Of a stretch of 64,000 bases of DNA, positions 1 through 64,000 are shown in pieces. The stretch's first letter is position 1. Every line of letters begins with the position of its first letter. Source of the DNA: Podarcis muralis (lineage: Eukaryota); assembly GCF_964188315.1 (NCBI RefSeq), contig NC_135664.1, positions 59,830,001 through 59,894,000 on the forward strand, in the 5' to 3' direction. Below the pieces are notes generated by a model. That model ran no database searches. It saw nothing but the letters and a program-made list of their open reading frames with translations, and was not told the origin of the DNA. The position numbers were made by a program, and so were the translations under genes.

Positions 1-429
1 AGACAAACCTCAGACTGAGCAGGAGGAGGCAGAGATGCAGATGGTTTTCATTCTTTCCTTTGTAGGGGATAGGGTTCTCCATTGGTATAGTAGTGGGGCT
101 GATGGGTGTATCTCTATTAGTGCTCAAATTGCATTTTCAGTAGCATTTTTCTTCCCACCCCAGCACAGACTGGATTCCAAATGCATTCAGAGAGAACAAA
201 GCATGACTATTTCACTCTAAATGCATAGTACAGAAGGAGCCAGTTTTCTGTTAACAGAAATAAGCCCATCTTTTTCCTTGTGAAGCACTCATAGACATTT
301 CAATCTCATAGAAGCTGCCAGGTTCTTAAAGGGTTAGACATATAGTACATCAATTAGTTTTTAATGAATGTTTTCAAATAGATTCTTTTCAGCCCATCAG
401 ATATTTATTTCAGGTACTAATTGTTCCAG

Positions 430-1000
430 TTCTATTTTATGATTGAATGGAAAAGATACTGTCACTTGGTGCTATGCTTGCTAAAAGCCCATAATGAAAG
501 GGCTTAGTATCTTGGTGGCCCTATGGGAGAGAGCCATAGTTACCACTCGTGTTAGGGAGCTTATTTGGAGTAAAGTGGATCTCTCTGGGTTGAAGCTTCA
601 AGACTCCAAGACAGCATTGACTTTCTCTCATCACAGATATTCACATAAAAATACCCTTTTAGGTTCTAGCTAATTTCTTTCAAGTCTATTGGAATATCTT
701 GCAAGAGAAGATAAATCAGTATTGACTCTTCTTTGGAATAAAGTAAAAAATAGAGAGTGGTATCCCTTGATAATTCCAGAAATTGGATCAGATAGTTGTG
801 ATTTAATTGAAAAGTCACTGTTAAAGAAGGTACAGAATGTTACCCTGTTGCCAGTAATGCATTCTTTGCATTTGAAAGTCCTTGAAGCTGATATTGAAAT
901 TGTTTTTCTTGGTGTTGTATGGAGCGTTTGAAGATTATAATGTTGCACAGCAGCAAAACTTTCCAGTCCACTTTACGTTGGGTCACTTGAAGAAGGGATA
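430..1000 (-). mobile_element. probable old L1/Tx1 LINE ORF2 C-terminal fragment (boundaries approximate)
   Basis: Frameshifted minus-strand motifs HYWQQGNILY, LIYLLLQD and REIHFTPNKL resemble the W..KGI, IY..L and HR.Y.TP.RL blocks of vertebrate L1 ORF2 tails. Confidence 0.4.
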
Positions 1001-1467
1001 CCTAGGTCCATTATTCTCCTCCCTTTCAAATTGCTGTTACCATCCTGACTGCCTGTTCATTTTAAACAGTGGAGACACTGCAACAGTAGCAGCAACTCAT
1101 TTACCTGCCCAAGAAGTAGTGAGGGGTAGGGAATGATGAGTTGAGAACTCATTGCCTGATTCTTGAGACTAGATTGACCCACTGACTAATCTGCTTTTTG
1201 GCCAGGGTTCTGTGTTCTATGTATTCTCTTTCTTAACTGAGTACTTGAAAAAGATTATTCATATTTATATTTATATGGGCTTAATGTTGCCTCCTTCAAA
1301 GCTGCCCTCCCACCATGCTTGTATCTCATGTCCATGCATGCAAAATTACTTACGCAATAAATGTATTTAGCACTCTTTGGCGCAGTGGCAGGATTTTCTT
1401 CCAAAGTACTGCAATTCCTGATAATGTCTCTTCCTCTCCTACCCTTTCTTCACTCTTTACTCCAAAG

Positions 1468-1611
1468 GTTTTAGTGCCTCTGGTGATCCTTCAGCGATTC
1501 CTGATGGAACTGACAAGACAGGGCAAAGAACCACTTGGGGCACTGCTGAATTTTGGAGTGACCTACCTAGAAGACTATGTTGCAGACTATATCATCCAGC
1601 AAGGTGGATGG
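1468..1611 (+). CDS. BCL2L13: BCL2L13 (Bcl-rambo) penultimate coding exon, BH2 region, 144 nt, phase 0/0
   Basis: Pyrimidine tract and AG at 1466-1467; GTAAGG donor at 1612. Translates VLVPLVILQRFLMELTRQGKEPLGALLNFGVTYLEDYVADYIIQQGGW, matching the recalled vertebrate BCL2L13 exon (same 144-nt length). Confidence 0.97.
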
Positions 1612-3702
1612 GTAAGGAAGTTAAATGTCCAACTGTATCTTCCTCCAGAGTTGATGAACAGATATGTGCATCTCTCTGTACAACAAATGTATTTAAGATT
1701 TACTAACTGTTCAAAGGAAAGCAGTGTTGATTTTTTTGTCCATAGCAGAACATATAGATATTATTTAGGATAATGAACAAGAACAAAGATAACAACATTA
1801 TTTTAAAATTGATCTTAATTAAAATGCATTGGTCTTCATATGAGTTTAGTTCTGTTTTCGTGGGGCAGCAGACTTGAGCTACCTCATAGTCATGAACAAG
1901 TTCAGGCTATGCATTTAGATTGAGCTTTTTTTAATTTTATTGAATTTCTTGGAGTGCTTTAAGTTGTATTTCTCTAGATTCCTGTGTGAAATGGGCTAAG
2001 AAAACATAGGTTCTACTTAAAGTGCTATTTGAAAATTGTGTTTTGAAGGCACAACGAAACCCTCTAAGAATATCCAGGCCCCCTCCCTCCCATCTGTTTC
2101 TTACAACTTGATAGTTGAGCTGGAGCACAGTGAGCATACAGATTATTCCTCTCTGGGAGATAGAACACTGCCAGATTTAAACAGAATTAATCTGGGATTA
2201 GTGAAATGACTCCCAAGTTGTTTTTATTCTGAAAGTAAAGCTGGTCAGTGGTTAGAAAATCTAAATAGCAAAAACATACTAATAACCTTTAAAATTATAT
2301 ATTTTTCATATTTTGATTTTGTAAAGTGTACGAGGAGGGTCCAAACAGTGGTTTTACCAGGGGCTTTCCCCTCGCCCTCATCTCCTTTGTGCCCTTATTT
2401 TCTCATAAGAATAAATATGTTTCTTGACTGTGCAAATTGCATATTTGCCTGGTGCAAGAGCTGGTGTTTAGATTATGCCTTTATGACTTCCACTTCCTGC
2501 AGAATAAACAATGACTCCTACATCTGGTTATGCTTTGGGCCTTGATTTAATGAAATGTCTTAGATTTTTTGTTTTGGCCAGTAGATAACTTCTTGCATTG
2601 TGTCCTCCTGTTTCTTTTGATGTTTTGGTACCCTCAGAAGACTGTGTTCCATACCTCAACGACTTCTGTAAAGCCTTTTATAAACATGCGTGTCACAATG
2701 CATAGTTGCTTCTGAAAACACACAGCAGCCTAGCTGTGTCTAAGAGGGAGGGAATGTTCACTGTGTGACTGTTTGTAGTTGACTTGGCAGTTCCATGAAC
2801 CATGCACTTATCTATTCACCTCTAGCCAGGCATAAAATTGGACTGACAGAAGCTGCATAACCAACAGGGCAGAGCTATTTTTGAAATGGTGCAGGAAAGG
2901 TGAAGAAAGAATTGAAATGGTGATAATTTTTAAACTAAATAAAAGTTGCCATGATTAACTACTCTGTGGTTAAGAGTAAGATCTTGGGTATTTTGATCTT
3001 GATCTTCATGTCATTATGCACAAGGTTCAGTTTTGTGGCTGGTACCTAGTCTTATTTTGATTTGGTTTAACAAATTTGTGTTTTAAGAAACTGAGACTGC
3101 AATATTTCAAGTTTTCCTGAAACATGGTACTAACATTAAGCAAGGCTTTTTGGTCGTGTTTAAATACTTGAATAGGGAAACTTCAAATTAATTGCTCTGT
3201 TTGGAAGCTCAGAATGCACAGCAAATGTTCTTGCTGGTCTTCACTAATGGTAGAGCAGCAGAATTGGAGAATTAGCTGTGGTACTGCCCCTGAGCTGTTT
3301 AATCCCAATGTGTAAGGTTCAGCTAGACCTCCTAAATTTCCAGTCATGGTGAACCTGTCCAAGGAAGAAGAAACAACAATGTGTATTGGGGGGTAGGAGA
3401 TAGCTTAAAAGCTGTTTAAAGACTAAAATCACTTAAATGTTCAGCTACTCCAGCAGAGGCAAGGAATGGATTAGTTAAGAGCATCTAACTCTCTGTGTTC
3501 CATTAGTCATTAAAGAGTATGTCATTAGGGTCTCCCAATTCCTTTCACAAAAGTCACAAATAGTCTTTCTATAGATTTAGAGCTTTGTGAAAACACCAGG
3601 TCTTTCTACAGAGGAAGCAGTGGCAAAAATGGTACAGCCTCAGGAGCTTTAGTAAGTGGAAATAATCCAGACCTAATGAGCTATTTTGTAGGAAAATAAT
3701 TA

Positions 3703-4059
3703 AAGGTAAAGGTACCCCTGCCCGTACGGGCCAGTCTTGACAGACTCTAGGGTTGTGTGCCCATTTCACTTAAGAGGCCGGGGGCCAGCGCTGTCTGGAG
3801 ACACTTCCGGGTCACGTGGCCAGCGTGACAAAGCTGCATCTGGCGAGCCAGCGCAGCACACGGAATGCCATTTACCTTCCCGCCAGTAAGCGGTCCCTAT
3901 TTATCTACTTGCACCTGGGGGTGCTTTCGAACTGCTAGGTTGGCAGGCGCTGGGACCGAGCAGCGGGAGTGCACCCCGCCACGGGGATTCGAACCGCCGA
4001 CCTTTTGATCGGCAAGCCCTAGGCGCTGAGGCTTTTACCCACAGCGCCACCCGCGTCCC
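3703..4059 (-). mobile_element. full-length Sauria (Squam1) SINE with 13-bp TSD
   Basis: tRNA-like head gggacgcgggtggcgctgtgggtaaaag on minus, (ACCTTT)n tail; TSD AGGAAAATAATTA at 3690-3702 and 4060-4072. Confidence 0.95.
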
Positions 4060-7000
4060 AGGAAAATAATTAGACTGAAGTAAAAAATAGTCATGCAACA
4101 TGGAACACACTTGGAGCAATAAGATACTACAAACTGAATATATAGAAACTTAATATTGGATTCATCACCCAGTGCCATCATTGTGTAATGGAACGTCAGT
4201 CAAGAGTAGATTTCCTGATATTTGGAGGATTTTTGCAGAAATGGCAACCTTTAAGAAGAAGATTGGTTCTGGGAATAAGTCCCATAGAACTCAGCTGGGC
4301 TTGTTTCTAAATAGACCTGCATAGGATTATGCTGCAAGACTATAAAAGTTAAATGTAGCACATTTAAAAAGATAATGTCCTCCTTTTCATTGTTCTGATG
4401 GTTTCCAGACATTTTTTCTATGTTGCTTTTCCTTTTCTAATGAGAAGTTGTGTTGCACACATTTTGAGTGTGAGCAGTGAGTAACGAGTAACGTTCTTCA
4501 GTGAAATCTGCATTAAGTCCGCTTTTGTAGTAATTTCAATATCAGGAAGAATCAAAATGCAGTTGCAGTTTCTAAGTTCTCATAAAGTTTTGCATATGTA
4601 AGCAATAGCTTCTGACCTAAAAGAAACAGAGTCATGCAATGTTGTTGGTTACTGAACTTGAAAAAGATTATAAGAACAATGCAGAATATATACTTTTGCT
4701 TTACTTCTCTTCTTGTAAGGCAGTAGATTGGTTTGCTTTGAATTCATTTTCAAGGTAGCAGTGTACATCTTTAATCATAAGAGGCAGAGATCTAGCTCTG
4801 AGCATTTTTGTAGACATAGCTTGCTCTCTAGACATTGTTGATGGAAACCAGAAGAGTCACAGAAAGGTTCCATGTTTTCCACTGGGTCAAAACAAAAAAC
4901 GTTCATTCTAATTTGGCAGCAGCTTAGCTCCACAGCTTGCCCTGAAGCTGTATTAGGGCACAAACAAATTGATGTGCAGTGCGCATACTCCCTCCCCTTT
5001 CTCTGTTCACTCTCCCTCTGTTTGCTGTGTCTGCTGCATCAGAAACTTCTCTTGGAAAAGTGCAGAGTAAGAACAGTCAGTTTGGGTAAGACTTTACTAC
5101 TGAAGTAGTATAATTATGCTTTAAAAGTGTCAACCTTGTCCTAATTTCCAGTGTTTCATCCACATTGAAAAGGACTTGTGGGAGATCTGAGAAGAATAGA
5201 GATGACTAACTATTTTTGCTTAAAAGTTGTTATTCTGCTTTGTCACCAGTTTACATGCTTGTGGCTTGCTCTGCTTTAATAATATCTGCATGAAAGTATA
5301 ATTAAGTGCCTTTGGAAACTTGCACATCCATTTGACTTGTAAAAAGCGAACTAGAAGCTGCAATGCACAATTAAAAGTCTAAAGTATTGCTTTCCTTGCA
5401 ATTGCGATTGTGATTTATAGAATGATACGGAAAGCAGGCTACTTTCCCTAGTGCTTGACTCTGGGTTTTATTTTCAGTCTTGGCATTGTTGTTGTCTTTA
5501 GAAGTGTAAAGTAGTCATTCAGTTTCTAAAACTGAAGTTGGTGGTAAGTAGGTGTGTTTTAGACTCTGATGGTAGAGGTATAAGAACAAAATTCATTTCC
5601 GTTTTGAACTTGATAATTGCATTCTTATTAGAAAGACAACCAGGATCTTGCACTAAGGTTTGTTTGCTTAACAAAATTTATGTTCTTCTTCAGTGTAGTA
5701 AAACCTCTAAGCATCTTGCTCTTCAGACTATTAATAGTGGCATACTTTCAGTGAAAAAACAAAATTGTCTGGTTCTTTATTCCAAGATTTGACTCTGGAT
5801 GACAAGGGACAAATCTTTAGGCAATGTATTAAAATAGCAGCATGCCTTGTTGGAGAGTGTGTTTTGTAAGAGAGTAAAAGAATGTACCTTTATTCAGACT
5901 TCACTTGCTTACAGAAGTGAGATAATGGAATCCAGGATAACATAATGGATGGTGTAATTTAAAAATAATAATTGCTGGAAGGGCTATATCAATAAATGCT
6001 AGCTGGAGATTTGTAGGCTTGTGAGACATTATTGACTTTTATAAAGGAGTCTACTGCAGATTTCAGTATTAGATAACAATTCCTGTTTTAGATGGCTTAC
6101 CTCTTGACTTAGTTTCTCCTCTCTGCTTGAAAATGGAATATTGTGGGCTGTAATATGTAGTACTGTACATAACACTGTAGTGTTGCTTGCACAGACTAAC
6201 CGCTCCTGGAAGGAGAGTTCCTGTGTCTTTTTGTATGCTTTTCTAAGTGAAATGAGCAAGTGTTTGTTTTTAGCAGCATGGGTAGCGTGACTGATTAATT
6301 TTAGATCTACCTGATACTTAGCATTTTTACTCTTGACTGTTTTGAAGTAGTAAAACAAATCATTGGGATCCTGCATATGCAGTTTAAATTTGTTTATATT
6401 TGTAACCTGTTCCTATGTCCAAGGCTCAGGACAGTGAATGAAAAGCATAAGAATCCTATTAGGACAAAATAAAGTTGGGCTTAGAGAAGACTCCATAACC
6501 TTCAGCACTCTCTTACTCCACTGCATGCTAGAGACAGCTTCACCCACCTTTCTCGGTGCCTGCTATCCCACACACTTACTCTTCTGTGTCTCAACCCCTT
6601 CCATGGTGTATATTTCTCCCTCTTATTGAGGTTGTTCCTACTCCTTCAGCTGACACCTAGGGGAGCAGCCTCTTAACCTATTCTTCTCCCCACCACCCCC
6701 AAGCCTGGAAAGCCAACCTCTTCAGGAGCCTGCACTCTCAAATTTGAGATTGTCTAAGATGTCTTTTCCTTCATTGCTACTTAATATTCCATGGCTCTAT
6801 CTTTTCCATTATTTCTTTTTTTAACTGCTAATTCCTGGCACATTTGAAAGCTGTTAAACTGCACTCTGAAGACCTTTGTGTGACCTTCAGATAAGAACAG
6901 CACTGTTGATGTACGAAGATTTAGTATAACACCTCAAGTGGCATAAAATAACCTGTTCTGTGGATCATGTGGTACAGATAAAAGGATTCTGTAGCCTGTG

Positions 7001-7112
7001 GTGCAGTTTGTGCTGAAATGGAGGTAACAACAACTTTCCTTTATGAAGCTAAGAAATCTATTTGAGTAGTATTGCTGGCTAGATGTAACTGAGAATTCCA
7101 CACTCATTGTTG

Positions 7113-7235
7113 GGGAAGGGCTGTAGCTCAGTGGTAGAGCACATGTTCTGCGTGTAAAAGCAAGTCAGTGTCAACAGTACTAAGAAAGATGGACCCAATG
7201 ATCTGACTTGTTATAAGGCAACTTACAATGTTCTC
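7113..7235 (+). mobile_element. internally deleted tRNA-derived squamate SINE
   Basis: A-box head gggaagggctgtagctcagtggtagagc joined to a gatggacc-aatg-tctgact-tataaggca-ctt tail. Confidence 0.6.
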
Positions 7236-7799
7236 ATTTGTAGTATACACAGCTTAATGTTATTCATCTTGGGGCATAATCTTTCAAGTCAGATACTACA
7301 TTATTTAGTGAAACTGCCTAGATAATTGCACCAGAGTGTCTGTCTTCAAAAATTAGCAAAATTGTTTTGCAGAAACTTAGTATTTGTAGAATGATCTTCC
7401 CTGGGCAAGTTTTGTGTCCTCAATTAAGTAAAATACAGGGCCAATAAGGTTAAGTTGTATGAAACAATATAAGCGAAATGACACTGGGAGTGATATTAAT
7501 TGAACTCAACTCTCTAGAACTAATATTTCAGAAGTTAGGCCTCTGGTGCCTAACACATTTTTTATTCTTTCTTAGTATTGATTTATTTTAAAACATACTC
7601 TACTTGTTTTTATTTATTTTTTAAAAAAACCTACTAAAATATCTTTGATGGCAAAACCTCTTTGCTGCTACCTGTGCAGACCTCTTCTCAATATTCCTTT
7701 GGTTTTCTGATGCAGGGTCATTCTTGATTAGAGTATCACAAACATCTGATGGGAGGGTCTGTCTGCATTATAGTGCTCTGTGTTCTGATTTTTGTTTTA

Positions 7800-8130
7800 C
7801 ATGACTCTGGTGCTGAAGCAAGGGTGAATAGTGCAAGCTAGCCTGGAGCTATGAAGAGGGCAGAGGAGTGGGAACAATTCATAGCAGAATAACATGTACT
7901 CTTCACCATAAAGCTCCTGAGCTCATGAGACAGCTTGATCAGCACGGAAAGAGGGTGGATGGGGATTTACTGAGTAATTACTTTCTGTGTGGCGGCAGTC
8001 CAGCCCCTGATGCAGCTTTTTGCATGTGCCACATTCCATTAGCACAGATGGATAGTTGTGAAAGGCAGCCATCAACAGAAGCTCTGAGAGCTTTGCTTGA
8101 AGGATGCCTGAGTGGTTCTGGTTAGCAATG
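7800..8130 (+). mobile_element. possible highly decayed L1/Tx1 ORF2 fragment
   Basis: QFIAE*HVLFTIKLL followed in another frame by ARKEGGWGF, resembling FIW..K.PRIKL..L..PK.EGGLGLP. Confidence 0.3.
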
Positions 8131-8394
8131 CTCCAATATTCTTTGTATATTAACATCATCTCTCTATACAGATACCAGATTATTATTTTTTTTTTTAAAA
8201 CGTTCAATTAATTCAAATAGGCTTTGAATTTTTATAAGTTATGAAGAATTTCTGTTATGTCTATGGGTGACTCTTGAGGAATAGATTTCTAGAAATAAAA
8301 AAGTAACTCCTATGCAGTACAATTTCAGTTGAGGCACTTTCCTAATAGAATCAGCACTCACCATAGAGTATGTGAGAGATTGCTACAGAACTAC

Positions 8395-8490
8395 AGTTGT
8401 ACCTTGGAAGTCAAACGGAATCCGTCCTGGAAGTCCGTTCAACTTCCAAAATGTTCGGGAACCAAGGCACAGCTTCCGATTGGCTGCATG
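8395..8490. mobile_element. truncated Tc1/mariner (Tigger-like) MITE, same family as 48124 and 55496
   Basis: TA-cagttgtaccttggaagtcaaacggaatcc terminus. Confidence 0.75.
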
Positions 8491-8817
8491 TGTATTGTGA
8501 AATAATGTACATCAGATTCATGTGTTATGCTCATAACAGTCCTGTGAAATAGGTTAGGGTGAGTGATCCTGACTTTTGTGTGCATGCACACACATAGAAT
8601 TTCATAATAGTAGAGAACTGAATCCAGGTCTTTCCCCCATATCTAAGTACAATACTTTTGTCTCAAACCAGACAGAAGACAATTACTGTTCAATACTTAG
8701 TTTTGACAATATGCAAACCTCTTTAAGTATTAAAGTTTTGTTGCCTCTCACCCCCCCAATAATTGCATGCATCTGCACTCTGATGGAAACCTGTTCTATC
8801 CATTGGCTGTTCAACTA

Positions 8818-9180
8818 CCGTATTTTTCGTCCTATAGGACGCACCAGCCCGTAGGACGCACCTAGGGTTTTTTTTGGGGGGGGGGGGAATAAAGAAAAAA
8901 AATATATTCCCCCCCCCCCCCAGCCGCGGCTTCAGCGCGCCCCGCGCTCCGTGCAGCAGGCTGCTATCCGCAGCCTAGGGAGCCCTGCGGGAACTCCCGC
9001 GGGCTCCCCAGGCTTGCTGATAGCTTCCTGAAGCCTGGAGAGCGAGAGGGGTCGGTGCGCACCGACCCCTCTCGCTCTCCAAGCTTCAGCGAAAGCCTGC
9101 ATTCGCCCCATAGGACGCACACAGATTTCCCCTTCATTTTTGGAGGGGAAAAAGTGCGTCCTATAGGGCGAAAAATACGG
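8818..9180. mobile_element. pogo/Tc2-like MITE, TA TSD
   Basis: TIR CCGTATTTTTCG(T/C)CCTATAGGACGCAC at both ends, flanked by TA; 125 nt upstream of the BCL2L13 last acceptor. Confidence 0.92.
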
Positions 9181-9305
9181 TATATGTAGCAATTATACTT
9201 TCTCTGGGTCATTCTGAATTAAGGCTACCATTCTTCTGTAATGTGGTTGTATCATGTAAAATTAAGTGCTGCTAACTTCATTGATTATGTGCATTTTTCT
9301 TCTAG

Positions 9306-10118
9306 GGTACTGTTTTTAGTTTGGATTCTGAAGAAGAGGAGTACCACGGAATAATTGCCGAAGATAGCAATGACATCTACATCCTAACTAGTGACAACTC
9401 AGGCCAGGTGAGCCCTCCTGAGTCACCCACAGTGACAACATCTTGGCAGTCGGAGAGCTTGCCAGTTTCTTTGTCGGCTAGTCAGAGTTGGCATACAGAG
9501 AGCTTACCTGTCTCGTTGGGGCCTGAGTCTTGGCAGCAAGTGGCTATGGATCCTGAAGAAGTGAAGAGTTTGGACAGCAATGGAGGTGGGGAAGAAAGGA
9601 GTGAAAATAACTCTTCAAACTCTGATATTGTTCATGTTGAAAAGGAGGAGATACCAGAGGGGGTTGAGGAAACAGTGGTGCCAGAAGTGGTCCTGCAGGC
9701 TGACCCTGCAAAGTCTGCTTCCCCAGAACCTCCAACTGCATTGCTGGAGCCAGAAGCTGAAATTGTGTCTCTTAAAAAGCCAGGCTCCTCTGCACCTTCA
9801 CATAAGGAACACCAGAAAGAGGGGAAAGAGGTGCTGCTGCCAGAACCTGAAGCTCCAGCCTTGAGTAAACCTGTCCAGCAATTAACTCAGTCAGAAGAAA
9901 AAGCTACCCCCAAACCTGAAAGAATACTGCCTCCAGAAGAAGAAATAAAGGCCAGAAAGGGAAGCTATTCTGAAGAAAAGGAAGAGAAGACTCCTGCTGG
10001 AGAGGAGAAACCCATCCTCTTACCAGAAGGCAAATCAATTCTACTATATGGTGGGGCAGCTGCAGTGGCCATCCTAGCTGTGGCAGTAGGTGTAGCACTA
10101 GCATTGAGGAAGAAGTAG
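9306..10118 (+). CDS. BCL2L13: BCL2L13 terminal coding exon: acidic linker, SWxxESLPVSL repeats, LIR (WQQV), C-terminal TM anchor
   Basis: Acceptor ttttcttctag| at 9304-9305. GTVFSLDSEEEEYHGIIAEDSNDIYIL...GPESWQQVAMDPEE...GKSILLYGGAAAVAILAVAVGVALALRKK*; in frame with ORF 9321-10118. Confidence 0.98.
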   Translation, partial: GTVFSLDSEEEEYHGIIAEDSNDIYILTSDNSGQVSPPESPTVTTSWQSESLPVSLSASQSWHTESLPVSLGPESWQQVAMDPEEVKSLDSNGGGEERSENNSSNSDIVHVEKEEIPEGVEETVVPEVVLQADPAKSASPEPPTALLEPEAEIVSLKKPGSSAPSHKEHQKEGKEVLLPEPEAPALSKPVQQLTQSEEKATPKPERILPPEEEIKARKGSYSEEKEEKTPAGEEKPILLPEGKSILLYGGAAAVAILAVAVGVALALRKK

Positions 10119-10613
10119 TGAATGCCTCTCCTCAAGGAGGTAGCGCCTGAATCTACACTTAGTTGCATTGGCTGAGGGTTGTGGTGCCTGCTGTTAATGG
10201 GAAATTCATGTAGCAAAAAGGGTGATGGGGTAAAGGTACACTATAAAGCTAAGCCTGGGGACAATCATGTTTTTAGTGGACTGGTATCGGATCTTCCTGT
10301 TTAACATATAGGGGTGTCATTTTGAAAACCCCTGCACATTTAATATGTATGTATAACTGAGAAATGGGGATGCTTATACACTGGAAACCGGCACAGAACA
10401 TTCCAGGGGAAAAGGAAAGTTTGTTATCCCTGGAAATTTCCCTTCCATAAGCTGCTCTTGCAGCTTCTTGGTTCCCCTTTAACCTCTTGAATGAGAGGCT
10501 CAGTGTAGCATGAGGTTGGTAGCTCTTTTGTCTCGGCTTCCTCAGGTATTGCACAGCTCCTCTTGACCTCCCAGATCTCTTTTAAACCCCAGTGGGTTAG
10601 TGCTTCTTCAATA

Positions 10614-10824
10614 CAGTGGTACCTCGGGTTAAGAACTTCTTTCTGGAGGTCTGTTCTTAACCTGAAACTGTTCTTAACCTGAGGTACCACTTTAGCTAAT
10701 GGGGCCTCCCGCTGCCACTGCGCGATTTCTGTTCTCATCCTGAAGCAAAGTTCTTAACCTGAAGTACTATTTCTGGGTTAGCGGAGTCTGTAACCTGAAG
10801 CGTCTGTAACCCGAGGTACCACTG
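10614..10824. mobile_element. Tc1/mariner (Tigger-like) MITE in BCL2L13 3'UTR
   Basis: TA-CAGTGGTACCTCGGGTT ... AACCCGAGGTACCACTG-TA. Confidence 0.92.
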
Positions 10825-11957
10825 TACCTCTTTGCTTTATACCTTTTCTAACCCCCCCCCCCATATATATTTAATGAAATTTTTAAAGCTCTTTAATGTT
10901 GGGTGGGTAAAGCAATAGTCTCCCATACAGGGATGAAATTATAAGAGTTTGGTGGGAAGACATATTCTTTGATCCCTCATGTATCTGATCTCAGCTACTT
11001 TTGTGTTTTCCTTCTCCCTTTTAATGCATCCTGTTTTTTATATCTGTTTAGTTATCAAAGAGACCCTTTTATCATTCTGATGAATAAAAAGGAGAAATGT
11101 TCAGCAGTTGTAAGCTGAACTGGCACCACTTGCAAAGTCAAAATATAAGCACCTGCTTTGGGCATCTTTTCCCTGTTGTGTTTGCACAAATTCAAGAGTG
11201 AAAGACGCTTAGCCTTAAATTGACCTTGACCACTGATAAAAAGCCAAGCACAAGGTCTTCAAAGAAACAAATTCACATAGTTCAACCGAAGCAGCATTGT
11301 GCTGTCCCTCCCAGTTGTTTGCCTGGTTTGGGGCTGTAGAGTGAATGGTGACCTGAAAGCCAGTAAGTCATGTAAACTTGCCTGATAACCTGTGGAAAGT
11401 TTATTTTTAATCCAGCCAGGTATGATTTTTACCCAAGAGGAATGAAATAAGATATGTCTTAACAGTGTTTGGTGCTGTGTGTGTGTGATGGAAACAAAAT
11501 TTAAATATTATTACTCTGTTGGTGTTTGCTAGGTCTATGGAGTGGAAGCTCTCGTGTCCTTCAAGTGATTGCTGCAGCTTGTTTGGGCTGCTGAGATGTG
11601 TATGAACCAAAAGTAAAAAAATAAATGACCTTTTCCAAACTTTTTAAAATATCCAAGCTCCACCATAGTAGACATATTCAAACTTTCCCCCTCATTATTC
11701 TGCTAACCAAAGGATGCCGAATGAACCCCTCCCCCCCTCTCCTGGTGTACTAATTGGATATGATTACCTGTCTGGCAATCAGGTACCTCTTTACTATAGT
11801 GCTATTTAGGAATGTGAAAGTGTTGAGTAGTGGTTTTCTCTAGGTCCTTGCCATAGCTGCCTTTTCCAGTTACCCTCTGCAGAACAGATGATCAGGAAAT
11901 TCCTAAGATTCCCTTCAACCACATTTGTAGGCTAAACTTCTCCATTCATGTATTGTA

Positions 11958-11963
11958 AATAAA
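11958..11963 (+). terminator. candidate polyadenylation signal of BCL2L13
   Basis: AATAAA preceded by TGTATTGTA and followed by a GT/T-rich tract. Confidence 0.45.
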
Positions 11964-12298
11964 AGAATCATCGTCTCAAATTAACAAATGTATACTCATC
12001 ATGTGGCAGTGGTGATTTTCTTCTTCTCCAGTGCTTGTGTTAACACGTTACATTTTGGAGGCAATGTCTTGGCAACATGTGGCCTATTCATTATGACCTG
12101 TGTTGCATTTTTTTGTTGCAAAAAATCTTAAGGCTCAATTGCTTAAAAAACAAAACAACAACAATTTCAATTCATTTTAGGGGTGTGATAGTAAATAGAA
12201 TATGCTCTTTTCCCACAGGAAGCATCCTATAGCCATTCCTAGAATTCATAGACAGACTATGTAGCAAATTGCTACAGGTCTCGGTATATGTGATGCAA

Positions 12299-12609
12299 GT
12301 AAAAGTAAAGGTACCTCTGACCGTTAGGTCCAGTTGTGGACGACTCTGGGGTTGCGGCGCTCATCTCGCTCGGCATTTGTCCGCAGACAGCTTCTGGGTC
12401 ATGTGGCCAGCATGACTAAGCCGCTTCTGGCAAATCAGAGCAGCGCACGGAAACACCGTTTACCTTCCCGCCGGAGTGGTACCTATTTACTTGCACTTTG
12501 ACTTTACTTGCTAGGTAGGCAGGAACTAGGACCGAACAACGGGCGCTCATCCCGTTGTGGGGATTCGAACCGCCGACCTTCTAATTGGCAAGCCCTAGGC
12601 TCTTAATTA
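12299..12609 (-). mobile_element. 5'-truncated Sauria SINE, different subfamily
   Basis: gtaaaggtacc tail, ggattcgaaccgccgacc B-box; possible TSD GATGCAA at 12292 and 12610. Confidence 0.85.
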
Positions 12610-15600
12610 GATGCAATTTAAAGGGAAAGTAAGGAGGTGAAAGACACTCTTAAGAGTCTTTGAGCTTTAGCCTAGTTTCATTTTAATCCATTCACCTTTC
12701 AAAATCTCAAATTTATTATTACTTATTTCATGTTGTTGTAATTGCTATTTACTCCTGAAACTTCACTGGGCAGGCCCTTATTCAGTGTAGTTTTGATTTA
12801 CATTTAATGAGTGATAGTTGCCACTATGACAGTCTGCATTCCTGTTTACCATAAAACTGTCTTCCATCTTATTATAATGGTCACTTGATTGTTTGGGGCA
12901 TCCAGGATCTCTGATGGCGAAAGTAATTGCAGTCAGCCGTAGTTTTAGCACAGTAGCCAAGTTGATGAGGGTTTGGCTCTAATGATTGTGAAGTTGGGAG
13001 GAAGTATATCCTTACACACGTTGTGGTAGAAAGCCTGGGTTTACTATCAGTTGGCTATTTGAGAGGAAGCCACTGCCAGTCTCGCCTCCCTGGTGAGTAT
13101 GCATGTATAATACATAGTTTGTGCACACAAGAGGTTATCTTCCCACATTACATGCACACCTACAAATGTTGTATGTGAAGTGTCCTCTAACCATATGGGA
13201 ATTTTTGCTTTTTGATTCAGCAGGATGGGAACTTTGCCATGGCGGTTGGGAGTTGCTGGTTAGGTAATTTCCAATGCTTTTTTCTAGTGCTGTCTTTGTT
13301 ACCCATTTTCCAGAATAAAGTGCCTCAGTGTATTCCGGTGGGCTTTAACAGTTTTCCTTTTTTATATTTGCCTGCTTTCTATTTTGTAGCCCTATTGTCC
13401 AATAGTGAGTATTCTTGAGCTATAGCTCCAAAAGCCTTTGGGGAAAAACCTCCCATGCTGGAGGAAGGTAAAATAAATCATAGCTGCTATGTCATTAGAT
13501 ATTAGCATTGTTGCAAGAGTTAATATAGCTCAATAGTACCATTTTGGGTTCTCAGTATTTAGAGATGCACTAGTATTAGACCAATTCAACTGATAATAGA
13601 TGGGAATGGTCTATAGCTCTCAATAAATTTGATGGTTTGAAATGGATGTTGTTTCCTCTGCGTGAATATTTGCAAAACTCTTCTTTCTCCACTACTTACC
13701 CTCTTAAATATGAGTTATGCATGCTTTGAAATAAGCCCCTCCCTTATCTGCTAGGGCTATTGCCAATACAAATTCTCATTTTTCTAGCAGGCACTACAAA
13801 TTAATTAGGATAAACCGGTACTGTTTTTCTTTTTTCAATACTAAGGTCATGTGTTTGGCCCGGGGGTGGGCAAGAGAGACGATGGGCAACTGTAGATTGG
13901 TATGCTTCACCTGTTAATTTCGCTAGTTTCAAAATGCTAAAAAGAACGTTAGATGAAAGATTAAAGGGTGTAGAACTGCGAACTGCCACTTTCAACCATT
14001 GACCAGTAATAATCTGTTCTATTTTCTGTAGATTTCTGAAATAAGTGTGTGGCGGGGGGTGGGGATAGTCTTTCCCTGAAGATATTAGGGCTTCAAGATG
14101 AAATAGGACTTGGTAAAGGTGTCTCATACTATAATTTCTCTTATTCTGTGATATATAGTCATACATTTATTTAGTTGGTTCAGATGAATGTCTGTTTTTA
14201 GCAGTGAGATGGATGCTTTGAAGCAGTGTTATTTCACAGCTTTTCTTGAAGCATCACTAGAGAAGGGCTAGTCTGTTTATAAATTAACAACTAACATTCT
14301 ATACTCTGGCAACAGTACTTCTCAGGGTTAATGTTCATATAGCACAGGCAACAGGCTGGAGTCTATATGGTTTTTGGAGCTGCAAACAATAAACTATTTA
14401 GGAGAAATCATGAACATATGTGTTATTGTGTTAGCAGTAACAGGCATATAGGTGGACTTTTAGAAATGTATTGCATGTGAAATTGTGTCACCTAGAGGTA
14501 CCCATTTATATACTGTACTATTTATGAGCAGGGTGGTCTACAATTCTGCATTGGAACACCTAAAATTATTAGACTGTACCATGCAAACCAAGCCACAAAT
14601 GCACATTCAGACAACAGTGTGGCTGCCATCCTCTCTCAGCCACCCCCCCCAAAAAAAATCCAGTGGGCAGGTGGCTGCCATTGAAAACCTCTTTCCTGTC
14701 CAGGCAAGCAACAAGGCAAGCAGCAGCTTACGTCTAATTTGACCACCTCTCTTAGGGGTGATAGGTGTGTTGCTCCCTGTGGCTTGTATTAGAGTTGGCT
14801 GAAATAAGCCCAGCTACTTATTTAAGAACAAAACAAAAGCAGGAAGTAGCTGGGCTTTTATCTCAGTAAATCTAAAATTGATTCCCTAACTCTCTAACCC
14901 ACTCCTGCACTGATTTCTGGTGCTGTAGCAGTCTTGTTTGGCAGCAGCAGGGAAGCTTCAGGGAGACATGTTTGAGATGCTGCATACTAAAACTGCAGTA
15001 GCTACTGGAAAAACTATGTTTTCCAGAAGCTAGTTGCAACAGGGGGGAGGCTATTCCTGCAGCTGCTGCAGTACTTCTATTAATTTGTGGTTAAAGGAAA
15101 GCAGGTTTGTGTGGGTTTAACTTGTAATACTTCATATATCAACCCCCAGAACTCTTTATTTCCACGGCTAGAAAGCTGAGTTTGACTGCATTGTTATTCC
15201 TTAAGTGATGCCCTCTAACTACTGATTATGAGGACTTAAAGCAAATTTTGTCTAGGAACTGTCCTAGCAGTATAAACTGTTACAAACCAATGCAGACTTT
15301 CAGACATTGCTCATTAAGTAGAACCTATTTTACCTCTGATAATGCTTTAAGTTATGTTGGAAGAGATTGAAGCTTGGTTGCACTCTAAAAGATTATGGAT
15401 TTTGATTGTGAGAGCAAAAGAGATGAGATAAACGAAAAGCTATATAACAAACCACAATTTATCCCCTCTATAGAGCTCCAAAACTGTAAAAGCAACTCAT
15501 CAGCATATGGGTTAAAAGCCTATTTCAATCCTGTTCATACAAAAGCATAGAGGATTTGAGTTATGACTAGGTTTTAGAAAAAAAATTGTGTTTGCTTCTA

Positions 15601-16822
15601 GTGAATTCCTAAAACAATTGGTTGATTTTCAATAATAAGCAAATTTGCATTCTGAAATACTGATGTGACATGCAAATCAGTTAAGTGTTCAAGGAACTGT
15701 ATTTTTCTAATTCCTTATGCAAGTACAGCATTTTCAAAATTACTGTCTGAAGCCTTTTGTGCCATTTGATGAATTAAAAAAACTTGCTATTTCCAGTGTT
15801 AAAAAGGAGTTACCAGCTCCCTCATCTACTGTTTATAAATTGAAGGGGTATGTTTATTTTTCCTCTGCTGATGGCGCTTTGTTGTAAGACCCATGCCCCT
15901 AGCCCTCAGTTGCACTTTAATAAAGTCAGTTTTGAAGAAAAGATGTGTGGTTTTTCCTTCTGTTTAGTACAGGTGTGGGAAAGCTGGTGGTCCCGCGGAT
16001 TAAATAGGGCCATGCACAGCTCCCCATCTGGCACACAGGGCTCTTTTCGGGCTCTAACCCCTGCCCCATACATGCCCACTACTGCTTTTGCCAGTCTGGA
16101 AAGTGTCACATGATGCTTTTTGCTTGTCTGGATGGAGGGGTGGTGGTATAAAACCTTTGATTTCTCTGTGGTACGGTAGCTGTATTCGAGCCACAAGAGT
16201 TGCATCTGTTATTCCACCCACTTTTCCTCTAACACCAATATTAACACTCTGGCTGCTGGTAATGGCTTCCCTTTAAATTCTGAAACACAAGAACTGCAGC
16301 TAGAAAGAAACGGGATTAGAAATACAGGATCAATTTTTTAGATCTTAACCTTTCACCTCAATATTTTATCAAAACCACATTCCCGAGCACTCAAGTTTTG
16401 ACAATGAAAGGGTCAGCATAAAATCCCAGCTCTCAAAATATTCTTTCTATGTTGCCATAAAGAGCTGAAGTGAAAGAAATAAAAAAGCAATTTTAGCTCC
16501 ATAGGGTAACCTTTCCTTTCCTTTTCTTAATAAAAAGAGCCATGTTTTACTGTTGGACTTCTTGGAACTCCTCATGTGGAATACACATTTCCAAAATTCC
16601 AAATTAGTCCATAGTTGAACTACATTTTACTTTTTTCCAAGTCAAGTAAATTTGGCTAAAATTGAGAACTATTAAGGCAGTACTCCCACATACACCCTGT
16701 GTACACTTTCTCAACCCTTATTGCTGAATCAAAATTTTATTCAGGATTATAGGGTGTGGTCCAACAGGGTGGGGGGACACACCTTTTCAAATTTAGCTGG
16801 TGGTGTAAGGAGAAGGCAACCA

Positions 16823-16824
<2 letters not shown>

Positions 16825-16856
<32 letters not shown>
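16825..16856. repeat. (AC)16 microsatellite
   Basis: Direct reading. Confidence 0.95.
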
Positions 16857-16858
<2 letters not shown>

Positions 16859-17004
16859 CTGCTTGCAACTATGTCAAGAGATTTATAAAGCGATACTAAC
16901 AGCTGGCAAGTTTACAAATAAAGAGCCCAGGGCTCCCTAATCTATCATGAGCTGGAAATTCCCAAGTGCAAATAAAACACTTGCATGACAGAGCAGAACC
17001 CACC

Positions 17005-17848
17005 AATCAAGCAACCTTAAGAGATTTTTATTGGACACCACAAGGCAGCTTCATTTAAAGCAAGAGTGGGTGACCTGTGGCCACAGCATTCCTACTCATT
17101 TGGGCTGGTTGGGTGGCACGGATGAGTCCAGAAACATGCTACCAGGGCAACAGGTTAACCACCTTTGCTGTAAAATTTGTTGCCTAATGTAAAAAGAAAA
17201 CAGGAAACAATTTTCATTTTTGAAATTTTACAAACAGCAACACAAATACATCAACTACTTGAATTAACAATGATCTGCTAAAAACTGGACAACAACTGGC
17301 TCTTTAGAGCCAGTTTCCAAGACAACTGGAAAGATGAAGCTGCTCCAAGGCTAGGTACCATGGGGCACTAGCAGCATACATAGCCAGCACTCTTCCCCCA
17401 AGCTAAGGTTTTTTTCACATTAGTGCAATTCCTTTCACTGATGCCCAAGAGTGATGTCCTTAGATGGGTTGGAGCACCTGCTATTGCTCATTAAGGCTTT
17501 GTAGTTTTATAAGTGATCCCAAACACTCCAATCCAGTTGGCAAGTAGCAGAACAGAACATCTACCCTTTGCTCCAAGCTTGTCATTTGCAAGGAATGACG
17601 GACTGCTCCCACCATGAACCCCAAGAAAAATAGCCACTTGCCTCCTGAGATGTAGAGCAGGACCAAGTATTTCAAGTAGGAAAAAAATGTCATTCATAAT
17701 TCATACTTTAAAGCAAGGTAAGCAGCACAATGGAACTAATTACTATTGGTAAAAATTGCAAGCAAAGCTTAAAACAGTTCCTTATAACTGTTTCCTGGTT
17801 TTTTTAAAAAAAGATTTCTTAAAGGTAGACATGTTGTGTTCCCTTCAT
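17005..17848 (-). other. BID: BID 3'UTR (end approximate)
   Basis: Runs from the stop at 17849-17851 to the first minus-strand AATAAA (17027-17032), which has a GU-rich downstream element. Confidence 0.55.
17027..17032 (-). terminator. candidate polyadenylation signal of BID
   Basis: Plus-strand TTTATT = AATAAA on the minus strand; downstream on minus is gcttgattggtgggttctgctctgt (GU-rich). Confidence 0.55.
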
Positions 17849-17854
17849 TCACCT
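17849..17854 (-). CDS. BID: BID terminal exon coding part (AGG TGA = R*)
   Basis: Strong acceptor ctccctcttttctttctcttctag| at 17856-17855 followed by AGG TGA. Vertebrate BID has a tiny last coding exon in phase 0. Confidence 0.7.
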   Translation of the reverse strand, partial: R

Positions 17855-17985
17855 CTAGAAGAGAAAGAAAAGAGGGAGTTATGTTCAGTCCACTACAGTT
17901 ATATTCAATGGTCCACATATTTAGGTATTTCCCAAACAAGTGAATGCCAAAAGGCTTTTTCTTTCATACACGCCCTGCATGTATG

Positions 17986-18064
17986 AATAATAATAATAAT
18001 AATAATAAATAATAATATAATTTATTCTTTATACCCCGCCCATCTAGCTGGGTTTCCCCAGCCC
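17986..18064 (-). mobile_element. L2 LINE extreme 3' end with (ATT)n tail, in BID last intron
   Basis: (aat)n-tttatt...taccccgcccatctagctgggtttccccagcc, same as the 24822-24915 end. Confidence 0.75.
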
Positions 18065-18724
18065 ATCCTTTAGGGTCCAACTGAAGGCAGGTTCACAAGT
18101 CAGAATACATATTGCCAACATGGCATCTCTGAACACACATGTGCCTGCAGCAGCCTTCCCTGACTCCTCCCTGCTGCAACTGAAATCTTGCAGTTGATGA
18201 AACAAGCTTCAGAGGTCTCTCTGTGTGTTGCTAACAATGTTTTCTCTGGTTTGCAAGCCCCCAAAATTTGGTGATCTTGGAAAGGCTAACACACCAAACA
18301 GAGTCAAAAATGCTCAATTTCCTCATCCTAACAGAGGAAACGTATGGAACTTCAGGCCCTCGGGATTTCCCTCAGTCCATTTCCCCTGTGGGCACCCTCA
18401 AGTCCTTCTGTCTGGCTGGAATGTGTCACTTGAACTGCAGTGACTGCCTCTTGCATGTGAGGATGCAAGATGGGGAGACTGTATATAAGTCATGCCCCAT
18501 TGTTTTGTCTCTGGCCACAAGCAGCACCACTTGTACATGGGCCCCAGTTGTGCATCCTATTCACACATGATGTAAAATCAGGGACCCAGCAAACTCCTTT
18601 CCTACAACATTTCACACGGCCTGAATAACCACTCCTTTTCCCCCTAGCTTCCAATGTAGGGCTGAATTATTCACTGGGCGTGGAGATAATTAAATAGCAA
18701 CACCTGGATTTTATTTTATATCAC

Positions 18725-18937
18725 CTCAGGTTCCAAGTTGTTCACATAATCACGGAGGTTCTCGTTGATGTAGTTCACGGTTGTGCTGAACACTTGTTGT
18801 AGAAGAGATGGCATAGTGTTTGCTACTTTTTTGGCTAAAACCATAGCTACCACTAGCATGGCTCTCTCTTGCTCCATTTCCAAAGGCATCCTTCGCACAA
18901 CTTCCTTCACTGCTTGAGACAGGTGATTGGTTATTGC
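18725..18937 (-). CDS. BID: BID coding exon (helices 5-8), 213 nt
   Basis: ttttttttag| acceptor, GTGATA donor. AITNHLSQAVKEVVRRMPLEMEQERAMLVVAMVLAKKVANTMPSLLQQVFSTTVNYINENLRDYVNNLEPE; same length as the recalled orthologous exon. Confidence 0.96.
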
Positions 18938-19854
18938 CTAAAAAAAAGAGAGGGGGGAAATGTACCTCTTTGAAATGCTGCCCTTCTGTTCCTCTCTACT
19001 CCAATCCCTCACAAATAAAACCTATTTTCTCTTCCCCCTTGTCCCCACACACCGCAAGGCATTTGGCAGATCTTTGTTTTGCTCTTTTGCTGTTTATATT
19101 ACAATAGTTCCAAACATCAAAGATCAGTGTAACAATCATTAACATCCACCAACGATAGATTAATTTTTTTTAAAAAATTCTAAATTATACATGGGTTCAG
19201 TTACGTATGAATTTCAAAATTCAGCAATCCAATAATATATCAATAGCAAAGTAACTCCTCAAAGACGACAAAATACTTTTAGATTATAATTTGCAGGTGT
19301 CAACTGTTTATAGGCCTTCACCACTGAAGCTTGAGTGGCATTAAGTTGCATTCTACTTTTTTATAATCATGCATTGGCCACCCACTTTAAAATAATGGCT
19401 GCCTTCTCCATTTATAGCCATGTTTCTGGTGAGTAACCTAATGCAATTTATTGTGGGGGAGATAAAAATGGAAATACACCTTCTAACATAAATGAAAGCA
19501 ACCAACCCCGCCCCCGGCCAAATGAACCACAACATGGGTCAATTTTGCTTTGCTCATTCCACACCTCCAACGTATGTTGTTAGTAGACACTCCTTTGCTT
19601 AACAGACTAGTAATTCCTTTTAAAACAATTCTCACCAATAGATGAAAAAAAACCAGCTGTACCTCTTCCATGTTTTAAATTTTCTTTAAAACATGCTCCC
19701 ACCACAACAGAAGTACTATTACAGATTACAGTCATAGAATCAAGATTCTCCTCCAGTGAAAAATGATGTTCTGTTTGCAAGGTTGTGCCTGCTTCATCAC
19801 ACATATGGGGAGGCTGCTTTTATGAGAACACCCTCCACAAAAATAATGGAAGTC

Positions 19855-20004
19855 TGGTGACATAGCTCAGCTGGCAGAGCATGAGACTCTTAATCTCAGG
19901 GATGCAGGTTCAAGCACCAAGTTGGATAAAAAGATTCCTGCTTTGCAGAGGGTTGGGCTAGATATCCTCATGGTCCCTTCCAACTCTATAATTCTATGAT
20001 TCTA
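19855..20004 (+). mobile_element. tRNA-Lys-derived SINE with CR1-like tail
   Basis: atagctcagctggcagagcatgagactcttaatctcaggg head; ggtcccttccaactctataattctatgattcta tail. Confidence 0.8.
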
Positions 20005-20455
20005 CCTTCCAGGGGGAGGGACTTTTAAAAAATCACCCCAAGGGAAGCAGTGGGAGCAAGCCTTGGACTCGCCTGCTTCGTGGAACACTGTTGTGCCCCA
20101 AGGCCAGTTTTGCAGCTAAACTGAATGCCTTGTTGTCCTCTGTCCAAGAAGAAGACATATCCCTGCATTCCTGAAGTAGAAATTACTGCCTTTTAGCTCA
20201 CGAGATTGTAGGAGAATCCACAGCAAAACATGCCTGAACTCTCTCTCCCAACTCCAATTTTATGTTCCTCAGTCCCAACAGTAAAGCTGAAGTAATTATT
20301 ATACATCCCATTCACCAAGTCACCTCTGCAAGAGAAGCATGGACTTTGCAAGGGTTCCCAGAAAAACCACACAGCAGTTATTTGGATCCAGGATTTCACT
20401 TATCATGGTAGATGAAACTCTGAAGTAAGCCTTAGATTTCATTCCTCTCAATCAC

Positions 20456-20604
20456 CTCTTTGGACATGTTCTTCGCCATAAACTGCCGCACAAGATTCTG
20501 TATGAGCGATGGGTCAATCTCGGCAGCCAGCTGATCTCCGATTTCAGCCAGCTGAGCTCCAATAATCCGGAAAATTTCCTCTTCATCTGAATTTGGATAT
20601 ATGA
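20456..20604 (-). CDS. BID: BID BH3 exon, 149 nt, phase 1/0
   Basis: tcttttttcag| acceptor, GTGATT donor. (I)IYPNSDEEEIFRIIGAQLAEIGDQLAAEIDPSLIQNLVRQFMAKNMSKE, containing the BH3 core LAEIGD. Confidence 0.96.
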
Positions 20605-20820
20605 CTGAAAAAAGATTAAACAGAATGGAATTCTCTGCTCACTCTTCCTCTCTGAACTTCCAGGGCCTACTGAAGGCTTTTTTATTCCAGCAGGCATTTT
20701 AACTGATGTTTCGTTTTTTAGTGAAAACTGGTTGTTATTCTTTGTATTGCACCTTTGAAAAAAAAAATCACTGAAAGACTATTGTAGCTAAGTGGTATAT
20801 AAATTGTTCAAATAAATAAG

Positions 20821-20992
20821 GGGCATATCCACACCACATAGGTAAAGCACTACCCAGCACTCATTTAAAGCAGGACTTCCCCGAAAGAATCCTGAGAACC
20901 GTAGTTTCCCACTCACAGGGCCCTTTACAAACTACAGTTCCCTAGATTCTTTGGGGGAAGTCATGTCTTTTAAAAATGCACTGGATGTGCCC
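20821..20992. mobile_element. palindromic MITE with 3-bp flanking duplication (PIF/Harbinger-like)
   Basis: gggcatatcc...ggatgtgccc termini, internal inverted arms, AAG on both sides. Confidence 0.5.
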
Positions 20993-21059
20993 AAGGTTGA
21001 AGTTAGGTTCCAAACAGACAGCTGAGGAGGACAGCACAGAGGATTTGCTACAAGTGTCC

Positions 21060-21245
21060 ACCATAGCATGGTGGTTACAGCACTGAATTTATGGCCAGGG
21101 TTCAAATCCCTGCCACAGAGCTTGCTAGGAAACCTTAGGGCAGCCACTGCCTCTCAGCCTAATCTACATCACAGGGCTACTGAGAGAATTGTGTGTGCAA
21201 GGGGTATACTGCTCTGAGCTGCTTGCAGAAAAGAAAGAATAATGT
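21060..21245 (+). mobile_element. old CORE/MIR-like SINE
   Basis: tggttacagc...gggttcaaatcc...ctctcagcctaatctacatcacaggg core. Confidence 0.6.
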
Positions 21246-21422
21246 ATGTTTTTGCATGTGTGCTTTTAAATGGCCATAACTGTCAGCAGAGCTATTTTTA
21301 ATAGTTTTATTTATTTAACTGTTCTTAAAATATTTATATTTATTGCATATTTGTAGTTTTGTCTGTTTAAATTCATGCTGTCAGCAGCCTTGGGTCCTGC
21401 ACTGAGGGAAAAGCCAGGGTAT

Positions 21423-21458
21423 CAAACAAACAAACAAACAAACAAACAAACAAACAAA
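21423..21458. repeat. (CAAA)9 microsatellite just downstream of the BID exon 3 donor
   Basis: Direct reading. Confidence 0.95.
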
Positions 21459-21491
21459 TTTTATCTTGTTTGCTCAAGATAAAATACCTAC

Positions 21492-21678
21492 TGTCCTCAG
21501 GTTGCCCAAATCTGTTGCCATCTGTCTGAAGCTCGTCATCATCGTCCTGCTCTGAAACCAACTGGTTTTTCAAAGCACAAAGCTCTGAAGCAAAAGCGCA
21601 GTCGGAAGACTTCTCCAGGAAGGAGTAGAGAAGAATCTTGGTTAGCTGTGCCTCCTGAAAGGGGCTATTATAATCACC
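21492..21678 (-). CDS. BID: BID exon with caspase-8 cleavage loop, 187 nt, phase 0/1
   Basis: ctctctcccccgcattatag| acceptor, GTAGGT donor. GDYNSPFQEAQLTKILLYSFLEKSSDCAFASELCALKNQLVSEQDDDDELQTDGNRFGQPED; LQTD|G is conserved. Confidence 0.96.
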
Positions 21679-22149
21679 CTATAATGCGGGGGAGAGAGAA
21701 ACAGAACAGGTATTATTTATGATAGACAAGCATGCAGCCAACTTCATTTAATGCTTATTTAAAAATATTTATAATAGCAGTTCTAGTGCATGAAATCCTT
21801 TATCATCTTGATCCAGGGGTTATGCATATCAATAATCTTACCCCGTGAAACCGGAGAATATCAGTTTATATTTAAATACAAAAAAGGGGAAGTTAGCAGC
21901 TCTTAAGATACTAAAAATACCAGGCACTGTCAAACTCTCCAGAGTGAGAGCCAAGTATGGTTTCTTGTGTCCCTGGGGCAGTTATTTTGTAACTCTGTTG
22001 TAGTGCGTTTCTTTTTCAACTCTGCCCTTCGAATCACCATCACACCATTGCTAATAAGGCGATCTTGGCATCTTTTAATTCACACTTGATGTCTGAAAAA
22101 TGAGATGAAGGACCAGCCTGACTGAGCCTTGTGCCAGCATTAGCTTACG

Positions 22150-22282
22150 TGGACTACAGTCCATTTCATCAGGCGATGTCTGTGGAAGTTTATGCTATAA
22201 TAAACCTGCCTGTCTTTTAAGGTGCCACAAGTCTCTTTGCTGTTTTTTGTCACAACAGACTAACACAGCTACTCTTCTGGAA
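22150..22282. mobile_element. Penelope-like (Neptune) terminal fragment
   Basis: aataaa...cttttaaggtgccacaag...acagactaacacagctac motif typical of reptile Penelope-like termini. Confidence 0.55.
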
Positions 22283-22684
22283 ATGGTCCCTCTTAGTTGT
22301 GCATGCACAGTCAAAGCCAGCTACTGGGACTGAATTCTCAAGTGATTCTGAGCTACAGCTACCTTAAAAGGGCAGTGCTTTCCACAAGAAAACACTTATC
22401 TAAACATATGGGATCTGTGCTTGTGCACTGCAGCAATTTGTAAACTTTGAGAACTTGGAAGAGACGGGGACCTCCACTCCTAAGCAGGGATTCCCTATGT
22501 CTGTACAGAGCTCAGGAGTAACTGAGAGCCACAGCTTGCTCCTAACTTTGTTCTGCTGAACACTTTTAGGGGGAAAGGGGGTAGGGGCTTCTAGACAAGG
22601 TGACTCAAAAATAACTTTACTTGGACAAACTCCTCAACATTTCTTCAGACGATACAATTATTTGAAAATAATTTTTGATCCAAC

Positions 22685-22693
22685 CTGGTCCAT
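22685..22693 (-). CDS. BID: BID start codon exon, coding part MDQ (whole exon 22685-22747)
   Basis: ttcttcttttgcag| acceptor at 22749-22748; strong Kozak acgATGg; weak donor GTTGGA. Phase 0 fits the next exon. Confidence 0.85.
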
Positions 22694-23204
22694 CGTTGAT
22701 GCTGAGGCCAGGTTACTCGTAATCTTCGGAAATCACAGGGCTTCTACCTGCAAAAGAAGAATTGCATGTGATTTCTTTTCATCTCTTGGTTAATTCTCTC
22801 TCTGCAGCTCAAACTGTCCAGTATATGCCCAGCAATTACCATCTGAAGATCATAGAGGCCTCCTTGACAGCTATTTCACACCAGAATTTTATATCTTTCC
22901 ACAGACTGGGGGAAAGGGCAGAACTTCTCAATATATTTTATTTGCATATACTGCTGCTGGTGTTTTCGCTGATGACGAATGGGTTTTATTAATATGTGTT
23001 TATTTGACACTTCACTGTGTGAGGGGATGGTCCCTGCTGCATTGAAACAGGCAGTGATGCAACAGCTCCTGAAGAAACCAGCTCTGGACTGGAACAACTA
23101 CTGACCAGTTGCAAATACTCCTTCTTTTGGGGGAAGGTAGTGAAGAGGTCTGTGGTGGGGCAGATGCAAGCATTCTCTGAGGACCTTTGCAGACAGGGGA
23201 AGTG

Positions 23205-23545
23205 CAACCTTGCTCCAGCTTCTTGATCTCTCGTCAGCAACCTCCTCGACCGGCTCCAGGGATTGGAAATTAGGGGCTTCAATCGTACTTCAGGACCGAG
23301 TCCAGAGAGTAGCATCAGAAGAGTGCCTTTTGGCCTCCTGGCAGCTACGCCACAGGGGACTCTCTTACCTCCAGTGCTATTTAATATCTACACGAAGCCA
23401 TTGGGAGTGTTCATTATAAGTTTCAGGGCAAGGTGCCATCAGTGTGCTGATCACACTCAACCATATTTCTCCATAACATCTGAATCAGGAAAGGCTGTGC
23501 AGTCCCTGGGACACTGCCTGGATGCAGTGGTGAAAATGATGTGGA
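23205..23545 (+). mobile_element. L2 LINE reverse-transcriptase fragment
   Basis: LLDLSSA...LQDRVQRV, then PQGTLLPPVLFNIYTKPLG...CHQCADHTQPYFS (decayed QG and YADDTQLY motifs). Confidence 0.85.
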
Positions 23546-23972
23546 AAATCATTCTCAAAAAAGGAAATGGCCCAGGACTCAGTTGTAAAAAGTTAAGGGC
23601 TTTCAGGTAGCAGAGCCCAAGTCTTGGGGGGCAGACAGAGGAACCAATACCGGGATAGATGGACCAATCGTAAGCAAATGCTGGGAATGATTTACTCTGC
23701 CCTACCCCTGCTATCAGGAACCCCAAAGCTTTTCATCTCCAAACTACAACACCTTGGGCTGGCTTAATTAATATATCTGCACGCTCCCTTTCATGCATAA
23801 TTTCCAGATGCTCAATGCAGCCAGACAACAAAGTCACTGATGTTACATGGGATGGAAATGTTTTCAATGATTTATTTCTTTAATGGAAAATACCTTGAAT
23901 TATTATTATCGATAAAATTATTTTTTCAGGTTGATTACTGCTAGGGGATGTATGCCAACGTAACAAATAAAC

Positions 23973-24108
23973 CAGGCATAGGCAAACTTGGCCCTCCGGA
24001 TGTTTTGGGATTACAATTCCCATCACCCCTGGCCACAGGTCCTGTTAGCTAGGGATCATGGGAGTTGTAGTCCCAAAACATCTGGAGGGCCGAGTTTGCC
24101 TATGCCTG
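23973..24108. mobile_element. hAT MITE with perfect 8-bp TSD
   Basis: TIR CAGGCATAGGCAAACT; TSD AAATAAAC at 23965-72 and 24109-16; near-perfect hairpin. Confidence 0.93.
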
Positions 24109-24821
24109 AAATAAACAGCTTTTCCACAAGCTGAAATTAGTGTTAGTAGGCCTCAGCGCTTTCCTTTTCTCCCACTTAAATGGTAACAATGAGAATCAAT
24201 GCCTGCAGTCAAGCTGTCATGAGCTTAACTACGTTTATTTGAATTTAATTTAAATATATATGCAGGGCATTCCTATGTATATTTACTACCCAGGTAGGTG
24301 GTAACTTCCACATTCTTTTTTCTTTTACCATCCCACAATGTCCGCCTGCACACTCCGCTGCAAATCTTGCTGTTCTTTGCCTAAGCAGTTTAAGCACAAT
24401 TAAGCCTAGCTCAGACAAGGAGAATGAAAGCAGAGTACGAAGGAAGTGGGGACGCTGAACAATAAACTCCAAAGGGGAAACCTCAAAGGAATAGGAAATC
24501 ACTAAGACAGACCAAATTGTTTTAACTTGGCAATAAAAACCACAGGAAATAAGTATCGGTCTGCGGCTCAGGCTCCAATTATCCACTAACGACTGGAAAT
24601 GTATTCTTCTTATTATAACCAGTTTATGACCTGCCTGCCCACCACCCCAAGTCCCAGCGTGGGTTGCAACAACTAAAGCACCATGTTAAATACAGTTTAA
24701 AGCCACTTACAACCACAGAAGTAAGGTGGGTCCAAAAAGCATACATCTCAGGTGTCAAAAGCCAAGGAGAGAGGTGTGCCACTTATCACCTACTGCAAGC
24801 GACCAGTGGCTGCCCTGATGC

Positions 24822-24865
<44 letters not shown>

Positions 24866-25250
24866 TTATTATTTGTACCCCGCCCATCTGGCTGGGTTTC
24901 CCCAGCCACTCTGGGCGGCTTCCATAGACACCAAAAATACACTAAACTATCACAGATTAAAAACTTCCCTGAAGAGGGCTGCCTTAAGATGTCTTCTGAA
25001 TGTCAAGTAGTTATTTATCGCTTTGACATCTGATGGGAGGGCGTTCCACAGGGCGGGCGCCACTACCGAGAAGGCCCTCTGCCTGGTTCCCTGTAGCTTT
25101 GCTTCTCGCAATGAGGGATCCGCCAGAAGGCCCTCGGTGCTGGACCTCAGCGTCTGGGCAAAACGATGGGGGTGGAGACGCTCCTTCAGGTATACTGGGC
25201 CGAGGCCGTTTAGGGCTTTAAAGGTCAACACCAGCACTTTGAATTGTGCT
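24822..25250 (-). mobile_element. 5'-truncated young L2 LINE (ORF2 C-terminus, 3'UTR, (ATT)n tail)
   Basis: ORF 24950-25237: FKALNGLGPVYLKERL...RAFSVVAPALWNALP...FRRHLKAALF; (AAT)n at 24822-24865. Confidence 0.92.
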
Positions 25251-27741
25251 CAACTATCAGTCATGGTGGCCGGGCTCGATGGGAGCTGGAGATCAACATC
25301 ACCTGGAGGGCTACAGCCTCTCCACACCTGCCTTAAGCAAAGCAAGCTGCAGTACTGTTGCTAAGGTATGGCTGCCACGCAATCTATGTGACTGTTTTAT
25401 ACATGCTTTTAATATACTGTAAATCCCTTTGGGATGTTCCATGGGAAGCAATTATAAATGAATTACTACTCCTACTCCTACTGAGTTCCCAGTCCAAATC
25501 CCAGGCTGCATATATTAATCTGTGGCAATATTGTAGATTCTATGCTTCACAGAGCCTGCAGTGAACTTTAAATGAAGCTTTAAAGTTCAAAGCTTTGGTA
25601 AATCTGTTTGTTTTAATTTTTGCATGTGGGGGCAATCACAAAACGTATTATGTTGTACAAAAATTAGGAGCAATCCTATACTGAATACAATGTGTGCAGA
25701 GAAAATGTTGGTCAAGTATGAGAAAAAAGCTTAATTGGTTAAATGGAGATAACAGAACCTATGTAACCGAACTATAAAATGATTGCAATGTTTACTGGTG
25801 CCACCTAGGGATTGCCACCAAACTTCCAATACAAAACAGTGCAGACATTTGTCAGAACTGGGAAAGTGAAATAGCTTTAGTTGCAAAGATTGCAAAATAC
25901 ACCAAAGTATTTAATTCATAGATTGGCAAGGGGATACAAAAAACCCCAACTTTTTTGTGGGGGGAGAGAAGGCACAATAAACACTCAGAAATCAAATTTA
26001 TATAAGGCTCCAAAGAAAGAGGCCAAAGAAATTGAATTTTCAAAATGCAAGGGAAGATAAATGCCTTTGCATTACTGATTCATTCATCCCATACTTTTGA
26101 CTACAGTTCTCCATCACTTTCCTAACCACAAAAAGTCCCTTCCTTTTTTAAAAGTAGACCTGTTACACTAGGGCGACTTTAACTGCTGAAACCTCAGGAA
26201 AGAATTCAACACTGTTTTAAGAGAAATGTTCCATCAGCACAAGCAGTTCAGCTTGTCAAATGGAATAATTTCAGGAGGTGGGCAAGGAGAGGAGAAGTCC
26301 CATTGTGCAAGCAGAAATCCTCAGGGTGGGTGGGGGGGCTTCTGCTGATGGGACACATTAGGTGAATCTCACCCTAAACTTTCTGGTACGCGCTTGAATC
26401 GCCAAGTAAAGATATGAAGGCTGTCAATTATATAAGGACAATAGTCATCATAATATCATCGTCACAGCCATGAAAAAACATATGTTCAAGTCAACAACCT
26501 AAAAAAATGATTAATGTTGCAAAGGTCATATTTATTAAGGAAGTAGCTGTCAACATCAAATTCTCAGCTCCCAAGTTCCAGGAAACACAAAACATTGTAT
26601 TTCCGGAAGCAGGAGTGAATGACAGTAGTTCTCTAGGTGGACTTTTTTGGCCAAGTTGAAAAGCAGAATACTAGCTGGCATCTATTAAAATTGGATGTGC
26701 TCCCTTTTAAATTTTTTGCTTTGTGGGCAATTATTTACACTGATTGCTTGCTCACCTCAAACTCCAATAGTAAGAATGAGGTCTTTGGTGATAATACACC
26801 TTAATACCTTTAGTTGGGTATGATACTTTTATTTTATTTTTAGCAGTTCTCATTGTCTGTTCAAGTTTCCAGCTGCTAAGTATCTGGGATGTAGGTTTGA
26901 CAAGAGCCCTTTTTTATTCCCGTCGCTTGTGGGAATCATCTTGCACCTCTAGCAGAGTTTGAAATTTCCCATGTGCCAGGCTCATTTTTCACCTGGCTAT
27001 CGGTCACTTGCAACCAAGTGAAGCCAGGAGCCAGCATGGCGTCTGACGTCTCCACCATCTGGAGGCGCATGTCTGAGGATCCTTAGATCTTGCCTGTTTT
27101 CACACACTAACAACACATCCTGTAGAATTCCGTCAGTGATATTTTATCTGCACAATCAGAATGAACCCAAGAGTTGCATTGAAAAATATGCTTTTGAGCT
27201 ATCTGGCCCCTAAATGGCAACTAAACATTCCATTTTGGCATCTGTAACCCTGGTTTAAGGACCCACCTGGGTCCTTATATCTGAGTTTCTAACACTGACT
27301 CTAGACTGTGATTCAGGGGGCTTGCAGTGTTGTTTTCATTTATGATTACATTCACAGTGTCTACTCACAGGCTCACTAGCACAGAGCTAACTGCTCACAG
27401 GAAAGAGACCTACCCATGTGAACCATTGAGTGAAGCCTGTCAAATGCGAAGAGGTGTTTGCGCAGAGGACAGACAGCCTGAACAGCTCACGTGCTGCCAA
27501 CTTGCAAAACTTTTTTTTTTTTTTTGCCTCAGGTAGTTTAACTGTCAGCTGCACACCTCAAGACAGGTGGTGGTGGAGAAACAGATAAGAGATATAGCAA
27601 GTAGATGCTGAAAAAAGTCTTACTGTTCCAAATGTAACAGAGACCAATCTTATCCAAACCCACAGGAGACTTCAGATATTCAGAGGGTAACAGGAGCACA
27701 AACGTGTGCAAATAATTCACACAAGCACGAAGTTCCTATGG

Positions 27742-27864
27742 TAAGGTTACCAGATTTTTTCCGATGACTCCAGGGACACTTTTCAACTTCAATGGATTTT
27801 GTATGGGGACTGATTTGTAAATCTGGGGACTGTCCCCGGGAAACGGGGACGTCTGGTAACCTTA
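27742..27864. mobile_element. hAT MITE with perfect 8-bp TSD
   Basis: TIR TAAGGTTACCAGA / TCTGGTAACCTTA; TSD TCCTATGG at 27734-41 and 27865-72. Confidence 0.9.
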
Positions 27865-29390
27865 TCCTATGGGTTATGGCCTCTATTCTCACACCCTGGC
27901 TCCAGAAGAAGCTTCTTGCAAGACACACCTGCCTCCAACCACAGTGGCAAAAGGGAAATATAATTGAGGCTTCTCAATTTACTCAATGGGTCACTGGCCA
28001 AAAAGATTGTTATTAATAAAAAGAATAATATTCCAAGGTTGAAGTTAGACCCAAATTCACTTTGGAAAAGGAGGCCATTTCCTCCAATTATGAGCAAACG
28101 TGAGGAGATTCTGCTGCAGGGGTGAGCTCAATTTTCCTCACATTTGCTCTTGTAATGAAACATACAGACTCCAAATCAAATACAGCAGCTCCCTCTCTAG
28201 TGCATCAGGCATGCTGTCCACATTGTTTTTTATTTCAAGTGCCTTATGTGCATGTTTGTTTCATGCTTTAAAAAAAAATTGGGGGGTGGGGTGGTGGGTA
28301 GAGGAAGAAAATGTGGCTTTGTAACTAATACAAAGGCCAGACTATCAAAGTGGTAAAAATCTGGCTTCTGCTGAAAACTGCTGGTTTCCTCCAACCAAAA
28401 TGTCCACTGCAGACTGGCTGCAAAAATGATGTACTTCTGCATGCAAGCTAAACTTCTGTGAAACCCACTATCAAATCCAAATGCATACAAGAATATTATC
28501 ACACTCTGAAAAGTGAGTAAACTCAGCACTGTTCAAAGTTGTAACACAAAAGTAGAATACATGCAACCTGAATCAGGTCCAAAACACTTGTGTGTATTCT
28601 TCGGCACTTACCCCTTTAAAATATTAGCAAGGTGGGAGAAATCCTTTCCTAACGCTGCTTACCTGCATTTTAGAGAAACAAGTGCCATATCACACACTTC
28701 AGACCCCAAGCAACCACTTATGGCCTCTATGGTGGATGGGAAAGAAAGGCGGTTGCAGGACCACTCTTCCTATTTCCTTGACAAACCTATTCATCACTGA
28801 GGCTTCTGCAGCTGTTGTTATGTGAAGCAGGGACTGAATATGACACATGCAATGGTAGCAAGTGAAGCTGGGAAAATGCCTAGAACTCCCTTGCCTCCCA
28901 GTAATCTTGGCAGGCTCTGAGGTACTTTAGCTACAGAAATGCTCGTTCCCAACATTGTCACATTTAGGTGTGACTGTGGACATGAACATTAAGATCAAGC
29001 TTGGGGCTAAAAATTAAGATAAAGCTTGATTTGGAGAAAAAGCTCAGTGTCACCTCCCTCCAGCTGTGTCCCACTTTATCCTAAGGTAAAGTGAGTCAGT
29101 TGTTGCCATTCATCCCTATGGGTAAAGTATAGCACTGCATTCAGGAATGTGATTGTGATATAATGTCTCACCCCATTCCACTCTTGATGTAACAAGGTGG
29201 TCTTGCACCACTAGGAATCTGGGGCAGGTGGGAAGAGAAAGTGAGAGGATGTGTGAGATGAACTGTGCTTCCAATATTTACGCTCTTCCTACACACACAC
29301 ACACACACTGCCTGCCACAATAAAATTTTTTTAAAAAGTTATATAAACAAAACCTAATTTCTCGCTTCTTGTTGTTTGGTCAAACTGCAC

Positions 29391-29590
29391 TAGGAATTGA
29401 GAATCTGTGGCCCTCCAGATTTTTTATTTTATTTCTTTATTTCAACATTTAGATACTGCTTAGTAAGTAAATCAAAACAGTGATTTCCTGGACTCCAATT
29501 CCCATTAGCCCCAGCAAACATGCCCAAAGATCAGGGATTATGTGAGCTACAGTTCAACAATACCTAAAGGAAGAGAAATTGGAGAACTGT
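29391..29590. mobile_element. decayed hAT MITE (23973 family)
   Basis: tgtggccctccagat...ctccaattcccattagcccc...gagctacagttcaacaa blocks. Confidence 0.55.
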
Positions 29591-31094
29591 CAGGGCTTTG
29601 GCGGGGTGCCAGTTAACTTTTTCCCTAGGCTGATGTATTTATATTGCAACTACAATTGAGAAAAGAAAGGAGAGAGAACAACTGGAGCGACATGGGACTT
29701 TCTGGACAAATGGATTAACATTTGGCAAAGAAAGAAGAAAAATTATGGACAAATAATTACTACACGCAGTAGCAAAAGGATATAGATCTTCATTTGTGGA
29801 CTAACAAATTATTGAATGTGTTAATACAAATAGAAGTTATAAACGTTGCAGCTGCTGAATGGATTATAGAGTAATTACGATTGGAATACAACTGGATTAA
29901 GTGAGACTTTGGAAGCAGATTTTTTTTAAAAAAACAAGCCTGTAATTCTAGCACGCGGGGGGGGGGGGGGGCACCAAAATTATACAATTGGGTATTTGAT
30001 TTGGTATTGTGATTTGATATAGATATAATGAGGTGTATTTTGGATTTGGAAACTCATAAAAATTATTGTAAAAAAAATACAGTTCAACTATCTCTAGAGC
30101 TGGGGTTCCCATGGGCACCCAAAAGACACCCCTAATAACACTTGCCACGGCCCCCTGCAACTCCCTATTTTATATATAAATACATATTAAAGGGGGAGGT
30201 TGTATTTATTTTGAGGCAGTGCAAATGTTTTTGCTTGTTTTGGCAGCTTATGCGAAACGGGTATTTTTTTCATGCTCGTTTCTGTTTCTTAGATTTCCAG
30301 AAGTGCTTTAGGGCTAGAAAGATTGGGGACCCCAGATCTACAGGACCTGCAGTACATCCTCCTGCCTGCATCTGGCAAATGCAGCCAGGGCACCACAGCC
30401 ATACAGGGTTCTCCCTCAGGACCCAACCAAGGAAAGTAAACAAGTTGCGGCAGCTGCTGTTTCTGCATCTCCTGGCTGCTGACTTTCCTGCTCCATCCAT
30501 GCTTGCAGGGAGAGGGGTACTGGCAGCAGGGAGCCCTGCCCCATGAAGGGAGCCCCCAAGGTCCTGGCTGAACATGCCACTGTGGGCATCTCTCAAGCAG
30601 CCAAAGAGGCCTCTTGTTCCCCCAGCTCGGCCTGCCCAGTCCAGGAGCCGACAAGGCGCCCCGAGGCCTGCCCTACCCCTGACCACCATCACAACCACGG
30701 TTATTTCCGGACACCCCCAGTGGGGAATTTTTTGGGCAACGTCTGCCTGGGACGTGCGCGTGTCCTGCAAATACCTCGAAATGGGAGGAAAAAAATAGGA
30801 AAACCGCGCAACAAAACACGAGGCGGGAAACCCAGAAAGAGCAACCGCACCCACCCAATGCTAAAAACAGAATAATAAACCGAATTAATCGGCTGTCCTC
30901 TGTCTTTTCATGGCACTTCGAGGAGTCTCCCTCAAAAGCGCACACACAAAAGCCCTCAGGAAGGGAAGACCAGACAAGGAGCGAATGCTTTAAGAAAACG
31001 GCGCGTTCCCTTCGGCAATACTTTTCAAGCGTAGCTGCGGGCTAATAGTCTTGCCACGCCTATTGAAAACGAATAGCAACATTTGGCGCAACTA

Positions 31095-31320
31095 CAGTGG
31101 TACCTCAGGTTACATACGCTTCAGGTTACAGACTCCGCTAACCCAGAAATAGTGCTTCAGGTTAAGAACTTTGCTTCAGGATGAGAACAGAAATCGTGCT
31201 CCGGCGGTGCAGCGGCAGCAGGAGGCCCCATTAGCTAAAGCGGTGCTTCAGGTTAAGAACAGTTTTAGGTTAAGAACGGGCCTCCGGAACGAATTAAGTA
31301 CTTAACCTGAGGTACCACTG
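31095..31320. mobile_element. Tc1/mariner MITE (10614 family, opposite orientation) within BID CpG island / intron 1
   Basis: TA-CAGTGGTACCTCAGGTT ... AACCTGAGGTACCACTG-TA. Confidence 0.93.
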
Positions 31321-31668
31321 TATATGCTACTGCCACAGAATTGGGCTGCGCACACAGAGAGAGGGAAGAGCCACGAGGAAGCGCCTCCAGAACATCAAGC
31401 AAGCGGGTCTCGCCTATGGCTGAACTAGTGAAGGAAGCGCGGGGAGGAGGAGGATTCCAGTTAGTGCATTTTCAACATTCCCAAGCATTTCTGACTCTCT
31501 TTTTAGGCCGGAGATCTTTCGGCGGGGGGTGGGGGGTGAGGGAGGGGGCACTGCCTACCGGCCGCCAGCAAAGCCCCCCATGGCGACCACACCCTCGCGC
31601 GCGCGCCGGGGAAAGAGGGTCTCTCCAAAGCGGGGCGCGGGAAACCCCGCTTCTCCGAAGCCACTCAC

Positions 31669-31810
31669 CATGCAAAGCGGCTCTGCCCAGCTCAGGTCCC
31701 GCAGCCCCGCCGCCTGCTTGCTTGCTTGCTCGCTCTTTCCTTTTTTCGTCCGCTCCGCTCCGAGCAGCGGATTCGCCACCGCGAGACTGACTTCACTTCC
31801 TCCTCGCGCC
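31669..31810 (-). other. BID: BID non-coding first exon (5' end approximate)
   Basis: Inside the CpG island; consensus donor ATG|GTGAGT at 31668-31663. The TSS is not determinable from sequence. Confidence 0.7.
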
Positions 31811-32384
31811 GCTTTTCGCGGTGCGCTCCTCCCCTCCAAATCCCGCTTTTTAAAGCGACACGGGCCCCTTTCGCGAGCGGGCCTTTCCCACGAGTTGTAC
31901 CTTGGTCTAGGGAAGAAGTGCTGGCAGCGGGGCGGCGACGGGGATTACACATTTCTGATTCAGCGACGTCCAGCCAAGGCGCTGCTCTGCGCTTCTGAGA
32001 ACAAGCTTTCCAAGAAGCGATTTGCCCGCCGCGTCCCGTCCAATGCGCCGGGTTATTCGGGCTATGGCGCGCTTCAAGGCAGCCTTCTGATCGCGGGAGC
32101 TTTGAACTTCTGGCCCAAGTTTTTAATGCCTGCTGAAAACTTCCCTGCTCCGCCAGGCCTCTGCAGTCAATTAAGAATCCTATGTCTGCTTTTAACTTCC
32201 TTACGGTTTTTATGCTTTATTGTTGTAAACTGCCTTGTTATATTTTTAAATGACATAGCGGTATATAATTTTTTAAATATATGACCAAACATATGATTAA
32301 TCAGATAATTCTGCATCAGTTTACATAGTTTATTGCAGTAATGGTGAGGTGGGCCAGAATACCCGTGTCACACTCGCAGTTATG

Positions 32385-32725
32385 GCCAGTGTGGTGTAAT
32401 GGTTAGAGCAGCCTTCCTGAACTTGACGCTATCCAAAAGTTTTGGACTCTGCAGCCAACATGGCCAGGGGTCAAGGAGAATGGGAGCTGTAGTCCAGCAA
32501 CATCCAGTGGGAACCAAGACATGGGGAAGTCTGGGTTAGATTAGGCCTAAGGAGACCCAGGTTAAAATCCCCACTAAGCCATGAAGCCAACTGGAAGACT
32601 TTGGGCCAGATGCCATCTTTCAGCCTAACCTACCTTACAGGGCTGTTGTGAGGATAAAATGGGGAGGAGACTCACATATACCATCCTCCGCTTCTTGGAG
32701 GGGGCACAGGAAGTAAATGGCTAAT
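32385..32725 (+). mobile_element. CORE/MIR-like SINE interrupted by a hAT MITE (32409-32533)
   Basis: SINE head ggccagtgtggtgtaatggttagag; MITE with cagccttcc/ggaagtctg termini and TSD GGTTAGAG/GGTTAGAT; SINE core resumes with cagcctaacctaccttacaggg. Confidence 0.75.
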
Positions 32726-34439
32726 GACTGGGTGGGTGGGGTAAACTTCCCCCCTTTTTGTCAGTGGATTGCATTTTATTGATTTATAAGTTTTATAAAC
32801 TGCCTGAAGGACTTTGTTGATGGACAAAATAAAAATGGCATAAATAAATACTTTGAAAATAAACGAATGTTCACACAAAGCAATATATCGGAAGAGGCAT
32901 TCCCTCCAAGGTGTGACATAATAATAATAATGAAACTCTTCTAATACAACAGCTGTCACCCACAGACTTCGAAGTAGCAGCAAGTTACTTTAAAAATGTC
33001 CAAAGTTGGCCTGCCATGCCTTATACTTTAACGCTATCTGCTCTGGAAACTTACTTTGAAAACAGTTCTAAAAATTGCAATGAAACTGCCTGAATCATTG
33101 CAGCAGGCAAGCAAGGTGGGAGTGCTAATTTGCAAAAAGATGAGGCAGTCAGTGTTTTGGAGGCAGGAAGGTAGGGAAGGAAGGAGTGTGTGAAATATGC
33201 CTGTGCATCCTCAGCTATCCTTCTGCCCTCAGGTGACAGTGGCAACACTGGCATCACCAATGTAGAACTAGGATTTAAATGCCTCTCCAGTTGGGTATTG
33301 TACACGGAAAACACCAAAATACGTTGTGAGTCTGAGAAGCAGCAGCTTGCTTACAGCGACCTGTTGAGTTGATGGCAGATAAGAGATTTGACTTGCTTGT
33401 TCAGTTTGCAACCCTGTGCAGACTTACATGGGAGTAAGTTAGACCTGATCTCTGTTCATGTGATTGCTAAGGAAATGAAGCAGCCCTGCAGATGTTCTCT
33501 AGAGAACACATGCAGGGTGAGAGTCTGATGCTTCCTTCCATTGGCTGTGGGCTCAGCTGTTTTAGCCAATGCCGTTTCCCCTTCCTGAAGACGGCAGGTG
33601 TGGGCTCAGTGGGGAAGAATTTGGGAATTCCCCTGCTGAACAGGTGAGCAGGGACACTGGGGGAATCCTCTGTTTCTGCCCCACTGAAAGAATGAAACGT
33701 CTTTAAAAAGTAATGCAATGAGGTGCTTTCCTCACTGACTCATACTATGTCTCGTGGTGCTGCAGGAGCATGCAGTTGTTATGCTGAGTTCCCAAGACTG
33801 CCGCACATGAAAAAGCAAAGGTGCTATCGATGGCTGTGTGCCGCTGGAGAGGTGGGGAGAGAGTTGCCACCTCTTCTCTAAAGTCACAGTTGTCAAAGTG
33901 TGCAAGAAGTGCAAGATGGACCCCAAGGTAACAAAGGCAGGGACAGAAAACAAAAGCAGGAAGAGAGTTCTGCTTACCGATACATGTAATAGGTTTTTGC
34001 TTGTCTTTCTGCTTTTATCAAAGGAAGACCCTTTTCTGAAGAACTAATAAAGTGACATATAAAAGTTTTTTGCAGCGCCTACCTGCCATCAAAATGACAG
34101 CCTGTACTCCCCACCTCCCACATTTAATCTGAATTTACTATTCCCAGGGTGGGAATGGGGGAATCCGGTAAGTTAAAAAACAACAACCCTGCTGCTAGCA
34201 ACTTATTTATGATATCTAAATGAACAATTTGCAGTATTAAGCCCCCATCTGAAAGCATCCTGATACTGCATATGTAATTATAAAAGGATCGGGTGTGTGT
34301 GTGTGTGAATCCTTTTAGGCAGGTTCTAGATCTGGCATTCAAAGCAGTTGCCCTAATGGTTTCTTATCTCTGCTAAGGAGAAAAAGTAGGTCTTTCAAAT
34401 ATACCCCCTAGTTTAATAAATCATGATAAAAATATAAAA

Positions 34440-34670
34440 ACTGCTCCTTCTTAGGAATGCTTCTTCATAACACTGTGACATAGCAACTTTAAAACAAGGG
34501 ACTGTGCCAGTTTTATCAGCATGTAGTTCAAAGGGTTCATTTACTTGGAATAGAAAGGGGTGGGGCGAGAATGCGGCTTAGACTCGAACTGCAGATTCAT
34601 ACATTTCAAAATCTTCCCAACACTGTCTTCTGAACTTCCTCTTTCCTAGCAATAGAAAGTGAAACTGACA
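34440..34670. promoter_or_regulatory. candidate immune enhancer about 2.9 kb upstream of BID (PU.1 + ISRE cluster)
   Basis: TTCTTAGGAA (34448-57), GGGGTGGGGC (about 34557-66), AAAGAGGAAGT on minus (34634-44), AGAAAGTGAAACTG (34654-67). Confidence 0.45.
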
Positions 34671-34908
34671 GCTGTTTTTAGCATGTCTGAACTGAGAAGT
34701 TATGAACTGTGTATGTATGCTTCACCCCCAACTCCTATCTGATAACAGTACTCACAACTACCCTGCCACGTAGGTTAGGCCAAGAGAGACTTGGCTGTGT
34801 CTCAAGGTCACCCAGGAAGCATCAGGGCTATCTACGAATCTGAACTTGGGACTCCTTCAATACTTAGTGCCGTGTCATATTGCCTGAACTGACAGTATAT
34901 AAATGCAT

Positions 34909-34912
<4 letters not shown>

Positions 34913-34946
<34 letters not shown>
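34913..34946. repeat. (AT)17 microsatellite with GCAT-type flanks
   Basis: Direct reading. Confidence 0.95.
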
Positions 34947-34949
<3 letters not shown>

Positions 34950-35761
34950 TGCATATGCCAATGTTTTAATTTTATTGATTAAATAGTTATTCTGTCCTTC
35001 CTCACAGAGGAGACCAGGGAAGCAAAAACAAGCGAGAAAGCCATAAAAATGTCTTACAGCCCATTCCAGTACAGATGCAGACAGTGAAAGATCTCAACTT
35101 AAAAGGCTTGTTGAAAGAGAAGGGACTTCACTATTCAAGCGGAGGGGATTCCAAGGGTTGGTTCCACAACCGAGGTGCTGGAAACTGAGTTCCGCAAGTT
35201 CCGGCTGAAAAAAAGCCCTGGCTCTGCAGATTCACTTATCCGAATATCCGGCTTTCTTACTTTCTTGGTTGTTTCTGCTGTGCTGGTCAGTGGTGGCCAG
35301 TTTCAGGCAGCAACTATGGAAGAGGGGAGTGATAGCGGATGAATCAGAGAGCAGGGGCAAAAATCAGACAAATCAGGGAGCAGAAAAAGTCAGACAAATC
35401 AGATTGGGGTTTTTTTTTGTTTTTACTTTGCCTCTCTTTTGCTGATTGGCTGTGGTGATTTCAGGAAGAAACCATGGGCAGAGGGGTGGGGTTGAGGAGA
35501 GACATAGCAAACCCTGCATTACAAGTGTCCCCATAAGAAATAATGGAAATTGTGGGACACATTGTGGACACATTGTGATGGTTAAGCAGGAGTTGCGTGT
35601 ATATGCTATTTACATGATTTATTATATTTGTTTTGATATGCTCTGAAGGCAGCTTTTAAGTAAAAAATTGGCCATAGCACGTCAGGCTGCTCTGGAAACA
35701 AAATCAAAATTTTCAGCATCTTGAGATACATCCTCTTTTGCGTTGGGGTATTATATATATA

Positions 35762-36115
35762 GGGACGCGGGTGGCGCTGTGGGTAAAAGCCTCAGCGCCT
35801 AGGGCTTGCCGATCGAAAGGTCGGCGGTTCGAATCCCCGCGGTGGGGTGCGCTCCCGTTGCTCGGTCCCAGCGCCTGCCAACAGCAGTTCGAAAGCACCC
35901 CCGGGTGCAAGTAGATAAATAGGGACCGCTTACCAGCGGGAAGGTAAACGGCGTTCCGTGTGCTGCGCTGGCTCGCCAGATGCAGCTTGTCACGCTGGCC
36001 AAGTGACCCGGAAGTGTCTCCGGACAGCGCTGGCCCCCGGCCTATAGAGTGAGATGGGCGCACAACCCTAGAGTCTGTCAAGACTGGCCCGTACGGGCAG
36101 GGGTACCTTTACCTT
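35762..36115 (+). mobile_element. full-length Sauria (Squam1) SINE with 13-bp TSD
   Basis: gggacgcgggtggcgctg head, gggtacctttaccttt tail; TSD TATTATATATATA at 35749-61 and 36116-28. Confidence 0.95.
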
Positions 36116-36504
36116 TATTATATATATAAATGACACGTCCACCATGTTATAGAACTTAAGCCACCAATGCAACACTGGAAACACATCATACGAGTTGTGG
36201 TGGATAATTAGGAAAGCAATAGAAAATAAAATTGCCAATATGGTATAGCGTCTTTATAAAAAGTCTATGGTGCTCTCAAACTTGTAATACTGGGGTTTGT
36301 GCTATAGTGGTGCTATTGACATTCTGCTCATGCAATAGGACTTCTAATTCCTCTCCTATCCCTCCTCCCCCCCCTAAATGAAAAATGTTCCAGATGGTCC
36401 GCCAACCCTCTAGAACAGATTTTTAAGGGGAGAGAAGGGGCAGTACTGTTGCACAAGTGTAAGACTTGCAGGAGCAAAATGGCAGCATTGTACACAACCG
36501 TGTA

Positions 36505-36575
36505 CTGCTCTGGTTATTACGTCTCAAAAAGGATAGCGTAGAACTGGAAAAGGTGCAGAATAGGGCCGCCAACAA
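36505..36575 (+). mobile_element. short CR1 LINE ORF2 fragment
   Basis: WLLRLKKDSVELEKVQNRAA resembles the CR1 motif WSPHLKKDI.ELEKVQKRAT. Confidence 0.65.
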
Positions 36576-37161
36576 TTTGCTGTTGGCGTGAACCGTGAAG
36601 CAAAATCAAATTCCAATGAAGTAAGAAAAAATTAATGACTTTATTTTATTTTTATTTTTTTTAGTTACGTTGGTGACCTGAGGTGCTAAACTCTCAACAC
36701 CAACAAAGCAAGTGTGCATAAGAACGTACAGAATGAAATGCAACCAAATATAGGAAGTAAAACAGGGGTTGGGATGTTTTAGACATGAAAACAGGTACGG
36801 TACACAATTTCCTGTTACACTGCACACACGCCAACAATAAAACAGTCTGAATATCAGAGTTCCCACCTGTCCCAAGGGGAAGATACCACAGTTCCTTGGG
36901 ACAGGGTTGTTTCACATACATACTTCTTTATATATATATATATGTATAAAATTAAATTACTGCAATGCCATCAAAACATGACATCCCTTCCTCCAATAGC
37001 TTTAGTGACATTCTCATCTACCTTCCTTGCTTATGAAGCTCCACTGCTAGTGCTCTCGAAGGCAGCAATTCTTTGGAAGCCTTCTGTCCTCTTATCATGC
37101 ATCGAGAGAGAAATACCCTCCTCTACCTCTTCATATCAAACAGACTGTTTCGTGGTACATT

Positions 37162-37167
37162 TTTATT
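37162..37167 (-). terminator. candidate polyadenylation signal of MICAL3
   Basis: Minus strand reads tgattgtttgcAATAAAaatgtaccacgaaacagtctgtttg. Other AATAAA hexamers exist nearby (e.g. about 38503), so this one is not unique. Confidence 0.5.
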
Positions 37168-38106
37168 GCAAACAATCACAGCATTTTCTTTTTTAAACAT
37201 GAGGTTGGAAAACTAATACACCACTTTCGTCTCAGGGCCCAAATGTAAACATTCTGTTAAATACATTTTCTTAAAACCTTGCGGGGAGGGTATCAACTTT
37301 TTTTTTTTTTTTGGCCGTAAAAAGAATTTGTGCTACTGGGGCATGCAACTCTGGATATATTTGTTGATGCTCTAAAATGCCTTTGACCTGGATGTATTTT
37401 AAAAAACAGATTAAAAACCCAGAGGATGCAGCAGGTGTGCTTGTTACTTCTGCATTAGCACCGTGTCATAAAAGGAGGGCCAGACACTGCATTTAAAGAA
37501 ACCTCTTGACTGACAGCAGGATCAAGCACAATCAACACAACATATTACAGGAAATGTTAAGAGTGGAAGAGGAAATATGATTAATGCTGCTGGTGCTGTC
37601 ATGGGCTCTAAAACCCCTCTCCTCTCTCTGCAGTTCAAGTGACAAGGGAGTCTTAGCTGCCCAAAAGAAGTCTGGGCTAACTAGAGGCAGAGCTACACAG
37701 CTGCACTGGAGCTGGGAAGGACTTTCCCTTCCACTTTCTCAGACAGACTGTTCTACTCTCATTCCACATGCAGCTATAGGCAGCTTAGGAAAAAGCTTAG
37801 CGCGTCAACGTTTTCCTACAGTGAAAAAATTCAAAGAACAGATAGAAGTGAGTTCAATTACGACCACTTTACAGAACAATCCATTTTCTCAGTTCCATTA
37901 TAAATTGCACCAGGCACAGCAGAAATAGTTAAAGCAAACTCCGATTTGCCTCTTTCATGTGGCTAGACACCAAATTTTAACAAATGAATTCTAGCTCCAT
38001 CCTAAACGAAGGGGAGTTTAACTTTCATTTTGCCATACACTCCCCTGCTGGTCTCTATGGATGTCAAAGATGCTGTCTGAGACAACTGAAGTTATATGTT
38101 CTTTTT

Positions 38107-38225
38107 CTTCCTCAATTAGGGGTGGCTAACATTTTTACTCCCGTTGGACTCCCATCAGCCCCATCCAGCATGCTCAATAGTCAGGGATTATGAGAATTGT
38201 AGTCCAGTAATATTAGAAAAACCAG
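38107..38225. mobile_element. decayed hAT MITE in MICAL3 3'UTR
   Basis: ttaggggtggctaac...ggactcccatcagcccc...agggattatgagaattgtagtcc. Confidence 0.55.
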
Positions 38226-40535
38226 AGATTAGTCCCCTCCGTTTTGAAAGCTACAAATAAACACCAGTCCTAGTGAACCCCCCCCCCCCACAAGTCTCAT
38301 GAACCATGAACACACGAGTGCTGCTTGTTCTGGGACTATATGTGGTATGAATTCTGCCAGTGTAGCATCACAATCTTTCAATATCTTAATATTCAACAAA
38401 TGCCAGGCATGGTACCCTTTTGGCATAAAATCTTCTGACGCTACATTTCAACACATGCTGTTGCTTCAACAGCTTTCTGTTCAGCGTCATCAGTACTGAC
38501 ATTTTATTAAACAAGGAAGTAGATGGGTGTTTTAAAACCTTTCCCCATTTTTTCTTTCTAGTCTTTCCTGTTTTGAAAACACAGCATTTCCTGTTTTGAA
38601 ACCTAGAGATAAGATGGTGGCTGCTTTAAAGGACATGCCTTTTTCTTGGGATGACTGCTTCCCTAAAAAAAAGTTAATTAAAAAAATATTCTGCACTTTG
38701 TTAGAAGACTAGAACTACAGCATTCTTTCTTTAAACTAAGCCCAACTGGAGCTAAAAAATGCGAATGGAAAATTCTGTTTGTGGCAGGTCGGCACTTTTG
38801 AGAAAGTTATTGTGAAAGACATGGTGTGCTTATGGAACCTCTCAGCTGGTTATAGACAAGAGTCTATTCTGTGTTATTTCTTATTTGCTACTGTACTGTA
38901 AGACCTTTTTCTGAGCCAACTGAATGAAGGCCTAGGACAAAACCAGTGGGGCTTGTGCTAATCCTTCCCTTGGGAGGCAGATTTTTACAGAGCCAGCATG
39001 TGTGGGTTTTTTTAAATATATGGGGTAAAGTGGCAATGCCACAATTATAATTACAAAAACCTTAAACAGCAGTAGTTAAAATAAGCACAGGTTTGCCATT
39101 CAGGAACAGAGGGTATGGAGTGCAGGAGCAAAGTCTGCCATCACCACTCAGCTTTGTGAGCTCTCTTCGTGAGGATGCAGCTTAATTGAGAAGACACCTT
39201 ACCTGGGAACCCTGCCTGCATATTTCCTAGGGTTGCCCCTCAACGTGGTGCAGGGACAAGTCCAAAGTACATAAAAGCATCTCCTCTCCACATCAAAAGT
39301 AGCGTGTAACTGTGACAGCATTAATAGAACTCTAATAAATAGGTACAGGGAAAGGGAGAACAGCAAATTAAAAATAAGAACAACAAAAGAAAAAGGTTGG
39401 GGAATGCAGCAGGCACACAGATTCACCACTCAAACATTTGCTCACTTCTTAAAAAGGTATAAAACCCAAATCTTTCAAGTATTAAAAAATAAGTTAATAG
39501 ACATTAAAGGGTCTAAAGTGACTAAAGGGCCCGGGTAGGTCTTTTGCTTCATTTCCAACGTGCAAAAAATAACAAAGATATATATCTATAGATATAGATA
39601 TATACGCAAAAAACAAAAACCCATTGAGAGTCCATTCTTGGGGGATTCGAAGCAAGGGGTTTCATCCAAGCGTTCCCGCAAACTGCTTCATAAGTAACCC
39701 ATTTTCAAAATCAGCACTTTCCAGTGTCAAAATTGTCACAAGGTTCACAACAGAGCAGTCTACTGTCAATGGAGACAGAAAAACTGTGACTTTCAGTCCA
39801 GAGCACTGCATGGCAGAAAGGGGGTGGCTTACACACTCTTCCCCTCTTAGAACAATGGCAACTTGTGGAGGCTGCAGCAAAGAGAGCTAGTCCACTGGAG
39901 CCTGTATCTTCTGTAGAAACCACACAGGGCAAGTATTTCATGTCAGCCAGCCTTCCAAGTCTCCAGTCCTCTCTGAATTCAGGGTTCCTCCATACCCAGA
40001 CAATAATGGCAGCTTCAGGCTTCTTTGGTGAGGAGAACCTTAAACATACACACAGTGTGCTCTGGGGTACAGAGTGGTTTGCTCTCCTGTGGGCTGCTGC
40101 AGGGTGATGCTTCAGAAGAGAGTAGCCACTTCTCGCCTTTGTATTTCAAAACAAAAACAAGAACACAACCAGCGAAGTAAATATGAAACGGACAAGCTAC
40201 GGCCCACCTGAATTGGTTAAAGTTGTGGTGTATTTTTTTTTTTTTAAATAAAATGTTTTCATCTCATTTTTTAGCCTCTCTCAGAGATCGCAAAAACTCA
40301 ATGGCCTCTTTGCACAGGTCCTTGAGGAAGGCACACAACCTCAGCTGACCACCTCAGGCTTGGGGTTTGCAGGCCTCAGCACTTTTCGATCCGACCCCCT
40401 CTCAGGAAGAAGCACTCAGGCGCTGCAAGAACCTTCAAGAGGTTTCTATGCCAAGGTATCCATCCAGGCAGCTCCAGCCAACTTGGCACATGCCAACTGG
40501 ACAACGCAGATCGGCAGACGAGTGCGCTGCTAAGC

Positions 40536-40720
40536 TCAGGACCAGTTTAAGTTGAATCCCTTGGACAGCATGACTGCCTCTAGGTCCTTGTCTTCTTCCT
40601 TCTCCCGGAGTCGCTGCTCTTCGAGGAGGGCCACAAGAGAATCTCTCTGTTCCACCACCTCTAGCATTTCATTCAGGATCCTTTTCTCTTCTGACAACTC
40701 TTCATCTGTCTTTAGGTGAT
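40536..40720 (-). CDS. MICAL3: MICAL3 last coding exon (bMERB helix 3)
   Basis: ccctttctttcctag| acceptor. (D)HLKTDEELSEEKRILNEMLEVVEQRDSLVALLEEQRLREKEEDKDLEAVMLSKGFNLNWS*, matching the recalled MICAL3 C-terminus. Confidence 0.97.
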
Positions 40721-40813
40721 CTAGGAAAGAAAGGGACAAGCAGTCTTGTCAAACTAGCCAAGGAAGTAGCAGGGGCTTTCTACTGGGAACCAGAGTACAT
40801 CGATGAGACTTAC

Positions 40814-40887
40814 CTTCCACTGCCATCCTCTCCCGAAGTTCTTGCTGTAGTCGGCTTTGCCTGTCCTCCAGCTCCAACTCCCGAGCG
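40814..40887 (-). CDS. MICAL3: MICAL3 exon, 74 nt, phase 2/1
   Basis: ttcttctctccttgcag| ... |GTAAGT; ARELELEDRQSRLQQELRERMAVE. Confidence 0.97.
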
Positions 40888-41485
40888 CTGCAAGGAGAGA
40901 AGAATAGACAAATGTCTGGTTTGGGTTGTTTCAGCAGCAGTCTAAGCTACTGGCTTAAAAATCTAACATGCTCAGGTAGTAAAGTGTTCCCTTTCAGTAC
41001 TGATTGTAAGGCAACCCTTCAGTTGTACTAAGAACCTTGTTCAGAACAACCTCCCTTGGTTAACATACATGTCGGTTTTTCTCCTAAACCCACGTTGCAG
41101 AATGGTCAGAAAGGCAGATGAGAAAATAACAGGAAAATGCCAAGTCACTCCATCTGCCCCCTACTGCCCACTGCACATCAGGGCTGAGCTGCAAGGGACA
41201 AGATCTTCTTTCTTACATTGACCTTATTTGGAATCATGAATGAGAAGGAAATGCTAAGAGAACCAGGTCTCAGCAGCAGATCACTTCATCAGTTTTATAA
41301 AATTTTATTTTACTTGGGGCACCTATGGGTCTCCAGAGCAACAGGATTCCCATCTGTACATTGTCATCACATCAAAGGTGAAGACAGAAACAGGTTCCAT
41401 AACGTATCTCTGCCTGGGGACAGTTGCCTCGTCTTTCCCCTTCTCTGCGTGGACCAAGCATGCAGAAATTCCTCTCCTTACTCAC

Positions 41486-41585
41486 AATATCATGAGCTCC
41501 GACTCATAGCGCACTAAGGCATTCTTCTCTTGCACCAGCTTGAACCACTCCTGCATCAGCTTGGGGTCGTCCTTCTTCCCCATGC
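41486..41585 (-). CDS. MICAL3: MICAL3 exon, 100 nt, phase 1/2
   Basis: ctgttctcttggcag| ... |GTGAGT; (G)[32 protein letters not shown](F). Confidence 0.97.
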
Positions 41586-42410
41586 CTGCCAAGAGAACAG
41601 TTTAGGTCAGCTTGGAGAAAGATTCCCGCCATTTCCATAAATCCAGCAGGCAGGCAGGCAGGAACAAAAATGGGAGTGGGGCAAAATGTGCAAAGAAAGC
41701 TGAGCTAGATGCTGCCAGAGCACTCTTGTCAGATCTGCTTGTTTGTCTATGGCACACAGGAAGGAGGGTCCCCTCCAGTAAAATAAACAAAAAACCCCCA
41801 CTGGATCCATGTGCCCTGAATCTACCTTCCCCATCACATCTCCCGCCAAAATAATAGCCATAATTACAGTCACTTTTCAGTATTTTTCTTCTGTTGTCCT
41901 TTTCAATTTGGACACTTTCAAACATAGCTCTGACACTTTCCAACACTTTCCAACAAAGCCTACCTGTTTCAAGCCATGTTTTCTCACTCACACCTTAATC
42001 AACACCCATTTGTCCACTTTACATATAACTATAGAGCAATTAGGGAACAGTTCCTTGATGGGCTGTTTCAGAGTTGATTCTGGCTCCTACCAGTTTTGTA
42101 GTCTTATCTGCTGTGCTCTCCCCTTTTCAAGCCACCTGCATTAACTTAATGACTGAAAGCAACCAGTTCCTGACCACTGCTATCAATAATTTCCCTTCCT
42201 CTTGGCTTTATCAGTCACACCAGGCAGATCTGCCTCAATGTGTCTGCTAGAGATCCCTCACTTAAACAAAAAACACGTATTGTGTGGCATAAATACAGGT
42301 TCAATCAGTTGCAGTTCACCAGCTCAAGACCACTAGTGCATGGTAGAAAAGCACAAGAAGAAAATCTGCTCACATAAAAAGGAAGAGGAAGCATGGTACC
42401 TTCCCAGGTA

Positions 42411-42643
42411 TAGTCATACCTCGGGTTGTGAACGTGATCTGTGCGGGAGGCACGTTTGCAGCCCACAATGCCGCATCTGCGCACACATGTAAAGCAATTC
42501 AGCGCTTCTGCGCATGGGATCATTTTGCGCTTCTGTGCATGCACCGAAACCTGGAAGTAACCCGCTCCACTACTTCTGGGTTCGGCATGGTCCGCAACCC
42601 GAAAACACGCAACCTGCAGCGTTCACAACCTGAGGTATGACTG
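42411..42643. mobile_element. Tc1/mariner (Tigger-like) MITE
   Basis: TA-tagtcatacctcgggttgtgaacg ... cgttcacaacctgaggtatgactg-TA. Confidence 0.88.
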
Positions 42644-44493
42644 TATTTCAATAAAAGCTTAATCAATGAAAACCAAGCTAGTAGACCCAGTAGCAAAGCC
42701 TGATATGAAATAAACAGCATAGCCATTTTATGTTATTTTAGAGAGCTACAGCCACAACCCATATCTAGTAATGAAATATGCAGCTCTTTATGGGTAGCTG
42801 TTTGGATTCAGATCCTAAAAATCAGTTTGGAAGCAAGTGAATCCCTGGTTATGTGCTCCTGATGATCAGGGTCTTGGCCTAACCACTGAAGGCCCAGAGG
42901 GATTCCAGCTGTTTCCTGCACCTATCAGATTTCACCATCCTATCAGAGGTGTCAGTAGTTTAGGAAACTGGTATATGGAAAGAACACAGTCAAGTTGCAG
43001 ACAGGGTTAACTCCTGTTTCTCATCCATACCATAGATGAGTTCTCATCTCATATAAAACTAATGGGGACATCTATTCTAAGGAAAATATGATGCAAAATT
43101 TGTGCCTACTTATGTGCAAATGGCAAAATATTTGTATTAGACACTATTCTCATTATTCCAAAATGCAGACTCTTCTTATGGGGTTATGGAAGCCCAAGGG
43201 AGACACTCTAGAATGGGGATGGTCAGCTACCAAGTCAGATCCAGCTACCAAAGCATTATTATCTGTTCCTGGTAGTGCTTGTCAGTATTGAATGACACTG
43301 ACTAATGCGTGATTTGTAACTGAGGATGCCTTTATGCAGCAAGACATTATTTCCCATCACGGTCAAGAAAACGAAATGGTCCAGAGCTTCTTGGTGGCCC
43401 TGTTCCTACCACTTATTCTCAGGTAACGAGAATTCTCCTCCTCTTCCAAAACCACCAACACAGCTCCAGAACACAAGAAGCAAACATACACAGTACGGAA
43501 ATCTCACCCTAGCCAATCATGGCTGTGGATGGCTATACCTATCCATTGCTTGGTCCCAATTAAGCCTCTCTGAGCATCTCTGCACAAGGTGCCCTCATAG
43601 CCATGGTGGAAAGAGAGAAGAAGCTTACACATGCAGATGCCCAGTGCATTGGAGCCATGAGAAGCACTGGGGAATCTCCCCACCCTTTCCACTGTGAGGA
43701 TAATCAGAAAAGAAACTTCTGCACAAAGCAGCCAAATACATGTCAACACTGACCTATGGAAACTTTTGTTCATTTGTAGGATGTAGATTTTTTTATTATT
43801 ATTATTTTTAGACAGCCAATGAGCAGAGGGAGAGGCAGGGGTGGGGAGGAAAGATGAACAACTGATGAAAGCACACCATGAAAAGCAGAGAGAGTGGTTA
43901 GCCGAAGTTATACATGGCGGTCACATTCCACCCCTTTTCCCCCATGCCTTGGGAAATGGAAACACTTCAGTGGTAATCTGGTTCCACTTGGGATAAAGAA
44001 GATGCTTAGCAAGATACGGACTGCAGGAGACCAGTCTAGATTATGGCAGATCAGGAGGGTGCCTTTTCAAAGTCAAGGGTTGTTGGGAAAACCAGTCATT
44101 ACAAAAGACAGTATGCCTTTAACCCATGTGTATTATTTTTTTTTAAAGGAAGTAGACTCACACCCCACTCCCCTGCAAGATCATCCAACACGCCAAACAG
44201 AACCCTTAAGGCATGAAACTGATGCCACTACAGTCATTTCTGATCAATTGCGCCAATAAACTTCAAGACTATCCTTATCCCCACAATGCACAGCTGAAAA
44301 AAGGATACTGTACCTTTACGATCCTGCCAGACACACTTCATAACAAGGTTGTTATAGAGGGTTTCTTTGAGATTGAAGGAAAGAAAAGTTTGGCAGTGAG
44401 CCACTTGATATTGTTGCTAGCTCACTAGTGTCTCTACACCAATCCAATGGCGGTTTGGGAACGGAATGGAGGGAATGCAAGAAATTACATTAC

Positions 44494-44559
44494 CTTCATG
44501 GGCACAGCAAGGGCAGAAGGAGAGAGGTCTACGGCGTGGTGTCCCGGCATTGGGCTCAA
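44494..44559 (-). CDS. MICAL3: MICAL3 small symmetric cassette exon, 66 nt, phase 1/1
   Basis: AAG acceptor after a 208-nt AG-free pyrimidine tract; GTAATG donor; (V)EPNAGTPRRRPLSFCPCCAHE(G). Resembles a peptide recalled from vertebrate MICAL3 isoforms (not verified); CpGs retained. Confidence 0.85.
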
Positions 44560-44574
44560 CTTCAATAGAACCAA

Positions 44575-44769
44575 AGATGGGAGAGGAAGAAAGGAAGGGA
44601 AGAGGAAGTTGGAAGTGGAGAGGAAGAGAGGAGGAGAAACAGGGTGAAAATAAACAGACAAGCAAAAGGACAAAAAAGCACAAGAGTGAGAAAGAAAGGA
44701 AACAACAAGAAGAAGTAGAAAAGAAAATAATAATACAAGAAATGGAGAAGCAGAAACAAGGGGAACAGT
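44575..44769. repeat. purine-rich low-complexity tract (extended polypyrimidine tract on the MICAL3 sense strand)
   Basis: GA-rich plus strand with no CT dinucleotide between 44562 and 44769. Confidence 0.9.
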
Positions 44770-45179
44770 CTACAGATGGAACATCCTTTGTCAACACGAA
44801 TAATGGAGAAGAGCAGACTGTGGCACTGGGAGGGGAAACAGTGTGGGCCACAAAAGTTACTGGGATAATGGGGAAATGCCAACATTTGACATTTCTTGTG
44901 CTTGGTGACTTTTCACCCTCCATGTCACATGGTGCAGTTAAGAGATAAAAGCACTAAGAGGAGGGTGGACAACATTAAGTTTCTAAAAGACCAGGAGAGC
45001 AAATAGGTTTTAAAAGGCCATCTTGAAAATTAGCTTGGCACATTCCATGTGGTTTTTTTGTGACATTGTCCAAGGAAGTAGGTTGACAGTGGCAAGTATT
45101 ATGTGTTTAGTAAACAAAGGCAGATCATGGCGCAAAACAGGACCGACTGCCTATGATGGGCAAACAAACCAAGACTAAA

Positions 45180-45320
45180 CCAGGGATACAGAACCTGTTG
45201 TCCCCCTGCCCCAAAGGATTTTGGATTCTCATTCACCCCAGTCAACATGGCCAACAGTCAGGGTGATGAGAGCTGTAGTCCAGCAACTTCTGGAAAGCCA
45301 AGTGTTCCCCTATCCTGGGT
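45180..45320. mobile_element. decayed hAT MITE
   Basis: ccagggata...aacatggccaacagtcagggtgatgagagctgtagtcc...ccctatcctgg. Confidence 0.55.
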
Positions 45321-46767
45321 CTAACCAAAGCCTTGACCGGTATTTTACACGTATTCATGTATAGTTTGTATTTCTGGCCCTGCCAATATCAAGGGTAGAC
45401 AGAAAGTTGAGGACTATGCCCCACTGGTATGTTTGTTTGTTTGTTTGATTGGGGGGGAGAATTTTGAGTATGTGGCAATTAATTAGATAAAACACAGTAA
45501 ATTAACATTTCCCAAATTTCTGATAAAAGAGGTAGTTTGTATTAAAAAATAATAAAATGGGAGGAATACTTCTCAAACTTACACACTCTGATGCAGAGAA
45601 TAGCCTCTTCCTATGGGTTGGCACTTATAGGAACCATCAATTATCCAAGGAATTCCTCGGTTTGGGAATTATTGCGGTAGATTATACATAAAGAGATGAA
45701 TAATCTTATAGAATAGGGTTGAGGAACTGGGTGCTGCTGTGTACAGTGATCTATATATTACAGTGATCTATATATTACAGAAAGACCTGTGGCCCATTGA
45801 CTAATCTGTGAGTAGAATGGAAGTGAAAGAAAAATGCCACTGTGTAACAAGGAGCGACCGAATTTATAAAAAAGAGGACATTCATAACCCACTGGAATCA
45901 GATCTACACGCACATATAATGGAGAGGGAAAGCCTCAGTTCTCATTTACGAAGATAAGGTCTGGGGAGGGAACAGCTTTTAGAAGGGACCATCACAGAAC
46001 TAGAGCAGTAACACACAGGACAGACCAAAGTTAAAAGGGAGGAGGCACATCAGTTTGCAAATAGTGTGTGAATGAGCAATGTGAATCTCTCAACAGGAAG
46101 AAACATGTATACTCAGTGTGAAAAGGGTTAAAAGTACAACACATATACATGTTACATGCTGCCCATCTATACGTGAAGACTCATCTTGTTTGAAGACATT
46201 CCATAGTATCCCTAGGCCTAGACAACTTTCTTCTCTCTCCCCCCCCCTTCCAAAAAAACCAAACAACCAACAAATTGAATGCCTTAAAAGTATTTTTGTC
46301 GCTTGGGAAAGAGATCCATGAAAATCCATGTAGTGTAACAATGCACACAGGTTTTTCTTTAAAGTGGCAATGCAATGGTGCTTTGTTTTTACTTCACAGG
46401 TCTCCTTCAAGGGCTAGTCTTGGATAGATATGTATTCCATTCTTAGTATGTGTAAAAAATACAAGAATACAAGTGGGTTGCTTGGATTAAATGGTTCTAA
46501 AATGCACAGTCAAGCTGTACACCAAGGGAAATACTCTCTGAATATTCCTGCATTTGCTGAAGTTCTTCCTCAGTCATGATTAAGGTTAAGATGACCTTTA
46601 TGTTTTGCTTTGAACTGGGTGGATTCCATTGTGTATACTGGGCTGCTACTAGACCAGGCTTCTATGCAGATTCAGTGTGTATCAAGGCTATATATGGAGC
46701 TTCTACCACTTCCATGGTTGCAGCAACCTAGTTCTAGCTGCCACACTCAGTGATACAGATCCTGAAT

Positions 46768-46904
46768 GAGTGGTGGGAACCTGTGGCCCTCCAGATGATG
46801 TTGGGCTGCAATTCCCATCACTCCTGACCACTACACATGCTAGCTAGGGCTGATGGGATCTGTAATCCCACAAGATCTGGAAGGCCACAGGTTTCCCATT
46901 CCTG
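46768..46904. mobile_element. hAT MITE (23973 family)
   Basis: gggaacctgtggccctccagat ... atctggaaggccacaggtttccc inverted arms. Confidence 0.75.
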
Positions 46905-47079
46905 CCCCACATGCAGATGCCAGTTCACATAACAGTACCTCTATGCAAGCACAGACCACCTCCCAATTTTGAAGGCCATTGCATGGGATCTCACCTGAAG
47001 CTTTCCAGGTGAGATAACAGTAAATTGAGCTTGGAGGCAAAACCACTGCTAGTGCAAACCATGGTTTGACATAATATCT

Positions 47080-47700
47080 TAAGTGTCTCCATGGAGCCCC
47101 CCGACAATCCCCTCCGTCTATGGTGTAACTAAGTCAGTTGGAACCACAGGATACCCTTGCTCCCAGAGTCTGATACTGGAGTCAGCAGAGATGGGTTTCA
47201 AGAGATAAGGCAGACTGAAATATCAACTATGGAGGGTGGAGGTTCTTGGGCTTATTCCACCACATCGATAGGCAGGCCTCTTGCTACTATTGTCAATAAA
47301 CCTATATCCAATAGCTACAATGTTTTTCCCCAACAGTACCTGCAGCAGAAGCTGGACCATTAATAGAATGTCTTATCCAACTCCATGGATAATCCCCAGA
47401 GAATATTCATAGCATCCGATTAGTAAAGATGTGTTGAATAGTCCATTATGTATACAGATAATTCAATAATATAAATGGATAAATCCTTTCTCCGCATCAC
47501 TGAACTTAAAGCAAAAAAAGATCACAAAGGCTACTAGACAGAAAACATTTCTATTGCTCGTCAACAAATGCCTATATTAGCAAGTTATGTGTAGCACACA
47601 GACCGCCTGAAAGTACACTCAGAACAAAATGTCTAATAATTTATAAAAGCTCCCATTGCCAAGAGATGATGATTCACCACTGGTAACTGACTAGTGAGAG
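47080..47700 (-). mobile_element. probable old L1/Tx1 ORF2 fragment (approximate)
   Basis: Frameshifted minus-strand motifs MWWNKPKN, GSKGILWFQ and PWRHLRYYVK resemble the PIWNNP, W..KGI and Y.QLRHYI blocks. Confidence 0.35.
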
Positions 47701-48123
47701 ACTATTTAAAAGCCTGAAGCAATTTGTGAAATACATATCTTATTGAAAAACTAGACTGATCCCGATCAACTTTTTGCTAGGCCAACTAGGATCAAGCGGC
47801 AACTCAACTCACTTTGGGTTTGGTTAAGAAATGCCTTCAAGTACCATGCAGCAAGGCATCAAACTTGAACAGGATCACACCATCCTTTTTGTTCTGCTTA
47901 GGACATGAATTGAAATAGATCTTATGTAGCTCAGATACTTGCAGAGTTCCAACACAAAGAATGCATCCAGCAAAAGATAATTATTTAGTGTATGTTTCCA
48001 AAACTAGAAACAAAAATGCCCAAGCTAAATGAATCTTGGAATCCAGTTCTGTGCACGTTTGCTTGGAAGTACAGGTGCCTAAGTTCTGATGCAATGCACA
48101 GTCATCTTGCATTAACTGAACTA

Positions 48124-48357
48124 CAGTTGTATCTTGGAAGTCAAATGGAATCCGTTCCGGAAGTCTGTTCAACTTCCAAAACCAAAGTGCAGCTTCTGAT
48201 TGGCTGCAGGAGCTTCCTGCAGCCAATCAGAAGCTGCAGAAGTCCTGTCAGACATTTGGGTTCCAAAAGAACATTCGAAAAAATCACTTCCAGGTTTGCG
48301 GCATTCGGAAGCCAAAACATCTGAGTTCCAGGGTGTTCGGGATCCAAGGTACAAGTG
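48124..48357. mobile_element. Tigger-like MITE
   Basis: TA-cagttgtatcttgg ... ccaaggtacaagtg-TA; internal palindrome ttctgattggctgcagga..tcctgcagccaatcagaa. Confidence 0.88.
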
Positions 48358-48968
48358 TATTACCATTGCAAAAAAAGTTGACAGTAAGACGCATGAGACC
48401 CAAAGATGTTACTTTACTACCATAAATGTCTCCCTTTTGTTTAAGCACTAGGTACAGGTACAACTTACAGTGGATTATTGTAGGGTTCCATATGTCTGGA
48501 TTTCTTGGACACCACGTTGTTTTGGCATTTTTGTAAAAAAAAAAAAAAGGCTCCTGGTTTTTGAAATATGGTAACCCTAGATTATTGCAGCACTAAAATA
48601 ACTTTAAAACAGATAAACCCACTGTACAAATGCATGCACACATATGTGCACTGGATGCTAACACTGGATACAAACCCAAATTCCATACATTTGGCTGCAG
48701 TTAGTCTTCTGCATATGATACCGTATGTGATATATAATAAATATGAAAACCCCTTCCCCCCTTTTCACTGGATATTGATAATCAGCCTATAAGTGTGATG
48801 TATTCAAATCAGCATGCATAATGGTATCATATGATCACTTATGTTTGGCATCAGATGTTCCAAAACTCAAGAATTCACTCAAGAGTTGGAGAAGGGTGTC
48901 CTGCATTATGCATCACCAGGCAAAAAAGTCAAGTCAGGGAACTGAAGCAAGGGTGACTGCTGAACTAC

Positions 48969-48970
<2 letters not shown>

Positions 48971-49012
<42 letters not shown>
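48971..49012. repeat. (AGT)14 microsatellite
   Basis: Direct reading. Confidence 0.95.
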
Positions 49013-49013
<1 letters not shown>

Positions 49014-49470
49014 ATAATAATTTACATTTGCACCCTGTCCATCTGGGTAAGGTGAATCCAGAGAGAAGTGAGGAAGTATAAATTTCTATTTGAGCCATGT
49101 TTGACCCTCTGCATTTTAGTCTGAACATCTCTCTTGTGAACATCTGTCAGACCTGCCCCTCCATCTCTGATCAACTCTGTTTTATAATCAATTATACCTC
49201 CCCTTTCTTCCAGTGCAAGATTACTCAGCCATAAGCCTGGCATTGACATCAAATGCTGATAACCATGTTTTCCTCCTGCTACAGAGTCCTTGGAACTGAC
49301 TCCTTACATGCCAAGAGACCAGTACTGCCTCTACACTCCTTGATACTGTTGGCTACACCACTGCCTTCTTTTGCCCTGGTTTGCTAGTGCTTAAAAATAA
49401 TTATTCCAATATCACTTAGAGACATCCAAAAAGATTCTGGCTAGTAGATACATTTTACTATTACACAATA

Positions 49471-49620
49471 CAGTGGTGCCTCGCAAGACGAAATTAATCC
49501 GTTCCGCGAGTCTCTTCGTCTTGCGGTTTTTTTGTCTTGTGAAGCACGGCTATTAGCGGCTTAGCGGCTATTAACGGCTTAGCGGCTATTAACGGCTTAG
49601 CGGCTTTAAGAAAAAGGAAA
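49471..49620. mobile_element. truncated Tigger-like MITE with internal 18-bp tandem repeat
   Basis: TA-cagtggtgcctcgcaagacg terminus; unit cggctatta(a/g)cggcttag repeated about 3 times at 49547-49606. Confidence 0.75.
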
Positions 49621-52600
49621 CAGCTGGAGTATGAGTCTGACCAAAGGGTTTGGAGCTTAGCACCAATAGCCCTGAATGTAGCCACTGGAATTTTGCTTCC
49701 AATGATGGATATTGGAGTCCAAACCAAGAATAATGGGAAACACCTTCATGCCAGCACCCGAAATTGCTGCTGGTGCTAAACACCTAAAGTGATGAGAAGG
49801 AAATGCCTGCACTGAGCCCCTTCTCAGCACAACATCCTTCTCCTGTACTCACCAGGTGATCAAGCCATGACTGCTGAGCATTTCTTAGGCCATGCATATG
49901 CCATACAAGAACATGCGCAGGCATTCACGGGTGTGGCATATATCTCTGCCATATAGAGCAACTGTTTCTGTAGGGGTCCTAAGAATACATCTGCACGCTG
50001 AATCTCTCTCGTATCAAAGCAAGAGCATTTAGTAGCCGGATCACAAATGAACATATGCCCAGGGAATAGCAAGAACGTGGTCGGAACATGTTTCCTCCTT
50101 TATCTTGAGCAGAACCCATTGTGAATGCAGAAGTCAACTCAGGTTGAGACCCATTGGTTACATTTACTGGCAAGATGAAGGAGAGGACTTTCTTTCACCG
50201 CCTTTAGAAGTATATATAAATTTTAGCATTTATGCGGTGCTTTGTGAAGTGCCTTGGCTATTCAAACCAATCATCCTATTATAGCTATTACAACAGGCAT
50301 AGAAATGTATTATATGCAACCATTTAAGGCAGCCATTATTAAGCCCATACTTCCCCAAGGTGGCTTCGTGAGAACAGCAGAGGTGAGGTCTGAACCAGGG
50401 ATTCCCTAGCTCACAGCCTCTTAGCCCCTACACTACAGTGACTCTTGAGCACTCTGGCAGCCCTGTGAGGAAGTACTGAACAAACACCAGTCACAGAGGA
50501 GTATAAAAAGAACTAACACTACAAAGCCACGTGTGTCTTTTTCTGCACATAACACTGCATTTTATTTAAAGGGATACTGCCAAGTAGTGAAGTTTTCTGC
50601 TGGGGATTAAAATAAAGAAAGAAAGAAATCAAGATAGATTAAAATAATAATGATCTTCCATTCGGAATTGTGAATTATTACTGCTATCTGGGCTGGAGTT
50701 GAAACTAGCAAAAATAAAAAAATAAAAAATGTCTTTAAAACCCCAAAAGTGTAGGGAAGAAGTAGCCATGGCTAATATTGTGTACATTTATCCAAACAGG
50801 AAATGTAGGGGGGGAAAGGATATAATCGTGAGAAGCAAATGAGATTTATTAATTTACTTATGCTAGTTCTTTATGACAGAAAGTGAGGTTAGTTAACGTG
50901 AAAAACGACAGTGTCCCTTTAAATGACTCTGTTGACTACTTTTTAAAGCCACTGTTAGCAAAAATGACAAGACTGCTGCCTTCAAGAGGGAATTAGGAGG
51001 GGAAGGGGGGGGGGAGGAGAAGGAAGTGTGGGAGCTGCATCAGCTAGGAGCAGGACCTGTTAGGTGTAACTTTGCATTAACCCTTTTACATCTCTGTCTG
51101 TGGGCACACAATGCCCCCTAGCGGCACACTTGGAAAGAAACCCCACATAGGCAGAGCACTGGCCTCCAGAGAGGAGCCAGCAACTCCTTCTAGCAGGGAT
51201 GTGTCATTTTGCTTTGAGCCAGGGCTGGAGAGCCAACAGCATTTGCTCCACCTACTGATTGACTCCAGGTGAGTGGAGGCATGGAGAAAGGGCTTAAATC
51301 TTTCTGTTATCTCCCACAACATGTTAAAACAAGAAATAGTTTGGTGGCCAAGCACCTCAGGCACTTAACTCTCCAAACCGACCTCTGTATATGGCTTCCA
51401 TGTCAGCGGCTGAAGTGTGGAGGGAGAAAACTGGCAGAGCATTTTGCTGCTCACAATGGGGAAGAAAGGGTCTATGTCTCCTTTGCATGGAGGAAAGGTG
51501 CAAAATAATGAAAGGGGGACCCTTTGAGATTTGGGACTATGATAGGGCCAAGTTAGGAAATTCCTGGGGGCCTATAACCTCCTGGGCTACCACTTACCTA
51601 TTTCTAAACTATGAGGGTTGAAACCACAAAACACTGTTGGTCTCCTTAACCTGCAAACTGCCAGTCTGAAGAACACGGGTAGCTTGCTTGATTTTTATGG
51701 AAGAGATGCAGCAATAGTTCAAAAACATTAGTGATATACAAAAGTCACCTTAAGGAGACTTGGCAATACATCCTTCTGTCACCAACTCCCAAGGAGTAAG
51801 GACCAGAATTTAAGACACCTTGGAAAACAGCTGTAGTACCAAAGATGTGTTGAATCAGTCCTGCATGACTGGTAACCCACAATGTCAAATGTAGCCCACC
51901 AGGGTTTCAAGCAACATCTGATGTTTTGTTTTGCCTCAGACTGCAAAAACAGGAAGGCTATCAAGTACCTGCAATGTCATAATACATGACCGGTAAGCTT
52001 GATGGGACACAATTTGTGCTGGCCTGTGTTAAAGTTGTAATACTACTGCAGAGTGGGGGGTGTTATTCATAAAAAAGTCACTATACATGGGAGTGGGGCG
52101 GGGGGAGAAAGACAAAAAAGAGAAAAGAATAGGAACTATATCATGTTGGGGTGATCTTTGAGGATGAACTTTACACAAGGAAAGAGAAAGAGCCTGTGGA
52201 TACCATCTGAGGGCTTGTTCAAACTCTTCTTTAATTTCAGAAATGACAGGGCATGTGTAACATTTGTGTACTCTCCTGGCCACCCATCCATTTGTAGGAA
52301 CTCTAGCACTCAGACTGCAGTTTGGCAGTGCGGATTAAGTGTGATAATCTGTACAACTTTCCCTACAATAACAGGCAATGGTATTTAAAGAAGCATAGCA
52401 GTTAAAAAGAAAATATAGCAGTCCTTATAAAGTGTAACAAAGTGTGTTGAGGGGGCAGCTGTCACTTCTTTGAGGGTTGGGGACAATCCTTGAGGGAGAA
52501 TAAAGTATATAAGTGCTAGATTATCTTTGGGAAGAAAAATCTAATCAATAGTTTGGATTTACTTATCAACAAAATGCATAGCACAACTAAATTTAGGGGC

Positions 52601-53684
52601 TAAACTGGGGGTGGCTAACCTATGGCCCTCAATCAGTCCCAAACAGCATGGCCAACAGTCAGGGCTAATGAGAGCTGTAGTTCAACAACATCTCAAAGGT
52701 TAGCTACCCCAGGTTAAATTATGAAGTTTGAAAAGAGGCCATGATCCAGAGAGCTCCTTTAGCTAAAGTCCTGTACATGTACCCCAGAGGTCCCTCTGTT
52801 TTTCATTACAGCACCACCACCTGAAACTACATTCAAGCTACAACTACTTTTCACAGCAGACACTGACCACTGGCAAGAGCAGCAATCCCATGTCTCTCTT
52901 TCTCCTCTTCCTGGATCCCCTGCAATGCTTAGAAATTTTAAAAAAAGCAACATATAATATTGTACTTCCTTGTCCCCCTCCATTTCATTGGCTGCCACAA
53001 AATGAATGGGAAGTCTTTCATTGCAATAATGTGGCACTACACATTTTTAAATGCCAGAAGGATAGTCAAATTAGAACACTGCGGCAAAAACATAGTCTTG
53101 CGGCACCTTAAATACTAACACATTTTTATGGCGTAACCTTTCATGGACTGAAATTCTTAAATGTCACCAATGGAGAGAGGAGGAGGAGATGACTCAGGGT
53201 TTTTTACCTCCATGTTTCAGAAATGGTTTCTCCAGTATTATTGTGTTGGAGGAAAAAGAAGGCACCCAGCTTACAAGAGAGTCCCCTGTGCATGCACAGA
53301 ACTCAGCATGTGACACTTTGGATCAGGCCTCCAGTGAATCCCAGAATAAAAAAGGAAAAATTTCAAAATGTTGCCCGACAAATTTTGAGTATTAAACTTC
53401 TTTCTCAGGAAAGGTTATTTTAAGTTGGTGCAGATGTTTATCCTGGTGGGGAAAAGAGTAAAAAAAAATCAACCCTTGAGAAGGGGTTTAATATTCAAAA
53501 AGTGATGAGAAATAAATTCTCTGTACTTCTGCACATCTCTTCCACTTTCATTCCTGGTTGTTTTCCTACAGGAAACCACAATGGAAACCATTCCCCCCGC
53601 CACCTGTCACTGGGGTGTTTTGCAAAAATCCTAGACTTCATGTGACATTGCCCAATTGTGCATCTGACTGTTAACTAGATGGCT

Positions 53685-53800
53685 GATGGTTCGAGCCCAC
53701 CCTGGGAAGGCTGTGAGCAGGATTCCTGCATTGCGGGGCGCTGGACCAGATGACCCTCAGGGTCCCTGCCAACTCTGCAGTTGTGAGATTCTACGATTCC
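53685..53800 (+). mobile_element. 3' part of tRNA-derived SINE with CR1-like tail (19855 family)
   Basis: ggttcgagccc...gattcctgcattgc...gatgaccctcagggtccctgccaactct...gattcta. Confidence 0.65.
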
Positions 53801-54001
53801 AAAACACTGCTCATTAAGGACTGCTAGTTCTCCTCCGAGCTGGAAAAGGGGTTGTGCCCTAGCCAATCAATTAGGTGCAAGACTGGTTTCTTCTCATTGC
53901 TTGTGAGGAGCCAGGGATGGAAAGAAGTAGGTGGAGGGAGAGGGTGGCGGGAGCAGGTGTCAGCAGGGTTAGTGCCAGCAAAGAGGTTCTGCCATACATA
54001 C

Positions 54002-54052
54002 CACCCAGGTGCAAGTCGATGAGGTCACTGTAATAAGACTCTCCCCAATAGT
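54002..54052 (-). CDS. MICAL3: MICAL3 small symmetric cassette exon, 51 nt, phase 1/1
   Basis: ctctctctcttcaccgattccttgttgtag| ... |GTATGT; (D)YWGESYYSDLIDLHLG. Joins in frame LRGEA-DYWG...HLG-VEP; peptide recalled from MICAL3 isoforms (not verified). Confidence 0.85.
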
Positions 54053-55495
54053 CTACAACAAGGAATCGGTGAAGAGAGAGAGTTATTGGTTCAAGTACCC
54101 ACCCCTGCTAGCCCTCCCCACTCCCTGCCCAGGATTCAAAGCACTCTGTAAGAGAAATTGCATACATAAGAGAAGCAAGACAGGGAAAGAGAGAGAGACA
54201 GAAACAGAAGAAACAAGAAATCATGCAACTCTATAATAAATATATACACATACATATATACGGTATATACTGTAAAGACGGGGGGAGGATAAAGTATTCC
54301 CTGGTAAATAGGCAGGGAGGACAGGCAGGCATGGATTTCCAGGCAGAGAAGGAGAGCAGGCTGGACTCTGTATGAGGATTTGTCACCTATACTGGTTTGT
54401 ATCAAGATGAGACACTGCACTGTTATTTTGGGGGAAGGATCCACAAACATTCTCCAGTAGGGAGGGAATTCGGGCAAGGATACATCTCCATTCAAGAGAG
54501 CAGGGGAAGGCGTTGGGCTGGGTCTTCTCATTTCATCCTTCTTTTTATTCAGCTACATTGTTTTGTGTTAGCTAAGCAACCAGAAAAGTACTAGGGTCTT
54601 CACACTTGCAGCTTCTTTTTGGTAAGTTTTTTCACCTCCGGGATAAATCCATAAACAAGCCCAATGGAATCTGGGATCTTGCATGTAAGATTGGCCTTGG
54701 GAAGGCTAAGGGCATAGCCAATTCTTTGGTAACTTTTCTCACACATCTACATTCCTGCGATCACTTTCCATAAATGGCAGATACTGTTTTATAGGATGTG
54801 TTGTCAGAAGTAGGAAACATGAAATGGCCACATGGGCCGGAGGTGTCTGGATTTGGGCAACGAACTCAACACCATATAACTAAGAAAAACTAAGCAGTCG
54901 CCATGCCCCTTCTGCTGATTGTAAGGGTTCTTCCCCTAAAATAAATATGTTCTACAAAGAGTCTCCATTCTGACCCAAATGAAAACCCCTCCAGTTTAAA
55001 TAGGGCATCCAGTATGCCTAATAATCATGTCAATGTCTGCTGGGAGTATATAACATTTGGAAATCTTTATACATTCTGGTAAACTATGAACAGCCTTATT
55101 AAAGCAGTAATGATGTATGCAGCAGACTTTAGGGTCACTTAACTCAAGCGAACAAAAATATGTATAGAAGACTTAAATCCTCTGAACTGCTCATCATAAA
55201 GGGTTTCCTTGTGTTTCCAGGATGACACTTTTTAAATTAATTTATTTCTAATCAGAAATAAAATGTCAATTGTTACTTTAGTTTCAACCCCTGAGAAGGA
55301 AGCACCACGACAGACTCAAGAAAATTGGTGTCAGAGTTGGTCCAATGATCAAAAATTTAACTTTGGTCAAGATAGGTTTGGACCTTCTATTATGCAAGCT
55401 GAGCCAGTTGGCCTCAGGTGCCAGATATTTTGGGGGAAATCATTAAAGGCCACCGAACTATAATTATTATTACTACCAAGTAGTAAAGGGCACTA

Positions 55496-55746
55496 CAGTC
55501 GTACCTCGGATCCTGAACGCCCTGGAACTCAGACATTTTGGCTCCTGAACGCTGGAAACTCAGAAGTGATTGTTCCGGTTTGCGAACGTTCTTTTGGAAT
55601 CCGAACGTCTGACAGGGCTTCCGCAGTTTCTGATTGGCTGCAGGAGCTTCCTGCAGCCAATCAGAAGCTGCAATTTGGTTTCCAAATGTTTTGGGAGTCA
55701 AATGGACTTCTGGAACAGATTCCATTCGACTTCCAAGGTACGACTG
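55496..55746. mobile_element. Tigger-like MITE, inverted relative to the 48124 copy
   Basis: TA-cagtcgtacctcgg ... ccaaggtacgactg-TA; its right end is the reverse complement of the 48124 left end. Confidence 0.9.
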
Positions 55747-58700
55747 TACTTGGATTTTCTGCCTGGAATACCAAAGTGCATTGGGCTGTTTATGGAATGC
55801 ACAAAGTAGGTTCCCTTGACACGTCACACAATAAGATGAACTTCAGTTTTCAAGATATAAAGTAGCATAGAAAGTGAACAAAAGTGCTCCAGGCAGAAAA
55901 TCACTTCCTATGTAAAAACAATGTCTGCATACGGCAAGGGCATGTATGCTGTGTGTTTACTACAACATGATAAGCACATACTGTGTCTGTTTCACCACAA
56001 GTGCACATAGTAGGAGAGCTTTTGTGTATTTGTCCCGTGTTAAAGTGTGCATGCAATGCTCCTAACAAGAGAAGCAGTATCAATGTAGAATAAGTCTTGT
56101 GTGAAATGGACACAAAATTCTAATTATCTCATACACAAGGAAGCTGTTTTAACAATAAAGAATGGGTAGTTTGGGGAAGGTGTTCTCTTCCCATCTGCAT
56201 TACCAAAGCAGAAGCTCCTTTTCCAGCAAACCTATTACTAGCCATTAAGAGAATAAGGCTTTGTAACTGTAGTCTGCAGGGAATAACGGTTTGGCCAATA
56301 CTGCATACATAAGGCAGTCAAGGTTGTTTGGACAGTATACTGAAATAAGTTACTGCTGATATTGAAGGTGTGTAAGGAAAAAGAGGTTTTAAGGCACATG
56401 AAAATCTAAAAAATTAATAATTATCTCATCTCAAGAAACAAGAGCATGCCCCATTAACAGTCTATTTTTCATGGGATTACTGAATATGGACATCTTTCAG
56501 CTATAAATCCTGAATTCAAAAGGCAATTATTAATACTCATAGGCACACCTGTGAGGCCCAAAAATAAGCCAGCCTTTTCATTTGTCTCTCCCTCTCCACT
56601 TCCCCATCACATTTTAGATATCTAAAGCCATCTCTAATAATTTGCCAAAGCACCACCACTGCCCATGAAGTGTGGCAAGTAAAGCCCTCAGTTGTTTGCA
56701 AAGCTCCTCAAATTCTGATGACACCACCTATAAGGATGCTGGGGGACAATGAAATGAATGTCAGGTGACAAAAAAAGAGTTTGAGATGGCTGTAGACTGT
56801 TGAATGTAGAGATGCATAATTCTTTCCATTCTTTTAAAACTATATACCTGCATTCATTTTATGAAACAATTTAAACAACAATATTTAAATAGTTGTAAAA
56901 GTATTCCAGGGATTAAGTTGGACTGAGTACATTATTTGGCCCCAGCTGATGCTGTGAGCTACCACTAGCAAAAAGCTGCACTCTGCAGTCCTACCAAAAC
57001 ATATTCTCTATAGATTCTCTCCCTTTCAAGTTGGAGGCAATCAAATTCTCTCTGATGCAACAAGAATGACTCTGAAAGCCTGCAAAAAGCATTTTAAACT
57101 GCAGGAGTCAACTGCAGGATAAAATAAGCAAGTTTGGGCAGCTAGTGGTGATGGCACTATCAAAACGTACTCATTAACTCAAAAATGTTAATATCTGTAT
57201 GTAGCTTTAGGGAAGACTGCCTTTGAAAATAAGGACAAGGTATGATGCTCAGTTTGTGATTGTGGTGCACTAGATGTTGCTGGTTTCAATTTTAAAGAGA
57301 TTGAGTCCCACACAGTTCCCTCCCCGGGGCTCCCTTGCAGGTGCCAAGATCACTGTAGGCCACTCTCTGCAAAGTAATTTTCAACTGTAAGGATACATAA
57401 GGCTTCCTGAGGTCTAATCCACAATTATGGAATTCCTAATTTTTTAAGATTTGCCAAAACCTGGGTATCTAACACAGGTAGGGAAAGTCTCCAGTAACTG
57501 GGGTGTCATTTGGTGGTCAAGGATAGCACACAAGGGATTAAAATTTAATTCATCCTGTGTTGCCTTTGATATTGTTATATCTGTCTCAAATAGGCTGTTA
57601 TTTACCAGGAAATTTCAGAACAGGGCAGGATATACATTGTAATAAAAAGAAATACATTGTAATAATTAAGTGTAATGTTCAGGTAGTATCTGTTCTTAGT
57701 GCACTGATTGTCTGGTCACTGATAATCCTACCACATTCCTATTGGAAATTTCAGTGTGTCAATCCAAGCTTCAAACAAAGCAGAAAAACAATTCTTCCAG
57801 GCTCTTTTGAGGAAAGTCAATTTAGTTACATTTCCCTCCCAAACTTAAGGTCAGTATAACAAAAGGTTACTCGTCTTTACATATCTCAAAATTAAGTTAA
57901 ATTCATTTTCACCAAGTAGGTTGCCTCTTACACCTCTGGTAAATGGATCATGTGAAAACCTGGGCTTTTGTGTGTTTGTCTCTACTCGTTTCTCAAGGAA
58001 GGAGTGGTAGGATATGTCAAGTGAGGAAATCATCATCTAACTATGTTCTCTCCCACGGATGAAGTAGACATTATGGCAGACACAGGGCTACAGGTAAAAC
58101 AGTATTCTCATTACTACGTCTTCCTGCCTCATAAGGTCTAGTGAAACTCACCATGCAATGTCTTGCAGTGAATTCTCTCACCTCGGCACCCAATGAAGGA
58201 AGGAGGGAGGCAGGGAAAGTCAAGAGTGACGACATCACGTTGCATAGCAAATTTCACTGGCCATTAAGAAGGGTATGTGGGCAGAAGACTACATACAGAG
58301 TTTTGGGTTTTCAGTAGCAGTCCTGTGTGTGCAGTAACATCTAGTTCTGCTCTTAATGTCTTTCATCTATGTTAATTCCAAGTACCATTCATTAGACCAG
58401 GCCATTAAGTATAGAGGTTCATTCCATTAACAGCAGATGACGATGACAACTGTTTCACATGTTGTATTGAATTTCATTCCACATGCCTTGAAGCTGTGTA
58501 TGATTTTGCAGAGATCATGTGGTACTTGCTGGGGCTGTTCTGTGATGGTCCCTTATGAGGGTGCTAATGCTGATTCAAGGCACAGTGAATTAAAAAACAC
58601 AAACTTATATCAATTACTTTCTTCTCTTTTTCATCTTGCTGGGCAAAGTGGAGGCTTCCTTGCCACGACCAAGTTTTATTTCCTAAAGGAAAGCTAGCAG

Positions 58701-59033
58701 ATGGGTAACCTATATGTATTACCACCTTTTTCCAAGATGCAACTAATAATTGGACAAAACTTTGTCCTGAAGAAGTGAGACGTATTTTCAGAGCAAATGA
58801 AACTCAGCTAAGGGATCTTGCCATTTAGGTAGCTTCACAGGCAGAGAAGCCCAAGATCTGATAGAGAAGGGAAATGGTGAATTTTAATTCATTTGTTTAA
58901 AAAGATAATTTAATAAAAGAACTTGCAGCTTAGGAAGGGACCAGTCTGTATAGCTAGCACACAGGTTGCTATGAACCTTTGCATAAAAATGTAATAAGAA
59001 AAGAAAAACACAAGATGGAAGACTGGAAGGTAC

Positions 59034-59127
59034 CTGCTTCTCCTCTAAGAGCCTTCTCAACAGCGACTCCCCTCTCCTCCAGCTGCCTTTGCTTCTCTTC
59101 TACTTGCTCCAGCTGTCGTTGGATAAT
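59034..59127 (-). CDS. MICAL3: MICAL3 exon, 94 nt, phase 0/1 (bMERB helix 1)
   Basis: ttttccctcttttcccatag| ... |GTACCT; IIQRQLEQVEEKQRQLEERGVAVEKALRGEA. Confidence 0.97.
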
Positions 59128-60203
59128 CTATGGGAAAAGAGGGAAAACACACACATAGGTCCTCATTCTCCTGTGTTCAAATGGCAGGATACTAATTTCA
59201 AGAATCTCCAGTGCTTCCAAAGCAGACCAGCGCCACCTAAGAGCTGTTCCAGCGGCACACACCAGAGGGGCCTTAAGGTTTTGTAGCTGATGATCAACTC
59301 CTGGGGGAAAAGAGAGCATTGATGTTTTCCAAACAGTGGCCAATCTGGGAATTTCCTCCCCAAGTACCTGGTTCGGCAACATGCTCTCTATGTGTCCTTA
59401 AAAATGGTGGGTGAAGGATTCAGGGTGTGCGCACTATGGGGACCAGGGGCTCGTCTGTACTTTTGCTTTCCCCCAGGGAAATCTACTCTTTAGCACTGAA
59501 GAGTGGGTTTTCATGAGGCAAGCAGCGGGGCGAACAGAAAACTTCTCAGACTCATGTTTTCTAGGCATGGGACAAGCAAAGTATGGACAAGCCCTAGATG
59601 TGTGGGAAGTACTCACACACCTTTCTCAAAAATACCTTCAAATAATTTTGGAATCTTTCTTCAAATCCTACCTTTTCCACAACATCTCTTAACCACAACC
59701 CCCTACTATATTTGAGTTATATGAATTTGTGTATATTCTTCCTCTTGCCCCAGTGCCCACCTTCCTCTCCTGTGTCTCCATTTGGTCAAAAACTAGACTG
59801 AAAGCTCCTCAGGGCAGGGATATGCCTTTTTGTTTGTGCTGCTGTGTGAAGTGTCTTCAGGATATTGATAAGTCACACATTCTCCAGCTACTGTTTCGGA
59901 TCCGTACAAGGCAGAAGTGTATATAGGTATATCGCTTGCAACTGCTCATACTGGTGTCTTACAAAAGCGGCACTCCAGGCAGCAACAAGAGAGTAATATG
60001 TATCAAACCTTACATGTAGGAAGTGCAGTTAATTATGGGGAAACGTCAGGACCATACCACCAGACAGGTCAATGTAATGTGACCTTCCTCAAGACATGCA
60101 GTTTTCTGATGGACACTGCAAAGATGTGCACATAGAAGGTCATCTTCTTAAAGGCTCATGAATTTTTCTTCCTGGAAATTATGGATGAAAATTATGGCTT
60201 TAC

Positions 60204-60311
60204 CTGAGCCCTGTGTAACCTCTTCAGCTCCTCCTGCTTGGCTTGACGGCGAGCAGCTTTCTGCACCCGCCTGGTCAGTTTGGCATTGAGCTCATCCTCC
60301 GTGTATGCTTT
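60204..60311 (-). CDS. MICAL3: MICAL3 exon, 108 nt, phase 0/0
   Basis: cctctctttattgctgcag| ... |GTAAAG; KAYTEDELNAKLTRRVQKAARRQAKQEELKRLHRAQ. Confidence 0.97.
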
Positions 60312-62324
60312 CTGCAGCAATAAAGAGAGGAATGCATTTCAGACCCTTACAACAAAGCTGTCAGCCTCAATAAGTAGGAACAGAAGGTGCTACTTGCTGG
60401 GCTTTCTTCTCAGTGGGCAAACTGTCAATTTGAGTGCTAACAGTGCAGTGCGTGGGCCTTGGTGCAGAAGTAAGGTGTGAAGGAAAGGCATGAATCAGGT
60501 GCAAAGCAGTGATTTAACAGAGAGCTTCCAGTTACAGCTGCATTCTCTTCAATTCTCCTTGTGGCTTGCCCTAAAGATAGGAGGTGTCCCTGATTTCACC
60601 AACTTTCTTACAAAGAAGGGAGCCTATTGTATTACTTTTTGACCTAGGCAAAGTAAAAAAAATAAACCCATGACCAAATCATCTTACGAAGTAGGCTGAG
60701 AGTTCGTTGTAGATTAAAGCACATGGTATACTGCCTATTTCCTTGTGCTACCATGAGTCCAGGTTGCAACTCCTACCAATCACTTAATCAGCAGGGCATG
60801 GAACCACTCAACCTGCATTTTCAATGCAACAATAGAGGAAACTCATGATCTAAAGGCCTATGTAATGCACTAAAGGCCTATGTAATCACTTCAACCTGCA
60901 AGAGGGAATAATGGCAATATGAATTTTTTGCTATATTACAAAGTCAATTCTTAGCACATACAAAACTAGAACGCAATGAGGAAAGCTACGCAAATATCCT
61001 TCCAGCTCACATAAAAACATTCTAGGCAAGCATACAACTGTGAGAGCACCCTAACAGCAGTCTTAAATGGTCAAGTAGCAGTTGTGTCACATGGGCCTGC
61101 TGATCATACAACTTCGCTATAAATTTGTGGTGTGAACTAGCTCTACGGGGTTATAAGCTGCCTATGTCTTCCAGTTTTATGGACACATGCTCCAGTGTCT
61201 TTTAAACATCTTGTCAAAATCAATAATATACACAACTAGTTTCAAGATAGACATGCAACTTACAGAGTTGTTTTGGGGCTGAGAATTCACATCTATGTTG
61301 TAACAAGATGTGTGGAGCATGTGTTTTCCTAACCTATTATCCTCCCTTGACAATTCAGAGCAGCCCCCCACTGACACAAATATCCCAGCATCCCCTATTA
61401 CCTTCATGCCATTTTTAAAAAATCAAGTCAACAAGATTTGGGTGGCTGAAATCCTGGTCAGATTAGAGATTGGAAGTCATTAGCGTTACCAGAGTTTATT
61501 AGTGCTAAAAAGATGCTAAATCACAGGAAGATCACTTTGGAGCCCCACTAAGCCCATACCTAACAGTTTCACTGGTAGCTTATGTAAGTATTTGGCCACA
61601 GAATGTGTAAAAGTGATGTGTTTGCCCTGAGAAAAGCAAATCCGTGAATTGCCTCTTTCTTATTCAAGACTCCAACCTGAAACCAAGTGCTACTTCTCAT
61701 ATTATTTTTATATGTTAAAATCCACACTTCAGCAGGAAAACCTGCATTTCCTGAGCTGAGAATGCTTGCACACTTCTTTCCCATTTGGCTCAATGTATGC
61801 ATCAAGAAGTTGAAGCATATACTACGCCAAAAGAAGAAAACACATCTGGATGACAACTCTCACATTACAATGTGCACGCCTTCATAGATGTGTAGATTTC
61901 GACACACAAAATGGTAACATGAGAATATAACCTGTGAGCAGAGTTGGAAGGCATCGCTGCACAACAAACTTGATACTGGTTTCTCCCAAGAATCTTGAGA
62001 ACTCTAGCTTGCTGAGAAGTCAGTTTGACATATCTAGGTCATACTCACATAGAACTCAAGAGTTCCTTAGGGAAATGGAACAGGTACAAAACCAATTACA
62101 GCCACTGATGTGAATGTGCTTAGAATGGGAAGAGGGGCAACTGAGGTGATATTGTGATACCCCCTAAAACAATATGTTACTTGGACTGCAATTTGGAACC
62201 AGCTTTTATCAATAATTCAGAATTAACCAAATGATTTGGAGAACTGTGGGAATGAACACAAGTATTTGCAAAAGTTGTTGTTGTTAAAATGATGCTTGTT
62301 TTGTGCACTCTAACTATGTGTATA

Positions 62325-62829
62325 CCGTATTTTTCGTCCCATAGGACGCACCTAGTTTTTTGGGGGGGAAATAAAGGGGAAAAAATTCCCTTTATTCCCC
62401 CCCCCCAAACCAGGTCGGGGAACAGCGGGATGGCGGTGCTGCGCCTCCCCGCTGTCCCCCGAGCTTGTGGGGCTGGCCGATGTCTGCCCGAAGCGCAGGG
62501 CTCTCTGCTTCAGCGCGCCCTGCGCTTCGTGCAGCAGGCTGCTATCCGGAGCCTAGGGAGCCCTGCGGGACATCCACGCTGCGGATGTCTGCCCGGCGCG
62601 AGGGCCGCTCTGCTTCAGGGCGCCTCGCGCGCCGGGTGGCAGGCTGCTATCCGCAGCGCGGGGAGCCCTGTGGGACCTCCCGCGGGCTCCCCAGTATTGC
62701 TGATAGCTTCCTGAAGCCTGGAGAGCTCCAAGCTTCAGCGAAAGCCTGTATTCGCCCCATAGGACACACACAGATTTCCCCTTCATTTTTGGAGGGGGAA
62801 AAGTGCGTCCTCTAGGGCGAAAAATGCGG
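62325..62829. mobile_element. pogo/Tc2-like MITE (8818 family) with internal GC-rich duplications
   Basis: TA-CCGTATTTTTCG ... cgaaaaatgcgg-TA. Confidence 0.9.
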
Positions 62830-62899
62830 TACTTATATTTTTACACTGACTTATATGGAGTGTACAGAAACATATCAATAAATTATAATGGCCAAGGCT

Positions 62900-63110
62900 A
62901 CTGTGTGGCATGGTGATTAGAGTAGAGGACTACAATTGGGGAGATCCAAGCTCAAATCTCCATTCAGCCCACTGGGTGACCTTCAGCTGATCTCTTCCTC
63001 TCAGCTTACCCTACCTATCAGGGTTGTTGTGAGGATAAAATGGGGAAATCTTGTAAGCCACCTTGATCTCCTTGGAGGATGAGCAGAATAAAAATGCAAT
63101 AAATAATAAA
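62900..63110 (+). mobile_element. CORE/MIR-like SINE
   Basis: tggtgattagagt...ctctcagcttaccctacctatcagggttgttgtgaggataaaatgggg...aataaa tail. Confidence 0.7.
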
Positions 63111-63458
63111 GTAAAATATTTTCAATTTATACCAGATATAAGTAAGTACCTAATATGTCCAGCAAAATACCCTTTAAAACCTTTTCAAAAAGCAACAAAC
63201 CAAGATCAAGAGGTTTTCTCTCTCTGGTTGATCCTTGATGCACATACTGCATGCATTTCAAGTGAGCATGAAGGTTTAGGATTTGGCATTTTCTTGATCA
63301 GGTTGCCCTTATTTTTTTTTAACCATTTCATACATGCACAGTCAGGAATTACATTAGTACAAACAAAGGCAGGGAGATGGGACATAGACTATAGTTCTGG
63401 TAGGTTAATAATGGGAATGCATGCAACTGTGGCCAGTCAATGAGAATGGAGACACTAC

Positions 63459-63509
63459 CTTTGATGCGTATGATCTCTTGAATGCCAAGGCGTGTGGGAC
63501 GTAAATCGA
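63459..63509 (-). CDS. MICAL3: MICAL3 small symmetric cassette exon, 51 nt, phase 0/0
   Basis: ccttccccctcccccttttaaag| ... |GTAGTG; SIYVPHALAFKRSYASK, in frame with the next exon; four CpGs retained. Not shown as such in the ORF track. Confidence 0.8.
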
Positions 63510-64000
63510 CTTTAAAAGGGGGAGGGGGAAGGAATGGCAAAGGCAAAAATAAATAAATAATAAAACCCACACACGTAAAATGGAGCACAGTCAGTTAAAC
63601 ATTAAAACGCTGAAAACAAAATGAACAGTAACAAACACAAAGGTTGCTCGAAGTGCAACATGGCACTATGTATGTGGGTGAATGTTTCAGAATCAGGAAA
63701 CAAATACTTGACCAGGCCTGCACTGCCTGTGACCCAAACCCAAATGCAACCTACAAGCCATGTATTGTAGCCTGTCACGATGTACAACCCTACCCAACCC
63801 CCGCTGCCAATTTTGGTAGTCACAGGCAACAGAAAGAGTTGGTTCATCAAACTCTTGGTGCACTAATATACATGGCTTGGGAGCACTGTTCAGCTTGGGA
63901 GATGGCAGGGATCACAACTTATGGAAGTCCAGGCCAGACCAATTTAGGTACAACATAGCAACAAAGCAGCTGTTTTTAATTAAGAGATGTTATTATTGTT

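Follow-up and report, generated by a model that had tools for sequence, protein, structure and literature searches.

The 3′ end of MICAL3

The minus strand of the window, the whole 64,000-nucleotide stretch of Podarcis muralis DNA that was analysed, carries the 3′ end of MICAL3 (Table 1). With exon boundaries taken directly from the window sequence, a phase-1 intron of 17,448 nt separates the constitutive LRGEA and GMGKKDD exons, in agreement with the gap of about 17.4 kb that the original prediction had placed there. In the encoded protein, the codon that this intron splits falls within the loop joining helix 1 to helix 2 of bMERB, the Rab-binding domain; the 108-nt exon in which helix 1 begins is 87.5% identical to its Chelonia counterpart. 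A search of positions 41700-64000 gave zero Rfam family matches, and on the sense strand TGCATG is mildly enriched, with 17 copies where shuffles predict about 9.

Table 1. MICAL3 exons, conserved blocks and rejected exon candidates in the window, in the direction of transcription
Feature	Positions	Strand	Description
U51, phase 0-0 cassette, 51 nt	63509-63459	(-)	SIYVPHALAFKRSYASK; AG/GT; just N-terminal to the coiled coil
Constitutive 108-nt exon	60311-60204	(-)	KAYTEDELNAKL...RLHRAQ; bMERB helix 1 starts here
Constitutive 94-nt exon, LRGEA	59127-59034	(-)	IIQRQLEQVEE...EKALRGEA; end of helix 1; phase 1 at exit
Rejected C1, 75 or 105 nt	58256-58182/58152	(-)	open AG..GT stretch
Rejected C2, 66 nt	56061-55996	(-)	open AG..GT stretch
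Conserved block around A	54244-53837	(-)	alignment to turtle and motif scan
Cassette A, 51 nt, phase 1-1	54052-54002	(-)	DYWGESYYSDLIDLHLG; AG/GT boundaries; DYWGES..HLG
Conserved block around B and C	44832-43546	(-)	blastn against Limosa and Chelonia
Cassette B, 66 nt, phase 1-1	44559-44494	(-)	VEPNAGTPRRRPLSFCPCCAHE; VEP..CPCCAHE
Cassette C, 51 nt, phase 1-1	44364-44314	(-)	ETLYNNLVMKCVWQDRK; 129 nt downstream of B
Rejected C3, 63 nt	43691-43629	(-)	open AG..GT stretch within conserved non-coding block
Constitutive 100-nt exon, GMGKKDD	41585-41486	(-)	helix 2 starts here

Conserved cassettes in and upstream of the long intron

Two symmetric exons of 51 and 66 nt had been proposed within the intron from its sequence, and both are real: they are cassettes A and B, whose peptides occur as identical copies in hundreds of RefSeq and Ensembl isoforms. 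Annotated isoforms from turtles, crocodilians, birds, squamates and most of the mammals sampled carry the A peptide unchanged, the wombat version departs from it at one residue, and related versions are present in teleosts and lamprey. At the DNA level A is identical to Chelonia at 51 of 51 nt and is accompanied by about 190 nt of conserved flank on each side, the block including a TGCATG 175 nt upstream of the exon, a CU-rich tract and an ACTAAC 29 nt downstream of it. A search with B as query returned 83 isoform clusters with an identical peptide (birds, turtles, a gecko and Rhineura), and related versions are found in a sturgeon gene model and in lamprey; the DNA of B is almost invariant among four sauropsids and, together with the upstream flank, shows 84% identity to birds across 350 nt. 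Alignment with the turtle intron gives 182 bits for the A region, 149 for B and 38 for C, where the shuffled maximum is 24-30. The block that encloses B and C likely represents their splicing-regulatory flanks. Lamprey has A and B in tandem, and the two cassettes go back to the vertebrate ancestor, having been retained since before the lamprey split. Within B, RRRPLSF is presumably a basophilic-kinase-type site and CPCC is a cysteine cluster; the two motifs are unchanged from gecko to birds.

A further 51-nt exon, in phase 0 and ahead of the coiled coil, had likewise been predicted, and its peptide is included in some annotated isoforms and lacking from others. Downstream of this exon, U51, lie three copies of TGCATG, at +34, +121 and +204 nt, all three of which are kept in Chelonia, and conserved UGCAUG within about 300 nt downstream is what is looked for in an RBFOX-activated exon. 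In smooth muscle a 51-nt Mical3 exon is activated by RBPMS, RBFOX2, MBNL and QK (PMC12721327, Nucleic Acids Res 2025), and judging from exon sizes and position U51 matches this rat and human exon as its putative orthologue, each being 51 nt long, encoding 17 residues and standing directly before the coiled coil; the exon that follows in the transcript is 111 nt in rat versus 108 nt here, mammals having one additional codon. The three conserved downstream motifs fit the RBFOX2 activation published for the rat exon, though that paper concerns the counterpart of U51 and not the cassettes of the bMERB loop. In mouse cortex several Mical3 exons are regulated (PMC3896118).

Combinations among annotated isoforms

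A census was made of 559 fetched MICAL3 proteins, many lacertid isoforms among them. The combinations found at the junction are none, A, B, A+B, B+C and A+B+C, and, two truncated models excepted, the junction inserts in these proteins consist of nothing else. RefSeq examples include Chelonoidis X1 and X2, Chelonia X4 (A+B), Chelonia mydas XP_043395878.1 (A+B), Lampetra X16 (A+B), Zootoca vivipara XP_034982826.2 (B+C) and Podarcis raffonei XP_053261183.1 (A+B+C). Such RefSeq/Gnomon isoforms are predictions, exons that lie far apart may have been combined by the modelling itself, and exon use in P. muralis is deduced from the gene models of other species together with sequence identity. The claim that every subset of the exons keeps the frame holds as far as A, B and C each have phase 1-1 and a length divisible by three, but C without B never appears in the models, so that 'every subset' is arithmetic and not observation. 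Identical A, B, C and U51 peptides are found at the same junctions in annotated vertebrate isoforms; no difference from these was found, and the window is the lacertid genomic locus of such models.

Insert position in the bMERB domain

That the inserts enter the loop between helices 1 and 2, as originally predicted, is borne out by protein models and domain profiles, which were run on database proteins or single exons and not on the window exons joined. An AlphaFold model has helices at residues 8-66, 134-181 and 190-237; the insert occupies 71-126, at a pLDDT below 50. Pfam profile PF12130 is matched at 143.6 and 157.1 bits (cut-off 24.6), and the A.B.C insert splits this match in two near profile position ~30, residues 127-231 corresponding to profile positions 30-134. 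Inserts A, B and C add 17, 22 and 17 residues, respectively, all predicted to be flexible. The modelled domain has the three helices of the known bMERB structures and the form without insert matches that of MICAL3, 5SZG, across the whole domain (E 2.3e-79); the difference is that all solved constructs, those of MICAL-cL (5SZH-K) and MICAL1 (5LPN/8Y6K) included, are insert-free. The switchboard for Rab binding, autoinhibition or membrane targeting that had been proposed for the exons is hypothetical. [quoted passage not shown]

Additional candidates and the status of cassette C

AG/GT boundaries, a length that is a multiple of three and a kept frame do not discriminate among exon candidates here, as they are found in A, B, C and U51 and also in C1-C3, the three additional open stretches. 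The latter had been proposed by size, and each is represented here by the best stretch of 63, 66 or 75/105 nt that is open, in phase 1 and bounded by AG..GT. Open, phase-compatible stretches do exist, with splice scores (7.2-10.1) that equal those of the real exons A (10.2) and B (8.5), and a larger combinatorial array, with at least one of them a real lineage-specific or unannotated cassette, could further appeal to the location of C3 inside a block conserved with birds and to cassette C, a lineage-specific cassette that does occur in lacertids. Against this, 1042 AG..GT stretches in the intron are open and keep the frame, and control strands yield equally good candidates in equal numbers: at the score levels of the three candidates, control strands and control regions have about 12, 9 and 5-6 per 17.4 kb, versus 22, 13 and 6 for the real intron and phase, so that scoring by splice sites and open frame does not separate real from decoy exons in this intron. 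Conservation of exon and flank is seen for A, B and U51, for C at its donor end only, and not for C1 or C2, which have zero matches in the Chelonia intron exceeding shuffled controls. With C3 it is the sequence that is conserved, and not the exon: in birds the sequence is retained and an invariant CTGCATGT marks its 3′ end, but the acceptor AG is missing, a 1-nt indel is present and the donor lies at a shifted position. In the turtle assembly the C3 orthologue falls on an N gap. In these comparisons with turtle and birds none of the extra candidates is conserved as an exon. Their peptides occur in 0 of the 559 MICAL3 proteins, a set that includes at least 27 isoforms from Zootoca and Podarcis raffonei, while A, B, C and U51 are each present in some gene models and absent from others. 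No candidate lies within a repeat of the window, as judged by self-BLAST. C1 and C2 were rejected for chance-level splice scores, the missing turtle match and absence from proteins; C3 was rejected because, although its DNA is conserved, splice sites and frame are lost in birds and it too is in zero proteins. C1-C3 look like chance open stretches, and an array enlarged by any of them is very unlikely.

Exon C is a third annotated cassette, one that was absent from the original list, and its standing is less straightforward. Its peptide is identical in RefSeq isoforms of Zootoca vivipara and Podarcis raffonei, each time together with B, and it is only in lacertid models that C is an in-frame coding exon. 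Across sauropsids it is conserved just at its 3′ end and donor (TAAAG|GTACAGTATCC, invariant in turtle and birds). In Rhineura isoform X8 the orthologue is read in a different frame and terminates ...CCAHEVEPSVTTLL, an alternative frame in the window likewise stops (KPSITTLL), and the inferred bird orthologue has a TAA in phase 1. An orthologue with an in-frame stop and an invariant donor are what C shares with conserved poison (NMD) exons, the difference being that lacertid C is open and annotated as coding, and its inclusion in the window brings no in-frame stop. It is conceivable, if doubtful, that C does not function as a coding cassette but is an old, regulated exon that truncates the protein or triggers NMD, or else an element controlling the splicing of B, the open frame in lacertids being incidental; the restricted conservation, the stops and the lack of C without B among gene models all favour this, whereas an identical in-frame 17-residue peptide in many isoforms of two independently annotated lacertid genomes speaks against it, as does the 51-nt open version possible in Chelonia. 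Mutual exclusion of A and B, in place of independent cassettes, was suggested by the isoforms first encountered, which had A alone or B alone, but it can practically be dismissed: gene models contradict it, A+B tandems being annotated in lamprey and in at least 11 sampled genera, among them Chelonia, Chrysemys, Caretta, Pelodiscus, Paroedura, Hemicordylus, Anolis, Elgaria and Podarcis.

Interpretation and potential function

The real exons are already known from annotation, and the new ones that had been put forward find no support. In all probability the region represents ordinary, already annotated alternative splicing at the 3′ end of MICAL3, with cassettes A, B, C and U51, the extra candidates being due to chance. 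Conserved elements of the introns (RBFOX-type UGCAUG, CU-rich tracts and ACUAAC) would control inclusion. By analogy with Mical1, the inserts would lengthen a hairpin loop beside the docking surface for the CH and LIM domains, and the lengthened loop may also adjoin a counterpart of the low-affinity N-terminal Rab site of Mical1. They may in addition contribute short motifs, such as RRRPLSF and CPCC of B. Because of the presumed proximity of the loop to the CH/LIM-docking surface and the low-affinity Rab site, and because of the possible motifs, it seems more likely that the inserts tune autoinhibition or partner recruitment than that they act on the high-affinity C-terminal Rab8 site.

A tentative further proposal, with two separate parts, is that C is an old sauropsid exon with invariant donor, truncating in amphisbaenians and probably birds, that by a small frame change became a 17-residue coding cassette in lacertids, and that B could be a phosphorylation or lipidation switch within the Rab-binding domain. 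Were this so, C would be a third and lineage-specific module in the loop between bMERB helices 1 and 2. Most of the sampled annotated sauropsid MICAL3 isoforms have A, B or both within bMERB, whereas the bMERB structures and binding studies found all used the insert-free form. Current models of how MICAL3 is regulated would cover only one natural form of several if the inserts affect autoinhibition, the low-affinity Rab site or the binding of MKLP1.

Gene layout and cassette exons

The minus strand of the window, which has no N bases, carries the 3′ part of the MICAL3 gene, whose last coding exon ends near 40539. An intron of 17,448 nt separates the LRGEA exon from the exon downstream, and reading the boundaries in the window sequence bears out the exon coordinates and phases of the original prediction. 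Long open stretches on the plus strand at 1285-1770 and 9306-10115, which include ..LLNFGVTYLEDYVADYIIQQGGW.. and an acidic, serine-rich stretch of 270 residues, resemble exons of the neighbouring BCL2L13 gene. The region 30000-32000 is GC-rich (0.54 against about 0.42 around it) and is probably the CpG-island promoter of a neighbouring gene.

MICAL3 exons and candidate exons in the window
Feature	Position	Strand	Description
U51 (51-nt exon N-terminal to the coiled coil)	63509-63459	-	phase 0, 51 nt; encodes SIYVPHALAFKRSYASK
Exon upstream of LRGEA exon	60311-60204	-	108 nt
LRGEA exon	59127-59034	-	94 nt; encodes IIQRQLEQVEEKQRQLEERGVAVEKALRGEA; ends after codon base 1
Exon A	54052-54002	-	ttgtag/ACTATTGG...GGGTG/gtatgt
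Exon B	44559-44494	-	
Exon C	44364-44314	-	ctcaaag/AAACCC...CGTAAAG/gtacag; phase 1-1; encodes ETLYNNLVMKCVWQDRK
Downstream flanking exon	41585-41486	-	100 nt; finishes split codon; 33 protein letters
Candidate C1	58256-58182/58152	-	open, phase-compatible AG..GT stretch
Candidate C2	56061-55996	-	open, phase-compatible AG..GT stretch
Candidate C3	43691-43629	-	open, phase-compatible AG..GT stretch

The two cassettes earlier regarded as convincing, A and B, are real and old, with identical peptides in MICAL3 proteins and conserved DNA. The 32-residue downstream exon, used as query against 1.84 billion representative proteins, picked up MICAL3 proteins along with numerous genomic read-through fragments; in these matches the identical A peptide is present in a Varanus protein, B is present in a Chelonoidis isoform, and A and B stand in tandem in a lamprey isoform, with A also carried by teleosts and B by a sturgeon gene model. 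Word searches used turtle isoforms as queries, and the best 120 matches of each were examined. All 120 have A (turtles, crocodilians, birds and mammals), invariant but for one changed residue in wombat, and all 120 have B; these come from birds, turtles, Gekko and Rhineura, and the B peptide is unchanged in 83 isoform clusters and differs at one residue in the remaining 37. Between the window lizard and Chelonia mydas the DNA of A is identical at 51 of 51 nt, and conserved intron extends for about 190 nt both before and after it; that of B hardly varies among four sauropsids, and a block of 84% identity takes in its 270 nt of upstream sequence. The intron between A and B also holds a conserved non-coding element (45978-46113, minus strand). 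The core of this element, CTAGTTCTGTGATGGTCCCTTCTAA, does not differ between lizard, turtle and two birds. Every reading frame of the element contains stops, no Rfam family matches it, and a role in splicing regulation or as an enhancer is possible.

A third cassette, C, absent from the original prediction, came from a squamate-centred search in which RefSeq isoforms of Zootoca and Podarcis raffonei have a 17-residue insert right after B; the window encodes the identical peptide in an exon that lies downstream of B, after a gap of 129 nt. This shared peptide also points to a lacertid source for the window; the C-terminal exons are too conserved to tell species apart. The window lizard, turtle and two birds have exactly the same donor for C, TAAAG/GTACAGTATCC, and differ on the acceptor side. 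The phase-1 frame meets TAA in the inferred bird orthologue, and Rhineura isoform X8 ends in ...CCAHEVEPSVTTLL and a stop, which is the window exon read in another frame (KPSITTLL and stop), so that the protein is truncated before helices 2 and 3. In Chelonia an open 51-nt version is possible, with no annotation of it in the sampled models. Given the invariant donor and these stops, C appears to be an old exon, in frame in lacertids alone. The B-C intron (44365-44493, minus strand) is 129 nt long, a multiple of three, and has an in-frame stop near 44420, so its retention would truncate the protein.

Isoform combinations and rejected candidates

The LRGEA junction of the 559 fetched MICAL3 proteins carries either no insert or one of A, B, A+B, B+C and A+B+C, a census resting on gene models, mostly Gnomon, rather than reads. 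The exceptions are two truncated models, Rhineura X8 and a Chrysemys read-through after LRGEA. Mutual exclusion of A and B is contradicted by the widespread A+B models, and C without B has no case among the 559. Inclusion of U51 is, in the gene models, independent of the loop inserts. In the window, too, an open read-through continues beyond the LRGEA donor (58971-59033, minus strand) for 21 codons, GTFQSSILCFSFLITFLCKGS and a stop, and the Chrysemys Ensembl model A0A8C3IYK5 has the same type of ending, GTLKCCLFLMFAD; this could be annotation noise or a truncated isoform without helices 2 and 3.

Three further exons had been proposed by size only, and the stretches C1, C2 and C3 were matched to them by size. 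Openness and phase carry little weight here because the long intron has 1042 comparable open AG..GT stretches. By the splice-site score used, a rough one, control strands and regions are just as rich in candidates at the levels of C1-C3, and the real exons A and B are also unremarkable. C1 and C2 have no match above shuffled controls in the orthologous turtle intron, where the scores are 182 bits for the A region, 149 for B and 38 for C. The turtle assembly has an N gap at the C3 orthologue, and the comparison for C3 is with birds: it lies downstream of exon C in a block (43546-44138, minus strand) aligning to birds at about 65%, and its bird counterpart lacks the acceptor AG, carries an internal 1-nt indel and has its donor displaced. 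What is invariant is an RBFOX-type motif, CTGCATGT, at 43635, and since birds do not preserve the splice sites and frame C3 reads as a conserved intronic element rather than an exon. The 559 proteins, at least 27 of them isoforms of the lacertids Zootoca vivipara and Podarcis raffonei, contain none of the three peptides. As real cassettes, C1-C3 are rejected: chance-level scores, presence in none of these proteins and, in the turtle and bird DNA compared, no conservation as exons.

Position of the insert

Database proteins were used to locate the inserts in the fold. Without inserts, the C-terminus aligns with the solved bMERB structure of MICAL3, 5SZG, over its full length (E 2e-79). AlphaFold (18-sequence alignment, mean pLDDT 74.7) models the A+B+C tail of Podarcis with helices at 8-66, 134-181 and 190-237; pLDDT is below 50 in the 56-residue insert (71-126) except for a short helix within C. 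Pfam PF12130 matches the insert-free form as one stretch and the A+B+C form as two, split near profile position 30. Helix positions and split together place the inserts in the loop between helices 1 and 2 of bMERB, the C-terminal Rab-binding domain, as had been proposed. Sturnus vulgaris XP_014725511.1 has a 28-residue hydrophobic insert, GESKREYFMDCMCVFLALCLLIVFDISV, between MAVE and DHLKT in the helix 2-helix 3 loop, which looks like a retained intron in the gene model.

The earlier observation is thus partly confirmed. Frame keeping (A, B and C are all phase 1-1) and location hold, and the extra exons do not; the real exons were already annotated and one of them is published.

Regulation and possible function

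The published exon is the 51-nt exon of Mical3, included in differentiated smooth muscle cells, with RBPMS, RBFOX2, MBNL and QK as activators (PMC12721327). U51 is present in some annotated isoforms and absent from others. It is likely the orthologue of the published exon, since the exon after it is 108 nt in lizard and 111 nt, from published rat coordinates, in rat, and mammals have one extra codon there. Downstream of U51, TGCATG motifs occur at 34, 121 and 204 nt (63220-63458, minus strand); all three are kept in Chelonia and fit activation by RBFOX. ACTAA elements are also found near these motifs.

Regulation of the loop cassettes is probably by way of the conserved intronic flanks. A has TGCATG 175 nt upstream, a CU-rich tract and ACTAAC 29 nt downstream, and a long conserved block surrounds B and C. 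In developing mouse cortex several Mical3 exons change, partly under PTBP2 (PMC3896118).

The A peptide is acidic and aromatic; in B, RRRPLSF is a candidate motif of the basophilic kinase type, and CPCC a candidate for lipidation or metal binding. The N-terminal Rab site of bMERB is, in Mical1, of low affinity (10.1101/2024.06.17.599268), and in MICAL3 the domain's C-terminal half is enough for Rab8A and MKLP1 requires the entire domain (PMC5647383), which makes a loop insert likelier to act elsewhere than on high-affinity Rab8 binding. More plausibly, a flexible insert of 17-56 residues would influence how the protein is autoinhibited or how it binds MKLP1, or would act on the weak Rab site; alternatively, it would supply new short motifs.
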